DNA of 64,000 bases, from positions 7,069-71,068 of the forward strand of contig CANQWE010000001.1 of the NCBI GenBank assembly GCA_947627475.1, written 5' to 3'. This stretch comes from an uncultured Clostridia bacterium (lineage in GTDB: Bacteria; Bacillota; Clostridia; Oscillospirales; CAG-272). This document shows positions 1-64,000 of the stretch, piece after piece (within the stretch, counting starts at the first letter, position 1; every line of letters begins with the position of its first letter). Under the pieces are notes generated by a model that was given only the letters and a program-made list of their open reading frames with translations, searched no databases and had not been told where the DNA came from. The position numbers were made by a program, and so were the translations under genes.

Positions 1-1121
1 ATCCGAAAATGATCCGGACGCTTCCAGTGAAATCCTGTACCCGGGGTGATGAGAATCCGTTCCCTTTCCAACAAACGCAATGCAAACGTATGATCGTCAA
101 AGGCAGGATATCGGCGTATATCCACCATAGGGAACACATAAAATCCTGCCGCCGGCCGGCAAACACTTACCCCGGGAATACGGGAGAGCCCCTGGCATAT
201 GGCTTCCCTCTGCTGATAGATTCTGCCGCCGGGCGCCAACAGCGCCTGCATTTCTTCTTCAGCTGCCAGTGCTTCTGGGATAATGGCTTGGGATGGAACA
301 TTTGAGCACAGCCGAATAGAAGTAAGCAGATTCATACCTTGAATAAATCCCTCCTTCCCGGACCAGTCTCCGCACAGACACATCCAGCCGCATCGAAATC
401 CCGATATAAGGTGGGACTTGGACAGGCCTCCAAGACTTACCACCGGAACATCCGGTACTGCAGAAGCTACAGCCACGTGGGTTTGCCCGTCCATTACCAG
501 TCGGTCGTAAATTTCATCGGCAAACAGAATCAGACCATGTCGCCGGGCGAGTTCTCCGATTTGAGACAGGAGAGCCGGCGGATATAGGGCGCCGGTAGGA
601 TTGTTGGGATGGATCAGTACGATTCCCCGGGTACGCCCGGAGATTTTTTTTTCTAAGTCGGCGAGATCCGGAAACCAGTCGGCGGATTCGTCACAGATAT
701 AGTGGACGGCACGGCCTCCGGCCAGCTGTACTGCGCCGGTCCACAGGGGATAGTCCGGTGCGGGAATCAGTACCTCCTCTCCGCTTTCCAGCAGCGCCTG
801 CATGGATAGGAGGATCAGCTCACTGACGCCGTTTCCAGTATATATGGTATCTGTGCCCCAGGGCTCCATACCCTTTTTTCTGCAGTATGCTTCGATGGCC
901 TGGCGGGCGCTGAGCAGCCCTTTGGAATCGGAATATCCTTCTGTATCTGCCAGTCGGTCCATATAGGTGTGAAGAAGCCGTTTCGGCGCATGAAATCCGA
1001 ATGGAGCCGGGTTGCCGATATTTAGACGAAGGATCGCTTTTCCCCGCCGTTCCATTTCATCTGCCGCCTGCTGCAAGGGGCCGCGGATTTCGTATCGGAT
1101 ATTTTGCAGTTTTGCAGGCAT
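1..1121 (-). CDS. PLP-dependent class I/II aminotransferase (AlaA / alanine aminotransferase-like); C-terminus cut by window edge
   Basis: Own translation of minus strand from ATG 1121-1119: MPAKLQNIRYEIRGPLQQAADEMERRGKAILRLNIGNPAPFGF... It contains HPNNPTG and SKSHLISGFRCGW (PLP-lysine context). The frame is open to position 1, so with no stop in the window it is missing from the ORF track. Confidence 0.85.
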   Translation of the reverse strand, partial: MPAKLQNIRYEIRGPLQQAADEMERRGKAILRLNIGNPAPFGFHAPKRLLHTYMDRLADTEGYSDSKGLLSARQAIEAYCRKKGMEPWGTDTIYTGNGVSELILLSMQALLESGEEVLIPAPDYPLWTGAVQLAGGRAVHYICDESADWFPDLADLEKKISGRTRGIVLIHPNNPTGALYPPALLSQIGELARRHGLILFADEIYDRLVMDGQTHVAVASAVPDVPVVSLGGLSKSHLISGFRCGWMCLCGDWSGKEGFIQGMNLLTSIRLCSNVPSQAIIPEALAAEEEMQALLAPGGRIYQQREAICQGLSRIPGVSVCRPAAGFYVFPMVDIRRYPAFDDHTFALRLLERERILITPGTGFHWKRPDHFR

Positions 1122-1173
1122 CCCCTGCTCTACTGAATTTTTGGTGTGCATTGTATTTTGATCCTTTCTCTGG

Positions 1174-1484
1174 AAAAACAAAAAGTCCTGAACGCATACT
1201 GCGTTCAGGACGAAATTTTTCCGTGTTACCACCTGACTTCAAAGAGGAGCGTTACGCTTCTCTTTGCACTCTGCCGGTACAAAAAAGTATACCGCTTCTC
1301 TGTAACGGGAGAAACCCGTCTGCGCCTACTGAAAAACCTTCGGGCAGCGACTCCAAGACTGCTTTGCCGGAGGCAGACGAGGATTTGCACCGACCATCCT
1401 CTCTCTGGAGACTGCCTGTCCGTCTACTCTTTCTTTTCACTGTCTTTAAAATACTGGCTGGGTCCGTTGCTCCCGGACCAGCTT
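1174..1484 (-). promoter_or_regulatory. T-box riboswitch leader (tRNA-sensing attenuator) of the aminotransferase gene
   Basis: Minus-strand RNA shows AGAGAG...GGUGCAA (fwd ~1381-1410), F-box-like CCGUUA (fwd ~1301-1310) and T-box core AGGUGGUAACACGG (fwd 1221-1234). A terminator GTCCTGAACGC/GCGTTCAGGAC (1185-1210) plus U-run follows. The specifier codon is not confidently assigned. Confidence 0.65.
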
Positions 1485-1490
1485 TTTTAT

Positions 1491-1519
1491 ACTATAGCAT
1501 ATGGACTTCTATCTGTCAA
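1491..1519 (-). promoter_or_regulatory. Sigma-A type promoter for the T-box leader
   Basis: Minus strand TTGACA (1519-1514), 17-nt spacer, TATAGT (1496-1491). Confidence 0.55.
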
Positions 1520-1529
1520 TGGAAATGAT

Positions 1530-2440
1530 ATCCTAAAGTATAAGGCGCCTCTTACTGCCGCAGCTGTGCAGGGGAAGAGAAAGTCCTCCCCCATCCACAC
1601 GGGGGAGTTCCTGCATCCCGAAGCAGGGGAACGGGTGGTACTTTCCCTGCGCTGAGGAAAAGTACCCAAAAGTGCGCTTTTTGCGGATCGCGCCGCGATT
1701 CGTGGGGGCGAAGCCGGGGACCCGGCTTCCCGATCGCGTCCGTTTGGAGCAGACTGCCAGTCTGCTCAAGGCAGGGGGGACTATCGTGCCTTCGGAGCCT
1801 CTGCAATGCCTTGCTTCGACTATCCATTTTACGCGAAAGTCTGCACAGCACGTACAAACAATATGGCTCCCCTGTGATGCGTCTCGAAGCGACTCTGGAG
1901 GAGTCGCTTCGAGACGCTGGGATGCTGTCGGCAACGCCGATTAAGGGGTTGTTTCCTTCCATCTTGCTTGCTGCGGCGGTAAATGGATTGTATTCCCAAC
2001 ATCTCTCCGTCGCCTTTAGCGACTTCCCCCCTTTAAAAAAGGGGGGCTTAAGGGAATCAGGCTTTGCTGACACTCCCCAGGAGTTGCTACGTAACTCCCC
2101 ACAAGGGGAGCTTATAAATTTCTGCACACTTTATTTGTCTCTGCTATACTGTTCTTTCTTTTTTGTTTCCCATCTATCTTGCAGCTTCTGCAATCCCAGC
2201 GCATACCGAATAGTCTTCTACCCCTTCCTTTTCTGTGTTTTTGGCTGCTTTTGTTACATCACAAAAGTAGCTTCTTTCTTTTCCACACGGAAAAGGAACA
2301 TTCTTTTCTTTCTCTTGAAAGTGGAAGATTCTTCTTGCCTGCATTCCGAAGCAGAGGGAGGGATGGTACTTTTCTCCAATCTTCCAAATAGAAAGTCTTT
2401 TAATAAACCTATATCCAAAAATGGACATTTGTGATAAAAA
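1530..2440. repeat. Hairpin-rich modular intergenic repeat block A (modules Z-X-Y-Z')
   Basis: No credible ORF. Dense short GC-rich hairpins, e.g. gtctcgaagcgactctggaggagtcgcttcgagac and cccccctttaaaaaagggggg. Positions 1658-2395 align by eye to the reverse complement of 17750-18400. An internal direct repeat lies at 1605-1650 and 2335-2385. Confidence 0.8.
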
Positions 2441-2520
2441 ACAATAAAAGATTGACATAGTTATAATATTGTGTTAATTTGGAATAAAAGAATTACCAAA
2501 ATAAGGGTGTTAGAAGATAA

Positions 2521-3427
2521 ATGAAACGTATTTATTTTATTGTTATATCTCTAATGTTCATTTTCATTGCTGCAATTGCAGTTTTATTTTCATGTCGAAA
2601 TGCAGATACGAATATCAAAATATCCTTGGAGGACGACTTCAACGAATGCTTTACAGAAGATATACTTAGACAAAAGGGGCACAGAAAAACCCTTCCTGGA
2701 TATTCTACGGATTTTTCTGTTGCATTTTTAAATGATGATGGAAGTACTACACTTTATGTATATGCATCTCCTATACGGTATCTGAATCAGCAGGGAGAAT
2801 ACGCATGGATTGACACACGACTTACAAATGTCGTTGATGAGAAACTGTTAGAAGAGGATAATATTTATACGGTGGCTGCAAACGATATAACTCCATTATA
2901 TCCTGCATATCTGACTGATCAAAAAGGAATAAAACTAATAGATAAAACAGAATATGAAATCGGAGTATATACTGATAAAAAAATAAAGTTGTTGCATTGG
3001 AAAATTTTGTGGGGGATAAAAAGAATATGGTTTCCTATAAAAACGGAGAGGGATCTACCATTCCAATATCGGCACAAATTGTGAAATAAGGTTTGATGAG
3101 CCGCCGGATACAAATGTATACAATTTGTGGCTTCGGTTTCAGGATGCATCTTTGGCTTTACGAAACCGGCCAGACGGGACGATTATTATCTGTAATAAAG
3201 CATTACAAGATATTGCTCCAAAGGATATATTGGGCATCATTCAGGAGCCAATACTAAAGTTCGAAGATATGGATATATCGTATCATTCCTCCTTGGAATT
3301 TGAGAAAATAGATGATGTTACATACAACCTAAAGCTTATATTAGAGAAAGAATACTTGGAAAAAAATGCATGTGCATTTATTTCATTTGAAATGCGGCGT
3401 GAAAAACAGCCTGATAATGCGATCTGA
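2521..3427 (+). pseudogene. Frameshifted gene for a putative lipoprotein / surface protein
   Basis: N-terminal signal with possible lipobox (MKRIYFIVISLMFIFIAAIAVLFSC). Protein-like sequence continues in three successive frames: the frame of 2521 up to the A-run at ~2975-2983; then 2979-3086 (KNKVVALENFVGDKKNMVSYKNGEGSTIPISAQIVK); then 3041-3427. The region is AT-rich. Confidence 0.45.
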
Positions 3428-3696
3428 TATACAATATTACGGAAGGAGTGAAATTGTGGTGCGATGATCAAAAGGAAATATTAGAGCAACATGGGCTTTC
3501 CATGAAATCAACAGAGGAGCAACAGGGGGTGTATAATATTTTTCTCACAAACGATAACTCCTTATATCCGAGCAGAACAGAAATTACGTTTCAATCGTAA
3601 ACGAGATTTGTGTAAAAATTGCAAAAGGATAAAACATTCATACTTTTACGCTCGATTTATGTTTGACGAAAAATCAAAGAAAAATTGAGGTTTAAA

Positions 3697-4995
3697 ATGA
3701 AAAAGCTTGTTGCGTATTTACTGACTGCAGTGATCCTTTCAGCTGCAGTGATTATTAGCATTGCTGGCACTGAAGTACGAGACCAACCCTACATTGATTC
3801 AGACTTGGAGGAGCATTCTCTGGATATTGACAGCTGGGGAAGTGATGAAACCGTTAGAATTGTAGAAGAAGATGTGGTGCGGGAATACGGAGGAAATTTC
3901 CACAACGATAAGTATGATGCTATAGGCCAGATTAAATACAATGATAAGATCACCGTATTTGGGACACCGCTTCTTCTGTACCCTACCTTTGTCGATCAAA
4001 ATGAGGCTATGCAAAACGCCGCCGTAGTAATGGCCGGCTTTATTGATTCACTGGCACAGGAAAATAGCTTATCGCCATTGTCTGAGGAAACGCTGGATAT
4101 ATATGAGTCCGCAGCATATGCCCGCATGAACAATGTATCTTTTAATGAAGCAGACTGTATCTATTTTATTGATTTTATAGACTTTTACAGAAACAAGGCA
4201 AGAAATGCAGAAATACAGCAGCGTTTTTCCTCATATAATAACATAGAGGAAAGAATGAAAATCCAAAGTGCATATCCTTTCCCGAACACAAAAGATAATC
4301 TGGATGAATTGGTGAGCGCCGCGTTGCTGAATGATATAAAGCTTTTGCTTCCCAACTACACAGTAGATATATTTGAAGGCATTCCAGAAGTAAAAATATT
4401 GCTGGAAACATTGGGAAATGACGAAAAGAGTCAAAGCGACAGTTCCAGATTGGGATACACGTTTTATGTAAATGATGCGATCGATTATGCTACACAATAT
4501 GCAGAAAGCGCGAATATCCGTGAGTGGAATTATTTTTCCGGTGGCGACTGCACCAATTTTGCCTCTCAAATCATCCATGCGGGCGGAATTCCTATGGATT
4601 ATGTCCAGCCAAATGCCTGGTATTACAGAAGTATTACCGATTACGCGCGCAATTGGACCGTTGCAAATGAATTCGCCAATTATTGGGGTGTCAACTATAC
4701 CACAACACGTCATAGATCCTTCGCGGCTCAGCTGGATAAAGGAGATTTTATCGCACTGGATTCTGGAAATAACGGATCCTGGAATCACTGGGCATTTGTA
4801 ACCAAAAAAGAAACGACCGAGAAACTGTGGTCGGGTTCTTGCTACTATGACTATAAAGTCGCCCAGCACACCAGTGATTATCATCTGTGGACAAGTAAAC
4901 AAGATAATAGCTGGGATGGAAAGGCACGCAAGGATATAAATACGGGATATTGTATAAGGAAAACATTCACTAAGGGAGTGGTCTACATATCATGA
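3697..4995 (+). CDS. Secreted/membrane-anchored protein with C-terminal putative amidase domain
   Basis: Signal/TM MKKLVAYLLTAVILSAAVIISIAG. C-terminal YFSGGDCTNFASQIIHAGGIPMD...AWYY resembles the 'putative amidase domain' family (from memory). ATG 3697 with GAGG upstream is preferred over the track start at 3685. Confidence 0.7.
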   Translation: MKKLVAYLLTAVILSAAVIISIAGTEVRDQPYIDSDLEEHSLDIDSWGSDETVRIVEEDVVREYGGNFHNDKYDAIGQIKYNDKITVFGTPLLLYPTFVDQNEAMQNAAVVMAGFIDSLAQENSLSPLSEETLDIYESAAYARMNNVSFNEADCIYFIDFIDFYRNKARNAEIQQRFSSYNNIEERMKIQSAYPFPNTKDNLDELVSAALLNDIKLLLPNYTVDIFEGIPEVKILLETLGNDEKSQSDSSRLGYTFYVNDAIDYATQYAESANIREWNYFSGGDCTNFASQIIHAGGIPMDYVQPNAWYYRSITDYARNWTVANEFANYWGVNYTTTRHRSFAAQLDKGDFIALDSGNNGSWNHWAFVTKKETTEKLWSGSCYYDYKVAQHTSDYHLWTSKQDNSWDGKARKDINTGYCIRKTFTKGVVYIS

Positions 4996-5387
4996 CCAAA
5001 AGAAAAAAAGCCTTACTGATCACCGGTATCGTGGTGGTTGTACTTGCAGCTGCATTTTTCATTCGAGATTATCTTATGTTTCAGCCGGTCGACTGGGTAG
5101 AGGGCGATGTTTCTCAATGGAGCGGACTGTTTCCCGATGATCCTGCCTATGCTTTGGCCCTGGGATTAGACAGCAGCGGTAGTCCGGTTCCGGTATTTAA
5201 AGATCCACTGGCGGCGTTGGAACAGTTTAAAATCGACAATGCTGCAATATTGAAGCATATAGCAGAAGATTATGATCTGAAACCCCTTAGCAAGTATAAT
5301 TACAAAAAATATATGGAAACCGAAATGTACTCCTTTTTCTTTTATACATTCTCGGAAAGTATTTCAGAAGAGAAATATATCTGGTAG
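4992..5387 (+). CDS. Hypothetical membrane-anchored protein
   Basis: ATGA overlap with the upstream gene. N-terminal TM KKALLITGIVVVVLAAAFFI. No recognisable family. Confidence 0.55.
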   Translation: MTKRKKALLITGIVVVVLAAAFFIRDYLMFQPVDWVEGDVSQWSGLFPDDPAYALALGLDSSGSPVPVFKDPLAALEQFKIDNAAILKHIAEDYDLKPLSKYNYKKYMETEMYSFFFYTFSESISEEKYIW

Positions 5388-5399
5388 AGAAAGAAGGAA

Positions 5400-5720
5400 A
5401 AACTTTCTCCCTCTCTATGAGAAAGCTTCTGTTTACCGAGGCAGGGAAAGCGCTTTTTTCGGATCACACTGTGATCCGGTGAGGCAAGCTGGGGGCCAAG
5501 CTTGTTTGGTGCAGACTCGATGTTGTCTGACTCCATTGCATTTGCAGCCCCTGCAAAGTGCCGCTGTGGTTTTGACCTTGCTCCAAAGTTTGTTCAAACT
5601 TTGTTTCCCCAAGCTGGGGCATTTCGCGGCTCGTCAGAGACGCCTTGCGCAATGCAAGGGAGAACTGCTTCGCCGTGTAGGTGGAGTACGTGCGCATCCC
5701 CCTACGCCATTCATGGAGAT
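5400..5720. repeat. Intergenic repeat block C (contains an X-module copy, ~5450-5600)
   Basis: Shares cggatc..gatccg, gcaag..cttg and cagac..gtctg hairpin modules in the same order as 1684-1850 and the reverse complements of 17560-17740 and 18230-18400. Confidence 0.7.
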
Positions 5721-5723
5721 CAT

Positions 5724-5755
5724 CAAAAAAAGAGGGGCGCCGCCCCTCTTTTTTC
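5724..5755. terminator. Bidirectional intrinsic terminator
   Basis: aaaaaaa-agaggggcg-c-cgcccctct-tttttt; a GC stem flanked by an A-run and a T-run, directly downstream of the minus-strand hydrolase gene. Confidence 0.8.
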
Positions 5756-5766
5756 CATAGCAAAGC

Positions 5767-7293
5767 TTATTTTCCCGCTTCTACGATCCGTGTGCCGCCA
5801 TCCCAAATAATTTTTACAGTTACCGGCTCCGTAGATTCAATAGTGATCTGCGGCTCCTGCGTACGACTGTCTCTTGCCTCACACAGCAGTGTCAGCGTGG
5901 CATTTTTTCCAAAGGGATACTTCTCTACCCCATGACGTTCCAGCAGATGGATATGCCAGGAAATGGTGTTATTTTGTGCGTCCGGCTTAATGCCCATTAC
6001 ATGCTCCAGCAAAACGGCAATGGGGACCAGTCCCGTCCAGCCCACAAAGTCGCCCTTGGCCGGATTGCCCGGCCGTGCCGCACCGTCGTCTCCTGGGAAA
6101 GGCGCATAATTTTCAAAAACAGTACCGGTCTTTCTGTATACCTGCACTACGTTCTCCAAATGGTTCATGGCGATTTCATGAGACAGGGCAAACTTGCCGT
6201 ATTTGTCCAGACCCCCAAGCACCATGTAGTTTGTGGGCGCCCAAATGCCGCCGTTCCAATATCCCCCGTCTTTTCCAAACCAGGGATGGTCTGCAGACAA
6301 TGCAGGGATCCGATGAGGACACTTGAATTCTCTTTCGTTTTCCAAATGGGCTACAAACCGTTCCACCCGCTTTTCCGGCACAGCCTCCGCCATCAGCGCC
6401 CAGTATGCGCCGATATGCTTCACCATATTGAGCTGCCCGTTTTTCCACAGGTCATAGTAGAAAGCCGTGTCCTCGTCCCACAGCTTTTCGTTGATCACGC
6501 GTGCCAGATTATCCCGTTCCTTGCGCAGAGCAGGAATTTCTTCTTCCCGACCAAGCAGCCGTGCCATTTCCATAAGGATGTTGCAGTTCATCAGTTCCTG
6601 AAGGCAGGCATCGTTCCAGACCATATGCCCGTGAGAAAACATGATCACATATCCGGCCTGCTGCCGGGGCAGATTGTCCATGCCGCATCCCCATCCGCTG
6701 GACCAATAGGTGCCGTCCGGCCAGGTGTGGTTCAGACGCAGCCATTCATGATATGCCAAAAGCGGGGGGAACACCTTTGCCAACCGGTCCATATCCCCAA
6801 AGTTTTTAAAATATTCCCACTCGCACCAGGGCATGATGTCAGGCCCGGTGGCGGCAGGGTCAAATCGGGTAAACCGGTCCTCGCCGTTTTCTTCGATGAT
6901 TTCCCGGCAGATGAATCCGTCCTTATGCTGGAGTGCATAAAAGTTATCCAGGGTGCCCTGGAAGTTAAAGCTTCTGCTGCCGTATTTGCCGAACATAAGG
7001 ATAAAAGACGAATCCCACATAAAAAGGCAGCCGTTGAAAGCAGTATCAATAAAATTCGATACGAAACCGGATCCAGGACGGGGCCTGCCCAAATTTCCAA
7101 AGGCCAGTTCCCATGCCTTCCAGTAGCAGGAGATGGCGTCTGCGTGTCCGTCCCAAATGGGACTTGGAAGCTTGGCCCGTTCCTGCTCAAAGGTAGGCAG
7201 GGGGGCGTTTTCTGCATCCTTTCCGATAAACACATTTTCTGCTGCGTGTGGATTTTGTACGAGAGATATTTCACAATTTTGCTTAAAACTCAT
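5767..7293 (-). CDS. (alpha/alpha)6-barrel glycoside hydrolase, GH63 / trehalase / MGH1-like
   Basis: 508-aa ORF. Aromatic/acidic-rich motifs (FMWDSSF, WSSGWGCGMDN, GGYWNGGIWAPTNY, FENYAP) are typical of six-hairpin glycosidases. No signal peptide. Confidence 0.55.
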   Translation of the reverse strand: MSFKQNCEISLVQNPHAAENVFIGKDAENAPLPTFEQERAKLPSPIWDGHADAISCYWKAWELAFGNLGRPRPGSGFVSNFIDTAFNGCLFMWDSSFILMFGKYGSRSFNFQGTLDNFYALQHKDGFICREIIEENGEDRFTRFDPAATGPDIMPWCEWEYFKNFGDMDRLAKVFPPLLAYHEWLRLNHTWPDGTYWSSGWGCGMDNLPRQQAGYVIMFSHGHMVWNDACLQELMNCNILMEMARLLGREEEIPALRKERDNLARVINEKLWDEDTAFYYDLWKNGQLNMVKHIGAYWALMAEAVPEKRVERFVAHLENEREFKCPHRIPALSADHPWFGKDGGYWNGGIWAPTNYMVLGGLDKYGKFALSHEIAMNHLENVVQVYRKTGTVFENYAPFPGDDGAARPGNPAKGDFVGWTGLVPIAVLLEHVMGIKPDAQNNTISWHIHLLERHGVEKYPFGKNATLTLLCEARDSRTQEPQITIESTEPVTVKIIWDGGTRIVEAGK

Positions 7294-7446
7294 AGAAGGA
7301 TTCCTTTCCGGTAGGTCTTTTGGAATATTTTATCATACAGCGCCCCCTGTGTCCATGGCTTTTTGAAAAAAATCGGTTTTTCCCGACGCCCGAACACATC
7401 TCCCACAGGCAGGAATATACTGAAAGAAAAAGAAAGGCGGAATAAG

Positions 7447-7980
7447 ATGTTTTTTCATACATATCAGAATCCAAAATTTTTGGAACGGCTTCGGGGCCGG
7501 GCAGACGCGGCGGCCAGGGTGATGGGCAGCAGAGAATATCGGACGATCCGGGGCGTGGTAAGTTTTTACCAGCTTACAGACCAGGTGCTTGTACAGGCAA
7601 GCTTTATTGGGCTGCCGGACGATATTCAAAAGGCGCAGGGAAGCGGAAGTCCCTGCGGAGGCAGCATTTTAGGCTTTCATATCCATGCAGGGGGCAGCTG
7701 TACAGGAAACGATACAGACCCCTTTGCCAATGCAGGCTCCCATTATGATAATACGCTCACGTCCTCCGGCGGGGGCTGTCCCCATCCCTACCACGCGGGG
7801 GATCTTCCACCGTTATTTGTCAACAACGGCAGTGCGTATATGGTGGTGGCTACCAATCGGTTTACCGTAGAGGAAATTTTAGGCCGCACGGTGATTGTAC
7901 ACGCCCATGTGGACGATTTTCACAGCCAGCCTTCCGGGGATGCAGGAGGGCGGATCGCCTGCGGCGTAATTGAAAGATAG
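7447..7980 (+). CDS. sodC: Cu/Zn superoxide dismutase family protein (no signal peptide)
   Basis: FHIHAGGSC, HPYHAGDLPPL, VIVHAHVDDFHSQPSGDAGGRIACGVI. The internal ATG 7447 (MFFHTYQ) is preferred over the track start at 7363. Confidence 0.75.
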   Translation: MFFHTYQNPKFLERLRGRADAAARVMGSREYRTIRGVVSFYQLTDQVLVQASFIGLPDDIQKAQGSGSPCGGSILGFHIHAGGSCTGNDTDPFANAGSHYDNTLTSSGGGCPHPYHAGDLPPLFVNNGSAYMVVATNRFTVEEILGRTVIVHAHVDDFHSQPSGDAGGRIACGVIER

Positions 7981-7995
7981 CCTGTGGGGCGCCAT

Positions 7996-8029
7996 AAAAA
8001 GGCCTCCCTCGTCAGAGGGAGGCCTTTTC
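7996..8029. terminator. Bidirectional intrinsic terminator
   Basis: aaaaa-ggcctccctc-gtca-gagggaggcc-tttt between convergent genes. Confidence 0.8.
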
Positions 8030-8056
8030 AGGTTGTATCTGCTTAGCAGGTCGCGA

Positions 8057-8482
8057 TCACGCTTGATCCTTTTTGGGGGGATCCTGGCGCATAAACAGAT
8101 CGCTGTCGTAGTCCAGGTCATTTTCTACAGGATGCCCATAATCCCGAAACTCCAGGCTGTCTTCTACGCATATATCCTCCAGATCTTCCTCATATTCTTT
8201 CGGAAGGGAAGGATCCATGCCGGTGTAGCAGGGCGCCTGATTGGCTCTTTGAATACACTTCTGGCAGAGAAACAGATCGCCCACAGCCTTCACCTGCAGC
8301 ACGGACCCGCAAATACAGCATCTGGGCTGGTACGGCTGGAGAATGAGCATGCCATCCACCTTTGTGCCCATGATTTCCGTTCCCGGTTCCCATTCCATGA
8401 CGCGGCTTGCGAGGGGAGTAAGCGCGATATGTCCATATGGGCCTACCGTTGCAAGATACTTTTCTTCAAATTTTTCGTCCAT
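8057..8482 (-). CDS. Hypothetical protein: AbrB/SpoVT-like N-terminal segment plus CxxC...CxxC zinc ribbon and an acidic tail
   Basis: AAGGAGG SD before ATG 8482 (MDEKFEEKY...). CCICGS...CQKC motif. The fold assignment is weak. Confidence 0.45.
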   Translation of the reverse strand: MDEKFEEKYLATVGPYGHIALTPLASRVMEWEPGTEIMGTKVDGMLILQPYQPRCCICGSVLQVKAVGDLFLCQKCIQRANQAPCYTGMDPSLPKEYEEDLEDICVEDSLEFRDYGHPVENDLDYDSDLFMRQDPPKKDQA

Positions 8483-8577
8483 GTTGACCTCCTTAGTCAT
8501 CTTTAGGGTAATTGGTGATAAAAAATATGGTATTGTCAACCATAAGAACAGGGAACAAAGATTTGGGAGACAATATC

Positions 8578-8823
8578 ATGAAAATATACGGAATAAACGG
8601 AAGGAAAAACATTGCTGGTTCTCGAATAAAGGCTATTAGAGAAAGGAATGGTTGGTCTCAAGCAGATTTAGCTGCAAAATTACAGGTGGAAAATGTTGTT
8701 GTCGAGCAAAAAGCGATAAGCCGAATAGAACGCGGAGAGCGTTTGATAGCTGATTATGAATTGTTTGCTTTTTCTAAGGTGCTCAAGGTTTCCATGGAAT
8801 GGCTTGTTTCCGGTAAGATGTAA
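8578..8823 (+). CDS. XRE-family helix-turn-helix transcriptional regulator
   Basis: IKAIRERNGWSQADLAAKLQVENVVVEQKAISRIERGERL is a classic HTH_3 pattern. Divergent from the gene at 8057-8482. Confidence 0.8.
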   Translation: MKIYGINGRKNIAGSRIKAIRERNGWSQADLAAKLQVENVVVEQKAISRIERGERLIADYELFAFSKVLKVSMEWLVSGKM

Positions 8824-8855
8824 AGTGCGTTAAAATAGCGGAGGAGTGTAAAACT

Positions 8856-8993
8856 ATGAAGCCATTGCCGTATTGCGAAGATATTTCTGTTGATCAAGTG
8901 CTTACAGCTCTCCTTTCTTTGGATCCGTCTGCCCGCAGATCAGTTACTGAGCTTATAGAGTATCTTGCAAGTAAGAAAGAAAACAACGGCTAA
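8856..8993 (+). CDS. Small hypothetical protein (45 aa)
   Basis: GGAGGAG SD 8 nt before ATG 8856: MKPLPYCEDISVDQVLTALLSLDPSARRSVTELIEYLASKKENNG. Too short for the ORF track. Confidence 0.4.
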   Translation: MKPLPYCEDISVDQVLTALLSLDPSARRSVTELIEYLASKKENNG

Positions 8994-9072
8994 AATGTAA
9001 CCAAAAGTGGTTATGTAAATTATTATACACAATTGATACAATAAAGTCAATAATGGTTATGGAAGTGGTTAT

Positions 9073-9267
9073 ATGTTTAAGCTGGAAAAGAATTTAAAGA
9101 AAGCAAATATTCCTCGGACTATACGTTTTACAGAGACTTTATTTGAACAGTTAAATCAAATTGCTTCTGATAATGATGTATCTTTCAATTTATTAGTTTT
9201 ACAATGTTGCCAGTATGCTTTAGATCATTACGAAGATGATTCCTCAAAAGAAAATTCAGATAAATAA
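9073..9267 (+). CDS. Ribbon-helix-helix (Arc/CopG-like) small DNA-binding protein
   Basis: IPRTIRFTETLFEQLNQIASDNDVSFNLLVLQCCQYAL fits a beta-strand plus two helices RHH pattern. Confidence 0.5.
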   Translation: MFKLEKNLKKANIPRTIRFTETLFEQLNQIASDNDVSFNLLVLQCCQYALDHYEDDSSKENSDK

Positions 9268-9281
9268 ATTTGCAAAAAGCA

Positions 9282-9308
9282 AAAAACCTCCCCACAGGGG
9301 AGGTTTTT
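9282..9308. terminator. Bidirectional intrinsic terminator
   Basis: aaaaacctcccc-acag-gggaggttttt between convergent genes. Confidence 0.8.
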
Positions 9309-9319
9309 GTCTACATAAA

Positions 9320-10189
9320 TCACCGGCCGTTGATGCGCTGCACCGCATCCTGCACGATCCTGTCCGGATCGTTTTCATTGACCACTACCATTTTACGGGA
9401 AGCATCAAACCCGCTGATCTCCCCATCCGCTCCAAACAGCGGCGCCGGATGCACCTCCATTTTGCAGGCCTTTGGACAGATCAGCAGTCCCTCGCCGCAG
9501 AGATCCCAAAGCCCCTGGGCCCAGGGGATCTCCCGAAACCGCTTGCGCAGCCAGGTGCTCAAGGGATTGTCTGCACAGAACATGGCGTCAATTTCATCGT
9601 CTGTTCTGCGAAAGGGGGCCACCACCTTTCCCGCACATACCAGCACCATATTTTCTGCAAGGGAAAACAGCAGCTTTCCCCCCTCAATGTCGTTGTGATA
9701 GTTGTATTCCCCGGTGTTGTGATTTCCTTCCAGATCATCCAGCCCCAGCCATACAACGATCAGCCGATCCCGGATTTCCGGGTACAGGGCCAGGGCGCTG
9801 GCCACGTTGGTGCAGCAGCCGGTGATCACTACATATACGGGATCCCGGGTAGACAGCACCGCCTGGCGGATATTTTCGGCGGCGGCGCTTTTTAGGGGCC
9901 CGCCGGCACGGGTGATAAAGTCGGGGGATCCGGTGAAGGCGGGTACTATTTCTGCCAGCCCTGCGGCAGCGATAATTTCTTCACACTCGACTTTCCCGGC
10001 AGCAGCCATATCGGCAGAATCGTCGTTGAAGGGGGCGGAGTTGGCGGCCAGTACCTCCACCCGATCCGAGGCACACAGTGCATAGGCCAGGGCAAACTGA
10101 TCGTCGCCGTCTGCACCGACGTCCCCGTCTACAATGACTTTTTTGATTTTTGGGCTGTTGATGTGGGCAATGATTTCTTCCGGCAGCAT
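9320..10189 (-). CDS. Nucleoside hydrolase (inosine/uridine-preferring family)
   Basis: N-terminal KKVIVDGDVGADGDDQFALAYAL matches the DxDxxxDD signature. Confidence 0.75.
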   Translation of the reverse strand: MLPEEIIAHINSPKIKKVIVDGDVGADGDDQFALAYALCASDRVEVLAANSAPFNDDSADMAAAGKVECEEIIAAAGLAEIVPAFTGSPDFITRAGGPLKSAAAENIRQAVLSTRDPVYVVITGCCTNVASALALYPEIRDRLIVVWLGLDDLEGNHNTGEYNYHNDIEGGKLLFSLAENMVLVCAGKVVAPFRRTDDEIDAMFCADNPLSTWLRKRFREIPWAQGLWDLCGEGLLICPKACKMEVHPAPLFGADGEISGFDASRKMVVVNENDPDRIVQDAVQRINGR

Positions 10190-10277
10190 GGGATATCCTC
10201 CATATCATGATTGACAAAGTATAGTAGATGGGTTAAACTTGTATTATGTGATTTTGTGCGGGCAGGGGGAGAAATAC

Positions 10278-11177
10278 ATGTTGTTTTCTGGAATTTTGTC
10301 GCAGCTTGCCATACACCGGGGGCCTGTAGTGCTGACCGGGCATATGCATCCGGATTATGACAGCGCCGCGTCCTGTCTGCTGATGCGGCATTTTCTGGGA
10401 GAGTTGGGAGTGGATGCGACGATTTGCCTGTATGGACAAATGGATGTCCACAGCGCCGCAGTTCTGGAAAAATACGGCTATCCTCCTGCGTCTCTGTTTT
10501 CTCAGCCCCCGGCGGACTGCCTGCTGATTCTGTGCGACTGCCATACCACAAAGCTGTCCGGCAGGGTGATCGCCTGTGCAGATCATCATCCTACAGTGGA
10601 TGTGCCGGATATTCCCGTATATGAAAATCGGGCGGCAAGCTCCGCCGGCCGGGTGATTTACCAGGCGGCAGCGGCCTATGGCCTTGTGCCGGACCGGCAG
10701 GCAGACTTTCTCGCCCTGTCCTCTGTGTATATGGACACCCTTTCCTGCGCAAGCTCCAAATTTCAGGAAGGGGACAGGCCCTGGATGCGGGAAACTGCCG
10801 CCCGGCATCGCTTTGACCTGACCACCCTCCAGCGGGACGGCCTGTGCCTCACAGACTTGTCCCAGGATCCGGAAACACTATGCCAAAACGGGTTTCGGGA
10901 ATATACCTTTGGAAAATATCGTATCGCCTCCAGCTATATCCAGGCAGAGAATGCAGATCCAACGCTGGTGCAGACACTGCTGGATCGCTGCGCGGCGGTC
11001 TGCCGGGCAGACGAATATGATATCTGGATCTTTCTTTGCTATGTCCCTCTGAAAAAGGAGACGGACGTATATCGATACAATCGGTGCGGGAAAGCGTGGA
11101 GCTATGTGCATCATACCGTCCTGCTTTCCCGGGGAAACGATGTGATGCCCGCCCTGGAGCGGTCCCTTTTGCAGTAG
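10278..11177 (+). CDS. DHH-family phosphoesterase
   Basis: GHMHPDYDSAAS and ACADHHP (DHH motif). GGGGGAG SD before ATG 10278. Confidence 0.65.
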   Translation: MLFSGILSQLAIHRGPVVLTGHMHPDYDSAASCLLMRHFLGELGVDATICLYGQMDVHSAAVLEKYGYPPASLFSQPPADCLLILCDCHTTKLSGRVIACADHHPTVDVPDIPVYENRAASSAGRVIYQAAAAYGLVPDRQADFLALSSVYMDTLSCASSKFQEGDRPWMRETAARHRFDLTTLQRDGLCLTDLSQDPETLCQNGFREYTFGKYRIASSYIQAENADPTLVQTLLDRCAAVCRADEYDIWIFLCYVPLKKETDVYRYNRCGKAWSYVHHTVLLSRGNDVMPALERSLLQ

Positions 11178-11258
11178 TTTTATTATACCGGTTTCTGTGG
11201 AAATGTCAATGAGGGAAAAAGGGGTTTGTGCCGCCCGGAGCGCAGGAGGATACCAAAT

Positions 11259-12044
11259 ATGAAAAAATCTGTTATCAGAGCCGCAGTCGTACTTTTTTGT
11301 TCCCTCTTCCTTGTTTCCTGCGCCTATCATGACGCGCTGCCTAAGGCGGCGGAGGATGCTGCTGCGGCGTTTGCAGCGGCAGAAGAGACGGAGAAATGGG
11401 AGGAGAAGGGGGAAACAGAGACGACGAAAGCGCCTGTGCGGGCCCCTGTGTACCCGCCTTTGGAACAGGCGCAGCTGGAGGTGGAAAACATTCTGCAGCT
11501 GCCCCATCTGCCCAATGGATGCGAAGTGGTGTCCCTGGCTATTGTCCTGCAGTATCATTTCAATATAGATATGGATCCGGTGTGGCTATCGGACAACTAC
11601 TTGCCGAAGGGACCCTTTGACCAGGTAAATCCTGAAAGTACCTATGTAGGAGATCCCAAGGGGGAGGGTTTTGGCTGTTATGTACCCTGTCTGCAGGTGA
11701 CCGCAGGCTTATATATGCATGAGGCGGGATATCTGGATTATGCTGCCAACAATCTGACCGGAAGCTCTATGGAGGAGCTGGAAGCGTGGGTGGCGGGCGG
11801 CACACCTGTGATTCTATGGGCTACAGTAGATATGGAGCCCTCTGTAGTTGCACGGGAATGGAAGGTGGACGGATATACTGTGCGCTGGTTTTCCGGTTCT
11901 CACTGTGTGGTGCTGTCCGGTTATACAGAGGATAAAAGCATTATTTGCGATCCGTTGAAGGGTGTAGTGGAATACGACCGGCAGGATGTGATCGATGCGT
12001 ACGAACTGGTGGGACGGCGGGCCATGGTGCTGTATCAGCCGTAA
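11259..12044 (+). CDS. Lipoprotein, C39-like (YvpB/BtrH-like) cysteine peptidase family
   Basis: Lipobox LFLVSC. QLPHLPNGCEVVSLAIVLQYH gives a catalytic Cys context and SGSHCVVLSGY gives a His. AGGAGG SD before ATG 11259. Confidence 0.65.
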   Translation: MKKSVIRAAVVLFCSLFLVSCAYHDALPKAAEDAAAAFAAAEETEKWEEKGETETTKAPVRAPVYPPLEQAQLEVENILQLPHLPNGCEVVSLAIVLQYHFNIDMDPVWLSDNYLPKGPFDQVNPESTYVGDPKGEGFGCYVPCLQVTAGLYMHEAGYLDYAANNLTGSSMEELEAWVAGGTPVILWATVDMEPSVVAREWKVDGYTVRWFSGSHCVVLSGYTEDKSIICDPLKGVVEYDRQDVIDAYELVGRRAMVLYQP

Positions 12045-12069
12045 CCGATACAAAGTGGAGGAAGGCAAA

Positions 12070-12666
12070 ATGATTGCAGGGATATTTTTTTATGGAATAG
12101 CGGGGGCCGCCGTAACAGCACTTTCCTGTACCCGGCCCAATCAGAAGCGCTTTTTTGGAGCAGGAATGTTTCTTCTGATTGCAGCAGCCGCCGGATTTTT
12201 GGGGGCGGGGATCCCGTCCCTTCTATATTATAGAAGCATGCGGGCAGAGGGCAGCACTGACACGTTATATCAGCTTCTGTTTTTTTCTCTTTTGGCCGCG
12301 GTCCTGATTTGTATGCTTGTGACAGGGGCATCGATTCTGTCTGACCGCAGACGCCTGATCCGTCCCGTTGCTGTACTCGTCCCATTTTTATGGGGGATAT
12401 TTCTGCAGCTTGGCATCTGGATCGGCGGGACCCTTGAGCAGGACCCGGGACCGATCCTCGCACTTGGCATATCCCTGTGCTCTCTTCTGCTGCTTTGTCC
12501 GGGCGTCGCTTTTCTCCGAGCAGCGTTTCTGCTGAAGCGTCCTCACGCCATAGAACCGATCCTTGCAGAGCAGGCCCGGCGGCAGAAGAAAAAAGAGGCG
12601 GGAAGGGCTCTGCGGCAGAAACGGCAGCGTCTGCGTTCTCCCAGGAAAAGGAGCGGGACAAAATAG
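12070..12666 (+). CDS. Hypothetical polytopic membrane protein with a basic C-terminal tail
   Basis: About 5 hydrophobic segments. GGAGGAAGG SD before ATG 12070. Confidence 0.55.
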   Translation: MIAGIFFYGIAGAAVTALSCTRPNQKRFFGAGMFLLIAAAAGFLGAGIPSLLYYRSMRAEGSTDTLYQLLFFSLLAAVLICMLVTGASILSDRRRLIRPVAVLVPFLWGIFLQLGIWIGGTLEQDPGPILALGISLCSLLLLCPGVAFLRAAFLLKRPHAIEPILAEQARRQKKKEAGRALRQKRQRLRSPRKRSGTK

Positions 12667-12674
12667 CCCAGCCC

Positions 12675-12703
12675 TTGACACAATTCTCCTGCAACGGTAT
12701 AAT
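12675..12703 (+). promoter_or_regulatory. Sigma-A type promoter of iorAB
   Basis: TTGACA (12675-12680), 17 nt, TATAAT (12698-12703). Confidence 0.6.
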
Positions 12704-12756
12704 ATTAGATGAAGTTTGGCATAGTGTTACACTGCCCAAAGAAAGGATTTACATAA

Positions 12757-14511
12757 ATGAAAAAAATTATGCTTGGCAATGAGGCAGTCGCAAGAGGACT
12801 GTATGAGGCCGGCGTGCGTTTTGTTTCCAGCTATCCCGGCACTCCCAGTACAGAAATATCCGAGTTCGCCGCAAAATATGACGAAATTTACGCGGAATGG
12901 GCCCCCAATGAAAAAGTAGCGCTGGAGGCTTCCATCGGCGCCAGCTTTGGAGGCGGACGGGCATTTTCCGCCATGAAGCATGTGGGACTCAATGTGGCTG
13001 CAGACCCTTTGTTTATTACGGCGTATACGGGAGTAGGCGGCGGCCTTGTGATCGGCGTTGCGGACGATCCAGGGATGCATTCTTCCCAAAACGAGCAGGA
13101 CAGCCGGCACTATGCCATCGGTGCAAAGCTGCCTATGATCGAGCCTGCCGACGCTGCAGAGTGTAAGGAATTTACCAAGCTGGCCTATACGCTGTCCGAG
13201 CAGTTTGACACGCCCTTTATCCTGCGCCTTACTACCCGGGTGTCCCACTCCGGCAGCGCAGTAGAGCTGGAGGAGCGGCAGGAGCGGGAGATTTTGGAAT
13301 ATACCAAGGATCCTGCCAAGCATGTAATGATGCCAGGCAACGCCAAGCGACGCCATCCCGTTGTGGAACAGCGGCTGGCGGATCTTGCCGAATATGCATA
13401 CGATAGTCCGCTGAACCGGGTGGAAATGGGCGGTACTGCCGTGGGCGTCATCACTGCGGGCAACTGCTATAACTATGCAAAGGAAGTATACGGCACGAAT
13501 GCTTCTTATTTGAAGCTGGGGCTGATCCATCCCCTGTCTGAAAAGCAGATCCGGGAATTTGCAGACTCTGTAGATTCTGTTGTGGTCATCGAAGAGCTGG
13601 ACGGCGTGATCGAGTCCTTCTGCCGTTCCCTTGGAATCCAGGTTACCGGCAAGGACGTGCTTCCCCTGTGCGGCGAATATTCCCAGGAACTGCTCCGGGA
13701 AAAACTTTTGGGTGAAGAACCCTGCACTGTGTCGGTGGCAGACGAGATCCCTATGCGGCCGCCGGTGCTTTGTCCGGGATGTCCTCACCGGGGCGTGTTC
13801 TACACCCTGAAAAAAATGGGCCTCATGGTTTCGGGGGATATCGGCTGTTATACCCTGGGCGCTGTTGCGCCGCTGGGCGCTATGGACACCACCCTTTGCA
13901 TGGGCGCGTCAATCTCTGCCCTCCACGGCTTCAATAAGGTGCGGGGCGAGGAAGCCAAGTCTGTGGCGGTGATCGGCGACTCTACCTTTATGCATTCCGG
14001 TATGACCGGTCTTGTAAATATCATCTATAACGGGGGCGCGTCTACGGTGGTGATCCTGGACAACCGGATCACCGGTATGACAGGACATCAGCAAAATCCC
14101 CTTACAGGGCTTACGCTGAAGAATCAGCCAGCCCCTTACATCTGCCTGGAGGACATTTGTGCGGGACTTGGTGTGGACAGAGCCCACATCCGTGTGGTAG
14201 ATCCGGCAAAACCGGCAGAGCTGGAAGGGGTCTTGAAAGAAGAGCTGGCTGCCGACGTTCCCTCTGTGGTGATCTGCCGGCGTCCCTGCGCCCTTTTGAA
14301 GGGCGTAGAGAAAAAGCCCGCCCTGCAGGTGGACCAGGAAAAATGCCGCAGCTGTAAGGCATGTATGAAAATCGGCTGCCCCTGCATTTCCATGGCTGCA
14401 GGCGAAGACGGCGTGATAAAGGCCAAAGTGGACGCGAGCATGTGCGTGGGCTGCGGCCTGTGCCAGGAGATGTGTCCCTTCGATGCGTTTACATCTACCG
14501 GGTCAAAATAA
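12757..14511 (+). CDS. iorA: Indolepyruvate ferredoxin oxidoreductase, alpha subunit
   Basis: MLGNEAVARGLYEAGVRFVSSYPGTPSTEI. TPP-binding GDSTFMHSG. C-terminal 2x[4Fe-4S] CxxCxxC...C motifs. Confidence 0.9.
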   Translation: MKKIMLGNEAVARGLYEAGVRFVSSYPGTPSTEISEFAAKYDEIYAEWAPNEKVALEASIGASFGGGRAFSAMKHVGLNVAADPLFITAYTGVGGGLVIGVADDPGMHSSQNEQDSRHYAIGAKLPMIEPADAAECKEFTKLAYTLSEQFDTPFILRLTTRVSHSGSAVELEERQEREILEYTKDPAKHVMMPGNAKRRHPVVEQRLADLAEYAYDSPLNRVEMGGTAVGVITAGNCYNYAKEVYGTNASYLKLGLIHPLSEKQIREFADSVDSVVVIEELDGVIESFCRSLGIQVTGKDVLPLCGEYSQELLREKLLGEEPCTVSVADEIPMRPPVLCPGCPHRGVFYTLKKMGLMVSGDIGCYTLGAVAPLGAMDTTLCMGASISALHGFNKVRGEEAKSVAVIGDSTFMHSGMTGLVNIIYNGGASTVVILDNRITGMTGHQQNPLTGLTLKNQPAPYICLEDICAGLGVDRAHIRVVDPAKPAELEGVLKEELAADVPSVVICRRPCALLKGVEKKPALQVDQEKCRSCKACMKIGCPCISMAAGEDGVIKAKVDASMCVGCGLCQEMCPFDAFTSTGSK

Positions 14512-14523
14512 GGAGAGGGTATA

Positions 14524-15108
14524 ATGACAACGAAAAATATTATGATTGTGGGCGTAGGCGGACAGGGCTCTCTGCTGGCCAGCAGGATCCTAGGCGCAGC
14601 TGCTACAGCAGACGGATATGCGGTAAAAATCTCCGAAGTGCACGGCATGAGCCAGCGCGGCGGATCTGTCGTAACATATGTACGCTATGGGAAAGCGGTA
14701 AGCTCTCCTGTAATCTGCCAGGGGGAAGCAGACGTGATTTTGTCCTTTGAGCTGCTGGAAGCGGCCAGATGGCTGCCCTTCCTGCGTCCCGGCGGAACAC
14801 TGATCACCGCCACACAAGAGATCAATCCTATGCCGGTGATCATCGGCGCTGCTCAGTATCCTGCAGATCTTGCGGAGAAAATCCGGGAGCTGGGCGTGCA
14901 GATCATTGCGGCAGACGCTGCGGCCATTGCAGAAGAAGCCGGAAACGGCAGAGCGGCCAATGTGGCGCTGATCGGTCTTGGCGCCCACGTGCTCGGATTT
15001 GATACGGAAGTGCTGCGGAGTGCGGTGGAAGCATGCGTGCCTGCCAAGGCCAAGGAGATCAATCTGCGGGCCTTTGATATGGCGGCGGCCCATCAAAAGG
15101 ACCAGTAA
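14524..15108 (+). CDS. iorB: Indolepyruvate oxidoreductase, beta subunit
   Basis: IMIVGVGGQGSLLASRILG...EVHGMSQRGGSV, immediately after iorA. Confidence 0.85.
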   Translation: MTTKNIMIVGVGGQGSLLASRILGAAATADGYAVKISEVHGMSQRGGSVVTYVRYGKAVSSPVICQGEADVILSFELLEAARWLPFLRPGGTLITATQEINPMPVIIGAAQYPADLAEKIRELGVQIIAADAAAIAEEAGNGRAANVALIGLGAHVLGFDTEVLRSAVEACVPAKAKEINLRAFDMAAAHQKDQ

Positions 15109-15662
15109 TGGTGGATTTGCTGGCACTGCAAAAGCAGTTTATTCTGACCCATCTGCGGCCGGGAGACACTGCCTGCGACTTTACCATGGGAAACGGCCAT
15201 GATACGACGTTTTTATCCAAAACCGTAGGGGAGTCGGGCCATGTGGCGGCCTTTGACATCCAACCGGCCGCCCTGGAAAGTACGGCCCGCCGGCTGCGGG
15301 AGGAGGGCTGTCCGGAAAACTGGAGTCTGTACTGCCGCTCCCACCATCTGGCGAAAGACTATGTGTCGGGACCGATCCGTGCGGGAATGTTTAATCTTGG
15401 ATATATGCCTGGCAGCGGCAATAAGGCGCTGACCACCATGCGCGAGACGACGCTGCCTGCTGTGGAAGGCGCGCTGTCCTTGCTGGGGCGGGACAGCATC
15501 CTGCTGGTAGCGGTATATCCCGGTCATCCGGAAGGCGCGGCGGAAGGAGAGGCACTGCAGGCATACTTTTCCACACTCAGCCGGTACAAGCTGAGCATCG
15601 GGAAATTTCAGCTGCTCAATTCTCCCACATCCCCGTATTTTATGATCGCAGAAACGAAATAA
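15108..15662 (+). CDS. Class I SAM-dependent methyltransferase (YtqB-like putative rRNA/tRNA methylase)
   Basis: TAATG overlap with iorB. DFTMGNGHDT...AFDIQ is a SAM-binding pattern. Confidence 0.6.
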   Translation: MVDLLALQKQFILTHLRPGDTACDFTMGNGHDTTFLSKTVGESGHVAAFDIQPAALESTARRLREEGCPENWSLYCRSHHLAKDYVSGPIRAGMFNLGYMPGSGNKALTTMRETTLPAVEGALSLLGRDSILLVAVYPGHPEGAAEGEALQAYFSTLSRYKLSIGKFQLLNSPTSPYFMIAETK

Positions 15663-15692
15663 ACCTATGTGAAACCGTAAGGGGGCGAGGCT

Positions 15693-16793
15693 GTGAATAA
15701 TAAACCGTATGGCTCTCGCCCTGCCCCTCGGGGCTATGTAAATGCGGATGGAACCGTGAACCGGCCGAAAAAGCAGGGTGGCCCGCCGCCTGAGAATGCG
15801 GCCCAGCATAAGGCCCGGGCAGTATACGGCGCCCCTCCCAAAAGTCCGGGGGGACGGCCTGCTCCTGCGCCCGGGCGAAGACCTGTCTCACCTGCAGGTA
15901 CACCTGCCAGAAGGCCGGCACAGTCATCCCGCCCGGGGGCAAATTCTGGACAAAGACGTCCGGCCCCGGGCCAGCGGCCGGTACAGGGGGGGCAGCGGCG
16001 GCCAAATCAAAGCCCGCCCGGCGGCAGAAGCCGATCCGGCTGGATCTATCCGGAGACAGGCGCGCCGCAAACCAGATCTGATTTTGAGCGGTATTACCGG
16101 CAGCGTAGGCAGGCAGAAATTCAGCGGGCCAGACAACGGCAGGAGGCAGCTCGCCGTGAGGCGCTGCGGAAAAAGAAGCTGCGTCGAAAAAAACGAGCTG
16201 CCCAGGCGCGGGGGATCCTGCTGCGATTTTCCATTGTATTTCTGCTTGTCTGCGGCGTTGCTGCCTGGACCTACTTCTCCCTTTTTTACGGAGACAGTAA
16301 GGAAAAATCCAGCGCAGTCACATATACGATGGGAAAAGAGGATTCCTTTAAGGCTGATGGTGCTACTGCCTATTACAACGGTATATTGTATGTAGACTTT
16401 ACCAGGCTTGCTTCTCTGCTGGACATGCCCGTCGCCGGGAGCATCCATTACATGCGATTTATTATTCCATCCGATGAGGAGGGGGACAGTGCCGGTGACG
16501 GTACAGAGGAATCTGTTTTGTTTACTGTAGGATCTTTTACTGCCAATATAAATGGTGTCAATGTGAATATGACAGGTCCCTGCCGCCTTGTGGACACAGC
16601 TATATGGGTGCCCCTGTCCTTTGTTGAGCATTATATGGCAGGTGTTACCGTAGAGTATAAAAAAACCGACGAAATTTCTCTTTTTCAAACGCCTGTGGAG
16701 GAGGATAAGGAGAAAGTGGAACCGCTCTCCTTCCGGGTGAAGGCGCAGGCGCCCATTGCCCCGGTGGTATACGATCCAGAATCGCAAGAATAA
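15693..16793 (+). CDS. Membrane-anchored protein with Pro/Arg-rich N-terminus and copper-amine-oxidase-N-like (stalk) C-terminal domain
   Basis: GTG start with AAGGGGG SD. Low-complexity PAPG/RRP region, one TM (LLRFSIVFLLVCGVAAWTYF), then a globular C-terminus. Confidence 0.55.
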   Translation: MNNKPYGSRPAPRGYVNADGTVNRPKKQGGPPPENAAQHKARAVYGAPPKSPGGRPAPAPGRRPVSPAGTPARRPAQSSRPGANSGQRRPAPGQRPVQGGQRRPNQSPPGGRSRSGWIYPETGAPQTRSDFERYYRQRRQAEIQRARQRQEAARREALRKKKLRRKKRAAQARGILLRFSIVFLLVCGVAAWTYFSLFYGDSKEKSSAVTYTMGKEDSFKADGATAYYNGILYVDFTRLASLLDMPVAGSIHYMRFIIPSDEEGDSAGDGTEESVLFTVGSFTANINGVNVNMTGPCRLVDTAIWVPLSFVEHYMAGVTVEYKKTDEISLFQTPVEEDKEKVEPLSFRVKAQAPIAPVVYDPESQE

Positions 16794-16809
16794 TATGGCG
16801 GTGTGAAGC

Positions 16810-17313
16810 ATGAAGAATATTATTTTGATCGGTATGCCCGGCTGCGGCAAGAGTACAGCTGGGGTTTTGCTTGCCAAAACCCTTGGATACAGCTTTTTCG
16901 ATACAGATTTGCTTGTGCAGCAGCAGGCGGGAAAGAAATTGTTTGAAATAATCCGGGACGATGGGATGGATGCATTTTTACAATTGGAAAACGATACGGT
17001 AGCGGCTCTGGAGGATACAGACGAAACGGTGATCGCCACCGGCGGCAGCGTGGTGCTGGGAGAGAAAGCTATGGCACATCTTTCCCGAATGGGGCAGGTC
17101 GTGTATTTGCAGCTGCCCCTTTCTCAGATAGAGCAGCGTATATCCAATATCAGAACCCGTGGGATCGCTATGGAACCCGGTGAGGGGCTTTGCGATGTGT
17201 ATGCCCGCAGAGTTCCGCTGTATGAGCGGTATGCAGATATAGTCGTGCCTGCGGCATCTCTTTCTCTGGAAGAAACGGTGGAGGAGATCGTCCGCCGGGT
17301 GGATGTGAAGTAA
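16810..17313 (+). CDS. aroK: Shikimate kinase
   Basis: MKNIILIGMPGCGKSTAG (Walker A), 167 aa. Confidence 0.85.
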   Translation: MKNIILIGMPGCGKSTAGVLLAKTLGYSFFDTDLLVQQQAGKKLFEIIRDDGMDAFLQLENDTVAALEDTDETVIATGGSVVLGEKAMAHLSRMGQVVYLQLPLSQIEQRISNIRTRGIAMEPGEGLCDVYARRVPLYERYADIVVPAASLSLEETVEEIVRRVDVK

Positions 17314-17344
17314 AAAGAGGGGCGGGTTTCGCTCCTCTTTTTTA
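17313..17344. terminator. Intrinsic terminator after aroK
   Basis: aaaaagaggggcg-ggttt-cgctcctctttttt. Confidence 0.7.
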
Positions 17345-17349
17345 AATCC

Positions 17350-18440
17350 TTCCCCCAGGGGGAGACTGTTCAAGCTAAACGGAATAGAGATCTCTCCTCC
17401 CGTCATAACTGCGTTTTGCCCCCTTGCATTTGTTCACGAAATGCAGGGAGGTGTCGCACTGTAGGTATGAAGGAGGGAGAGATGCATGTGTAAGCTCCCC
17501 CTCCTTCATGGCTTTGCCATGACATCTCCCCTGGCAAGGGGAGGTTTAATAGATTTTAGAGTAAAACAGATACCCAAAGCAAGATATCGCAGGGCCTGCA
17601 AAGGCACTGGAGTCCAACACATCGGTACAGACTGGCAGTCTGTACGAAACAAACGCGATAGCAAAGCCGGGGATCCAGTTTCGCTCCACGGATCGCTGTG
17701 CGATCCGAAAAAGCATTTTGAGTACTTGTACTTTGTGCAGCAAAGTATCATTTTCGCTTTGGAAAAAAGTACCGCCGTTTCCCTTGCTTTCAAAGTAGAA
17801 ATGAGAATGTTCCTCTTCCAAGAGAAAGGAAGGAGGACGTTCCTTTTGTAATGTGACAAAAGGAACCAAAAACACAGAAAAGGGAAGGGGGATTCCCCTT
17901 CCCTTTTCCATCCCTTCCCCTTTGACAACTACGGATAAAGCAAACTTTTTGGTATACGCTGGAATTGCAGAAACTGCAAGACAGATAGGAAACAAAAAGA
18001 GATAGAACAGAAAAGCAGAGACAAATAAAGTTTGCAGAGATTGGATAAGCTCCCAGGGCGGTGTCAGCGTAGCTGACGAGGGGATTGTCAGGAATACAAT
18101 CCATTTCCCGCTGCAGTAAGATGGACGGAAACAACCCCTCAGTTGGCGCTGCCCACAGTCCCCCTTTCAAGGGAGTTGGTACCCACTCCTATGTGGGTGT
18201 CACCGAAGGCAACGGGGGCTTATGAAGTATGCACAGACTCTGGAGTAAGGTAGATAGCCCAAGCAAGACATTGCAGGCCAGCAAAAAGGCACTGCAGTCC
18301 CCCAAGTCCGGTGCAGGCAAAAAGTCTGTGCCAAACAGACTCGATAGCAAAGCCGGGGATCCGGCTTTGCCTCATCGGATCACAATTTGGATGTCCTTAC
18401 ATTGGGTAACGCACTATTTTCCTGCTTTGAGGATAAGTAC
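17350..18440. repeat. Hairpin-rich modular intergenic repeat block B (X - Y - X, inverted relative to block A)
   Basis: Two X-module copies lie at ~17555-17745 and ~18230-18400. The central part, 17750-18230, is the reverse complement of A 1870-2395; for example 18080-18170 against 1921-2000. There are many 5-11 bp GC hairpins and no credible ORF. Confidence 0.8.
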
Positions 18441-18442
18441 CG

Positions 18443-19207
18443 TTATTCTGCATGTGTTTCTATACGCATCTTCAGCTCCTGCATTTTTTCATCTGTCTTT
18501 GCGATGGTATCCGCACATTCCTTTAGCTCCTGAATGATATCCTGCACCCCCTGTGATTTATTTTTGTACCGGATCTGGTGTTCCAGGCTTGCCCAGAAAT
18601 TCATGGCTACGGTGCGGATTTGAATTTCTACCCGAATATTTTCTTTTTTCATGGAAAAGAAAACGGGGATCTCCACCACCAAGTGAAGGCTGCGGTAACC
18701 GCTTTCCTTGGGACTGCGAATGTAATCTTTTCTGGCTATCAGGCGGACGTCGTCCTGCTGAATCAACATTTTTTCTACAGCATAAATGTCCTTGATAAAC
18801 GGGCAGATAACACGGATTCCTGCTACATCGTTTAAATGCCGTGCGATGGACTCTACTGTGACAGGTTGCTGTTGCCGTTTCAGCTTTTCTGCAATACTGT
18901 AGGGCCGTTTGATTCGGGTTTGGATACTCTCAATGGGATTCTGCTTTGTAGACGCGGAAAGTTCGTCGTTGAGGATCTCCAGTTTCGTAGTAATTTCTCG
19001 GATCGCGCTGCGGTATTTCGTCATGAGCTCTTCAAACTGGAAGAGCCGGTCTAAGAGTTCGTCCGGGATCTCCTCCCTTTCATCGCCCCCGAAAAAGTCT
19101 TTGAGCGTCTCCCTCTGCTGGGTCAGTCGATCATCGTGCATAGTTGGCATATTTTTTCCCTTTTTATTCTGATTTGGATTGAATTGCCTGCGGTTTTCTT
19201 TTTTCAT
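18443..19207 (-). CDS. Small alarmone synthetase (RelA/SpoT-domain GTP pyrophosphokinase, RelQ/RelP-like)
   Basis: DVAGIRVICPFIKDIY, ESGYRSLHLVVEIPV, EIQIRTVAMNFWASLEHQIRYK. Alternative start ATG 19150 (MPTMHDD) lies 13 nt after the MATE stop. Confidence 0.8.
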   Translation of the reverse strand: MKKENRRQFNPNQNKKGKNMPTMHDDRLTQQRETLKDFFGGDEREEIPDELLDRLFQFEELMTKYRSAIREITTKLEILNDELSASTKQNPIESIQTRIKRPYSIAEKLKRQQQPVTVESIARHLNDVAGIRVICPFIKDIYAVEKMLIQQDDVRLIARKDYIRSPKESGYRSLHLVVEIPVFFSMKKENIRVEIQIRTVAMNFWASLEHQIRYKNKSQGVQDIIQELKECADTIAKTDEKMQELKMRIETHAE

Positions 19208-20564
19208 TCATTTGCCGCAGAGCCTTTTTAAATTGGAATGTGAAGAGGATAGAGGTAAACGTTACCGCAAGAAAGTCTGCCACAGGTTCTGCGGCGTACA
19301 CTGCCCAGGTTTTGTCGATGGGCAGGATGACAGGAAGAATATAGATCAGAGGAATCAGAAGAATAAATTTTCTCATTACGGCGACCACGATGGACGCCTT
19401 GGCATATCCAATGGAAGTAAACGTCATTTGGCAGGCCATTTGGATGCCAAACAACAGCAGACAAGCGATGTAAATACGCAGTGCCGTCTTTGTAAAAGCA
19501 ATCAGCTGTGCATCTGCGGTAAACATGGCGGCGAATCCCTGTGGAAAAAGTAGAACCAGCAGCCAAAGGAGAGTAGAGTAGCACATATCTGCTTTCAGCA
19601 GAAGCCAGAACGCCGACTTTACCCGCTCTCCATTACCGGCGCCATAGTTGTAACTAATAATAGGCTGAGCGCCCTGGCCAAGTCCCTGGAGGGGAAGCAT
19701 GGCAAACTGCATCACGCTGGTGAGAATCGTCATTGCGCCTACGGCAACATCCCCGCCATACCGCAGGAGGGAAGAATTAAAACAAACGGAGATGACGCTT
19801 TCACTGGCCTGCTGGACAAAAACGGAAGATCCCAGTGCAAAGGCTGGCAAAACCACTTTGGCACGCAAACGCAGATGTTCTTTTTTTATTCGCAGGTGGG
19901 TTTTTTTTCCAAACAGGAAAAGCAGCACCCACCCACAGGAGATTGCCTGGGAAAGAATCGTGGCCAACGCTGCGCCGCGCACACCCATGTGTAGTCCAAA
20001 AATCAAAATAGGATCCAGCACGATGTTTACCACTGCGCCAATCAGCACAGAAAGCATACCAGTTTTTGCAAAGCCCTGCGCGGTGATGAAGGCGTTCATC
20101 CCCAATGTCAGCTGTACAAAGATCGTACCCAGGGCGTAGATATTCATATATTCCACACCGTATGAAATGGTGTTTTCGCTTGCGCCAAAGGCCAGAAGCA
20201 AATCCCGATTCCAAAGGAGCAGGGCCCCTGTCAGAAGCAGGGAGATGATGATTTGCACAACAAAGCAGTTTCCCAGGGTCTTTTCTGCAGAGTCGGGATC
20301 TCCTTTTCCCATAAAAATAGAAGCGCGGGGTGCGCCGCCGTAGCCGGCAAAGGAGGAGAAGGCTGTTACGATCATAATCAGCGGCATGCATACACCCACT
20401 CCGGTCAATGCCAGGGATCCTACGTCTGGGATGTGGCCTATGTAAATTCGGTCTACAATATTGTAGAGCATATTGATGATCTGGGCCGTTACCGTGGGAA
20501 GGGCAAGCTTCAGCAAAAGCTTGCCCACAGGTTCCGTCCCCAAAAAGTTTTTGTTTGTTTCCAT
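19164..20564 (-). CDS. MATE-family efflux transporter
   Basis: METNKNFLGTEPVGKLLLKLALPTVTAQIINMLYNIVDRIYIGH; about 12 TM segments. ATG 20564 is preferred because the longer track ORF runs through the predicted promoter. Confidence 0.8.
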   Translation of the reverse strand: METNKNFLGTEPVGKLLLKLALPTVTAQIINMLYNIVDRIYIGHIPDVGSLALTGVGVCMPLIMIVTAFSSFAGYGGAPRASIFMGKGDPDSAEKTLGNCFVVQIIISLLLTGALLLWNRDLLLAFGASENTISYGVEYMNIYALGTIFVQLTLGMNAFITAQGFAKTGMLSVLIGAVVNIVLDPILIFGLHMGVRGAALATILSQAISCGWVLLFLFGKKTHLRIKKEHLRLRAKVVLPAFALGSSVFVQQASESVISVCFNSSLLRYGGDVAVGAMTILTSVMQFAMLPLQGLGQGAQPIISYNYGAGNGERVKSAFWLLLKADMCYSTLLWLLVLLFPQGFAAMFTADAQLIAFTKTALRIYIACLLLFGIQMACQMTFTSIGYAKASIVVAVMRKFILLIPLIYILPVILPIDKTWAVYAAEPVADFLAVTFTSILFTFQFKKALRQMNEKRKPQAIQSKSE

Positions 20565-20601
20565 TTTGGGACACCTTCTAAACATTACATTTATATTAAA
20601 T

Positions 20602-20630
20602 ATTTTATCGCATATGTCGTGGATAGTCAA
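20602..20630 (-). promoter_or_regulatory. Sigma-A type promoter of the MATE gene
   Basis: Minus strand TTGACT (20630-20625), 17 nt, TAAAAT (20607-20602). Confidence 0.5.
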
Positions 20631-20680
20631 GAAATCTGCCGATTCTTTTACCGATTGTTCACAATACGATATAGGAAAAG

Positions 20681-20707
20681 AAAAGCAGGCAATTCTGCCT
20701 GCTTTTC
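20681..20707 (-). terminator. Intrinsic terminator after trpB
   Basis: aaaagcaggca-attc-tgcctgctttt with flanking A and T runs. Confidence 0.7.
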
Positions 20708-20808
20708 CATTTATATAGTTAGTGGATGGCGGACGCTGGGGAAAATAGGAATTCCTGCCCGATTCACAGAAGTCGCCTGTTTTTTAGGACTGCTCCATTT
20801 GTGATGGC

Positions 20809-22026
20809 TTATCTGATTCCATATTTTTCAATGATATAGTCCATATCCTTATCTCCTCTGCCGGAGAGATTGATCAGAATCGAACCTTTCTCCATCTGCC
20901 GTGCCAGCTTCATAGCATAGGCAACCGCGTGGGAGCTTTCAATGGCCGGGATGATTCCTTCCATTCTGGAAAGCTCAAAGAATGCATCGATGGTTTCGTC
21001 ATCGGACACAACATCGTACTTTACCCTGCCAAGGTCGTGGAGAAACGCGTGCTCGGGGCCGGAGGAGGGATAGTCCAATCCGCTTGCCACTGAGTAAACC
21101 GGCGCCGGATCTCCATTTTCATCCTTGAGCATAATGCTGTTGAAGCCGTGCATGACCCCTTCAGAGCCATAGGACAGACTTGCGGCATGATCCCCAAGGG
21201 CAGGTCCTCTGCCAAGCGGTTCCACCCCATAGATCTCTACAGGGTCATTTAAAAATCCCGCGAACATTCCCATTGCGTTGGAGCCGCCCCCAACACAGGC
21301 GACAACAGCGTCCGGCAGCTCACCGGTCATCTCAATAAACTGCTCCCGTGCTTCTATTCCTACAACACTCTGGAAGTCCCGCACCATCATGGGGAAGGGA
21401 TGGGGTCCTACTACGGAACCGATGCAGTAAATGGCGTCCTTATACTCTCTGGAGTAAGCCATAAACGCGGCGTCTACAGCTTCCTTCAGGGTTTGCAGCC
21501 CGTCTGTCACCTCAATTACATTGGCGCCGAGAATTTTCATTCTGGCTACATTGGGGGCTTGCTTTTTTATATCTACAGCACCCATATAAATATCACATGC
21601 AAGGCCAAAGTAGGCGGCTGCTGTTGCCAAAGCCACGCCATGCTGTCCGGCCCCTGTTTCAGCAATCACCTTTTTCTTACCCATGTACTTGGCGAGAAGG
21701 GCCTCTCCCATACAGTGGTTCAGTTTATGGGCGCCGGTGTGGTTCAGGTCTTCCCGTTTTACATAAAGCTGCACGTTGCCCAGCTTTCCGGACAGCCGTT
21801 CCAGATAGGAGACAGGAGTCGGCCTGCCCTGAAATTCCTTTCGGATACGGCGCAGTTCACTGACAAATTTGCTGGATTTACAAATGGTAAAGTAGGCCTG
21901 GGTGATCTCGTCCATGGCCTCCTGCAGCTCCTTTGGAATAAAGGAGCCCCCGTATTTTCCGAAGTATCCTTCCCCGTCGGGATAATTTTTCAGATATGTA
22001 TCAAAATCGATATTTCCGTATTGCAT
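20809..22026 (-). CDS. trpB: Stand-alone tryptophan synthase beta-chain-like enzyme (TrpB2 type)
   Basis: [24 protein letters not shown] (PLP lysine), [15 protein letters not shown] before ATG 22026 (MQYGNIDF). No trpA is adjacent. Confidence 0.85.
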
Positions 22027-22069
22027 TTTACGTTCCTCCAAAAATAGTAAAGAATCGTTTGTTTATTAA

Positions 22070-22300
22070 CTGTGCTGCTGTAGGTGGATGGGGGGAAGAA
22101 TACCCAAACAATCCCCCCGACATACCAGCGGTGTGCCACCCCCCTTTACATAAGGGGGACTGCGTCAGGTAAGGTTTCCCCTTGCAGGGGGGATAACGCC
22201 GAAGCATCCAATCTATGCATCCCCTGTTCGTGTTTTGTAAAGTGAAACACCGGGGTTGGTGCCGCGGTAGCGACGAAGGGGTATCTGCACATTTCTTTCT
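22070..22300. repeat. Intergenic repeat block D (hairpin modules shared with block A)
   Basis: ccccctttacataaggggg and ccccttgcagggg hairpins parallel cccccctttaaaaaagggggg and ctccccacaaggggag of block A. It lies inside the trpB 5' UTR. Confidence 0.6.
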
Positions 22301-22430
22301 CCAACCAGCCTTTTTATAATAAAAAAATTTCGTGTGGACGCCGCCATCGTTTAGTCAGTAATGTCATAATAATTTCCTCCTGAAACAGAAAAATTTCATG
22401 GACGCATATGGTTTGTCAAAGAAGTATCAA

Positions 22431-22737
22431 ACAAAAAACGCCCTTGACAAAAAACATTTTGTCAAGGACGAATACGGTATATTGTTTTCCTATACCAAAA
22501 TCCGCGGTGCCACCTTGCATTCACGGGTAGAGCCCGTGCACTCAGCAGGATACCTGCATATCCCCGGCAACTGACGTATGCCCACACGTTGCAGAATACT
22601 TTGGGAAGTTCCCATTTGACTGCACCCTCAGCGGTCCATTTGACAATTTGTTTCTTACCTGATTTTCAGCATCGCAGGCTCTCTGTAAAGGCATCATTGC
22701 CGTTATCTCCGCTTCAACGGTTTAGTGTATTATATTT
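22431..22737 (-). promoter_or_regulatory. T-box riboswitch leader, tryptophan-specific (specifier UGG)
   Basis: Minus-strand RNA has K-turn halves UGAAGCGG / CCGCUGAGG, AGAGAG (fwd 22679-22684) and specifier UGG followed by A (fwd 22636-22638). It also has T-box core AGGUGGCACCGCGG (fwd 22501-22514) and terminator cgtccttgacaaaatgttttttgtcaagggcg plus a U-run (22431-22470). Confidence 0.8.
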
Positions 22738-22743
22738 TTATTT

Positions 22744-22772
22744 ATTATAGCACGGCCGGCGATTTCTGTCAA
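22744..22772 (-). promoter_or_regulatory. Sigma-A type promoter of the Trp T-box leader
   Basis: Minus strand TTGACA (22772-22767), 17 nt, TATAAT (22749-22744). Confidence 0.6.
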
Positions 22773-22803
22773 TAGGAAATTTATTTTTATAGGACAGTCA
22801 GAA

Positions 22804-23394
22804 TCAGCATCCGTGATAGATTTTAATAATCTCTTCTGCAACCATACGCCTTGTAACACAGCGGTCCATGGCCTGCTTTTCAATGTATCGATGCGCCTGG
22901 GGCTCATCCATTTTAAGTTCTTGGATCAGCAGCCACTTGGCACGGTTGACAATCCGGATTTCCTCCATTTTTTCTTCAATGGAAAGGGTTTTCTTTTCAG
23001 ACCGTCTCAGCCGTTCCCTGGCGCAGGCCATCCATCCCAGCGCGGTCATGATCGTAGGCTTGGCGGTGGGCTTCGAAAGCGTGAAAACGCCGTGCTCTGC
23101 AACCTTATCAAAAATTTCGTCATGCACCTCGGCCCGCACCAGCAAAAGGACCACAGTTTCCTTTGCAATGCAGGCGTCGATTGCAAACCGGACGCCCATG
23201 TCATCTGGAAGCGGAGCGTTGACGATTACAAAGTCAAAGGCATTTTCGGCAAAGGCTCTTTTGGCGGCGCTTACACTGGTCGCAAACTGAAGGGGGCTGT
23301 ATTTGGACTCAGGGAGCAAAGCAGACATGGCGCTGTTGAAGGCTTCTGATGCAGAAACCACCAGAACGCTGTAACCCTGCTCTTTGAGACTCAT
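22804..23394 (-). CDS. ANTAR-domain RNA-binding antiterminator with a pseudo-receiver N-terminal domain
   Basis: C-terminal IVNRAKWLLIQELKMDEPQAHRYIEKQAMDRCVTRRMVAEEII is an ANTAR pattern. The N-terminal receiver-like fold lacks the acidic pocket (VLVVSASEAF) and has Asn at the phospho-acceptor position (FVIVNAPLPDD). Confidence 0.8.
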   Translation of the reverse strand: MSLKEQGYSVLVVSASEAFNSAMSALLPESKYSPLQFATSVSAAKRAFAENAFDFVIVNAPLPDDMGVRFAIDACIAKETVVLLLVRAEVHDEIFDKVAEHGVFTLSKPTAKPTIMTALGWMACARERLRRSEKKTLSIEEKMEEIRIVNRAKWLLIQELKMDEPQAHRYIEKQAMDRCVTRRMVAEEIIKIYHGC

Positions 23395-23427
23395 ATGGCT
23401 CCCCTCCTTTCCAAATTGCCGATCGCG

Positions 23428-24639
23428 TCACCTGCCGCAGTAAATCTCCAAAATTTGGGCAGGCACATGTACCCTGATAAAGTCGCTGGCAGCCGCGATC
23501 CTGCGCGCGGTATGAACATCCTGCGGAAGCTTTTTATAATGCTCCAGCGTTTTTGCATCCGCTGTGTACAGATTTACATTTGCTGCTGCCGGCAGGTCTA
23601 ACTTGCTTTCGATTCCCCAAAGCCCAGCATAAATCAGCAGAGCAAAGGCAAGGTACGGGTTGGCCGTGGGATCCGGGGAGCGGAGCTCTGCCCGGCGATA
23701 TTCCCCGATTGCAGCGGGGACGCGCACAAGCTGGGACCGGTTTTCGCTGGACCAGGATATATACCCGGGGGCCTTGTTTTGTCCGAACCGCTTGTAGGAA
23801 GCTTCCGTGGGATTGAGAAATGCGGTCATTTCCTCCGCCTTTGCCAAGATCCCAGCGATCATATAGCAGAGATTTTCAGATCCCGGGCAGGGCTTTACAG
23901 ACATATTGATGTGAAACCCGTTGCCGGGCTGATCCGCAAGGGGCTTAGGTGAGAAATCCGCAAAAAGCCCGTTGCGGTGCGCCGCGGTTTTTACGACCGT
24001 TTGAAAGGTCAGCGCATTGTCTGCCGCTGTCAGCGCGTCAGAATAGCGAAAGTCTATTTCATTCTGTCCAAAGCCTTCCTCGTGGTGGGAGCTTTCCGGG
24101 AGGATCCCCATCTGCTCCAGCGTGAGACAGATTTCCCGGCGTATGTTTTCCCCCCGGTCGTCGGGGGCGATATCCATATATCCTGCTGTATCATAGGGCT
24201 CCCGTGTAGGCATGCCTTCTGCATCCAGCTTAAACAGGTAGAATTCCTGCTCGGCGCCAAAGGCAAAGCTGTATCCACGCCTTTGGGCGTCGGCCATGGC
24301 CTTTTTCAAAAGACTGCGCGTGTCACATGCAAAGGGCGTACCGTCCGGATGGGAGATGTCTGCAAACATACGCACCACCTTGCCGTGCTCCGGCCTCCAG
24401 GGAAGCAGCATCAGTGTTTCGGCGCATGGATGGAGCAAAAGATCAGAACAGGTCTCCCCTCCAAAGCCTGTGATGGCGGACGCGTCAAAAGCGATTCCGT
24501 ATTCAAAAGCCCGGGGAAGCTCTCCTGGCATAATGGATATGTTTTTCTGCCTGCCGAACACGTCACAGAAAGCAAGACGGATAAACTTCACATCCTCCTC
24601 CCGGACATACTGCAGTACCTCTTCCTTCGAATACTTCAT
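23428..24639 (-). CDS. glnA: Glutamine synthetase (short type I-like, 403 aa)
   Basis: FGAEQEFYLF, HHEEGFGQNEIDF, NGFHINMSV, SYKRF, ENRSQLVRVP. Confidence 0.85.
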   Translation of the reverse strand: MKYSKEEVLQYVREEDVKFIRLAFCDVFGRQKNISIMPGELPRAFEYGIAFDASAITGFGGETCSDLLLHPCAETLMLLPWRPEHGKVVRMFADISHPDGTPFACDTRSLLKKAMADAQRRGYSFAFGAEQEFYLFKLDAEGMPTREPYDTAGYMDIAPDDRGENIRREICLTLEQMGILPESSHHEEGFGQNEIDFRYSDALTAADNALTFQTVVKTAAHRNGLFADFSPKPLADQPGNGFHINMSVKPCPGSENLCYMIAGILAKAEEMTAFLNPTEASYKRFGQNKAPGYISWSSENRSQLVRVPAAIGEYRRAELRSPDPTANPYLAFALLIYAGLWGIESKLDLPAAANVNLYTADAKTLEHYKKLPQDVHTARRIAAASDFIRVHVPAQILEIYCGR

Positions 24640-24663
24640 AGTGCTTCTCCAATCCTGCTTTCG

Positions 24664-25479
24664 TTAGTTTGCTACATACATCTGCTTGTAGGGGTTTTTG
24701 CTGTCAGGGGTAACTACGGTGAAGGGCGCGTGCAGAACCGTGGCCATATCATATCCGAAAACACCGCAGTATTCCCGCACATACACTTGCAGTTCTTCCA
24801 TATCCGCGGCTTTGGCAGGGCGGGCTGTGACCTGATCCGGAAACTTCACATCTCCGCAGTGGGCGCGCAGAAATATTTTTCCCCCGTGCATGCCGGTACA
24901 AGGGAAATAGCCTACGATTTTTTTGCCCTGTAACCCAAGACCCAGAACTACGATCACACCGCCAGCCTGGTATTCGCCGAGAAAACTTCCGGCGCTGCCG
25001 CCGATCACCATCACCGGCATTTTTTCCTTGTATGCCTTCATGTGGATGCCGGCGCGGTATCCGGCGTTTCCCTGCACGAATATCCGGCCGCCCCGCATGG
25101 CATATCCGGCCGCGTCTCCTATGCTGCCGTGGATGATGATCGTTCCTTCGTTCATTGTATCCCCCACGGCGTCCTGCCCGTTTCCATTTACTGTAATGTG
25201 TGCTCCATTGAGATATGCCCCCAACGCATTGCCGGGAATACCATCAATCGTAATATTTTTCTCAGCCATGCCCGCCGCGATGAAGCGCTGTCCCCGGCAG
25301 CCTACCACCCTGCAGTCTTCCTCCGCCTTGCGAAGCGTATCATTTAAAGCCCGGAAATCCAGGCTGCCAGCATCGATTACCATACTATTATACCGCACCT
25401 CCCAGGGTATTTCTACAAATTTGAGGAGAAAAACTGCAAAAGCCGTATTTTCTCCTTTCCTATAAACATTTTCCAGCAT
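24664..25479 (-). CDS. Glutamate synthase GXGXG-domain subunit (GltB C-terminal domain homolog)
   Basis: Repeated G-x-G-x-G beta-helix motifs (GNGQDAVGD, HGSIGDAAGY, QGNAGYRAG, GGSAGSFLG). Confidence 0.8.
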   Translation of the reverse strand: MLENVYRKGENTAFAVFLLKFVEIPWEVRYNSMVIDAGSLDFRALNDTLRKAEEDCRVVGCRGQRFIAAGMAEKNITIDGIPGNALGAYLNGAHITVNGNGQDAVGDTMNEGTIIIHGSIGDAAGYAMRGGRIFVQGNAGYRAGIHMKAYKEKMPVMVIGGSAGSFLGEYQAGGVIVVLGLGLQGKKIVGYFPCTGMHGGKIFLRAHCGDVKFPDQVTARPAKAADMEELQVYVREYCGVFGYDMATVLHAPFTVVTPDSKNPYKQMYVAN

Positions 25480-26987
25480 TACTCTCCCGCATGGCAGATA
25501 CCCAGGATCTCCAGTTCCTTATCTGTCATACCAATACCCCGCAGCATCAGCCGATTCCCCCGCAGGGCTTCAATGGAGTTGATTCCCATGCCGCCCATCA
25601 TCTCCTTGATTTCATGCTGCCATGCGTGCATCAGATTGATGAGCCGTTGACTGCCGATGCTGGGATCCAGACGCTTCACCAATTCGGGACGCTGGGTTGC
25701 AATGCCCCAGTTGCACCGGCCGCTTTGACAGGAACGGCATAGATGACAGCCCAGAGCCAAAAGCGCCGCAGTTGCAATATAACAGGCGTCTGCGCCCAGG
25801 GCGACGGCCTTTATCACATCTGCCGCGCTGCGGATCGAACCGCCTGCAATGATAGAGACGTCGTTTCGGATCCCTTCATCCCGGAGGCGCTGATCCACCG
25901 CCGCAAGAGCAAGCTCAATGGGAATGCCCACATTGTCCCGGATCCTGGTGGGCGCCGCCCCTGTACCGCCTCGGAACCCGTCGATGGCGATGATATCTGC
26001 ACCGCTTCTGGCGATCCCGCTGGCAATGGCGGCGATATTATGTACAGCCGCCACCTTCACAATTACCGGCTTATTATATTGGGTGGTCTCCTTCAGAGAG
26101 AACACGAGCTGCCGCAGGTCTTCGATGGAATAAATGTCGTGGTGGGGCGCCGGGGAAATGGCGTCCGACCCTTCGGGGATCATACGGGTACGGGATACGT
26201 CTCCCACAATCTTTGCACCCGGCAAATGTCCGCCGATACCTGGCTTGGCGCCCTGTCCCATTTTGATCTCAATGGCGGCGCCTGCATGTAAATAATCTTC
26301 GTGCACGCCGAACCGGCCGGAGGCAACCTGCACAATGGTGTTTTCCCCGTAGCAATAGAAGTCCTCGTGCAGCCCCCCCTCGCCGGTGTTGTAGAGGATG
26401 CCAAGCTCCGTGGCGGCACGGGCCAAAGCGGCGTGGGCGTTGTAGCTGATGGAGCCGTAGCTCATGGCTGAAAACAGCACGGGCATGGTAAGGGTAAGCT
26501 GGGGAGGAAGCTGACAGTTTAGCCTGCCGGCTTCATCCCGCTGGATCCGGTGGGGCTTTTTCCCCAGGAACACACGGGTTTCCATAGGCTCCCGCAGGGG
26601 ATCGATAGGCGGGTTGGTCACCTGGGATGCGTTGATCAGAATTTTATCCCAGTATACAGGCATGGGCCTTGGATTCCCCATGGAGGAAAGGAGTACGCCC
26701 CCGCTGTCCGCCTGCTTGTAGATTTCCCGGATTGTATCGCTTTGCCAGTTGGCGTTTTCTCGGAGGGTACAATTGCTTTTGACGATCTTCAGGGCCCTGG
26801 TGGGACACAGTGCCACACAGCGCTGGCAGTTTACACATTCCCGCTCGTCGCTGGTCATAACGCCCCTGTCCGGATTCAATGCATGCACCCCGTTGGCGCA
26901 TTGCCCCTCACAGACTCTGCATCCGATACAGCGGTCGGCATTGCGAATTACCTCAAACTCCGGATATACAAATTCTGTACGCATCAA
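25479..26987 (-). CDS. Glutamate synthase FMN-binding subunit with N-terminal 2x[4Fe-4S] ferredoxin domain
   Basis: CIGCRVCEGQC...CVNCQRCVALCP, then GEGG...GQGAKPGIGGHLPG...GGTGAAP motifs of the GltB central domain. 1-nt overlaps with neighbours. Confidence 0.85.
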   Translation of the reverse strand: MMRTEFVYPEFEVIRNADRCIGCRVCEGQCANGVHALNPDRGVMTSDERECVNCQRCVALCPTRALKIVKSNCTLRENANWQSDTIREIYKQADSGGVLLSSMGNPRPMPVYWDKILINASQVTNPPIDPLREPMETRVFLGKKPHRIQRDEAGRLNCQLPPQLTLTMPVLFSAMSYGSISYNAHAALARAATELGILYNTGEGGLHEDFYCYGENTIVQVASGRFGVHEDYLHAGAAIEIKMGQGAKPGIGGHLPGAKIVGDVSRTRMIPEGSDAISPAPHHDIYSIEDLRQLVFSLKETTQYNKPVIVKVAAVHNIAAIASGIARSGADIIAIDGFRGGTGAAPTRIRDNVGIPIELALAAVDQRLRDEGIRNDVSIIAGGSIRSAADVIKAVALGADACYIATAALLALGCHLCRSCQSGRCNWGIATQRPELVKRLDPSIGSQRLINLMHAWQHEIKEMMGGMGINSIEALRGNRLMLRGIGMTDKELEILGICHAGE

Positions 26988-28078
26988 TATGCACCTTCCT
27001 TTACCTTAACGATCACCGGCTCCCCACCAGCAGGCGCCCAAATGTCAGCAGCGTCCGGCTCCATTGCCCGGATCGCTGCTTCCTCGCTGGCGATAAATAC
27101 CCTATCATCCTTTTCCCCCACCACCATGGAACGGAGCTTAAGCCGATCGTTGAGCGCCATCAGTCCGCCGCTGTATCCGAGAACAATAGAAAACGGTCCC
27201 GTAATCAGCAGGCTGGGGAAAAGCGTGCGCAGATAGGTATATGCCTCCTGCTCTCCCGGGTCGGTTTTGTCCTGGATAGTGCTCCAAAAGGGCGCGGCGA
27301 TCACGCTTGCCGCTTCCTCTAAGGTCAGCCCCTGGATCCGCACCAGAAAGTCCAGTATATAGGTTATGACCTCGGTATCGGTCTGCAGGGTACACTTATA
27401 ACCGAACATTTCTATAAAACGGCGGTTGGCGTCGTAGGATGATATCTCCCCGTTATGTACGATGGAGTAATCTAACAGTGTAAAGGGATGGGCGCCGCCC
27501 CACCAGCCCGGCGTGTTGGTGGGATACCGGCCGTGAGCCGTCCAGGAGTAGCCCATATATTCTTCCAGTTTATAAAATACGGCCACATCTTCCGGAAAGC
27601 CTACTGCCTTGAAGGTGCCCATATTTTTCCCGCTGGAGAAAACATGGGCACCCCGCATTTCTGTGTTGATCTTCATAACAGTACGGGCCACAAATTCCTT
27701 TTCGTCCAGCTGCAGGTTGGCAAGGACAGACTGCAGCGGGGTCACAAAATATCTCCATATAATGGGCTCGTCGATAATGGCGGGAATCTTGCGGGTAGGG
27801 ATAATTTCCGATTTAACAATTTCAAAGCGCTCCTTTAAAAACACTTCGCAGTCCTTGCGGGTCGCCCGCTGATCAAAAAACACGTGCAGCGCATAAAAAT
27901 CCTTATACGCAGGGTAAATGCCATATCCTGCAAAACCGCCGCCCAGTCCGTTGGAACGGTCGTGCATGGGCTTCATAGCGCCGGCCACCAGCTCGCCGGA
28001 CATTTTGTTTCCCTCTTTAGAAATCACAGCGGCAATCGCACATCCGGAGGGGATTCGCACCTGGCCTTCTATTTTCAT
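26984..28078 (-). CDS. Glutamate synthase class-II glutamine amidotransferase subunit
   Basis: MKIEGQVRIPSGCAIAAV..., HGRYPTNTPGWWGGAHPF, HNGEISSY. ATG 28078 is preferred because the track start at 28168 would read through the leader hairpin. Confidence 0.8.
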   Translation of the reverse strand: MKIEGQVRIPSGCAIAAVISKEGNKMSGELVAGAMKPMHDRSNGLGGGFAGYGIYPAYKDFYALHVFFDQRATRKDCEVFLKERFEIVKSEIIPTRKIPAIIDEPIIWRYFVTPLQSVLANLQLDEKEFVARTVMKINTEMRGAHVFSSGKNMGTFKAVGFPEDVAVFYKLEEYMGYSWTAHGRYPTNTPGWWGGAHPFTLLDYSIVHNGEISSYDANRRFIEMFGYKCTLQTDTEVITYILDFLVRIQGLTLEEAASVIAAPFWSTIQDKTDPGEQEAYTYLRTLFPSLLITGPFSIVLGYSGGLMALNDRLKLRSMVVGEKDDRVFIASEEAAIRAMEPDAADIWAPAGGEPVIVKVKEGAY

Positions 28079-28111
28079 ATTGGTTTTTCCTTTCAGGGAA
28101 ATCTGAAAAAT

Positions 28112-28162
28112 AAAGGAGTTCATTTTCATGCACAGCAGGTCTGCATGAAAATGAACTCCTTT
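28112..28162 (-). promoter_or_regulatory. 5'-leader hairpin / candidate regulated terminator of the glutamate synthase-glnA-ANTAR operon
   Basis: Perfect 21-bp stem AAAGGAGTTCATTTTCATGCA / TGCATGAAAATGAACTCCTTT with a 9-nt loop. On the minus strand it is followed by AUUUUUC. It starts ~8 nt after the predicted TSS and ends 34 nt before the start codon. Confidence 0.6.
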
Positions 28163-28176
28163 GCTCATTTGCAGGT

Positions 28177-28205
28177 ATTATACATCCTTACCTGCATTTT
28201 GTCAA
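28177..28205 (-). promoter_or_regulatory. Sigma-A type promoter of the glutamate synthase operon
   Basis: Minus strand TTGACA (28205-28200), 17 nt, TATAAT (28182-28177). Confidence 0.6.
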
Positions 28206-28265
28206 GAGAAAAATGCAAAGTTTCATGTGTTTTGCAGGTTCTTGAAAAAATATTGCAAAAAGGGG

Positions 28266-28294
28266 TTGACAATCCCATGATACAGGTGTAATAT
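28266..28294 (+). promoter_or_regulatory. Sigma-A type promoter of gdhA (divergent)
   Basis: TTGACA (28266-28271), 17 nt, TAATAT (28289-28294). Confidence 0.6.
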
Positions 28295-28379
28295 GGAAAC
28301 GGAAAGGCAAGGAGGTCTTTATGGGGACACAAGGATGGCCTGCTTGTTTTTAAGCTATCAAGGAAAATATATGTGGGAA

Positions 28380-29787
<1,408 letters not shown>

Positions 29788-29927
29788 GTATATAAAAACC
29801 ACCCCTCCGGCGGCAGCCGCCACCTTTCCTTCCTTGCAAAGGAGAGGCAGAGAAGCTAACAGAGGAAGAGATAGGAAGATTATCCCTCGCTACCGCAGGC
29901 AGCAGAAAAAATAACATATAAACCAAA

Positions 29928-29985
29928 GGCAAAGGCGTCTTTCGTGCTTTTCAGCAGAAAAGACGCCTTTGCCTTTCTTTCATTT
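29928..29985 (+). terminator. Hairpin + T-run between gdhA and glnN (terminator and/or regulated attenuator)
   Basis: ggcaaaggcgtctttc / gaaaagacgcctttgcc stem followed by TTTCTTTCATTTC. The 5' arm carries the shared leader motif. Confidence 0.6.
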
Positions 29986-30002
29986 CAGAAAAAGGAGATA
30001 AG

Positions 30003-32102
30003 ATGATGAAAACAGTACCAAAGTATTTTGGAAGCCTGGTGTTTGACGACAGGGTGATGAAAGCGACGTTGAGCGCCAAGGTGTATGGGTCCTTGAAAAA
30101 GACAATTGATGAAGGGACGCCGCTGGACATTGGCGTGGCAAATGCGGTGGCTACTGCAATGAAGGACTGGGCAATATCCATGGGGGCCACCCATTATACC
30201 CACTGGTTCCAGCCCCTTACGGGCATTACGGCGGAAAAACACGACAGCTTTATCGCACCCTCCCCGGACGGTGGCGTAATCATGGAATTTTCGGGAAAGG
30301 AACTGATCAAAGGCGAACCGGACGCATCCTCCTTCCCCAGCGGCGGACTGCGCGCGACCTTTGAGGCGAGAGGATATACCGCATGGGATCCCACCTCCTA
30401 TGCGTTTATCAAGGGGCGGACACTGTGCATACCGACTGCGTTCTGCTCTTACGGCGGCGAAGCCCTGGACAAGAAAACGCCGCTGCTGCGTTCTATGAGC
30501 GCCCTCAACAAGCAGGCGCTCCGTATCCTGCGCCTGTTCGGCAACAATACGGCAAAATGCGTCCGTTCCTCTGTGGGACCCGAGCAGGAATACTTTTTGG
30601 TGACGCGGGAAATGTATGATCAGCGTCCGGATTTGCGCTTTACAGGCCGCACGCTATTTGGGGCAAAACCTCCCAAGGGGCAGGAAATGGATGATCACTA
30701 TTTCGGTGTAATCAAGCCCAGAGTCGCGGCTTTTATGGAAGAGCTGAACGAAGAACTGTGGAAGCTGGGCATACTTGCCAAAACAGAACACAACGAAGTG
30801 GCTCCTGCCCAGCACGAGCTGGCGCCGATCTATACTACCACCAATATTGCTACCGATCACAACCAGCTCACAATGGAGATTATGCAGAAAATCGCCGCAA
30901 AGCACGGCCTGGTGTGCCTGCTTCATGAAAAGCCCTTTGCCGGCGTGAACGGCAGCGGCAAGCACAACAACTGGTCCATCGCTACCGATGCGGGCCAGAA
31001 TCTACTGTCCCCTGGGGATACGCCCTATGAAAACGCCCAGTTTCTGCTGTTTCTCTGTGCGGTGATCAAGGCTGTGGACGATTATCAGGACCTGCTTCGC
31101 ATCTCCGTGGCCACTGCCGGCAACGATCACCGGCTGGGCGCCAACGAAGCACCGCCTGCCGTGGTCTCCATATTTTTGGGTGATGAGCTGAACGCGGTGC
31201 TCCAGGCAATCGAAACCGATACACCATACGCGGGCGCCGAAAAAACACAGATGAAGCTTGGTGTGGATGTTCTGCCCAAGTTTAACCGGGACGCCACCGA
31301 TCGTAATAGAACGTCCCCGTTCGCCTTCACCGGCAACAAGTTTGAGTTCCGTATGCTGGGGTCCTCCAACAGTATCGCCTGTGCAAATATTATGCTGAAC
31401 AGCGCTGTGGCGGAGAGTCTGAAAATTTATGCGGACCGGCTGGAAGGGGCGGAGGATTTCGCCGCGGCGCTCCATGGGATGATCCAGAAAACCATCCGGG
31501 ACCATAAGCATATTATTTTCAACGGCAACGGCTACGACGACAGCTGGATCAAAGAAGCCACAGAAAGCCGGGGACTGCTCAATTACCGTACTACGCCGGA
31601 CTGCATGCCCCATCTGCTGGACAAGAAAAACGTGGATATGCTGACCAGCCACGGCGTATATTCCCAGGCGGAGCTAAGGTCCAGATGCGACATTATGCTG
31701 GAAAATTATTGTAAAACTGTCATTATCGAAGCCAGTACCATGGTCACTATGGCAAAAACGCAGATCGCGCCTGCAGTGGAGGGCTATACAGCAGAGGTTG
31801 CAAAGGGCGCGGCGGCAAAGAAAGCGCTGGATACAAGCCTTGCCTGCAGCTACGAGCTTGGCGTCGTAAAGAAATTGTCCGCTCTTACCGACAGAATCGC
31901 AGGCAAGGTAGAGGAACTGGAGGACACTTTGCTGTATTTGCAGAAAGCGGAGGATGTCATGGCACAGTCCGCGATGATCCGAGATAGCGTACTGGTCAAA
32001 ATGGGCGAGCTGCGGGTCGCCTGTGATGAGGCGGAAACCCTCACCGCAAAGAACTGGTGGCCTTATCCTTCCTATGCGGATCTGCTTTTCAGCGTGCAGT
32101 GA
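30003..32102 (+). CDS. glnN: Type III glutamine synthetase
   Basis: 699 aa. The N-terminus [20 protein letters not shown] and the GS core ([33 protein letters not shown]) match the ~700-aa GlnN class. Confidence 0.8.
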
Positions 32103-32151
32103 GAAAGAAGGGCCGTATCAGGAAAAATTTTAAAAACATTGCACTGCACAG

Positions 32152-32180
32152 TTGACAAATTACGTAAAAAAGCGTATAGT
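32152..32180 (+). promoter_or_regulatory. Sigma-A type promoter of the purA-led operon
   Basis: TTGACA (32152-32157), 17 nt, TATAGT (32175-32180). Confidence 0.6.
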
Positions 32181-32264
32181 AATAAAGCAAGGCAAAGGCG
32201 TCTTTGCAGGACTCTCTGGCAGTCTTGATTTTCCCGTTTGCAGAAAAGCATAGCAGATAAAAAA

Positions 32265-32313
32265 GGCAATGGTGTCTTTAATGTATACGCATTAAAGAAT
32301 CATTGCCTTTTTT
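32265..32313 (+). promoter_or_regulatory. Leader terminator-like hairpin (attenuator) upstream of purA
   Basis: aaggcaatggtgtctttaatg / cattaaagaatcattgcctt followed by TTTT. It lies ~80 nt after the predicted TSS and ~85 nt before the purA ATG. Confidence 0.55.
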
Positions 32314-32396
32314 GCCGGATCGAAGCAGCTTGGTCCGGCGGGAGAGGCGGACGCCGATATACGTATTATGCAACTTATGAGGCGGAGGAGATCAGA

Positions 32397-33686
32397 ATGG
32401 CAAACTGTGTGGTAGCAGGCATTAACTGGGGGGACGAAGGAAAGGGCAGAATGGTGGATCTGCTGTCGGAGGACTATGATGTGGCGGTCCGGTTTCAGGG
32501 CGGCGGGAACGCCGGCCATACTGTCATCAACAGATATGGCACTTTTGCGCTGCATCTGCTTCCTTCCGGTATATTTCGTCCCGGTGTGGTGAATATTTTG
32601 GGCAACGGCGTCGCTGTGGATCCTGAAAATCTTTGGAGCGAAATGCAGGGCGTAATGAAGCAGGGCGTATCCCTCTCCCCGGAAAACCTGAAAATCAGCG
32701 ACCGGGCATCTCTTTTGTTGCCATGGCACCGCCAGCTGGATGTGTTGGAGGAGCAGCGGCTTGCAGATAAAAAATACGGCTCTACCAAACAGGGGATCGC
32801 GCCGTTTTATTCAGACAAATATCAGAAGAAAACCATTCTTGCAGGGGAGTTGTTTTACCCCGATACCTTAAAGGTCCACCTGGCAGATCTTTTGGAGTGG
32901 AAAAATCTTATTCTTACCCAGGTGTACGGCGCCCAGCCGTATACGATGGAAATGCTGGAAGCGTGGATAGAGGAGTCCTGTGAGAAAATCAAGCCCTTTA
33001 TCTGTGATACCGGAGCATTTTTGCGGCACGCCCAGGCTGAAGGGAAAAACATCCTTTTTGAAGCCCAGCTTGGTTCTCTGCGGGATTTGGATTACGGGAT
33101 TTATCCATACACCACCTCTTCCAACACTACAGCGGCATACGCGCCTGTTGGCTCGGGGCTCCCCAGTGCAAAAATAACAGACGTTATCGGCGTGGTAAAG
33201 GCCTATTCTACCTGCGTGGGGGAAGGGCCCTTTGTCTGCGAGATGTTTGGAAATGCGGCCGATACCCTGCGGGAGGCCGGAGGGGAATACGGAGCAAAGA
33301 CCGGCAGGCCCCGCAGAGTCGGACCTTTGGATATTGTAGCGACACGGTATGGGGTGGAGGTGCAGGCGGCAACAGAAATTGCCCTGACCAAGCTGGATGT
33401 ACTCAGCTGCATGGAGAAAATTCCTGTATGTACCCACTATCTGCTATGCGGCGAAAAGACCGACCGATTCCCGTTTCCTGCAGCGCTGAAGGATGCCCAG
33501 CCGGTGATCGAATACCGGGACGGCTGGAAGTGCGACATCTCCGGGGTGCGCCGCTTTGAGGATCTTCCAAGAGAGGCGCAGGCATACGTAGCCTATATAG
33601 AAGAACAGATCGGCTGTCCGATCACGTATATTTCCGTAGGTCCGGAGCGGGACAGTATTATTATCCGGAAATCGTACAGTCTATAA
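32397..33686 (+). CDS. purA: Adenylosuccinate synthase
   Basis: [21 protein letters not shown]...[22 protein letters not shown]. The track ORF start at 32238 is upstream of the leader terminator and is rejected. Confidence 0.9.
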
Positions 33687-33711
33687 AAAAGCGCTCCGGC
33701 GTTGGAAATCA

Positions 33712-35268
33712 ATGAAAAGGTCGGTGAACACAGTGGAGGATAAAATACTTGTTTTGGATTTTGGCGGCCAATATAACCAGCTGATTGCCCGCAGAGTTCG
33801 GGAGCAGCATGTTTATGCCGAAATTCAATCCTACAACAGAATTACGGCGCAGGAAATCAAGGCTGCCGGATACAAGGGCGTTATTTTTACCGGGGGCCCA
33901 AACAGCGTCTACGATGCGGCGTCGCCCCACTATGACCCGGAGATCCTGCAAATCGGTGTGCCGATCCTGGGCATCTGCTACGGGGACCAGCTTCTGGCGT
34001 ACATGGCCGGCGGCAGGGTGGACAGAGCGGAAAACTTTAGCGAATACGGCAAAACTACGGTGTTTTTCGATGACGACATCCTCTTCCGAGATGTTCCCCA
34101 AAAGGGTGTTTGCTGGATGAGCCATACGGATTTTATCAGTCAGCCACCGGCGGGATTTGCAGTGATCGCCCATACGGACCAATGCCCCTGTGCAGCCATG
34201 TGTGATCCGGACAGAAAGCTGTACGGCGTACAGTTTCATCCGGAGGTTACCCATACCGAGTACGGAGAGCAGATGCTTGCAAACTTTCTTTTTCCTATCT
34301 GCGGCTGTCGGGCAGACTGGAAAATGGAAGATTTTGTGGAGCGTTCCATTGAAAAATACCGCGGGGAGCTGGCGGGGAAAAAGGTGCTGCTTGCCTTGTC
34401 TGGTGGCGTGGATTCCTCCGTTGCCGCCGTACTGCTCCATAAGGCGATCGGGCGGAATCTGACCTGCGTGTTTGTGGACCACGGGCTTTTGCGCAAGGGG
34501 GAAGGGGATTTTGTGGAAAAGACCTTTCGAGACACATTCGGTATGAACCTTATCCGGGTGCAGGCGGAAAAAAGATTTTTAAAGAGACTGACCGGGGTAC
34601 GCGATCCGGAGGAAAAACGCAAAATCATCGGCGAGGAATTCATCCGCGTCTTTGAAGATGAGGCAAAGCGCCTGGGAAAAATTCACGTGCTCGCCCAGGG
34701 AACCATCTACCCGGATGTGGTGGAAAGCGGCAAGGGAGATTCGGCGGTGATCAAAAGCCACCACAATGTAGGGGGGCTTCCCGATGTGATTTCCTTTGAG
34801 AAAATTGTAGAGCCTCTGCGGACGCTTTTTAAAGATGAAGTGCGGCAGGCAGGCGCCCAGCTTGGGATCCCACATGCGCTAGTGTGGCGGCAGCCCTTTC
34901 CCGGACCCGGTCTTGCAGTCCGGGTAATCGGTGCGGTCACAGAGGAAAAACTGGCGCTTCTGCGGGATGCGGACGCCATCTTCCGTGAGGAGATCGGGGC
35001 CGCCGGACTGGAGGAGGAGACCAATCAGTATTTTGCCGTCCTGACCGACCTGCGCAGCGTGGGTGTGATGGGAGACGCCAGGACTTATGGTTATACGGTG
35101 GCCCTGCGGGCGGTTACCACAGACGATTTTATGACAGCCGAATGGACCCGGCTTCCATATGATGTTTTGGAACGTTCCAGTAATCGGATTACAAACGAAG
35201 TGACGGGTATATCAAGAGTGGTGTTTGATATTACTTCCAAACCGCCGGCCACAGTAGAGTGGGAATAA
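33712..35268 (+). CDS. guaA: GMP synthase (glutamine-hydrolysing)
   Basis: [39 protein letters not shown]-terminal ATVEWE. Confidence 0.9.
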
Positions 35269-35360
35269 GACAGATATAAATCATGTGGTCCGCACGCTTT
35301 TACAGATCCAGACGATCGGCAAAAGAGCGGGCTGGATTTGCAAACACAGAGAGGTACAGC

Positions 35361-36791
35361 ATGGCAGATTTTTGTGCTAAAATCCATGAGGAGTGCGGCG
35401 TATTTGGGGTGATCGCCCCACAGCCTGCCCCCGTTGCAGATATTGCTTACTATGGGTTGTATGCGCTGCAGCACAGAGGGCAGGAAAGCTGTGGCATCGT
35501 GGTCAATGACGACGGCGTATTTGCTTCCCATAAAGATTTGGGCCTGGTCAACGAGGTTTTTACAGAAGACGATTTGTCCCGCCTGCCGGCGGGTACAATG
35601 GCAGTCGCCCATACGCGTTACGGCACTACCGGCGGGACCAACCGGAACAATTGCCAGCCCATCGAGGTCAATCATCAAAAGGGGAGAATGGCGCTGGCCC
35701 ACAACGGAAATCTTTCCAACGCGGCACAGCTTCGGGATGAATTGGAACTGTCAGGTGCCATTTTCCACACCACCAGCGATACGGAGACCATCGCGTATAT
35801 CATTACAAAGCAGCGGCTGCAGGCCCCTTCCATCGAAGAGGCCCTGAGCAGGGCCATGCACACGCTGGACGGGGCCTACTCCCTGGTGCTGATGTCACCC
35901 CAAAAGCTAATCTGTGCAAGAGATCCATATGGATTTCGTCCGCTCTGCTACGGCAAGACGCCCGACGGCATGTATGTGATCGCCTCTGAGGGCTGTGCGG
36001 TCCGGGCAGTGGGCGGAGAGGTCATCCGGGATGTGGAGCCGGGAGAGATCCTGGTATTCAGTAAAAACGGGATCCAGTCCAGAAGGGAGCACTGCGGGAA
36101 AAAAGAGAAAAAGCTGTGTATCTTTGAGTACATTTATTTTGCTCGCCCGGACTCTGTTATCGACGGCGTATCGGTTCACGATGCGCGCCGCCTTGCCGGA
36201 AGAATATTGGCAGCGGCGCACCCGGCAACGGCGGATGTGGTCATAGGCGTTCCGGACTCCGGACTGGATGCGGCGCTTGGCTTCAGTGAGGCCTCCGGAA
36301 TCCCATACGGCATCGGCCTATTGAAAAACAAGTACATCGGCAGAACCTTTATTGCCCCGGGAGATCGGCTGGACAAGGTCAAAATCAAGCTTGCGGCGAT
36401 CGAGAGCGCTGTTCGGGGAAAGCGGGTGGTACTGATTGACGACTCGATTGTCCGCGGTACCACAAGCGGACGGATTGTAGGACTTTTGCGTCAGGCAGGG
36501 GCGCGGGAAATACATATGCGTATTTCTTCGCCGCCGTTCCTGTATCCCTGCTATTATGGTACCGACATCGATTCCCGGGAGCATCTGATCGCCTGCAAAT
36601 ACACCACCGCCCAGATAGCTCAGATCATCGGCGCCGATTCTCTCGGCTATTTTCCGGCAGAGCGTCTGCACCGCCTTGCCGGCAACGGCGGATTCTGCAG
36701 CGCCTGCTTTAATGGCGATTATCCCACAAAGATTCCCGCAAATACCCGAAGAGACCGGTTTGAACGGCACCTGTCGGATATGAAAAAATGA
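35361..36791 (+). CDS. purF: Amidophosphoribosyltransferase
   Basis: MADFCAKIHEECGVFGV (propeptide plus catalytic Cys), VAHTRYGTTG, VLIDDSIVRGTT. Confidence 0.9.
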   Translation: MADFCAKIHEECGVFGVIAPQPAPVADIAYYGLYALQHRGQESCGIVVNDDGVFASHKDLGLVNEVFTEDDLSRLPAGTMAVAHTRYGTTGGTNRNNCQPIEVNHQKGRMALAHNGNLSNAAQLRDELELSGAIFHTTSDTETIAYIITKQRLQAPSIEEALSRAMHTLDGAYSLVLMSPQKLICARDPYGFRPLCYGKTPDGMYVIASEGCAVRAVGGEVIRDVEPGEILVFSKNGIQSRREHCGKKEKKLCIFEYIYFARPDSVIDGVSVHDARRLAGRILAAAHPATADVVIGVPDSGLDAALGFSEASGIPYGIGLLKNKYIGRTFIAPGDRLDKVKIKLAAIESAVRGKRVVLIDDSIVRGTTSGRIVGLLRQAGAREIHMRISSPPFLYPCYYGTDIDSREHLIACKYTTAQIAQIIGADSLGYFPAERLHRLAGNGGFCSACFNGDYPTKIPANTRRDRFERHLSDMKK

Positions 36792-36801
36792 GGTGAGCTG
36801 T

Positions 36802-37884
36802 ATGGTTTTTAACAGAAAAATCCTATTGGAGGACGGTCAGGAATACTTTGGGTATTCCTTTGGAAGTCTGGAGGACCGGGTGTGTGAAATCGTATTCAAC
36901 ACCTCCATGGTGGGCTATCAGGAAATCGTCTCCGACCCCTCCTATACCTACCAGGCAGTTGTGATGACCTATCCGCTGATCGGGAACTACGGCATGGCCG
37001 ATGCGGACTATGAGGCAAAAACTCCCACCATCGGGGCCCTGATCGTGCGGGAATATAATGACGAACCTTCCAACTTTCGGAGTATTGAGACCCTGTCCCA
37101 GGTTATGGAGACCTATCATATTCCCGGGGTGTGGGGGATCGATACCCGAAAGCTCACCCGTTCCATCCGGGACCGAGGCAGCCGCAAGGTGCTGATCACA
37201 GACGCTTCTACCTCCACCGAAAAGGGACTGGCAATTCTTCGGAAGCGGGAGATCCCCAGGGATGCGGTTTCCCGGGTGAGCTGCGATACCATGTGGATCT
37301 CCCGTGCAGAACCGGAAACGTACCATGTGGTGGCCATCGACTGCGGTATAAAACAGAATATTCTCCGGTCCCTGCAAAAGCGTGGCTGCAGGGTTACGGT
37401 GGTTCCCTGGAACACCCCTGCCAGCACTATAGAAAACTTGAATCCCGATGGGATCTTCCTATCCAACGGTCCCGGAGACCCTACGGATGTACCGCAGACC
37501 GTCGCTTCGGTAAAAGCGCTGCTGGGCAGATACCCTATATTCGGGATTTGCCTGGGGCACCAGATCATCTCCCTGGCATATGGAGCCAAAACCTATAAGC
37601 TGAAGTTCGGTCACAGGGGAGGCAATCATCCGGTGCGAAACTTGGAAACCGATAAGATTGAAATCACCTCCCAAAACCACTCCTATGCGGTGGATGCCGA
37701 CAGTCTTGCAACCACCCCGCTGACCGTCACCCATATCAATCTGCTGGATCAGACTGTGGAAGGGGTGAAGTGCGGAAAAGATCGGGTGTTCAGCGTGCAG
37801 TATCATCCGGAAAGCGCGCCTGGTCCCCAGGACAGCGCCTATCTGTTTGACCACTTCGTGGAAATGATGGACCGCTGCCGCTAA
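36802..37884 (+). CDS. carA: Carbamoyl-phosphate synthase small (glutaminase) subunit
   Basis: GYQEIVSDPSY, GICLGHQ, QYHPESAPGP. Confidence 0.9.
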   Translation: MVFNRKILLEDGQEYFGYSFGSLEDRVCEIVFNTSMVGYQEIVSDPSYTYQAVVMTYPLIGNYGMADADYEAKTPTIGALIVREYNDEPSNFRSIETLSQVMETYHIPGVWGIDTRKLTRSIRDRGSRKVLITDASTSTEKGLAILRKREIPRDAVSRVSCDTMWISRAEPETYHVVAIDCGIKQNILRSLQKRGCRVTVVPWNTPASTIENLNPDGIFLSNGPGDPTDVPQTVASVKALLGRYPIFGICLGHQIISLAYGAKTYKLKFGHRGGNHPVRNLETDKIEITSQNHSYAVDADSLATTPLTVTHINLLDQTVEGVKCGKDRVFSVQYHPESAPGPQDSAYLFDHFVEMMDRCR

Positions 37885-37939
37885 ACGGCTTTATGACTTG
37901 GAATCTTATGGAAATGTGAGAAGGAGAAAGAAAAGAGCC

Positions 37940-40900
37940 ATGCCAAAGAGAACAGATATACAGAAGATTCTTGTCATCGGCAGCGGTCCTATTGTGATTG
38001 GCCAGGCGGCGGAATTCGACTATGCAGGAACCCAGGCATGTCTGGCCCTGAAGGAAGAAGGGTATGAAGTGGTTCTCTGCAACTCCAATCCTGCCACGAT
38101 TATGACCGATACATCCATCGCCGACAAGGTGTATATGGAGCCTCTGACGTTGGAATATATTGCCAAGATCATCCGCTTTGAGAGACCGGATGCGATTTTA
38201 CCTGGGATCGGCGGGCAAACCGGACTGAATCTTGCCATGAGTTTGGAAAGAAAGGGGATTCTTGCCGAGTGCCGCGTAGAGCTGCTGGGGACGCAAAGCA
38301 GCAGCATCGTTCAGGCGGAGGACCGAGAACAATTCAAAGCCCTTTGCCAGGCCCTTGGAGAGCCTGTTTTGCCTTCTGATATTGCCAACTCTATAGAAGA
38401 AGGGATAGAGGCCGCCAAAAAAATCGGATATCCTGTGGTTCTGCGTCCTGCGTTTACTCTGGGCGGGACGGGCGGCGGATTCGCCGATACCCAGGAAGAG
38501 CTTTTGCCCCTGATGAAAAATGCGCTTGCTCTTTCTCCGGTGGGTCAGGTGCTCATTGAAAAAAGCATCAAGGGATATAAGGAAATCGAATACGAAGTGA
38601 TGCGGGACAGCAAGGATACGGCCATCACGATCTGCAATATGGAAAATTTGGATCCTGTTGGCATCCATACCGGCGACTCCATTGTGATTTGCCCGTCCCA
38701 GACGCTGACTAATAAGGAATATCATATGCTCAGGGACAGTGCGTTGAAAATCATCCGCGCATTGAAAATCGAAGGGGGCTGCAACGTGCAGTTTGCTCTG
38801 GACCCCAATTCTATGCAGTATTATCTCATTGAGGTGAACCCCAGAGTATCCCGCTCTTCCGCGCTGGCTTCCAAGGCAAGCGGATATCCCATTGCCCGGG
38901 TATCTGCAAAAATCGGGGTTGGAATGACCCTGGATGAAATCCGGATCGCCAATACGCCGGCGTCCTTTGAGCCGACGCTGGACTATGTGGTCACCAAAAT
39001 GCCTCGCTTTCCCTTTGACAAGTTTACAGAGGCGGACAACACGCTCTCCACGCAGATGAAGGCGACAGGGGAGGTTATGAGCGTCGGCAGAACGGCGGAG
39101 GAAAGCTTGCTCAAGGCGATCCGCTCTCTGGAAATCGGACTGTTTCATTTGCATAGCGGCAAGTTTGACGATTGGACGGAGAGGCAGCTGGCGGACTATA
39201 TCCAAATCGGCACGGACGACCGGATTTACGCCATCGCCCAGCTTTTGCGTCTGGGACTGGGAGTAGAGGATATTGCGGCAGTCACCGCCATCGATCGCTT
39301 TTTTCTCCGCAAGCTGAAAAACATTGTGGATATGGAGAAAACGCTGCAGGAGCATCCTGGGGACAGGGGGACTTTGCGCAGGGCGAAACAGATGGGCTTT
39401 TCCGACAAGGAAATTGGCCTGCTTTGGAAGAGGACGGAGAGGGAAGTGTTTCAGCTTAGACATGTGTTGGGCATCGTTCCCGTGTACAAAATGATCGACA
39501 CCTGCGCCTCGGAGTTCGACAGCTATATCCCCTATTTTTACTCCACCTATGAGGAGGAAAACGAGTCCGTTGTATCCGGGAAGAAAAAAATCGTAGTCCT
39601 GGGCTCCGGTCCTATCCGGATCGGGCAGGGGGTGGAATTTGATTATTCCACTGTCCACGCTGTACAGACCATCAAGGAAGCCGGCTATGAGGCGATTATC
39701 ATCAACAACAATCCCGAAACGGTTTCCACTGATTATACCTGCTCTGACAAACTGTACTTTGAGCCTCTGTGCGTAGAGGACGTAATGAATGTGATCGCGC
39801 TGGAGCAGCCGGAAGGGGTCATCGCAACGCTGGGCGGCCAGACGGCCATCAATTTGGCGGGCCCTCTGCGGGAGCGGGGCGTAAAAATCATTGGGACCGA
39901 CTGCGATGCCATCGAGCGTGCAGAAAACCGGGACGCCTTTGAACACCTGCTTTCCTCGCTGAAGATTCCCCAGCCCAAGGGTCGGGCTGTAACCAGTATA
40001 GAGGAGGGCATCCGGGCCGCCGGCGAAATCGGATATCCGGTGCTTGTCCGCCCCAGCTTCGTGCTGGGCGGCAGGGCAATGCAAATCGTCGCTAAGGAGG
40101 AGGCGCTGCGGGACTACCTGAAGACGGCAGTGGAGATCGATACGGATAAGCCGGTGCTGGTGGACAAATATATCCGGGGTAAAGAGGTGGAGGTAGACGC
40201 CATCTGCGACGGAACGCAGGTTTTCGTTCCCGGCATCATGGAGCTTGTGGAGAGGACTGGTGTACATTCCGGAGATTCTATCAGTATATATCCCACCTAC
40301 AGCATTTCCGGAAAGGTCAAAAATACGATACTAAATTATACGCAGCGGCTAGGGCTGGGGATCGGCATCGTAGGTCTGTTTAACATCCAGTTTATTGTGG
40401 ATGAGCATGAGGACGTCTATATCATTGAAGTAAATCCCAGATCCTCCCGAACGGTTCCCTTTCTTTCCAAGGCCACAGGCTGCAGCCTGGCCGATATGGC
40501 CACCCTGGTGATGCTTGGAAAAAGTCTTGCCGAGCAGGGCGTCACGGACATTTACCCAAAAGAAAAGGGCCGGTATTATGTAAAGGTTCCCGCATTCTCC
40601 TTCTCCAAGCTGTACGGGATGGATGCATATCTTTCCCCGGAAATGAAGTCCACCGGGGAGGCGATCGGCTATGACAGAAAGCTGCACCGCGCCATGTATA
40701 AGGCGATGATCGCCTCTGGGATCAGGGTGCAGAACTATGGTACTGTAGTGGTTACCCTGGCCGATGAGGACAAGGAAGAGGCGCTGCCGCTTATCCGCCG
40801 GTTTTACGATATGGGCTTCAATATCGAGGCGACCATAGGAACGGCAATCTTCTTAAAGGAGCATGGCATCCGCACCCGTATCCGGCGCAAGCTCTCCGAG

Positions 40901-41122
40901 GGCAGCGAAGAAATACTGCAGTCCATCCGGGCGGGGTATGTGAGCTATGTAATTTGTACCCGGGCGATCCTTTCCGGGGTGCACTATGCGGACGGTGCTG
41001 CTATTCGCCGGTGCGCCTCACAAAACAATATTACAATGCTCACTTCTCTGGACACGGTAAAGATGCTGCTGGATGTGCTGGAGGAGGTGACCATCGGAAT
41101 ATCCCGAATAGACGCCGAATGA
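37940..41122 (+). CDS. carB: Carbamoyl-phosphate synthase large subunit
   Basis: MPKRTDIQKILVIGSGPIVIGQAAEFDYAGTQA with duplicated ATP-grasp halves; ~1060 aa. Confidence 0.95.
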   Translation: MPKRTDIQKILVIGSGPIVIGQAAEFDYAGTQACLALKEEGYEVVLCNSNPATIMTDTSIADKVYMEPLTLEYIAKIIRFERPDAILPGIGGQTGLNLAMSLERKGILAECRVELLGTQSSSIVQAEDREQFKALCQALGEPVLPSDIANSIEEGIEAAKKIGYPVVLRPAFTLGGTGGGFADTQEELLPLMKNALALSPVGQVLIEKSIKGYKEIEYEVMRDSKDTAITICNMENLDPVGIHTGDSIVICPSQTLTNKEYHMLRDSALKIIRALKIEGGCNVQFALDPNSMQYYLIEVNPRVSRSSALASKASGYPIARVSAKIGVGMTLDEIRIANTPASFEPTLDYVVTKMPRFPFDKFTEADNTLSTQMKATGEVMSVGRTAEESLLKAIRSLEIGLFHLHSGKFDDWTERQLADYIQIGTDDRIYAIAQLLRLGLGVEDIAAVTAIDRFFLRKLKNIVDMEKTLQEHPGDRGTLRRAKQMGFSDKEIGLLWKRTEREVFQLRHVLGIVPVYKMIDTCASEFDSYIPYFYSTYEEENESVVSGKKKIVVLGSGPIRIGQGVEFDYSTVHAVQTIKEAGYEAIIINNNPETVSTDYTCSDKLYFEPLCVEDVMNVIALEQPEGVIATLGGQTAINLAGPLRERGVKIIGTDCDAIERAENRDAFEHLLSSLKIPQPKGRAVTSIEEGIRAAGEIGYPVLVRPSFVLGGRAMQIVAKEEALRDYLKTAVEIDTDKPVLVDKYIRGKEVEVDAICDGTQVFVPGIMELVERTGVHSGDSISIYPTYSISGKVKNTILNYTQRLGLGIGIVGLFNIQFIVDEHEDVYIIEVNPRSSRTVPFLSKATGCSLADMATLVMLGKSLAEQGVTDIYPKEKGRYYVKVPAFSFSKLYGMDAYLSPEMKSTGEAIGYDRKLHRAMYKAMIASGIRVQNYGTVVVTLADEDKEEALPLIRRFYDMGFNIEATIGTAIFLKEHGIRTRIRRKLSEGSEEILQSIRAGYVSYVICTRAILSGVHYADGAAIRRCASQNNITMLTSLDTVKMLLDVLEEVTIGISRIDAE

Positions 41123-41138
41123 GAAAAGGAGGCACAGT

Positions 41139-41930
41139 ATGCACTTTACAAAAATGCACGGTCTTGGAAACGATTATTTATACGTTTACGGTACGGTTCC
41201 GGAGAATATCGCCCAGCTTTCCAGAAAGCTGTCCCGGCGGCATTTCGGCGCCGGCTCCGATGGAATGATTTACATTTCTCCTTCCGATATCGCCGACTTT
41301 CAAATGCGCGTTTTCAATGCCGACGGCAGCGAGGCGAAAATGTGCGGAAACGGCATCCGCTGCGTAGGCAAGTATGTGTATGATAAGGGATATACGGACA
41401 AAACGCATTTGAAAATCGAAACCCTGTCCGGTATCAGATATCTGGACCTGCAGCTGGTGGGCGGGAAAGTAAAAACAGCAGCAGTCCAAATGGGCACTGC
41501 CATGCCGGAGCAGGAGCGGACATTGGTCCTGGACGGCGCGCACATTTGCTATACGCCGGTTTCGGTGGGCAATCCCCACGCGGTAGTCTTTGTGGACGAT
41601 GCCGAGACAGTGCCGCTCACAGAGCTTGGTCCCAAAATAGAGCGTCACAAGGCGTTTCCTGACGGCGTAAATGCAGAGTTTGTGCAGGTCCTTTCAGAGA
41701 ACGAGCTGCGAATGCGCGTATGGGAGCGGGGCAGCGGTATAACAATGGCTTGCGGGACGGGGGCCTGTGCCAGTGCCATGGCGGCGGTAGCCAAGGGGTA
41801 CTGTGATTATAACATCCCTATCTATGTCCGCCTGGACGGGGGTACGCTGCAAATTGTAATCGCTCCGGACAACACCGTAACTATGACCGGCCCTGCAGAA
41901 ACTGTTTATGAAGGAGAGGTGTCTATATGA
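41139..41930 (+). CDS. dapF: Diaminopimelate epimerase
   Basis: FTKMHGLGNDY, MCGNGIRC, ACGTGACA (the two catalytic Cys). Confidence 0.9.
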   Translation: MHFTKMHGLGNDYLYVYGTVPENIAQLSRKLSRRHFGAGSDGMIYISPSDIADFQMRVFNADGSEAKMCGNGIRCVGKYVYDKGYTDKTHLKIETLSGIRYLDLQLVGGKVKTAAVQMGTAMPEQERTLVLDGAHICYTPVSVGNPHAVVFVDDAETVPLTELGPKIERHKAFPDGVNAEFVQVLSENELRMRVWERGSGITMACGTGACASAMAAVAKGYCDYNIPIYVRLDGGTLQIVIAPDNTVTMTGPAETVYEGEVSI

Positions 41931-43123
41931 TTTTACCCAACATGCACTATGCAAATTTAAAGGATTCCTATCTCTTTTACAATATTGCGCAGAAGACAGG
42001 GGCGTATCTGGAGGCCAACCCGGGTACATACCTGTATCGCATGGGGATCGGAGACGTGTCACTGCCTTTGCCGGAGGTCGTTATCCAGGCGCTGCACCAG
42101 GCGGTAGACGATCAGGCCACAAAAGAGCATTTTCACGGCTATATGCCCGAGTGCGGGGCGCCATTTTTGCGGGAGGCCATTGCAGAGCACTACAAGGGGC
42201 GGGGCGTACAGCTGTCTGCAGACGAGATTTTCGTGTCCAGCGGGGCCAGCGACGAGCTGGGAGACATTCTGGATTTGTTTGATCCCTCCAGCAGCGCACT
42301 TGTGATCGAGCCGGCATATCCGGCTTATGTGGACGCCAATGTAATGGCCGGGAGAAATATTCTGCATTTGCCCTGCGGACGGGAAAACGAATTTTTGCCG
42401 TCTCCCCGGCAGGACAGGAAAGCAGACCTATTTTATATATGCTCTCCCAATAATCCTACCGGCGCAGTATTCGGCCGGGATCAGCTGCAGGCCTGGGTGG
42501 ATTTTGCCAATAAAAACGGTTCGGTGATTTTGTTTGACGCCGCTTACGAAGCCTTTATCCAGGACCCGGAACTGCCCCACAGTATTTTCGAGCTGGACGG
42601 GGCGCAGACCTGCGCCATTGAAATCTGCTCTCTTTCCAAAACAGCAGGCTTTACCGGCACCCGGCTGGGATACACCGTAATACCCAAGGCGCTGGTCCGC
42701 GGCGGCCTGTGCTTTCATGACATGTGGGTGCGCAACCGTACCACAAAGACAAACGGGGTTTCCTATATTATCCAAAAGGGCGGCGCCGCTGTCTTTACAC
42801 CGGAAGGGCAAAGGCAAATTCGGGAGAATATTGCAGTTTATAAAAACAATGCAGGGGTTCTAATGCAGGCCCTTGACAGCCTGGGTATTTGGTACTGCGG
42901 CGGGAAAAATGCGCCGTATATATGGATGCAGTGTCCTAAGGGTATGGGCAGCTGGGAATTTTTCGACTATCTTCTAAAGGAGATCCAGGTGGTGGGAACC
43001 CCTGGCGAGGGCTTTGGGGCCTGTGGAGAGGGATATTTCCGCTTTTCTACCTTTGGAAGCCCCCAGGACACCAGGGAAGCAGCCCGTCGACTTACAGAAC
43101 TGCTTGGAAAGAAGGAATTTTGA
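41927..43123 (+). CDS. dapL: LL-diaminopimelate aminotransferase
   Basis: NLKDSYLFYNIAQK...YRMGIGDVSLPLP, SLSKTAGFTGTRLGY. 4-nt overlaps with dapF and nadE. Confidence 0.8.
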   Translation: MILPNMHYANLKDSYLFYNIAQKTGAYLEANPGTYLYRMGIGDVSLPLPEVVIQALHQAVDDQATKEHFHGYMPECGAPFLREAIAEHYKGRGVQLSADEIFVSSGASDELGDILDLFDPSSSALVIEPAYPAYVDANVMAGRNILHLPCGRENEFLPSPRQDRKADLFYICSPNNPTGAVFGRDQLQAWVDFANKNGSVILFDAAYEAFIQDPELPHSIFELDGAQTCAIEICSLSKTAGFTGTRLGYTVIPKALVRGGLCFHDMWVRNRTTKTNGVSYIIQKGGAAVFTPEGQRQIRENIAVYKNNAGVLMQALDSLGIWYCGGKNAPYIWMQCPKGMGSWEFFDYLLKEIQVVGTPGEGFGACGEGYFRFSTFGSPQDTREAARRLTELLGKKEF

Positions 43124-43851
43124 TGCGTGATTACAAAGCTGAATTGGAAAACAGAGTTGCCTTTATACAGTCTGTTATAGAAGAGAGCGGAGCCGCAGGA
43201 ATTGTCTATGGAAACAGCGGCGGAAAGGATTCCGCTTTGGTGGGTATTCTCTGCAAGGCTGCCTGTGACAATACAGTGGGCATCATTTTGCCCTGTACTT
43301 CCCGGCGGAATTATACCCAGGACGCCGCAGATGCAGGGGAAGTTGCCTCCAGGTACCATATTGAGACCCGTACCGCAGACCTGACCCCTGTCAAGGAGGC
43401 GGAGCTTCAGGCACTTAACGGAGTGACCGCGCCAAACGCGGCGGCGCTTGCGAATATAGCACCCCGTCTGCGGATGCTTACGCTGTACGCGGTTGCGGCG
43501 TCGGAAAACAGATTGGTTGCCGGTACCGGAAATAAAAGTGAAGCCTATGTAGGGTACTTTACAAAATGGGGCGACGGGGCGCACGATTTTAATCCCATTG
43601 GAGATCTGACCGTCACGGAGATTTACGAATTTCTGCGGTATCTGGACGCACCTGCATGTGTGATGGAAAAAGCGCCGTCGGCAGCGCTTTTCGATGGACA
43701 GACAGATGAAACGGAAATGGGCGTTACCTATGCGCAGCTGGACGCGTTTCTGGCCGGAGAAAGGATCCCGGAGGATAAAAAGCAGATTGTGGAGCGCATG
43801 CATCAGGCAAGCGCCCATAAGCGGCAAGGCATTGCAGTGTATAAGCCCTAA
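43120..43851 (+). CDS. nadE: NH3-dependent NAD+ synthetase
   Basis: GNSGGKDSALV (PP-loop), GTGNKSE, 243 aa. Confidence 0.85.
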   Translation: MMRDYKAELENRVAFIQSVIEESGAAGIVYGNSGGKDSALVGILCKAACDNTVGIILPCTSRRNYTQDAADAGEVASRYHIETRTADLTPVKEAELQALNGVTAPNAAALANIAPRLRMLTLYAVAASENRLVAGTGNKSEAYVGYFTKWGDGAHDFNPIGDLTVTEIYEFLRYLDAPACVMEKAPSAALFDGQTDETEMGVTYAQLDAFLAGERIPEDKKQIVERMHQASAHKRQGIAVYKP

Positions 43852-43930
43852 TCTGTTTTTACAAAAGGCCCGATGTGCTGCGACCGGTACTATGCACAAA
43901 GAAAAAATCCGTGTGATCGCTTTTATTCAT

Positions 43931-43966
43931 AGAAAAAGCACTTCTCATAAGAAGTGCTTTTTCTAT
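43931..43966 (+). terminator. Intrinsic terminator ending the purA...nadE transcription unit
   Basis: agaaaaagcacttc-tcat-aagaagtgctttttct. Confidence 0.75.
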
Positions 43967-44390
43967 GACAGAAGTACACGGACTGGAACTATATAAGGCA
44001 ATTTTTATACTTCCGTATTATTTTTGCAATGCCCATAAACATGGGGACCTCTGAAATTTATCAATACAAACGGTTCTATGGCTTTACCTATTATGACGCT
44101 GTAAAGGGTTACATTCATTACAGTGGATAGGAGTAACAACAATCTCCCAATCACCCGTATCAACAGCCCCTGCGCGGATCCGCAGAAGATACTCACATAA
44201 GTTTTTGCTTTCCCCCTCCCTTATTAAAGATCGTTCCAATCATCTCGAATATGCAAAGGCTTGTTAAATAAGTATATTTGTATTTAAATTCCCAATGGTT
44301 TTCGTACCTTTTTCTTGTAATCAAATAAAATTGTACGTTTACCAACCTTCCTGGGACTGCTTGTAAAAGGATAATAACAGGTTCATTCTG

Positions 44391-46940
44391 CTAAAAAGCT
44401 GTTTGTGATTTCACTTCATGAAAGCTATCGCCCCATTCGCTGACCGCATAAAATTTATTATTTATGTATAAAAGTGCAGTTTGATTTAAAAACGGATGAC
44501 AGCCACTGTTGTAGGAAGGAATGATTACAGATCGAGTAAATAAATTTCGTAAATACAAAGATTTATCATTTGAATTTATATATAGAATACTCTTTTCATT
44601 ATGCCATGGGTTTGCAATTACCTGCATAATACAGTATTTTCCATTCACTGTTTTTCCCATATAAGTATATCCATTGCCATCCATTTGAATTGGTAATTTG
44701 CTGCGAATATAATGGATTTCTTCACTACCATCGCAGTTGTTGTCTACAATAATCAAGGCATTGTTTTGGTTTTTCTGCATTTCGTCTACAGCAATGACAG
44801 GATAATCTACAAGGATATTCGGATAATCGGTATTTGTTTTCGGATGTGAAAAAGTGTCGCAAACACGTTTTAACATATCGTCCTGCGTGTTACAATTGAC
44901 AATTCTCAAGGCTGTCATATATACATCTAACAAGCCTGTTCCTTTGTAGTGACAAATACTTTTACAAAAGTCTTCTGAAACAATAAATCCCCCTGTAAGT
45001 GTGTTTTTCAATATGACTTCATTGTCATAATATTTTTTAAAAGTCAATTTTTTATCATTTATTAAAATAAAAAAGTTTTCCCTGTCCAGTTGCGGGGGCA
45101 AAATTATTTTCAGCCCAGTGCAGTTTTTTGCTTGAATAATCATATTGTATCCTACAATTTCCAGAGCGACTTCTGCATAGGATGTTCCCTTTAAAATTGA
45201 CTCAATTTCAATATAATAAGCTTTTCTGCAACGATTTCTTTCCGTACGGTAATAAATTATATCAGGGTACGCGTTAAGCTCTTCAGACATAAGTAAATCA
45301 ATGGATCGTTTTGTATATTGTACCCTTTTTAGCTCTATATCCGCATTATAATACTTGTGGACAAAAAGAAAATGCAAATTTCTAAGAGCTTTTTCAAGTT
45401 GTTTTCTTTCCTTTAGAAATGGATCGTTTTCATTAATGGATGCAATCAAATGAAACCAACGAACATTATATAGATTATCTATATTGGGCCGATATGCGTT
45501 TGTCAATCTTGTATAGATACCGGCAAACAAATGCGGAAACGCCTGCACTAAATTTATTAAGGCAATGTTTCCGGCGCAATGGGAAATTGCATAAATCCTT
45601 TTTTTATTGATACGAAACCGATGCAATATGTCTTTGATTTCATTCAGCAAAAATGTTTCACCCATATAACTTCCTAAAGTACACCCCCGGCCTCCTATGT
45701 CGGCGCAAATAACATCATCTCTTTCTGCAAAATGATTGGAATAATTGGACTCCAATATTTCAGGAGGATAATCTGATATATATCCATGAGAAATGGTGAG
45801 CAGGAGTGAATACTCTTTTTCAGGATCAAAATTTTGCGGCAAAACGATATAGTATTGATAAAAATGTTTATCCTCATCGGAATAATAGCAATAAAAATGC
45901 TGTCCGGGGTGATATAAGTACTCCTGGATTTTGTTGTTTTGCACTGCGTAAAGAATCTTTTTTAAATTGCTCCCATAATAAGTATCTGTGTCAACGGTTT
46001 TTAATTTGTCAATATAATAGTGAATTTCATTTTTTATAAGTTCGGGGATATTATTCCTTTTAAGCAGTTCCTTTGCTTGTTCTTGTAGTTCTCTTAAATA
46101 GTCCGGAGCAGCATAGTACCGAAAAAGCGGTATGGATTTACAAGATACCTGTCCGCAAGTGTCTTCTGCATAAAAAAATGCATAGAGCAGATTGTACTTA
46201 TCTTCCTCCATATTAGGCAAAAAGGAAAGATCTATTTTATATTCCTTTTGAAAACTTAACTTTGCTTCAAACAGTATTTTACCGGTTTTTTCGCTTTTTA
46301 TAAGCATCTTGATTTTCGAATTGTAGTCAAAATGGATCAAGTCCAGGGGGATCAGCGAAAATGCAAAGATTTTATCTTCCTGAATAAAAATGGATTGTAC
46401 ATTGATAAGAAAATCCTTTGGTTTAAACCAGTAATTTTGATCCGTCAGAGACAACAGCGAACCGCAGGATTTATTTATGCTTTCTATTCTGACTGTAGGA
46501 ACCGTTTGACAATAGGAAAGCAAAACACCATATTCAATACAAAATATATTATATCCTTTATTCAATGTAACAGTATACAACATGTTTTCATGGCCAATAA
46601 ATACAATTTTTCCGTTGAGCCAATGTCTGAATTTGTCGTTTTTATCTCCTGCTATCCGAGGAAAATATGTGATTTGCGTTTCTTCCTCTGCTTCGACAAT
46701 AAAAAAATGTACATATTTTCTATAAAACCCATGTGGTGTTTCCTCATTTCCTGAAGCGTTGTGTATTTCCGTTTCCATACGGTAGCCTTTACACAAATGC
46801 ATGATATATTCGATTTCAGGAATAGAGTTTTCGTAATAGTTATATTTTGTCCAATCGTACAGCTTTTTGGAAATTACGCCCATTTTATCCGGCATGATCG
46901 CTTTGTCCGTCAGTTTGTATGTAATATCCAGTAATTTCAT
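44391..46940 (-). CDS. Large cytoplasmic protein with central S9/esterase-like alpha/beta-hydrolase domain carrying Cys at the nucleophile elbow
   Basis: YYIVLPQNFDPEKEYSLLLTISHGY, ADIGGRGCTLGS, KKRIYAISHCAGNIALINLVQAFPHLFAGIY (Sm-x-Nu-x-Sm with Cys), downstream ENDPF and a His. ATG 46940 (MKLLDITYKL) is preferred over the track start at 46958. Confidence 0.5.
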   Translation of the reverse strand: MKLLDITYKLTDKAIMPDKMGVISKKLYDWTKYNYYENSIPEIEYIMHLCKGYRMETEIHNASGNEETPHGFYRKYVHFFIVEAEEETQITYFPRIAGDKNDKFRHWLNGKIVFIGHENMLYTVTLNKGYNIFCIEYGVLLSYCQTVPTVRIESINKSCGSLLSLTDQNYWFKPKDFLINVQSIFIQEDKIFAFSLIPLDLIHFDYNSKIKMLIKSEKTGKILFEAKLSFQKEYKIDLSFLPNMEEDKYNLLYAFFYAEDTCGQVSCKSIPLFRYYAAPDYLRELQEQAKELLKRNNIPELIKNEIHYYIDKLKTVDTDTYYGSNLKKILYAVQNNKIQEYLYHPGQHFYCYYSDEDKHFYQYYIVLPQNFDPEKEYSLLLTISHGYISDYPPEILESNYSNHFAERDDVICADIGGRGCTLGSYMGETFLLNEIKDILHRFRINKKRIYAISHCAGNIALINLVQAFPHLFAGIYTRLTNAYRPNIDNLYNVRWFHLIASINENDPFLKERKQLEKALRNLHFLFVHKYYNADIELKRVQYTKRSIDLLMSEELNAYPDIIYYRTERNRCRKAYYIEIESILKGTSYAEVALEIVGYNMIIQAKNCTGLKIILPPQLDRENFFILINDKKLTFKKYYDNEVILKNTLTGGFIVSEDFCKSICHYKGTGLLDVYMTALRIVNCNTQDDMLKRVCDTFSHPKTNTDYPNILVDYPVIAVDEMQKNQNNALIIVDNNCDGSEEIHYIRSKLPIQMDGNGYTYMGKTVNGKYCIMQVIANPWHNEKSILYINSNDKSLYLRNLFTRSVIIPSYNSGCHPFLNQTALLYINNKFYAVSEWGDSFHEVKSQTAF

Positions 46941-47059
46941 TGGTTTTATTCCTTTCAAAAGAATCTGCTTCGGATATTATTCTAAGGGGAAACTTGGGGC
47001 AAGCGCACGACAGCACAGGTCGCGTACTATCTCCCCAGTTTCAAATTTGCTTCGGACAA

Positions 47060-48865
47060 TTACTCTGATACCGGGGGAGCGGCGGCTTCCTGATATTTTT
47101 TTGCCTGGACCCGGAACATTTCAGCGTATTTACCATTCATCCGCATCAATTCTATATGTGCTCCGCATTCGACGATTTCACCGTTTTCCAAAACATATAT
47201 CCTATCCACATCCCGCGTCGTTGAGAGTCGATGGGAAATCGTGATAACCGTCTTTTCCTGTGCAAATGCCTGTACATTTTTGTTGATTTCATATTCAGCA
47301 ACAGGATCCATAGCAGAGGATGGTTCATCCATAATGATGATGTCATATGGACGGACGAGCACCCGCGCTATAGCAAGTTTTTGTGCTTCGCCGCCGGAAA
47401 GATTTATACCTGTATCATCAAATTCTTTGGTCAGTCCGGTTTGTATCCCGCGAGGCAGGTTTTTTAATCTGTCGCTGAATGTACACAATTCCAGCGCCTT
47501 AATAATCGAAGCCTTTTCCTCTCCATCGTAACTGTCGCGCAGGACATTTTCTGCGATGGAAGTGGCAAAGATCTGAAAATCCTGCAGTACCACGCCAAAA
47601 CGGGATTGGTAGGACCTGCATGCATATTTCCTGATATCCATTCCATTATAAAGGATCTTTCCCTCCACCGGGTCATAAAGATGCAGCAACAGCTTAATCA
47701 GGGTGGTTTTGCCTGCGCCGTTATATCCTACCAGCGCGATTTTTTCCCCGCGTTTTATAGAAAAGTCAATATGGCGCAGAACTGGTTTATTTACAGCGTA
47801 ACCAAAAGAGACATTTTGCAGGGTCAGCGACTCGAAGGGCTCTGGCACCATAGCATCCTCCGGGGAGGAGACGGTATACTCCATAAACGCGCGCAGCTTT
47901 TTTATATAAATACCATGCTCCGGAAGCTTTACAAGCTTGTCCACAATATCCTGCAGACACCATCTGAGCGCCCAAAAAGACGACAAGGCCACTGCAAGTC
48001 CAGAAATCGACACGGTATTGGAAATCATAATTTGATACAGCAAAATGATGTAAATAAAAGGTTCCACAGCACTTGTAAGTATTTTGCCTGCCATAACATT
48101 TATGCAGTTTTTTTTCAAATACTTCTCTTCAACCTCCCGAATCTGTTCAAGCGTTTCCCTATGTTTGTCCCAGATCAGTTCGTTTACGTGGCTGATTCTG
48201 ACCTCCTTTGCAGTATCCGGAAGGGAATAGATCCTCTCATAGTAGCTTATTTTCCGATTTTTAGGCGTTGTTTCCAATGCACTTTGTAATTGAATCTTTG
48301 CGCTGGCTTTTTGTATAAACAACGAAAGAATACTTGCGGCGACAGCTGCCAGACTCAGTGCCGGACTGATGGAAAAAAAGAGCGTTACAATCGTAATAAA
48401 ACTCGTAGATGATAAGATAATAGCCGACAAGGTTTCCATAAGCCCAACGGCACGGGTATCACTTTGACTGACAGACCAGACAAAATTGTCATAAAACTCT
48501 GTATCATCGTAACTGGAGATGGGGATGCTTTTGGAGATCTCAAACAGCTCTGTATGCATTCGATATTCCAGTACCTGCCTTTTGCAGCGGCGCGTCACAT
48601 TGTAGTAGTACTGCTTAATGATTTGAAAAATGACAATAAAAGCAAAGATTCCTGCAATGCCCCCAAGAGCAGTGATAAACGACGCGTTGTTATTGATATA
48701 GTCATAAAATACCTTGATGAACAACACCTGAACAGAGTTATTGAGACCCTCCAACACACCGAAAATCAGTTCCCATATGAGCAGTCCGGGAGTGAATTTC
48801 CAAATGAGCCGAAGCATGAACCAGTCGTTTTTCAAGTTTTCCAAACGATCTCGCTTCTTTTTCAA
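47060..48865 (-). CDS. ABC exporter, fused permease/ATPase (heterodimer partner 2)
   Basis: 6 TM N-terminal half. GYNGAGKTTL, LSGGEAQKLAIAR, IIIMDEPSSAMD. ATGA overlap with the upstream ABC gene. No N-terminal peptidase domain. Confidence 0.85.
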   Translation of the reverse strand: MKKKRDRLENLKNDWFMLRLIWKFTPGLLIWELIFGVLEGLNNSVQVLFIKVFYDYINNNASFITALGGIAGIFAFIVIFQIIKQYYYNVTRRCKRQVLEYRMHTELFEISKSIPISSYDDTEFYDNFVWSVSQSDTRAVGLMETLSAIILSSTSFITIVTLFFSISPALSLAAVAASILSLFIQKASAKIQLQSALETTPKNRKISYYERIYSLPDTAKEVRISHVNELIWDKHRETLEQIREVEEKYLKKNCINVMAGKILTSAVEPFIYIILLYQIMISNTVSISGLAVALSSFWALRWCLQDIVDKLVKLPEHGIYIKKLRAFMEYTVSSPEDAMVPEPFESLTLQNVSFGYAVNKPVLRHIDFSIKRGEKIALVGYNGAGKTTLIKLLLHLYDPVEGKILYNGMDIRKYACRSYQSRFGVVLQDFQIFATSIAENVLRDSYDGEEKASIIKALELCTFSDRLKNLPRGIQTGLTKEFDDTGINLSGGEAQKLAIARVLVRPYDIIIMDEPSSAMDPVAEYEINKNVQAFAQEKTVITISHRLSTTRDVDRIYVLENGEIVECGAHIELMRMNGKYAEMFRVQAKKYQEAAAPPVSE

Positions 48866-50673
48866 GTGTCATCGCCCCCTTTGATATAGTTTTCTGCCTG
48901 GATACGAAACAACTTTGCATATTCTCCGTTTTTGTCCATGAGTTCCTTGTGATTGCCGGATTCTAAGATCCGTCCGTTTTCCAGCAAATAAATCCTGTCT
49001 GCCAATGTTGCGGAGGACAAACGGTGTGAAATCAGGATCATGGTGCGATTGCGGCAGGCTTTGATCATATTTTCGTACATTTCATACTCTGCGATGGGAT
49101 CTAAGGCAGAGGAAGGCTCGTCCAATATAACAACAGGGCAATCCTTTGCATACACATGGGAAATCGCCAGCTTCTGATTTTGACCTCCGGACAGGATTTC
49201 CCCCTCATTGTCAAATTCACGGTCGAGCACTGTATGTATGCCGGATGGCATTTGCCTGACACGATTATACAATCCGCTTTTTTGCAGCGCGTCAATTACG
49301 ATCGGATCGTCATCGTCCTGCGGCCGCCTAAGCAGTACATTTTCCTTGACAGTCATGGAGAAGTGGCGATAATCCTGCAGCACGGTAGCAAAAAGATCAT
49401 GGTATGTAGACAAACGATACTTCTTAATATCCCTGCCGTTGAGTTCAATGACGCCTTCTGACGGATCATATAAACGGAGAAGCAGTTTGATCAGCGTAGT
49501 TTTTCCCGCTCCGTTGTGCCCTACGATCGCAATCTTTTCTCCCTCGCGGATACGGAGAGAAATATCCTTTAGTATGTATTCGTTGTGTTCTCCATGATAT
49601 TTAAAGGAGACATGCTTGAGCGAAATATCCCCGGCCTTTGCAGAGGGTGCTTCCATATCTTCTCGGATCCCCTGCTGATACTCCATAAATTGTCTTAAAT
49701 TATTTATATACAGAGAATGCGAATACATTTGTGCGATGCTGGCATTCAGAGTGTCAATGCTTGCGCTTACCCGCGCCACTGTATTGATCAGCACAAGACA
49801 GTCTCCATAAAGCATTCGTTTTGTTCCCAGCGTTTGCCATGCAGCATACGCAAACAGAAGAGAATGAGATAAAAAGGTACTGGCAACAATGATCAGCAAC
49901 TCCCAGAAAGCCAGACGTACGCCCTTGGAACGATATATGCGAATAATTTCATCGGCTGCCTCTTTGTACTGCCTTAAAATGACCTTAGAAATATTAGACA
50001 GGCGCAATTCGGCTGCGTAATCCCGTAGATAAAATGTTCTTACAGTATATTGCTTTTTTCGCTCGGCACTTGTTTTGGATTGGTCCAAGTCAAAACTCAA
50101 ATAGTTTTTTTTCTTCCGGATTTTATTTACAAGAAAGGGGAAAAAAGCAAATATCAGTACCAGCGGATCGATCAGGCACGCAAGGATGCCGCTCCCCACC
50201 AAGGAAATTCCGGCGTTGATGACCGTAATGGAACTATTGAATACTGCGTCTACACGACCGGAGCATTCGGCCATCGCACGGGTATATGTATTATAATACT
50301 CCGGGTCCTCGTAGCAAAACAGCTCACATTCAGCCATCTTTTTCAGGGACATTGTTTTCATTTTGCGATGGATCGTATATGTAAAATACGGCTGTAGCTT
50401 GACATCCACGCAGGATGTCACGATGTGATAAACCACATAAATCAAAAACAGGATACACAGAAACTTGACAGCGTCAAAATAATTTCCGCCGGTTTGTGCG
50501 ATGTTTACCGCATAGCGAAGGAAATACAGGTTGACCAGACCCAGCAAAGTATCAAGAACTGTAATAAGCGTCGTATATAATATTTTCCACGGACACGCCT
50601 TCCATAAAAGCCTCAGCATATAAAAATTGTTGGACAGCGCCTTCAGAAAGGACTCTTTGTTTTTCTTTTTCAT
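48862..50673 (-). CDS. ABC exporter, fused permease/ATPase (heterodimer partner 1)
   Basis: GHNGAGKTTL, LSGGQNQKLAISH, VVILDEPSSALD. Start ATG 50673 (MKKKNKE) or GTG 50685. Confidence 0.85.
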   Translation of the reverse strand: MKKKNKESFLKALSNNFYMLRLLWKACPWKILYTTLITVLDTLLGLVNLYFLRYAVNIAQTGGNYFDAVKFLCILFLIYVVYHIVTSCVDVKLQPYFTYTIHRKMKTMSLKKMAECELFCYEDPEYYNTYTRAMAECSGRVDAVFNSSITVINAGISLVGSGILACLIDPLVLIFAFFPFLVNKIRKKKNYLSFDLDQSKTSAERKKQYTVRTFYLRDYAAELRLSNISKVILRQYKEAADEIIRIYRSKGVRLAFWELLIIVASTFLSHSLLFAYAAWQTLGTKRMLYGDCLVLINTVARVSASIDTLNASIAQMYSHSLYINNLRQFMEYQQGIREDMEAPSAKAGDISLKHVSFKYHGEHNEYILKDISLRIREGEKIAIVGHNGAGKTTLIKLLLRLYDPSEGVIELNGRDIKKYRLSTYHDLFATVLQDYRHFSMTVKENVLLRRPQDDDDPIVIDALQKSGLYNRVRQMPSGIHTVLDREFDNEGEILSGGQNQKLAISHVYAKDCPVVILDEPSSALDPIAEYEMYENMIKACRNRTMILISHRLSSATLADRIYLLENGRILESGNHKELMDKNGEYAKLFRIQAENYIKGGDDT

Positions 50674-50771
50674 AGACGTCCCCACTTCTCAGATTTTTCT
50701 ATAATTTCCCCGTAAAAATGATTTTTGTAAGCCAATATTAATAAAAATTTATATTGATTCAGGTGGCAGGA

Positions 50772-51590
50772 TCATTTATAGTCGTCACTATAGGCGATCC
50801 AGCGTCGCGGCAGTTTGAATCCGCCTCCGGTTTGTAATTCCATATTATTCAGCAATATGGAATTACAGCACCCCAAAGTATAAATATGCAGTATATCACC
50901 CTGAAAAGCGGTACAGACAGGGGGCAGCGCCTCATATGGCTCCATAGAGAAATACGAAAATTTCAGACCGGCGGTTTGCTGGATCCTGCAGTGATACCGT
51001 GCAAAATTTAAAAGCATTTTAGTCATAAAACAAATTCCAGTATAAAGCTGTGCAGAACAGTATTCCTTAATGTCTCCGTTTTCAATCGGCACATATGGTG
51101 CATTTGTATGTATCTGTGTGGTCAGATCAATAATATAATAATGCTGATTGGTATATATGTAGTTCATGGTATGCCCCGACCCATCCGGACGGATATATTG
51201 GATATATCCCCTGTCGGGATAACGATTCTGAATAACATAGTTGAACCACGCAGCCGCGGATGCACAGCACCCCTCTCCGGTTTCCACAGCATATTTACCG
51301 GATTTGTGCATCTCCCAGGTTCTCTCGCCCGCTTGAAAATAAACGATATCGTTTGTTTCTTCAAACAGGCGAACACACTGAAACAGTTGGATCGCTTCAT
51401 ATGCATTGAATCCCAGCGACCGTATTTTATCCGCCGGTTTTCGCGCAGTCAATGCATATATTTCCTCGTTTGTAAAACGGCTGCTTCCCAAAACATTCAC
51501 GGGGACCCAAAACAAATCTTTTGCAATTTGTGTTTTAAAATCTGCCCCATGCCGCAAATTGATGGTATCATACGAAGTGTGAAGGTACAT
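50772..51590 (-). CDS. Hypothetical Cys-His-Asp protein, transglutaminase/papain-like fold (peptidase or acyltransferase)
   Basis: GEGCCASAAAWFNYV ... GSGHTMNYIYTNQHYYIIDLT has the spacing of a transglutaminase-core C...H...D triad. AGGGAGGG SD before ATG 51590; alternative ATG 51611 abuts the upstream stop. Confidence 0.45.
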   Translation of the reverse strand: MYLHTSYDTINLRHGADFKTQIAKDLFWVPVNVLGSSRFTNEEIYALTARKPADKIRSLGFNAYEAIQLFQCVRLFEETNDIVYFQAGERTWEMHKSGKYAVETGEGCCASAAAWFNYVIQNRYPDRGYIQYIRPDGSGHTMNYIYTNQHYYIIDLTTQIHTNAPYVPIENGDIKEYCSAQLYTGICFMTKMLLNFARYHCRIQQTAGLKFSYFSMEPYEALPPVCTAFQGDILHIYTLGCCNSILLNNMELQTGGGFKLPRRWIAYSDDYK

Positions 51591-51611
51591 AAGCCCTCCC
51601 TTTCTGTACAT

Positions 51612-53420
51612 TTAATCACAGAAAAAGTTGATACAATCTTCAAAAAGGCGCCGGTCATCGTCATCATTGCCCAAAATATAAGCTGGCTTTCCGGTCGCTC
51701 CGGTAACCGTCTTACAAAACCTTTTCAGATCGGATGCGGGTATTTCTTTTTTTACCATGCTCATCGCGCTCCATTCATTTGGAAATCCTATCGGAAACAC
51801 TTCGAATGCAATAACATGGCAATCTGCCAGGGATTCCACAAAAGCGGCCGATCTTTTGATCATATCTATAGAATCGTGGGGATTGATGCAAAGTATTGCC
51901 GCGTCAGGATTTGCTCCAAGCAAAAACTCCGTGGAAGCGATGTTATAGGTAGACAAATTGTCAAAGGAAAGGGTAGCGACGCCGGATTGCGCACCTGCCA
52001 AAATGATATCCGGTTCTTGGATATCCAGCTGATGCATCAAATAATTTACGTGTTCAATGCCAAAATGTCCACTTATATCCACCGTTCCGTCATAGCCGTA
52101 TGGATAAACGGCCTCCATGCCGAAAAGGCCGCCTTCCGGCTCACTGGACAGTTGACCAATTTCGTAACCGTTTTCCAAAAATAATTCTCTCAGTTTCAGC
52201 TGTAAGGAAAACTTCCCCTGTTGGCTGGAGGTTCCTACAACAGCCAGTACTGGAGAAAACACCTCATATAATTTCCCAAATTTATTAGAGGACTGTTGGG
52301 TTCGGTTTATAACGGGAACATAAATTTTCTTTTTCCTTTCAGCAGATAATGCACTTACATAATCGGTATCAAAGGATACAATGTTGATATTGTTTTTTAT
52401 ACATGCATCTATTATCCTCTGCTTATAATCAACAAAAACCTTTATAGACAATTCATTTACATGTCCGATAATAAAAGTGTCTATTCCCTCCAAATCGATA
52501 TTTTCAATATTTTCAATCGTACAGCACAGATCCCTGCGACTGTTAAATACCGTCTTTCCCACATGTCCAGAGAATCTGCTGTCATAAAGCCGTTCAATCG
52601 TAAACGGCAGCAAATGCGCAAATCGAATCAGGCTTTGCGTTTCTTTGTTGTAAGGAAAAACGGCGGCCATACGGATGTCAAACAGATCTGTTTTATATTC
52701 CGGACTTTTGTCATTAAAAGATACAACCTTGCTTGCATTTTCTTTTAATACCGGCAAAATGTTTTTATAATCTACTCCATGATCAAGCAACGTGCAGATT
52801 TTTGCTGTCAAAACAGGCGCCACAAAACTGTTTCCCCTCACTATAGCATACTCTGGACCCGTCCAGGCTACTCTTTGAGGAGATGCCATCATTCCAATAT
52901 TTATTAGGCTATTTTCCACATAGATATATTCCTGAAAGCTATTTAGCTGCATTGTAGAATCAACGCCGATTACACAAGGATAAGCAGCAGGATAAGAAAT
53001 GGCTCCCATATTGCAAAACGCTGAAACGATCATGACTCCGCTACGGTAAAGCTGATCGCATATTTCCTCAAGTTCAGGCAAATGCTTTCGAATGCCGGCG
53101 CTAATATTTATAATCTGACAAGCGAGCGAATCATTGTGGGTATAAATATATCGCAGCGCGTCAATCAACACCTCCGGTTCAGCCTCCTCATTGCTCCCTT
53201 CTATAATTTTGAAAGAGGTGATTTTAACATTTTTTTCATTTTTATATAAAACATGAGCAACAGCTGTTCCGTGACCATTTTGTATATTGTTCTGCCGCGT
53301 TACCTGCCAGCCTGTGCCATCATCAAGATAGGAATATTCCGTTATATCTGCATTGGATAGCCCTTTATGCTGCGTATCTACACCTGAATCCAGGATTGCC
53401 ACATGAACGATATTTTTCAT
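51612..53420 (-). CDS. Cytoplasmic S8 subtilisin-like peptidase fused to a C-terminal P-loop (DUF1611-like / 'peptide maturation system' type) domain
   Basis: VAILDSGVD (Asp), NGHGTAVAHV (His), NISAG (oxyanion Asn), GNSFVAPVLTA (Ser). No signal peptide. The C-terminal half has VLAVVGTSSQQGKFSLQLKL, which is P-loop-like. Confidence 0.7.
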   Translation of the reverse strand: MKNIVHVAILDSGVDTQHKGLSNADITEYSYLDDGTGWQVTRQNNIQNGHGTAVAHVLYKNEKNVKITSFKIIEGSNEEAEPEVLIDALRYIYTHNDSLACQIINISAGIRKHLPELEEICDQLYRSGVMIVSAFCNMGAISYPAAYPCVIGVDSTMQLNSFQEYIYVENSLINIGMMASPQRVAWTGPEYAIVRGNSFVAPVLTAKICTLLDHGVDYKNILPVLKENASKVVSFNDKSPEYKTDLFDIRMAAVFPYNKETQSLIRFAHLLPFTIERLYDSRFSGHVGKTVFNSRRDLCCTIENIENIDLEGIDTFIIGHVNELSIKVFVDYKQRIIDACIKNNINIVSFDTDYVSALSAERKKKIYVPVINRTQQSSNKFGKLYEVFSPVLAVVGTSSQQGKFSLQLKLRELFLENGYEIGQLSSEPEGGLFGMEAVYPYGYDGTVDISGHFGIEHVNYLMHQLDIQEPDIILAGAQSGVATLSFDNLSTYNIASTEFLLGANPDAAILCINPHDSIDMIKRSAAFVESLADCHVIAFEVFPIGFPNEWSAMSMVKKEIPASDLKRFCKTVTGATGKPAYILGNDDDDRRLFEDCINFFCD

Positions 53421-53448
53421 AAAGCTTGCCTCTTTAATTGTTTGTATG

Positions 53449-53493
53449 TTTTTTTGAACAGTGAAAGGATTCCCCTTTCACTGTTCAAAAAAA
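53449..53493 (-). promoter_or_regulatory. Perfect 20-bp stem-loop immediately downstream of the candidate precursor ORF (partial terminator / mRNA stabiliser)
   Basis: tttttttgaacagtgaaagg-attcc-cctttcactgttcaaaaaaa. It begins 3 nt after the precursor stop codon. There is no 3' U-tract on the operon strand. Confidence 0.6.
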
Positions 53494-53495
53494 CA

Positions 53496-53606
53496 TTACC
53501 ACTTAAGCCCGCACATAGCGAAACTTGCTATACCTGAACAAGATTCAAAGCTGTAGGTCATTACCTTTACACGCTTGGCGCATGGCTTTCTAAGCTGCTT
53601 TTTCAT
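53496..53606 (-). CDS. Candidate RiPP precursor peptide (36 aa): MKKQLRKPCAKRVKVMTYSFESCSGIASFAMCGLKW
   Basis: Near-perfect SD AAGGAGGTGA 7 nt before ATG 53606. It has 3 Cys and a basic N-terminus, sits between the ACP-like and protease genes, and has hairpins on both sides. The same frame is open up to ATG 53744 (82 aa, ATGA overlap with the upstream gene), so the start is ambiguous. Confidence 0.55.
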   Translation of the reverse strand: MKKQLRKPCAKRVKVMTYSFESCSGIASFAMCGLKW

Positions 53607-53740
53607 GATTTCACCTCCTTTTATGTAATTATAAGAAGGGTGCAATGCCGCTGCATAGCCATTTAAATGGAGTACGAACGCATACGCAGCCCCTTCAAAT
53701 GGCCTTGCGGCATTTTCCCCGTCTTTACACAGCAAAGCGA

Positions 53741-53986
53741 TCATTCCTTCTTCAGCATCTCAACTACATCGCACACATTGCCGATGTTGCGCATCCTCCC
53801 CTGCAGTAAATATTCATCTGGGATTTCGATATCAAATGTGCTTTCAACTTCGACGATAAAGGAAATATACGTGATGGAATTATCCAAGTAGTCAAGAATA
53901 TCCACCGTATCGTCATCGTCTACAACAAAGCCCAGACTATTAAAGCATTCGATTACCTTTTTTCGTGTATCTTCCACCTGTTTCAC
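53741..53986 (-). CDS. Acyl-carrier-protein-related small protein (81 aa)
   Basis: LDYLDNSITYISFIVEVESTFDIEIPDEYL aligns by eye with the ACP helix II region ([25 protein letters not shown]). Ser is retained but preceded by Asn. The start abuts the stop of the SPASM gene. Confidence 0.6.
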   Translation of the reverse strand: MKQVEDTRKKVIECFNSLGFVVDDDDTVDILDYLDNSITYISFIVEVESTFDIEIPDEYLLQGRMRNIGNVCDVVEMLKKE

Positions 53987-55306
53987 CTACAATTCTATAA
54001 AACTATCTTTATTCATTTTATATAGAACTTTTAACACATCATTTAAATATGCATATTCACGACCGCAATTCAACTGCGCCGGATCCATGGGATTTTTATT
54101 GAAAAACAAGAGATTGCGTACACAGCTTTTTCCCTTGCAGATAGAATAGTCGGTACAACTTTTGCATCCCTCAATTGCCTTCGCGGACAAGGAATACCAG
54201 TAAGCGGCCTTGTACTCATCTATTTCCAGCTTTCCATTTATTAGTTTACCGATAGGATATTCCTGCAGCTGGGGACACAAAAATACATCTCCCAGAGTGT
54301 TTACCGTATATGTGTTTTTTTGTGCATATGAGCAAATTGCGTGAGACAGCTGTCCTTGCAAGGCACTCATATTCAGCTGCCAGTCTCCTTCTGCTAATGT
54401 CGCATAGACGTCTGACATAGAATCGATTAGCTTTCCACGCATTGCATTTATGCGGTCGCCTCCCCAATCGTAAACCGGACTGAATAGATAGGTAAAGCGG
54501 TTGTCTTTTCCAAACTCCTCCTGCACAAACGACAAATAGTCATGTAAGTTCTCTAAGACATCTGTCGTTATATTGGTCCGCAGTACGATGCGAAATTGCT
54601 GAGATTTTACATGATCACGGATACAGCGCAGATTTTCAATGATTTTATGGAATGTTCCCCCACCGTTTTTCAGCGGCCTGCTAACGTTATGCGTTTTTGC
54701 AGTTCCGTCAATCGTTATAATATACTCAAAAACTCTATACCGCAAAAGCCTTTTAAATGTTTCGTAGTCCAGCAGATAACCGTTTGTGGTAATAGAGGCA
54801 GAATACCGCCTCGATGTTTTTCTGCAGATATCGATAAATGCCTCAGATAAGGTATACAACGAATCCCTTGCTAAAAGAGGCTCTCCCCCAAACCAGGCAA
54901 CATTCATTTCGGTATATTGGCCGATGTTCCTTTTGGCATACGTAATGAGGTCCTGTATAACACTTTCTTTTATATGGGATCTTTGAAAGTCGTCAAAACA
55001 ATACTGACAACCAAAATTGCAGCTTTCTGACGTCAATATTGTAAAATGCAGCGAACTGCTATTGATGATTTTTTCATGTAAATCATCCCCTTGTATGCTT
55101 TCGTCTATAGAAGCGGGCACTACAAATCCATGGTCCCTTAACCTGCCCATCATTTTTTCCGGAACTGTATCAATACTAAGCGGTAAATTGCGAAGGGATA
55201 TTGGCTGCAAATATCCCATTGTATTTCGCAGCTTATTATAAAGCAAAAGCGTTTCCGTTTTGTCTATGTATGTGTAGTGATTAAACTTTGAAAACTTCAA
55301 TTCCAT
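53987..55306 (-). CDS. Radical SAM / SPASM-domain peptide maturase
   Basis: SESCNFGCQYCF (CX3CX2C). The C-terminus has CSYAQKNTYTVNTLGDVFLC (CX13GX4C), CKSCTDYSICKGKSC and a further Cys, consistent with auxiliary Fe-S clusters. Confidence 0.85.
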   Translation of the reverse strand: MELKFSKFNHYTYIDKTETLLLYNKLRNTMGYLQPISLRNLPLSIDTVPEKMMGRLRDHGFVVPASIDESIQGDDLHEKIINSSSLHFTILTSESCNFGCQYCFDDFQRSHIKESVIQDLITYAKRNIGQYTEMNVAWFGGEPLLARDSLYTLSEAFIDICRKTSRRYSASITTNGYLLDYETFKRLLRYRVFEYIITIDGTAKTHNVSRPLKNGGGTFHKIIENLRCIRDHVKSQQFRIVLRTNITTDVLENLHDYLSFVQEEFGKDNRFTYLFSPVYDWGGDRINAMRGKLIDSMSDVYATLAEGDWQLNMSALQGQLSHAICSYAQKNTYTVNTLGDVFLCPQLQEYPIGKLINGKLEIDEYKAAYWYSLSAKAIEGCKSCTDYSICKGKSCVRNLLFFNKNPMDPAQLNCGREYAYLNDVLKVLYKMNKDSFIEL

Positions 55307-55307
55307 T

Positions 55308-56849
55308 TTATCGCCTGCCCGTTTTATTTGCCAAATACTGCAAATATCTTTTATCCTTGGACAATTTCCTCATGACAACCTGTATATCGCTGTAACACTT
55401 TCGGATAAGTGGATTATATTTCTTCATTATTTTATGTACGTCGGTTTCTGTAAAAATCAGTTCAAAAAACATTTCAAATTTTATATCGCGTAAATCTTTT
55501 ATAATGGGCCGGGTTGCTTTCTGAAAGTTGTGGACCGCCCCCTCGTCATACACATTCATTACACTCAAAAAACAAGATCGAAAATCAAGATATATTGCTT
55601 CTTCCGTGTAATACTGGGATAACCGGTTTGCCGCGCCAAGTCTTTCAGCAATATGACCAGCATCCGGATGCAAATAATTGTAGTCAAAGGTGTTCAGGTA
55701 AGAAAAGGTATCCTTTAGCAGTCCCATGTTTTCTGTTCTGGTATACATTTCGGAGCCATAATTGACTGAAAGCCGTGTATTAAAATGGTAATCGTAGAAG
55801 AAACCATACTTTTTTGAAAATGTATAATTTGTTTGAATGGATTCTACCGTGCTAAGCGGATTCAAGTTTATAAATCCACAATCGATATAAAAATCATTCT
55901 TTAAAAGCAGTTCTAAAGTCGCAATATTCTCATCCTTTGAAACACGTTTGTTATAATAAATCAAATCATTGTCATCAAAAGACTCGATTCCCAGCAGTAC
56001 AAATAAAAATCCCGATTCTTTCATTTTTTTGAGCAAGGGCTGATCTTTCTCCGTAAAGCCTTTTACTCTCGTATTAAAATTTATCGTAAATTTTTGTGGA
56101 TACTGTAATAATAAATCACAAAACGCATCGATTCGTTGTTTCCCGATAGTACCTGGGCTTTCAAATGCACTATCATTTATTAGGAAAGCAATAATTCCAT
56201 ATCGTTCATACGTATGGACTATTTCTTCAAAAACATCTTGTATATTTCTCCCACGCCATACGATCCTCTTTTTGTTCAGACAATAATTTTGGGTACAAAA
56301 ATGGCACCGGCCTATACAGCCCCGCGCTGCTTCTATTTTAACAATTGGCAGATTTTTGAGGTATTTGTCTTGCAGCAATACATGATCCACCACATGGTAA
56401 TGTTTCATGTTGAAAACATATTGCTTTTTTAGGGACAAATCATCGCCATTTCTGTATATATAATTTCCATTTTCTATACCACCTAAATAATCTATGATTG
56501 GTATTTCATAATCCCCCAAAACAATAAAATCGATTTCCGGACAATCTTCCAATATTTTTTCTGCACACAATGTTGCAAAAGAACCTACGAGAAAAACTTT
56601 GATTTTTTTCTCAATATTTTTGATTTTTCTTACCAGTGAATAGATAAACGGAACGGTCGCTGCGTCAGAATTAAAACATAAATGGGAATACTTGCAGAAA
56701 TCTTCAATAGCAATGCTGCCTTCATGGTCAAATGCTGCGTTCAGAGACACAATATGAACAGTACATATTTCTGTCAACATGGAATACAAATGCTCCAGAT
56801 GAACATCCTCTTTTATAACTTTGTTATAAACGTTTGCCAATAATACCAT
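55308..56849 (-). CDS. B12-binding-domain radical SAM enzyme (class B, methyltransferase-like)
   Basis: The N-terminal Rossmann-like segment KVFLVGSFATLCAEKILEDCPEIDFIVLGDYEIPIIDYL, then EAARGCIGRCHFCTQ (CX3CX2C). Confidence 0.8.
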   Translation of the reverse strand: MVLLANVYNKVIKEDVHLEHLYSMLTEICTVHIVSLNAAFDHEGSIAIEDFCKYSHLCFNSDAATVPFIYSLVRKIKNIEKKIKVFLVGSFATLCAEKILEDCPEIDFIVLGDYEIPIIDYLGGIENGNYIYRNGDDLSLKKQYVFNMKHYHVVDHVLLQDKYLKNLPIVKIEAARGCIGRCHFCTQNYCLNKKRIVWRGRNIQDVFEEIVHTYERYGIIAFLINDSAFESPGTIGKQRIDAFCDLLLQYPQKFTINFNTRVKGFTEKDQPLLKKMKESGFLFVLLGIESFDDNDLIYYNKRVSKDENIATLELLLKNDFYIDCGFINLNPLSTVESIQTNYTFSKKYGFFYDYHFNTRLSVNYGSEMYTRTENMGLLKDTFSYLNTFDYNYLHPDAGHIAERLGAANRLSQYYTEEAIYLDFRSCFLSVMNVYDEGAVHNFQKATRPIIKDLRDIKFEMFFELIFTETDVHKIMKKYNPLIRKCYSDIQVVMRKLSKDKRYLQYLANKTGRR

Positions 56850-57102
56850 TCCTGTACATCACTTTCTGAATGTATTTTTTAAATAGTCCATTGCAAGCAC
56901 GTTTATGACTATATCTGTCCTTTATCTACAAAAAGCAAATATGTTCGTAAGTCAACAGCCCATACCGCCGCAGCAGATATACACATTACAAAACATGTGG
57001 AAGGGGGGCATACTGAACATACGTTTGCAAAGAACCGCTGGATTTCAAGATACCGAAAAATGACGTCTTAGATAAATTTTATAAGAATTATAACTTTGTT
57101 TT

Positions 57103-57131
57103 ATTTTAACATTCTCTGTTTTAATTGTCAA
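57103..57131 (-). promoter_or_regulatory. Sigma-A type promoter of the peptide-maturation operon
   Basis: Minus strand TTGACA (57131-57126), 17 nt, TAAAAT (57108-57103). It lies ~250 nt upstream of the first gene. Confidence 0.5.
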
Positions 57132-57610
57132 TATATTCCATAAAAAAAGTTTAACGCTGTTATAAATTTAGAAAAAATGATGAAAAAAAAAAACATAATG
57201 TAAATATTTTATATTCCATCTATTAACTGATGCAGGAGCGGAGACGTAAATATTTACAAATTCGCTGTCTGTGGTGCTGTAAAATTACACTTGAAAATGA
57301 AAAACTGTTGAAAGCCTTTGTATGATAAGCACCTGCAAATGGTTTAAATCCAGTCGCTTCTATTCCGGGCAGAGCATGGATCCAAGCGCTTCGGAGTTTT
57401 TTAAGACATCCGCCTCTTCGGACAGACTGCTTATGCGTTGAACATATGCAAACATGCAACAGAACAGATGCGGTAGGACAGTGCTTCCCGGATGGAACAA
57501 TTGATTCAGCGAATCATCAGCTGACGGAAAAGAGGCCCTGTGGCCTCTTTTCCTAAGTTTCTGATTCTGAAAAGGGTAAAAAAGAGTAAAAGGCCATTTT
57601 TGCAAAATAA

Positions 57611-57640
57611 AAAGTCCTGTAAACACTAAGTTTACAGGAC
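57611..57640 (-). terminator. Intrinsic terminator after tRNA-Trp
   Basis: Minus strand gtcctgtaaac-ttag-tgtttacaggac followed by TTTTTATTTT. Confidence 0.8.
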
Positions 57641-57647
57641 TTCCATC

Positions 57648-57723
57648 TGGCAGGGGCACAAAGACTCGAACTCTGGACACGTGGTTTTGGAGACCACTGC
57701 TCTACCAACTGAGCTATACCCCT
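57648..57723 (-). tRNA. tRNA-Trp (anticodon CCA), CCA end encoded
   Basis: Minus strand AGGGGTATAGCTCAGTTGGTAGAGCAGTGGTCTCCAAAACCACGTGTCCAGAGTTCGAGTCTTTGTGCCCCTGCCA. Cloverleaf folded by hand: 7-bp acceptor, D arm GCTC/GAGC, anticodon stem GTGGT/ACCAC with loop CTCCAAA, T arm CAGAG/CTTTG with TTCGAGT. Confidence 0.95.
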
Positions 57724-57755
57724 ATATAAATTATCGCATACCGATAACGGTATGT

Positions 57756-57784
57756 ATTTTAGCATAAATCTGCGCGCTTTGCAA
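57756..57784 (-). promoter_or_regulatory. Sigma-A type promoter of tRNA-Trp
   Basis: Minus strand TTGCAA (57784-57779), 17 nt, TAAAAT (57761-57756). Confidence 0.5.
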
Positions 57785-57836
57785 TAGCTTTTGCAAATTT
57801 TTTTACAGGAGCCCTGGAAAAGGACTCCTGTGTGAT

Positions 57837-59252
57837 TTACTGTAAATAAGGGATCACCTTTGGAATATCCCCCGCTCCCATTATGAGAAACATATCTTTT
57901 TCGCTGCCGTGCTCGTTGAGGTATGCCGCAATATCCTGAAATTGTGCAATAAACCGGCAGGGTACTCCCTTTTGTACAATGGCGTCGGAAAGGCGCTCAG
58001 CGCTGACGCCGTATGTGTTTACTTCCCGGGCAGAATAAATGGGAGCCAGTACGATTTCTCCCTGCTGCATGTTTGAAAGCGCGTCTGTAAAGGCGTGGAA
58101 CAGCCGACTGGTTCTGGAATAGGTATGGGGCTGAAATACGCAGAAGATCCGGTCATACCCCATCTGTGCCGCGGCAGACAGGCTGGCTGCAATTTCTGTC
58201 GGATGGTGGGCGTAGTCGGAATAGATGGCCGCGCCGCATCTTGCCGCGCCGCAAAGCTCCATCCGCCGGCCCAGACCCTGGAAGGAGGCGAGAGCCTGGG
58301 ATATATCCTTTCCGGATATGCCGCACAGATGGGCTGCCGCCGCTGCGGCAAGGGCATCGCACACAGCATGGGCGCCGGGCACATGCAGAGACACACTACA
58401 CAAGGGCGTTTTCTTGTGGCGGATGGTGAACCGCGCGCACCCTTTTTGGAAGGATATGGAGTCCGCGCAGTAGTCTGCCTCCGACTCTTCCACCCCAAAA
58501 GTAACTAGCTTTCCGGTATAACCCTGGGCGGCCCGCATAACATCGTCGTCGCAGCAATTTACAAGCGCGATTCCACTGGGACCGGTTCGTTTCAGGAATT
58601 TATGAAAAGAGGCGTGGATTTGTTCCATAGAATGGAAGTAATCCACATGGTCCATTTCAATATTCAAAATAATGGCGATCGTGGGATAAAAGTCCAAAAA
58701 AGAATCCATATATTCACAGGCTTCAAAAATAAAGTATTCCTCTCCCCCGATCCTGTGTGTGCTGTTCTGACTCATCATTCGGGCGCCGCAGCTTACGGTA
58801 GGATCCAGTCCCGCGTCGGAAAATACCTTTTCCAGCATCGATGTGGTGGTGGATTTTCCATGCATGCCGCTGACGCCGATCCGGCAGCCGTACCCGGACA
58901 TCAAATATCCAAGATAATCTGCTCTGGATACGCACGGTATTCCTGCACGCTGTGCCGCGGCATATTCCGGATTGTCCGCCGGCATAGCCACAGTATATAC
59001 CAGCATATGGCATCCTTCTACGTGTGCTGGGTCTGCTTCATAATATACTGTGATACCGCTCTCTGCAAGCTGGCGGGTGATATCGGAGGGTGTGCGGTCA
59101 TATCCGCTGACAATATGGCCCCGCAGCTGCGTCACCCGGGCAAGGGAGCACATACTGATGCCGCCGATGCCTGCAAAAAAAATTTTTTTCGCTCCCCCGG
59201 AGAGCATTTTCTCAATTGTATCAGCCCCCAAATGCGTGTTTTGTAATGCCAT
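57837..59252 (-). CDS. murC: UDP-N-acetylmuramate--L-alanine ligase
   Basis: IFFAGIGGISMCSLA, GVSGMHGKSTTTSM. ATG 59252 (MALQNTHLG) is preferred over the longer track ORF. Confidence 0.85.
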   Translation of the reverse strand: MALQNTHLGADTIEKMLSGGAKKIFFAGIGGISMCSLARVTQLRGHIVSGYDRTPSDITRQLAESGITVYYEADPAHVEGCHMLVYTVAMPADNPEYAAAQRAGIPCVSRADYLGYLMSGYGCRIGVSGMHGKSTTTSMLEKVFSDAGLDPTVSCGARMMSQNSTHRIGGEEYFIFEACEYMDSFLDFYPTIAIILNIEMDHVDYFHSMEQIHASFHKFLKRTGPSGIALVNCCDDDVMRAAQGYTGKLVTFGVEESEADYCADSISFQKGCARFTIRHKKTPLCSVSLHVPGAHAVCDALAAAAAAHLCGISGKDISQALASFQGLGRRMELCGAARCGAAIYSDYAHHPTEIAASLSAAAQMGYDRIFCVFQPHTYSRTSRLFHAFTDALSNMQQGEIVLAPIYSAREVNTYGVSAERLSDAIVQKGVPCRFIAQFQDIAAYLNEHGSEKDMFLIMGAGDIPKVIPYLQ

Positions 59253-59585
59253 ACGTTTTGACCATGCCTTTCTCTGCAATTGTGACAGTTTGCCGGCGGC
59301 GCATAAAGATGGGTTTGAAAAACAGGGTTTAGGCTGTTTTGACTTATAAACTCTCTGCCGTCGTTCGTTCACAAAATTCGCCAAAAATTTTAAATCAGAT
59401 TTTTCTTTTCTTTCACAGTATTATTATATCATTTCGCTTAGATTTGTGTTATAGTTATATTGTACCATAAATTGATGCAAATACAAAGCCCGGCGGTCAA
59501 ATTTTTTGGTACTGCGCATACTGTCAGAAAATCAGCGGATACTATGAACAGCAATTTCATTTAACATTATGAAAGGAAGGCTACT

Positions 59586-59906
59586 ATGAATATCACAGAC
59601 GTGAAAATTCGAAAACTGTTTGAAGACGGTCCAATGAAAGCAATTGCATCTGTCACTTTTGACGATCAGCTGGCCGTACATGACATCAAAGTGATTTATG
59701 CTCGCGAAAAGTATTTTATCGTCATGCCCAGCAGGAAAAATGCAGACGGCACCTTCCGGGACATTGTGCATCCCATCAACGGCGCATTCCGCGCTGAGCT
59801 GGAGACAGCGGTCATTCAGGCTTATGATGGGGCATTGGCCCTTGCGCAGGCAGAGGCCGCATCGGCAGACCACCCGCAGACAGAAGAAGACCCTGCGGGG
59901 GAATAA
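59586..59906 (+). CDS. spoVG: Septation / regulatory protein SpoVG
   Basis: MNITDVKIRKLFEDGPMKAIASVTFDDQLAVHDIKVIYAREKYFIVMPSRK is a canonical SpoVG N-terminus. Confidence 0.9.
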   Translation: MNITDVKIRKLFEDGPMKAIASVTFDDQLAVHDIKVIYAREKYFIVMPSRKNADGTFRDIVHPINGAFRAELETAVIQAYDGALALAQAEAASADHPQTEEDPAGE

Positions 59907-59929
59907 TAAAATTCCGCCGGGAATGAGGC

Positions 59930-59965
59930 AAAAACAAGGAGGCTGCATGCAGCCTCCTTGTTTTT
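59930..59965 (+). terminator. Intrinsic terminator after spoVG
   Basis: aaaaacaaggaggctgcatgcagcctccttgttttt. Confidence 0.85.
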
Positions 59966-59995
59966 GAGATTGGACCCATTTTGCTTCACGCGCCT

Positions 59996-60175
59996 TTACA
60001 GTTCGTCTCTTATATTGATTTCGCCGTGCTCTTTCTCATATTCCCGTATACATTTTTTACACAAATATTCTAAAAGATTGCTTGCACTTCTGGTTTCTGC
60101 TTTTGCAATAATTTTAACCTTACACAAAACGTCTTCGTCTAAGTGAAAGGTAAACGGCAATTTGTTTGTAGGCAT
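59996..60175 (-). CDS. Ribbon-helix-helix (Arc/CopG-like) small protein
   Basis: AAGGAGA SD before ATG 60175. MPTNKLPFTFHLDEDVLCKVKIIAKAETRSASNLLEYLCKKCIREYE. Confidence 0.5.
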   Translation of the reverse strand: MPTNKLPFTFHLDEDVLCKVKIIAKAETRSASNLLEYLCKKCIREYEKEHGEINIRDEL

Positions 60176-60487
60176 GTTCCAGTCTCCTTTTACACTTCCC
60201 AGTAACATCTGTCTTATAGTGTAAATGATTTGCTGAATTATTTATACGCCAACAGTTATGAATATATACAATAACAGTTACATAAAAATTTCAAAAAATA
60301 TGCACTTATAGTAGTGCTTTCTGTCGGAAATGAAAAACAAAAGGCGAATAAACTGTTAAATCTGACGCATAGGGAGAAAATGGAACAGTAAGTAGAAAAA
60401 TTTACCTGTAAGCTGTATATCTGCATATAGAAAGGCAATACTACCGGAGAAACAGCGGGAAAATACTCCGGGAAAGGACGGGATCGT

Positions 60488-60778
60488 ATGATCAAAGGAT
60501 GCCAGAAGAAAATCATCCATATCACCAACACAGGCAGCCCGTATTTTGAAGAAGCCTATTTAATTTTGCGCCGGGGCGGCGATTTTTCCGACGGAGAAGA
60601 TGCAGGGGAGATGGATATGGTGCAGGAAGCAGTTAAAATTGCTGAAGGGGGCAGTGCAGCCTTATCTCCCAGACGGGAAAGAAAACGCAAACGACGCAAT
60701 CAGGCTTTTTTTTGTGGGATTTGTCTTTGCTCCTTTTTATTTGGTCTTGTGATGCTGATCTGCTCTCTGATCGGATGA
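60488..60778 (+). CDS. Hypothetical small protein with a C-terminal TM anchor
   Basis: 96-aa ORF with a basic stretch RRERKRKRRNQ followed by FFCGICLCSFLFGLVMLICSLI. No family recognised. Confidence 0.4.
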   Translation: MIKGCQKKIIHITNTGSPYFEEAYLILRRGGDFSDGEDAGEMDMVQEAVKIAEGGSAALSPRRERKRKRRNQAFFCGICLCSFLFGLVMLICSLIG

Positions 60779-60782
60779 TCTC

Positions 60783-60811
60783 TTGACAGTGGGACAGTTT
60801 TTGTGTATAAT
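60783..60811 (+). promoter_or_regulatory. Sigma-A type promoter driving the long rnj leader
   Basis: TTGACA (60783-60788), 17 nt, TATAAT (60806-60811). Confidence 0.6.
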
Positions 60812-60817
60812 AATATT

Positions 60818-61207
60818 TGGAGTAATTTGTTCGTGTTGTCCCTTTTGGGATGCGAGTCTGGGGGCCTTGTTTTGTCTCCTGGCTAAAAGACAGGCGCGAG
60901 GCCGTCTGTGGCAGCAAACTGCAAACTTTTATTGATAGTATAGCAAGAAGCAAAAACGGTGTGTACCGCCGCCCTCGGACATGCCGCTGAACCCGGACGC
61001 GCGTTCGGGTTTGCTTGTGCTGTATTTTTTTGCAGGCCACGCCTGCCTTTTTCAGAATTCATGAAACGAACGGGATTGCATACCAAATCAGGAGATAAAA
61101 GTCGCCTGAAGAGGATCCTGTGAAAATGAAGCGTACCTCACTTCAAATATACAGTTTTCACAGGCTGTCTGCTGCTGGGGCAGACAAAGAAGAAAGGCAC
61201 AATCATT
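60818..61207 (+). promoter_or_regulatory. Long (~390 nt) structured 5' leader of RNase J with an internal terminator-like hairpin (or an independent ~235-nt sRNA)
   Basis: No ORF with an SD. GC-rich hairpins (aacccggacgcgcgttcgggtt; gcaggc-cac-gcctgc followed by CTTTTT at 61032-61052; cctgtgaaaa...ttttcacagg at ~61118-61165). Confidence 0.4.
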
Positions 61208-62869
61208 ATGGCAAAGAATAAACTCAGAGTTATGATGCTGGGTGGACTGAACGAAATTGGCAAAAACATCGCCGTTTTGGAATACGGCGAGGATATCGTT
61301 GTGATCGACTGCGGTCTTGCGTTTCCGGACGAGGATATGCTGGGTATCGACTTAGTTATCCCTGATATTACCTACCTGGAAAAAAACGCCTCCAAAATCC
61401 GCGGCATTTTTTTGACCCATGGACATGAGGACCACATCGGCGCGCTGCCTTATGTGTTGCGCAGCATCAACCCGCCCATTTACGGTACCCGCCTGACCCT
61501 GGGCATTTTGGAAAACAAATTGGCGGAGCACAAGCTTACCAATAAAACCAAGCTGATCACCGTAGAAGCCGGCAGTGTAGTAAACGCCGGCGTGTTCAAA
61601 TGTGAATTTATCCGGGTGAACCACTCCATTGCAGACGCCTGCGCCATCGCAGTGCGTACCCCTGTGGGCGTGGTGCTCCATACCGGGGACTTTAAACTGG
61701 ATGTTTCCCCTATCGACGGCAGTATGATGGATGTCACCCGGCTGGGTGAGTACGGCAATGAGGGCGTGCTGCTGCTCATGTGTGAATCCACCAACGTGGA
61801 GCGGTCCGGGTATACCCCGTCAGAGCGCACCGTGGGCCATTCGCTGGATCATATTTTTCTGTCCAATGCGGATAAGCGGATCATTATCGCAACCTTTTCC
61901 TCCAATGTACACCGGGTCCAGCAGATTATCGATACCAGCGTAAAGTTTGGACGGAAGGTTGCAGTCACCGGCCGCAGCATGATCAATGTAGTGGGCGCAG
62001 CCGTTCGACTGGGCTATATGAAGGTCCCGGAAGGGGTGCTCATCGATTTAAACGACATCAATAAATATCCCAGCGAAATGGTTACGGTGGTGACTACCGG
62101 TTCCCAGGGCGAGCCTATGTCCGCCCTATACCGGATGGCCTTTTCCGACCACAGTCAGATCGAGCTGTCCTCCAAGGACCTGGTGGTGCTGTCCTCCCAT
62201 GCGATCCCTGGAAACGAGCTGCTGGTGGGGCGGATCATCAACGAACTGTATAAGCGGGGCGTCAACGTGTATCACGATGATCCCGAGGTTCATGTGTCCG
62301 GTCACGCCTGCCAGGAAGAGCTGAAGCTGATGCACAATCTGATACGGCCCAAATTTTTCATGCCGATCCATGGAGAATACCGGCATCTGATGCAGCACAA
62401 GGAGCTTGCGGAATTTTTGGGTATGGATTCCAAAAATATTTTTGTCACAGCCATCGGCGATGTGCTGGAGCTGGATAAGAACAACTGCAAGCGGGCAGGC
62501 ACGGTTCCTTCCGGACGGGTGCTCATCGACGGATACGGCGTAGGCGACGTGGGCAATATCGTCCTGCGGGACCGACGCCATCTGGCCCAGGACGGCCTCA
62601 TCGTAGTAGTAGCCACTGTAGACGTGGAGGAAAAGACACTTGCCAGCGGACCGGATATCGTTTCCAGAGGATTTGTATACGTGCGTGAGGCGGAGGAACT
62701 GATGGAAGAGGTGCGGCGGATCGCTACCAAGGTGCTTACCGATGCGTTGGATTCCGGCGTCACCGAATGGACGCAGATGAAAAACAGCGTCAAGGAAAGT
62801 CTTACAAAATATCTGTTTGGCAAAACCAAGAGAAAACCAATGATCCTGCCTGTGATCATGAATGTGTAA
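61208..62869 (+). CDS. rnj: Ribonuclease J
   Basis: LRVMMLGGLNEIGKNIAVLEYGEDIVVIDCG, LTHGHEDHIGALPY (metallo-beta-lactamase HxHxDH), beta-CASP region, 553 aa. Confidence 0.9.
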   Translation: MAKNKLRVMMLGGLNEIGKNIAVLEYGEDIVVIDCGLAFPDEDMLGIDLVIPDITYLEKNASKIRGIFLTHGHEDHIGALPYVLRSINPPIYGTRLTLGILENKLAEHKLTNKTKLITVEAGSVVNAGVFKCEFIRVNHSIADACAIAVRTPVGVVLHTGDFKLDVSPIDGSMMDVTRLGEYGNEGVLLLMCESTNVERSGYTPSERTVGHSLDHIFLSNADKRIIIATFSSNVHRVQQIIDTSVKFGRKVAVTGRSMINVVGAAVRLGYMKVPEGVLIDLNDINKYPSEMVTVVTTGSQGEPMSALYRMAFSDHSQIELSSKDLVVLSSHAIPGNELLVGRIINELYKRGVNVYHDDPEVHVSGHACQEELKLMHNLIRPKFFMPIHGEYRHLMQHKELAEFLGMDSKNIFVTAIGDVLELDKNNCKRAGTVPSGRVLIDGYGVGDVGNIVLRDRRHLAQDGLIVVVATVDVEEKTLASGPDIVSRGFVYVREAEELMEEVRRIATKVLTDALDSGVTEWTQMKNSVKESLTKYLFGKTKRKPMILPVIMNV

Positions 62870-62883
62870 AGGGAAAGGGAAAA

Positions 62884-63186
62884 ATGGTTAGACACATTGT
62901 CATTTGGAAACTGAAGGAAGAGCTTACAGGAGAAAGATTGGCCCTTGTAAAGCAAAACGCCAAGGAGGCCCTGGAGGGTCTCCTTGGACAGATCCCGGGC
63001 CTGCTCTCCGCCGCGGTGGCGGTGGATGGACTTGCTACTTCGACCGGGGATATGATGCTGGATACTGCTTTCACCGATGAAGCGGCGCTGCTGGCATATC
63101 AAAAGCATCCCCTGCACCAGGCAGCCGCGGATACATATGTGCGGCCCTATACCCATGCCAGAATGTGCATGGACTATGCAGAGTGA
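62884..63186 (+). CDS. Dabb-family (stress-responsive alpha/beta barrel) protein
   Basis: MVRHIVIWKLKEE...AFTDEAALLAYQKHPLHQ. ATG 62884 is preferred over the track start at 62767, which overlaps rnj. Confidence 0.7.
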   Translation: MVRHIVIWKLKEELTGERLALVKQNAKEALEGLLGQIPGLLSAAVAVDGLATSTGDMMLDTAFTDEAALLAYQKHPLHQAAADTYVRPYTHARMCMDYAE

Positions 63187-64000
63187 TGCGGCCGGAGCTG
63201 CTGTCGCCGGCAGGCGACTTTGAAAAACTCAAAAGCGCCATTTATTTTGGAGCGGATGCTGTGTATCTGTCTGGAAAAGCCTTCGGTATGCGGGCCGCCT
63301 CCGGCAATTTTACAGATGAAGAACTGGCCCAGGCGGTAGAATACGCCCATGCGCGTGGTGTGCGGGTGTATGTTACAGTGAATATCATGCCCAGGGACGG
63401 GGAATATCCTGCTCTACGGCAGTTTTTGCAGTATCTGCAGGCCATTGGCGCCGATGCGGCTATTGTGTCGGATTTGGGTGTGGTGACTCTGGCCAGAGCG
63501 TGCGCACCCAATCTGGAAATCCATATATCCACCCAGGCGTCCACTGTGTCATCCGCCACATGCATGGCCTGGCATAATATGGGAGCGAAGCGCATTGTCC
63601 TGGCAAGAGAATTATCTCTCGAAGCGATCTCAGCCATACGGGCCGCCTTGCCAGAGGAGGTGGAGCTGGAGACCTTTGTCCACGGGTCCATGTGTGTGGC
63701 CTATAGCGGCCGGTGCCTTCTCTCCCAGTATTACGTGGGGCGTGACGCCAACCGAGGCGCGTGCGCCCAGCCCTGCCGCTGGATCTACTCCGGAGAGATC
63801 GCAGAAGAAAAGCGCCCCGACGCGCGGTTGCCCATTGTGGAAGATGGGGGCGAGAGCTTTATTATGAGTTCCAAGGATATGTGTATGATCGGACATGTGC
63901 CGAAGCTTGTGCAGGCCGGGATCAACAGTTTGAAGCTGGAAGGCCGGGTCCGCAGCGCGTACTATACTGCCGTTGTGACGAATACATATAAAATGGCTCT
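63186..64000 (+). CDS. Peptidase U32 family protein; 3' end beyond the window
   Basis: Own translation from ATG 63186 (TGATG overlap with the upstream stop): MRPELLSPAGDFEKLKSAIYFGADAVYLSGKAFGMRA...VHGSMCVAYSGRCLLSQY. Open to the window end, so absent from the ORF track. Confidence 0.85.
   Translation, partial: MRPELLSPAGDFEKLKSAIYFGADAVYLSGKAFGMRAASGNFTDEELAQAVEYAHARGVRVYVTVNIMPRDGEYPALRQFLQYLQAIGADAAIVSDLGVVTLARACAPNLEIHISTQASTVSSATCMAWHNMGAKRIVLARELSLEAISAIRAALPEEVELETFVHGSMCVAYSGRCLLSQYYVGRDANRGACAQPCRWIYSGEIAEEKRPDARLPIVEDGGESFIMSSKDMCMIGHVPKLVQAGINSLKLEGRVRSAYYTAVVTNTYKMA

What the first reader, a model, noticed from the sequence alone, without database searches (positions are those of the whole stretch)
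53987..56849. Tandem B12-dependent and SPASM radical SAM enzymes acting on a 3-Cys peptide
Two different rSAM classes are translationally coupled (stop and start 1 nt apart). SPASM enzymes in RiPP pathways typically make Cys-to-carbon thioethers (sacti-/ranthipeptides) or other cross-links. Class B (B12) rSAMs typically methylate unactivated carbons. The candidate core (YSFESCSGIASFAMCGLKW) offers 3 Cys plus many potential acceptor and methylation sites. The SPASM motif also deviates slightly from the textbook pattern (CX2CX5CX4C rather than CX2CX5CX3C).
Basis: partly seen in the sequence, partly recalled or inferred. Interest (0 to 1): 0.65.

Follow-up and report, generated by a model that had tools for sequence, protein, structure and literature searches.

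The report
Uncharacterised two-radical-SAM peptide gene cluster
This is a real, recurrent but chemically unstudied gene cluster in which a small 36-residue peptide is probably cross-linked and further tailored by two different radical SAM enzymes, then cut and exported; it is a good natural-product lead rather than a new principle.

Summary
The two genes are real. On the minus strand, a 513-aa cobalamin-type (class B-like) radical SAM gene (56849..55308) is followed after one nucleotide by a 439-aa CteB-like radical SAM/SPASM gene (55306..53987). They open an operon in a low-GC island beside tRNA-Trp. Downstream lie a carrier-protein-like gene, a 36-aa precursor (MKKQLRKPCAKRVKVMTYSFESCSGIASFAMCGLKW), a strong hairpin, a subtilase/P-loop fusion, a Cys-His-Asp enzyme and two ABC exporters.

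The same module, with homologous precursors, recurs in at least 10 divergent lineages. That strongly supports a RiPP pathway.

- Only two Cys are conserved. The third lies in the leader and varies.
- CX2CX5CX4C is the norm in this SPASM clade (84 of 120 homologues), not a peculiarity.
- The B12 domain is degenerate here, so cobalamin use is unproven.
- The B12-like gene is accessory: present in 7 sampled lineages and not found in at least 4 related ones.

The cluster resembles Haft's CLI_3235/CcpM system in architecture but fails every curated threshold. No product of either system has a solved structure.

The most likely chemistry is Cys-derived thioether cross-linking plus C-methylation. Both are inferred, not shown.

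The parts
57648..57723 (-). tRNA-Trp (CCA) at the upstream edge of the low-GC island that carries the operon
   Evidence: ARAGORN. GC is 0.34-0.43 over 44001-58000 against about 0.53 in the flanks. No att-like repeat was found and no integrase gene was noticed.
57103..57131 (-). Best sigma-70-like promoter match upstream of the operon (TTGACA-17-TAAAAT with a TG extension)
   Evidence: 11 of 12 matches. This is a consensus match only; promoter-like sites are not enriched over shuffles in the region.
55308..56849 (-). Class B-like radical SAM enzyme (513 aa): N-terminal Rossmann (B12-binding-like) domain, CX3CX2C radical SAM barrel, C-terminal helical domain
   Evidence: Pfam B12-binding 28.3 bits (below the 32.1 cutoff) and Radical_SAM 24.9 bits (below the 29.5 cutoff). 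No NCBIfam family reaches its cutoff. AF2 model pLDDT 88. Foldseek top hits are OxsB 9e-23, AprD4, TsrM, MgmA, TokK and CysS. C178/C182/C185 are invariant. The ATG start matches the orthologue N-termini.
53987..55306 (-). Radical SAM/SPASM peptide maturase (439 aa) with an RRE-like N-terminal domain; CteB-like
   Evidence: Radical_SAM 56.6 bits. Best NCBIfam hit is TIGR04463 at 175.8 bits, cutoff 525. Best PDB sequence hit is CteB 5WGG, 1.6e-20. AF2 pLDDT 94. Foldseek gives CteB 9e-17, then anSME. Cys96/100/103, 325, 344, 381, 384, 390, 395 and 414 are invariant in the 10 nearest homologues.
53741..53977 (-). Carrier-protein-like gene (78 aa from the GTG at 53977; the mechanical ORF starts at 53986)
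   Evidence: PP-binding 18.7 bits and TIGR04069 25 bits, both below cutoff. A profile of 12 orthologues hits DltC and ACPs at 4e-7. The Ser of the D-S motif is invariant in 12 of 12. The gene call in L001 and the orthologue N-termini support the shorter start.
53496..53606 (-). Precursor peptide gene, 36 aa: MKKQLRKPCAKRVKVMTYSFESCSGIASFAMCGLKW
   Evidence: AAAGGAGGTG lies 5 nt upstream of the ATG. Orthologous 32-45 aa peptides sit at the same position in L003, L004, L005, L006, L007, L025, L098 and L100. M1, K7, P8, Y18, C23, C32 and W36 are invariant.
53444..53499 (-). Long perfect RNA hairpin between the precursor stop codon and the protease gene
   Evidence: dG -33.4 kcal/mol, z -9.9, 0 of 200 shuffles as stable. 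Hairpins at the same position but with unrelated sequence occur in L003, L004, L006 and L007, z -4.6 to -6.2.
51612..53420 (-). Fusion protein (602 aa): N-terminal intracellular subtilase (S8, QhpE-like) and C-terminal DUF1611/TIGR04066-like P-loop domain
   Evidence: Peptidase_S8 51.4 bits and DUF1611 33.7 bits. QhpE 93.4 bits (cutoff 165) and TIGR04066 74.4 bits (cutoff 200). PDB subtilisins 2e-11. Read directly from the sequence: DSG, HGT and GNSFVAP motifs and no signal peptide.
50772..51611 (-). Unannotated 272-279 aa protein with an invariant Cys-His-Asp triad (transglutaminase / arylamine-N-acetyltransferase-like)
   Evidence: No Pfam hit for the window protein itself. An alignment of 8 orthologues shows C116, H147 and D162 invariant. 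The profile hits PDB 3LNB N-acetyltransferase at 0.0034, aligning the triad residues. One orthologue hits Transglut_core at 2e-5.
48862..50685 (-). ABC exporter half-transporter 1 (permease plus ATPase)
   Evidence: ABC_tran 104 bits. Similar to NHLP bacteriocin export and MsbA-type ABC families, all below cutoff.
47060..48865 (-). ABC exporter half-transporter 2; overlaps the previous gene by 4 nt
   Evidence: ABC_tran 106.9 bits and ABC_membrane 21.7 bits.

Best explanation
The region is the front of a RiPP (ribosomal peptide natural product) operon.

Proposed pathway:
1. A 36-aa precursor is made. It has a short basic leader (MKKxLRKP...V-[M/L/I]-x-Y-x-x-E) and a core of about 15-19 residues ending in the invariant C-G-L-[K/R]-W.
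2. The precursor is bound by the RRE-like N-terminal domain of the SPASM enzyme.
3. The SPASM enzyme cleaves SAM at its CX3CX2C cluster, abstracts a hydrogen atom from a core residue, and joins that carbon to the thiolate of Cys23 and/or Cys32. The thiolate would be held at an auxiliary [4Fe-4S] cluster, as in CteB or PapB. The product carries one or two intramolecular thioether rings.
4. The class B-like radical SAM enzyme, translated from the same message one base upstream, adds a second tailoring step. The most likely reaction is methylation of an unactivated carbon.
5. The subtilase domain removes the leader.
6. The ABC exporter pair secretes the product.

The carrier-protein-like protein, the P-loop domain and the Cys-His-Asp enzyme belong to the conserved module. 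Their role is unknown.

Shown here: the genes, their folds and cluster motifs, the conserved synteny, the precursor family and the hairpin. Inferred: every chemical step.
For: Genes and junction.

SPASM enzyme:
- It is full-length CteB-like by sequence (5WGG, 1.6e-20).
- It is CteB-like by predicted fold, including the N-terminal domain (5WHY, 9e-17).
- Its nearest characterised curated family is the thioether-forming PapB (116 bits).
- It has the seven SPASM cysteines plus a nearly invariant C161.

Second enzyme: the fold matches cobalamin radical SAM enzymes OxsB, TsrM, TokK, CysS and MgmA. Relatives in sister clusters pass Pfam B12-binding clearly.

Peptide as substrate:
- Homologous peptides lie at the same position in at least 10 lineages, with two invariant Cys and an invariant C-terminal Trp.
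- A strong ribosome-binding site precedes the gene.
- A position-conserved hairpin follows the stop codon.

Partnership of the two enzymes: junctions are tight in all B12+ loci, and identities fall in parallel.

Protease and exporters.

Precedent for thioether-forming SPASM enzymes and their link to QhpD: PMC8326336.
Against: - No chemistry is tested.
- The SPASM enzyme fails every curated family cutoff. The best is 175.8 against 525.
- SPASM enzymes also make C-C, C-O and other links. DynA and cyclophane-forming families also score, at 81 and 57 bits. The invariant [K/R]-W end would suit such chemistry.
- The Rossmann domain of this sub-clade has lost four glycines that are conserved in 81-86 % of 135 aligned family members.
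- Pfam B12-binding is below threshold.
- AprD4 is the second distinct protein in the fold ranking. To my knowledge it binds no cobalamin.
- B12-type radical SAM enzymes in RiPP pathways can cross-link rather than methylate (PMC12257519).
- The B12-like gene was not found in closely related loci that keep the same peptide family (L006, L100, L025 and probably L005). It is therefore not needed for the core modification.
Confidence: 0.45

Rival explanations
1. The SPASM enzyme does not make a thioether. It makes a carbon-carbon or carbon-oxygen cross-link that involves the invariant C-terminal Trp. Candidates are a Lys/Arg-Trp link as in streptide, a Trp cyclophane, or a Cys-Trp link reminiscent of the cysteine tryptophylquinone of QhpC. 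The two Cys would then serve another role, such as cluster binding or a disulfide.
For: W36 is invariant as the last residue, and C-G-[L/M/I]-[K/R]-W is almost invariant, in 9 aligned precursors. A more distant B12+ relative ends in C-G-F-N-W. SuiB and DynA-type enzymes share the fold and score as relatives. The protease domain is most like QhpE, from the pathway that builds a Cys-Trp cofactor.
Against: The thioether-forming relatives score higher than DynA, the cyclophane families and SuiB: PapB 116 bits, CteB 1.6e-20 by sequence and 9e-17 by fold. Lys is freely replaced by Arg and, once, by Asn. More distant sister clusters have Cys-rich cores without a terminal Trp.
Confidence: 0.2
2. The first enzyme is not a cobalamin-dependent methyltransferase. 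Either it has lost cobalamin and runs plain radical SAM chemistry with a structural Rossmann domain (AprD4-like), or it uses cobalamin for a non-methylating reaction such as a cross-link or rearrangement (OxsB-like, or like the biphenomycin B12-rSAM).
For: Four family-conserved glycines are replaced in the window clade: GG.fAT becomes VGSFAT and GEGE becomes GDYE. Pfam B12-binding is below cutoff. The best sequence and fold match is OxsB, which to my knowledge is a ring-contraction enzyme rather than a methylase, followed by AprD4. The highest NCBIfam score is BchE, a cyclase. PMC12257519 describes a B12-rSAM that forms a C-C macrocycle.
Against: G89, G112 and E115 are retained; G112 and E115 are conserved in 97-99 % of the aligned family, and G89 and E115 in at least 90 % of the 46-sequence alignment. 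The Rossmann fold is predicted with high confidence. To my knowledge, most characterised class B enzymes that act on peptides are C-methyltransferases.
Confidence: 0.35
3. One or both radical SAM enzymes act on something other than the small peptide. A possible substrate is an acyl or aminoacyl group carried on the carrier-protein-like protein, with the peptide serving as acceptor or scaffold.
For: A carrier-protein homologue with an invariant Ser is encoded in every locus. Structurally related class B enzymes TokK and CysS were crystallised with pantetheinylated substrates (entry titles). One member of the wider B12-like family sits next to an NRPS condensation domain. A Cys-His-Asp acyltransferase-like enzyme and BtrH_N-like proteins co-occur.
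Against: The carrier-like gene is also present in the loci where no B12-like gene was found, so it is not that enzyme's dedicated partner. No adenylation enzyme, acyl-CoA ligase or phosphopantetheinyl transferase is encoded in the operon. The SPASM enzyme has an RRE-like domain and peptide-maturase neighbours.
Confidence: 0.1

Closest known systems
CLI_3235 / CcpM 'Cys-rich peptide maturation system' (NCBIfam TIGR04065, TIGR04066, TIGR04068, TIGR04069 plus a subtilase and an ABC exporter); example SacP23 of Paenibacillus polymyxa (PMC10731318) and a Roseburia cluster (PMC4573289)
   Same: The same parts list: radical SAM/SPASM maturase, acyl-carrier-related small protein, TIGR04066-type P-loop protein, S8 subtilase, ABC export, and a short precursor with an MKK..L.KP-type leader.
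   Different: Every component scores far below the curated cutoffs: 74/500, 25/70 and 74/200, and at most 13/26 for the precursor. Here the subtilase and P-loop protein are fused. The core has 2 Cys and a fixed CGL[K/R]W end instead of a Cys-rich core. A class B-like radical SAM gene and a Cys-His-Asp enzyme are added. The product structure of the known system is itself unsolved: PMC10731318 reports activity, an unexpected mass and an Edman-blocked N-terminus.
CteB / SCIFF and PapB ranthipeptide maturases (thioether-forming radical SAM/SPASM enzymes)
   Same: RRE, radical SAM barrel and SPASM architecture. CteB is the best solved-structure match by sequence and fold. The substrate is a Cys-containing peptide. 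PMC8326336 describes an open coordination site on one auxiliary cluster in CteB.
   Different: 16-18 % identity. One extra residue in the last SPASM spacing, CX4C against CX3C. NCBIfam SCIFF scores 60/425 and PapB 116/340. The precursor is unrelated to SCIFF peptides.
Class B (cobalamin-dependent) radical SAM enzymes: OxsB, TsrM, TokK, CysS, MgmA; RiPP C-methyltransferases (TIGR03975) and the biphenomycin B12-rSAM
   Same: Rossmann domain, radical SAM barrel and helical C-terminal domain. CX3CX2C motif. A RiPP setting.
   Different: 12-15 % identity to all solved members. TIGR03975 scores 41.7/281.85. Rossmann-domain glycines are lost. The enzyme belongs to a separate family of about 300 representatives at E<=1e-30, with no curated model matched in 10 sampled members.
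Quinohemoprotein amine dehydrogenase maturation (QhpD SPASM enzyme plus QhpE subtilase acting on QhpC)
   Same: A SPASM enzyme paired with an intracellular pro-domain-less subtilase that acts on a small Cys/Trp-containing polypeptide. QhpE is the best curated hit for the protease domain. QhpD makes Cys-Asp and Cys-Glu thioethers (PMC8326336).
   Different: QhpE scores 93/165 and QhpD 50/453. There are no dehydrogenase subunit genes here, and the exporters point to a secreted peptide.

Membership tests
Radical SAM superfamily (both enzymes) | CX3CX2C motif for the SAM-binding [4Fe-4S] cluster within a partial TIM barrel | tested here: met
   C178-X3-C182-X2-C185 and C96-X3-C100-X2-C103 are invariant in orthologues. 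Pfam Radical_SAM scores 56.6 bits for the SPASM enzyme; the first enzyme scores 24.9, below the 29.5 cutoff. Both predicted folds match solved radical SAM enzymes.
SPASM subfamily | C-terminal seven-Cys motif CX9-15GX4C ... CX2CX5CX3C ... C for two auxiliary [4Fe-4S] clusters | tested here: met
   C325-X13-G339-X4-C344, C381-X2-C384-X5-C390-X4-C395 and C414. The last spacing is X4, not X3, through a one-residue insertion relative to CteB. The same variant occurs in 84 of 120 homologues. The fold matches CteB and anSME over the whole SPASM domain. Cluster content itself is not testable here.
Class B (cobalamin-dependent) radical SAM enzymes | N-terminal Rossmann-type B12-binding domain fused to the radical SAM domain | tested here: met
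   The AF2 model shows a beta-alpha-beta domain at residues 1-122. Foldseek top hits are OxsB, TsrM, TokK, CysS and MgmA over both domains. This establishes fold only.
Class B (cobalamin-dependent) radical SAM enzymes | Actual binding and use of cobalamin | not testable with these tools
   Pfam B12-binding scores 28.3 against a cutoff of 32.1. Four family-conserved glycines are replaced. AprD4 shares the fold.
NCBIfam TIGR04463 (radical SAM/SPASM RiPP maturase, 'rSAM_vs_C_rich') | Score at or above the curated cutoff (525 bits) | tested here: not met
   175.8 bits, full-length alignment.
CLI_3235/CcpM system (TIGR04065, 04066, 04068, 04069) | Each component reaches its curated cutoff | tested here: not met
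   CcpM 74.4/500, TIGR04069 25/70 and TIGR04066 74.4/200. The window precursor has no hit to TIGR04065, and an orthologue scores 13.1/26.
CLI_3235/CcpM system (TIGR04065, 04066, 04068, 04069) | Gene set: radical SAM maturase, ACP-related protein, TIGR04066-type protein, subtilase, ABC exporter and a short peptide | tested here: met
   All are present in the window and in the orthologous loci examined, with subtilase and P-loop protein fused in all but L100. The reference gene set is described in PMC10731318 and PMC4573289.
Sactipeptides / ranthipeptides | Cys sulfur linked to the alpha (sacti) or beta/gamma (ranthi) carbon of an acceptor residue in the mature peptide | not testable with these tools
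   Needs MS/MS and NMR of the product. Here there is only enzyme similarity to CteB and PapB and two invariant Cys.
RiPP radical SAM C-methyltransferases (TIGR03975) | Score at or above the curated cutoff (281.85 bits) | tested here: not met
   41.7 bits.
Acyl carrier proteins | Four-helix carrier fold with a conserved D-S-x Ser for phosphopantetheine | tested here: inconclusive
   The profile hits DltC and ACPs at 4e-7, and Ser34 is invariant in 12 of 12. PP-binding is below cutoff at 18.7/20.8. The modification state is unknown and no phosphopantetheinyl transferase is encoded in the operon.

The most novel reading that the evidence does not exclude
The module makes a new class of peptide whose defining chemistry is not the default. 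In this reading, the degenerate-Rossmann radical SAM enzyme does non-methylating chemistry keyed to the V-[M/L/I]-x-Y junction or to the invariant C-x3-W end, for example a Cys-Trp or Lys/Arg-Trp link. The carrier-protein-like protein, the P-loop domain and the Cys-His-Asp enzyme then acylate the peptide after leader removal. That would be a carrier-protein-dependent acylation inside a RiPP pathway.
Probability: 0.15. Interest if true: 0.8.

Novelty: new variant of a known kind. Interest (0 to 1): 0.5.

Why it matters
Radical SAM-modified peptides from gut and soil Clostridia are a productive source of antibiotics and signalling molecules.

This cluster type combines two radical SAM classes with three further proteins of unknown role. 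I found no report of a solved product structure for it or for its better-known cousin, the CcpM/CLI_3235 system. The one expressed example of that cousin was active against MRSA and had an unexplained mass and a blocked N-terminus (PMC10731318).

The precursor is tiny, with a core of 15-19 residues. Natural variants are already in hand, as are related clusters in which no B12-like gene was found. Together these give an unusually clean system for assigning each enzyme's reaction. They also allow a test of whether a class B fold with a degenerate cobalamin site still uses cobalamin.

Tried and rejected
1. C-X8-C core as the signature of B12+ loci. Six B12+ precursors have C-X4-[S/T]-F-X2-C, but the more distant B12+ locus L101 has C-NGNW-C and L102 has a single Cys. 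I dropped this as a rule.

2. Rarity of the B12-like enzyme. The word-indexed search found only 5 close relatives. The exhaustive HMM search found 301 representatives at E<=1e-30, so the rarity claim is withdrawn. The precursor family does look rare, with 7 clusters among 5.8 billion proteins, though small ORFs are under-called.

3. Exclusive RiPP context for the B12-like family. This is rejected. One relative lies next to an NRPS condensation domain. Another lies with a 29-aa basic peptide and a class I aminoacyl-tRNA synthetase paralogue.

4. Mobile-element signature of the island. There is no att-like direct repeat of the tRNA end, and I noticed no integrase gene.

5. Literature. Searches for TIGR04463/04066/04068/04069, CcpM, CLI_3235, DUF1611 plus radical SAM, OhkG/FlmE/Clo7bot, and ACP-like plus RiPP found no characterisation of this system.

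6. Genome-collection scan with the SPASM profile. It still showed that none of 80 more distant loci has a B12-like gene within 7 kb.

7. The P-loop half of the fusion has no informative solved-structure relative by sequence.

8. The source organism could not be named from cluster look-ups.


Full report
**1. What is in the sequence**

The finding's coordinates cover two minus-strand ORFs. One runs 56849..55308 (513 aa) and the other 55306..53987 (439 aa). The first ends in TAA at 55310-55308. One base follows, then the ATG of the second. The '1 nt apart' observation is therefore correct.

Both genes lie in a block of low G+C that spans about 44000-57600. G+C there is 0.34-0.43 against about 0.53 on either side. 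The block abuts a tRNA-Trp gene at 57648-57723. I found no att-like repeat and noticed no integrase gene.

The whole block is one minus-strand gene string:
- class B-like radical SAM
- SPASM radical SAM
- a 78-aa carrier-protein-like gene (53977..53741), starting 9 nt after the SPASM stop codon (the mechanical ORF's GTG at 53986 directly abuts the stop)
- a 36-codon ORF (53606..53496) preceded by AAAGGAGGTG
- a perfect hairpin
- a 602-aa subtilase/P-loop fusion (53420..51612)
- a 272-279-aa protein without any Pfam match (51611..50772)
- two ABC half-transporters (50685..48862 and 48865..47060)
- an 855-aa ORF with no family match (46958..44391)

**2. The SPASM enzyme**

It has C96-X3-C100-X2-C103. 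It also has the SPASM cysteines C325-X13-G339-X4-C344, C381-X2-C384-X5-C390-X4-C395 and C414. All are invariant in its ten nearest homologues.

Alignment to CteB shows it is a one-residue insertion. It is the usual form in this clade. Of the 120 best homologues, 84 have X4, 6 have X3, 3 have other spacings and 27 did not match the search pattern.

No curated NCBIfam model is reached. The best hits are all peptide maturases:
- TIGR04463, 175.8 bits (cutoff 525)
- Clo7bot, 134 bits
- FlmE/OhkG, 131 bits
- geopeptide, 122 bits
- PapB, 116 bits
- CefB, 115 bits

Cofactor families score much lower: anSME 68 bits, QhpD 50, the tungsten-cofactor maturase 49 and NirJ 43.

The best solved structure by sequence is CteB (1.6e-20). 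An AlphaFold2 model built on 84 sequences has pLDDT 94. It shows an N-terminal beta-sheet-plus-helices domain at residues 1-85, of the kind that binds leader peptides. Foldseek ranks CteB first (9e-17, full length), then anSME, TigE, ChlB and SuiB.

**3. The class B-like enzyme**

It has C178-X3-C182-X2-C185. Its Pfam hits are weak and both sit below threshold: B12-binding 28.3 against 32.1, and Radical_SAM 24.9 against 29.5. No NCBIfam model comes close; BchE is best at 78 against 481.

An AlphaFold2 model (46 sequences, pLDDT 88) shows a Rossmann domain, a radical SAM barrel and a long helical C-terminal domain. Foldseek top hits are OxsB (9e-23), AprD4, TsrM, MgmA, TokK and CysS, followed by MiaB and RimO. 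The fold is therefore that of cobalamin radical SAM enzymes.

Cobalamin use is not established, for three reasons:
- To my knowledge, AprD4 shares this fold and binds no cobalamin.
- In an alignment with 132 family representatives, the window clade has replaced four glycines conserved in 81-86 % of the family. These are positions 17, 58, 88 and 114; 'GG.fAT' becomes VGSFAT and 'GEGE' becomes GDYE.
- On the other side, G89, G112 and E115 are kept.

The word-indexed search suggested the enzyme is very rare, with 5 close relatives. The exhaustive HMM search corrected this. It found 301 representatives at E<=1e-30, mostly 500-545 aa and matched end to end. None of the 10 I sampled reaches a curated family.

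**4. Is the small ORF the substrate?**

Gene neighbourhoods of homologues show a conserved module: SPASM enzyme, carrier-like protein, 32-45-aa peptide, S8-DUF1611 protein and ABC exporters. It occurs in L003, L004 (Fumia xinanensis, Oscillospiraceae), L005, L006, L007/L089, L025, L098/L099, L100 and L101. The Cys-His-Asp protein usually accompanies it. L102/L103 carry the same module around a shorter, 24-aa precursor.

The peptides are homologous:
- window: MKKQLRKPCAKRVKVMTYSFESCSGIASFAMCGLKW
- L003: MKKKLRKPRAKRVTVMAYSFESCAINATFDDCGLKW
- L098: MKKVLRKPYAVRIKVLAYDFEECSVSGTFNPCGLKW
- L004: MKLRKPSKRVAKVMIYSLECSKSSSFSGCGLRW
- L007: MKRKLRKPVARKMKAMLYSFKECSQSGTFTSCGLRW
- L005: MKKLVKPTFNAPKVSAYVFESGCNGVVGSFSYCGLKW
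- L006: MKKRLVKPATKQVMVAAYTAESCNGNFGTCGMRW
- L100: MKLRKPKSKHVYVRAYGLESCGTNPFSCGIKW
- L025: MKKLSKKPSKKSPKIILTKPEKKIISNVNAYGGESCGGGCSMLKW

The invariant residues are M1, K7, P8, Y18, C23, C32 and W36. Cys9 of the window peptide is not conserved, so the peptide has two conserved Cys rather than three.

A near-identical strain carries a natural core variant...YGFESCSQSASFAWCGLKW.

A long perfect hairpin follows the stop codon in the window (dG -33.4 kcal/mol, z -9.9). Hairpins also occur at the same place in L003, L004, L006 and L007, with unrelated sequence (z -4.6 to -6.2). To my knowledge, such a hairpin after the structural gene is common in bacteriocin operons.

The leader motif (MKK.L.KP ... 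[L/V/A]Y..E) is shared with many more distant clusters. Their cores are Cys-rich and lack the terminal Trp. Examples are eight tandem precursors in L008, plus L010, L016, L018, L022, L023 and L078.

**5. Relation of the two enzymes**

The B12-like gene is accessory.
- Present: the window, L003, L098, L004, L007, L101 and L102. In L102 two copies stand in tandem.
- Not found within the sequence available: L006, L100 and L025. It is probably absent from L005, where the contig ends 2 kb upstream.
- Not found within 7 kb in 80 more distant SPASM loci, 17 of which carry an S8-DUF1611 fusion.

Where present, it always sits immediately upstream of the SPASM gene (in L102, the SPASM-proximal of its two tandem copies), with gaps or overlaps of +4 to -14 nt. 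Its identity to the window enzyme falls in step with that of the SPASM enzyme. B12/SPASM pairs are 64/63, 51/52, 42/45, 34/40, 29/35 and 35/30 %. This fits long co-inheritance with occasional loss.

The wider B12-like family is not confined to this cluster type. One member lies next to an NRPS condensation domain. Another lies with a 29-aa basic peptide and a class I aminoacyl-tRNA synthetase paralogue.

One exploratory pattern emerged. The residue two before the conserved Tyr is M, L or I in all seven B12+ precursors that have the Tyr. L102 is ambiguous. The same position is S, A, R or N in the four loci without a B12-like gene. With 12 related sequences and many positions inspected, this is a lead only.

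**6. The other conserved proteins**

Carrier-like protein. A profile of 12 orthologues matches DltC and ACPs at 4e-7. The Ser of the D-S motif is invariant.

Fusion protein. It has an S8 domain with Asp, His and Ser motifs and no signal peptide, read directly from the sequence. Its best curated hit is QhpE at 93 against 165. The C-terminal domain is DUF1611/TIGR04066-like.

Unannotated 279-aa protein. C116, H147 and D162 are invariant. Its profile aligns these with the catalytic triad region of an arylamine N-acetyltransferase, 3LNB, at 0.0034. One orthologue matches Transglut_core at 2e-5. L005 and L006 add BtrH_N/phytochelatin-synthase-like proteins.

Together these hint at acyl transfer. 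That is a hypothesis only.

**7. Comparison with what is known**

The parts list matches Haft's CLI_3235/CcpM system (TIGR04065/66/68/69 plus a subtilase and an ABC exporter). That system is known mainly from genome mining (PMC4573289) and from one expression study. In that study SacP23 was active against MRSA, had an unexpected mass and had an Edman-blocked N-terminus, and no structure was reported (PMC10731318).

Every component here falls far below the curated cutoffs. The window system is therefore a cousin rather than a member. It differs in the fused protease/P-loop protein, the two-Cys CGL[K/R]W core, and the added class B-like and Cys-His-Asp enzymes. Literature searches found no characterisation of this variant.

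**8. Most likely mechanism and confidence**

The RiPP assignment is strong. I put about 0.9 on the peptide being the substrate of at least the SPASM enzyme.

Thioether formation from Cys23 and/or Cys32 is the best single guess, at about 0.55. It rests on the CteB and PapB similarity and on the two invariant Cys. A Trp-centred cross-link is the main rival.

C-methylation by the first enzyme is the default for the class, at about 0.45. The degenerate Rossmann motifs, the OxsB and AprD4 neighbours and the biphenomycin precedent (PMC12257519) keep non-methylating or cobalamin-free chemistry quite likely.

My overall confidence in the composite statement is 0.45.

**9. Verdict**

This is a genuine, recurrent and chemically uncharacterised RiPP cluster variant. 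It is a worthwhile discovery target but not a categorically new system.

Noticed in passing
window 44000-57650: The operon sits in a 13.6-kb low-GC island (0.34-0.43 against about 0.53) directly downstream of tRNA-Trp. I noticed no integrase gene and found no att-like direct repeat. Housekeeping genes (nadE-like on one side, murC-like and spoVG-like on the other, as read from the translations) flank it.
   Followed up: partly
window 44391-46958 (-): An 855-aa ORF lies at the end of the island, with no Pfam or NCBIfam match. It is present in the same-species contig L001 but not in the orthologous clusters of other lineages.
   Followed up: partly
window 53444-53499 (-); L003 4584-4637; L004 13291-13323; L006 9726-9762; L007 5473-5506: A long perfect hairpin follows the precursor stop codon in all five loci tested, with no sequence similarity between loci. 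None has a clear U-tract of an intrinsic terminator on the coding strand.
   Followed up: yes
window 50772-51611 (-): A protein without any family hit has an invariant Cys-His-Asp triad. Its profile weakly matches an arylamine N-acetyltransferase (3LNB, 0.0034), and one orthologue matches Transglut_core. Together with the carrier-like protein and the P-loop domain this suggests acyl transfer.
   Followed up: partly
L102 8001-17429 (and L103): A sister cluster has two class B radical SAM genes in tandem before the SPASM gene. Its precursor is only 24 aa (MKLKKKVKVRKQVILNGESNNSCY) and has a single Cys.
   Followed up: partly
L008 8700-10950: A Spirochaetaceae MAG carries eight tandem precursor genes with near-identical leaders (M.K..L.KPQS.ET.EN..VY.CE) and very different Cys-rich cores, downstream of a related SPASM enzyme and carrier-like gene.
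   Followed up: no
L007 1229-1807: An AgrB-family gene (quorum-sensing peptide processing) lies just upstream of the B12-like/SPASM pair in one orthologous cluster.
   Followed up: no
P0194 (near-identical strain): A natural variant of the window precursor has four core substitutions (S19G, G25Q, I26S, M31W). The leader, both Cys, Phe29 and CGLKW are unchanged.
   Followed up: no
L106 1232-6226; L104 186-3024: Members of the same B12-like family occur outside this cluster type. One lies with a 29-aa basic peptide (MKRKILVVKLSKPKTGKQVSICSQAVTDD) and a class I aminoacyl-tRNA synthetase paralogue. Another lies next to an NRPS condensation domain.
   Followed up: partly
precursor position 16 (window 53559-53561): The residue two before the conserved Tyr is Met, Leu or Ile in every B12+ precursor that has the Tyr, and Ser, Ala, Arg or Asn in the four related precursors from loci where no B12-like gene was found. 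The sample is small and not corrected for phylogeny.
   Followed up: partly
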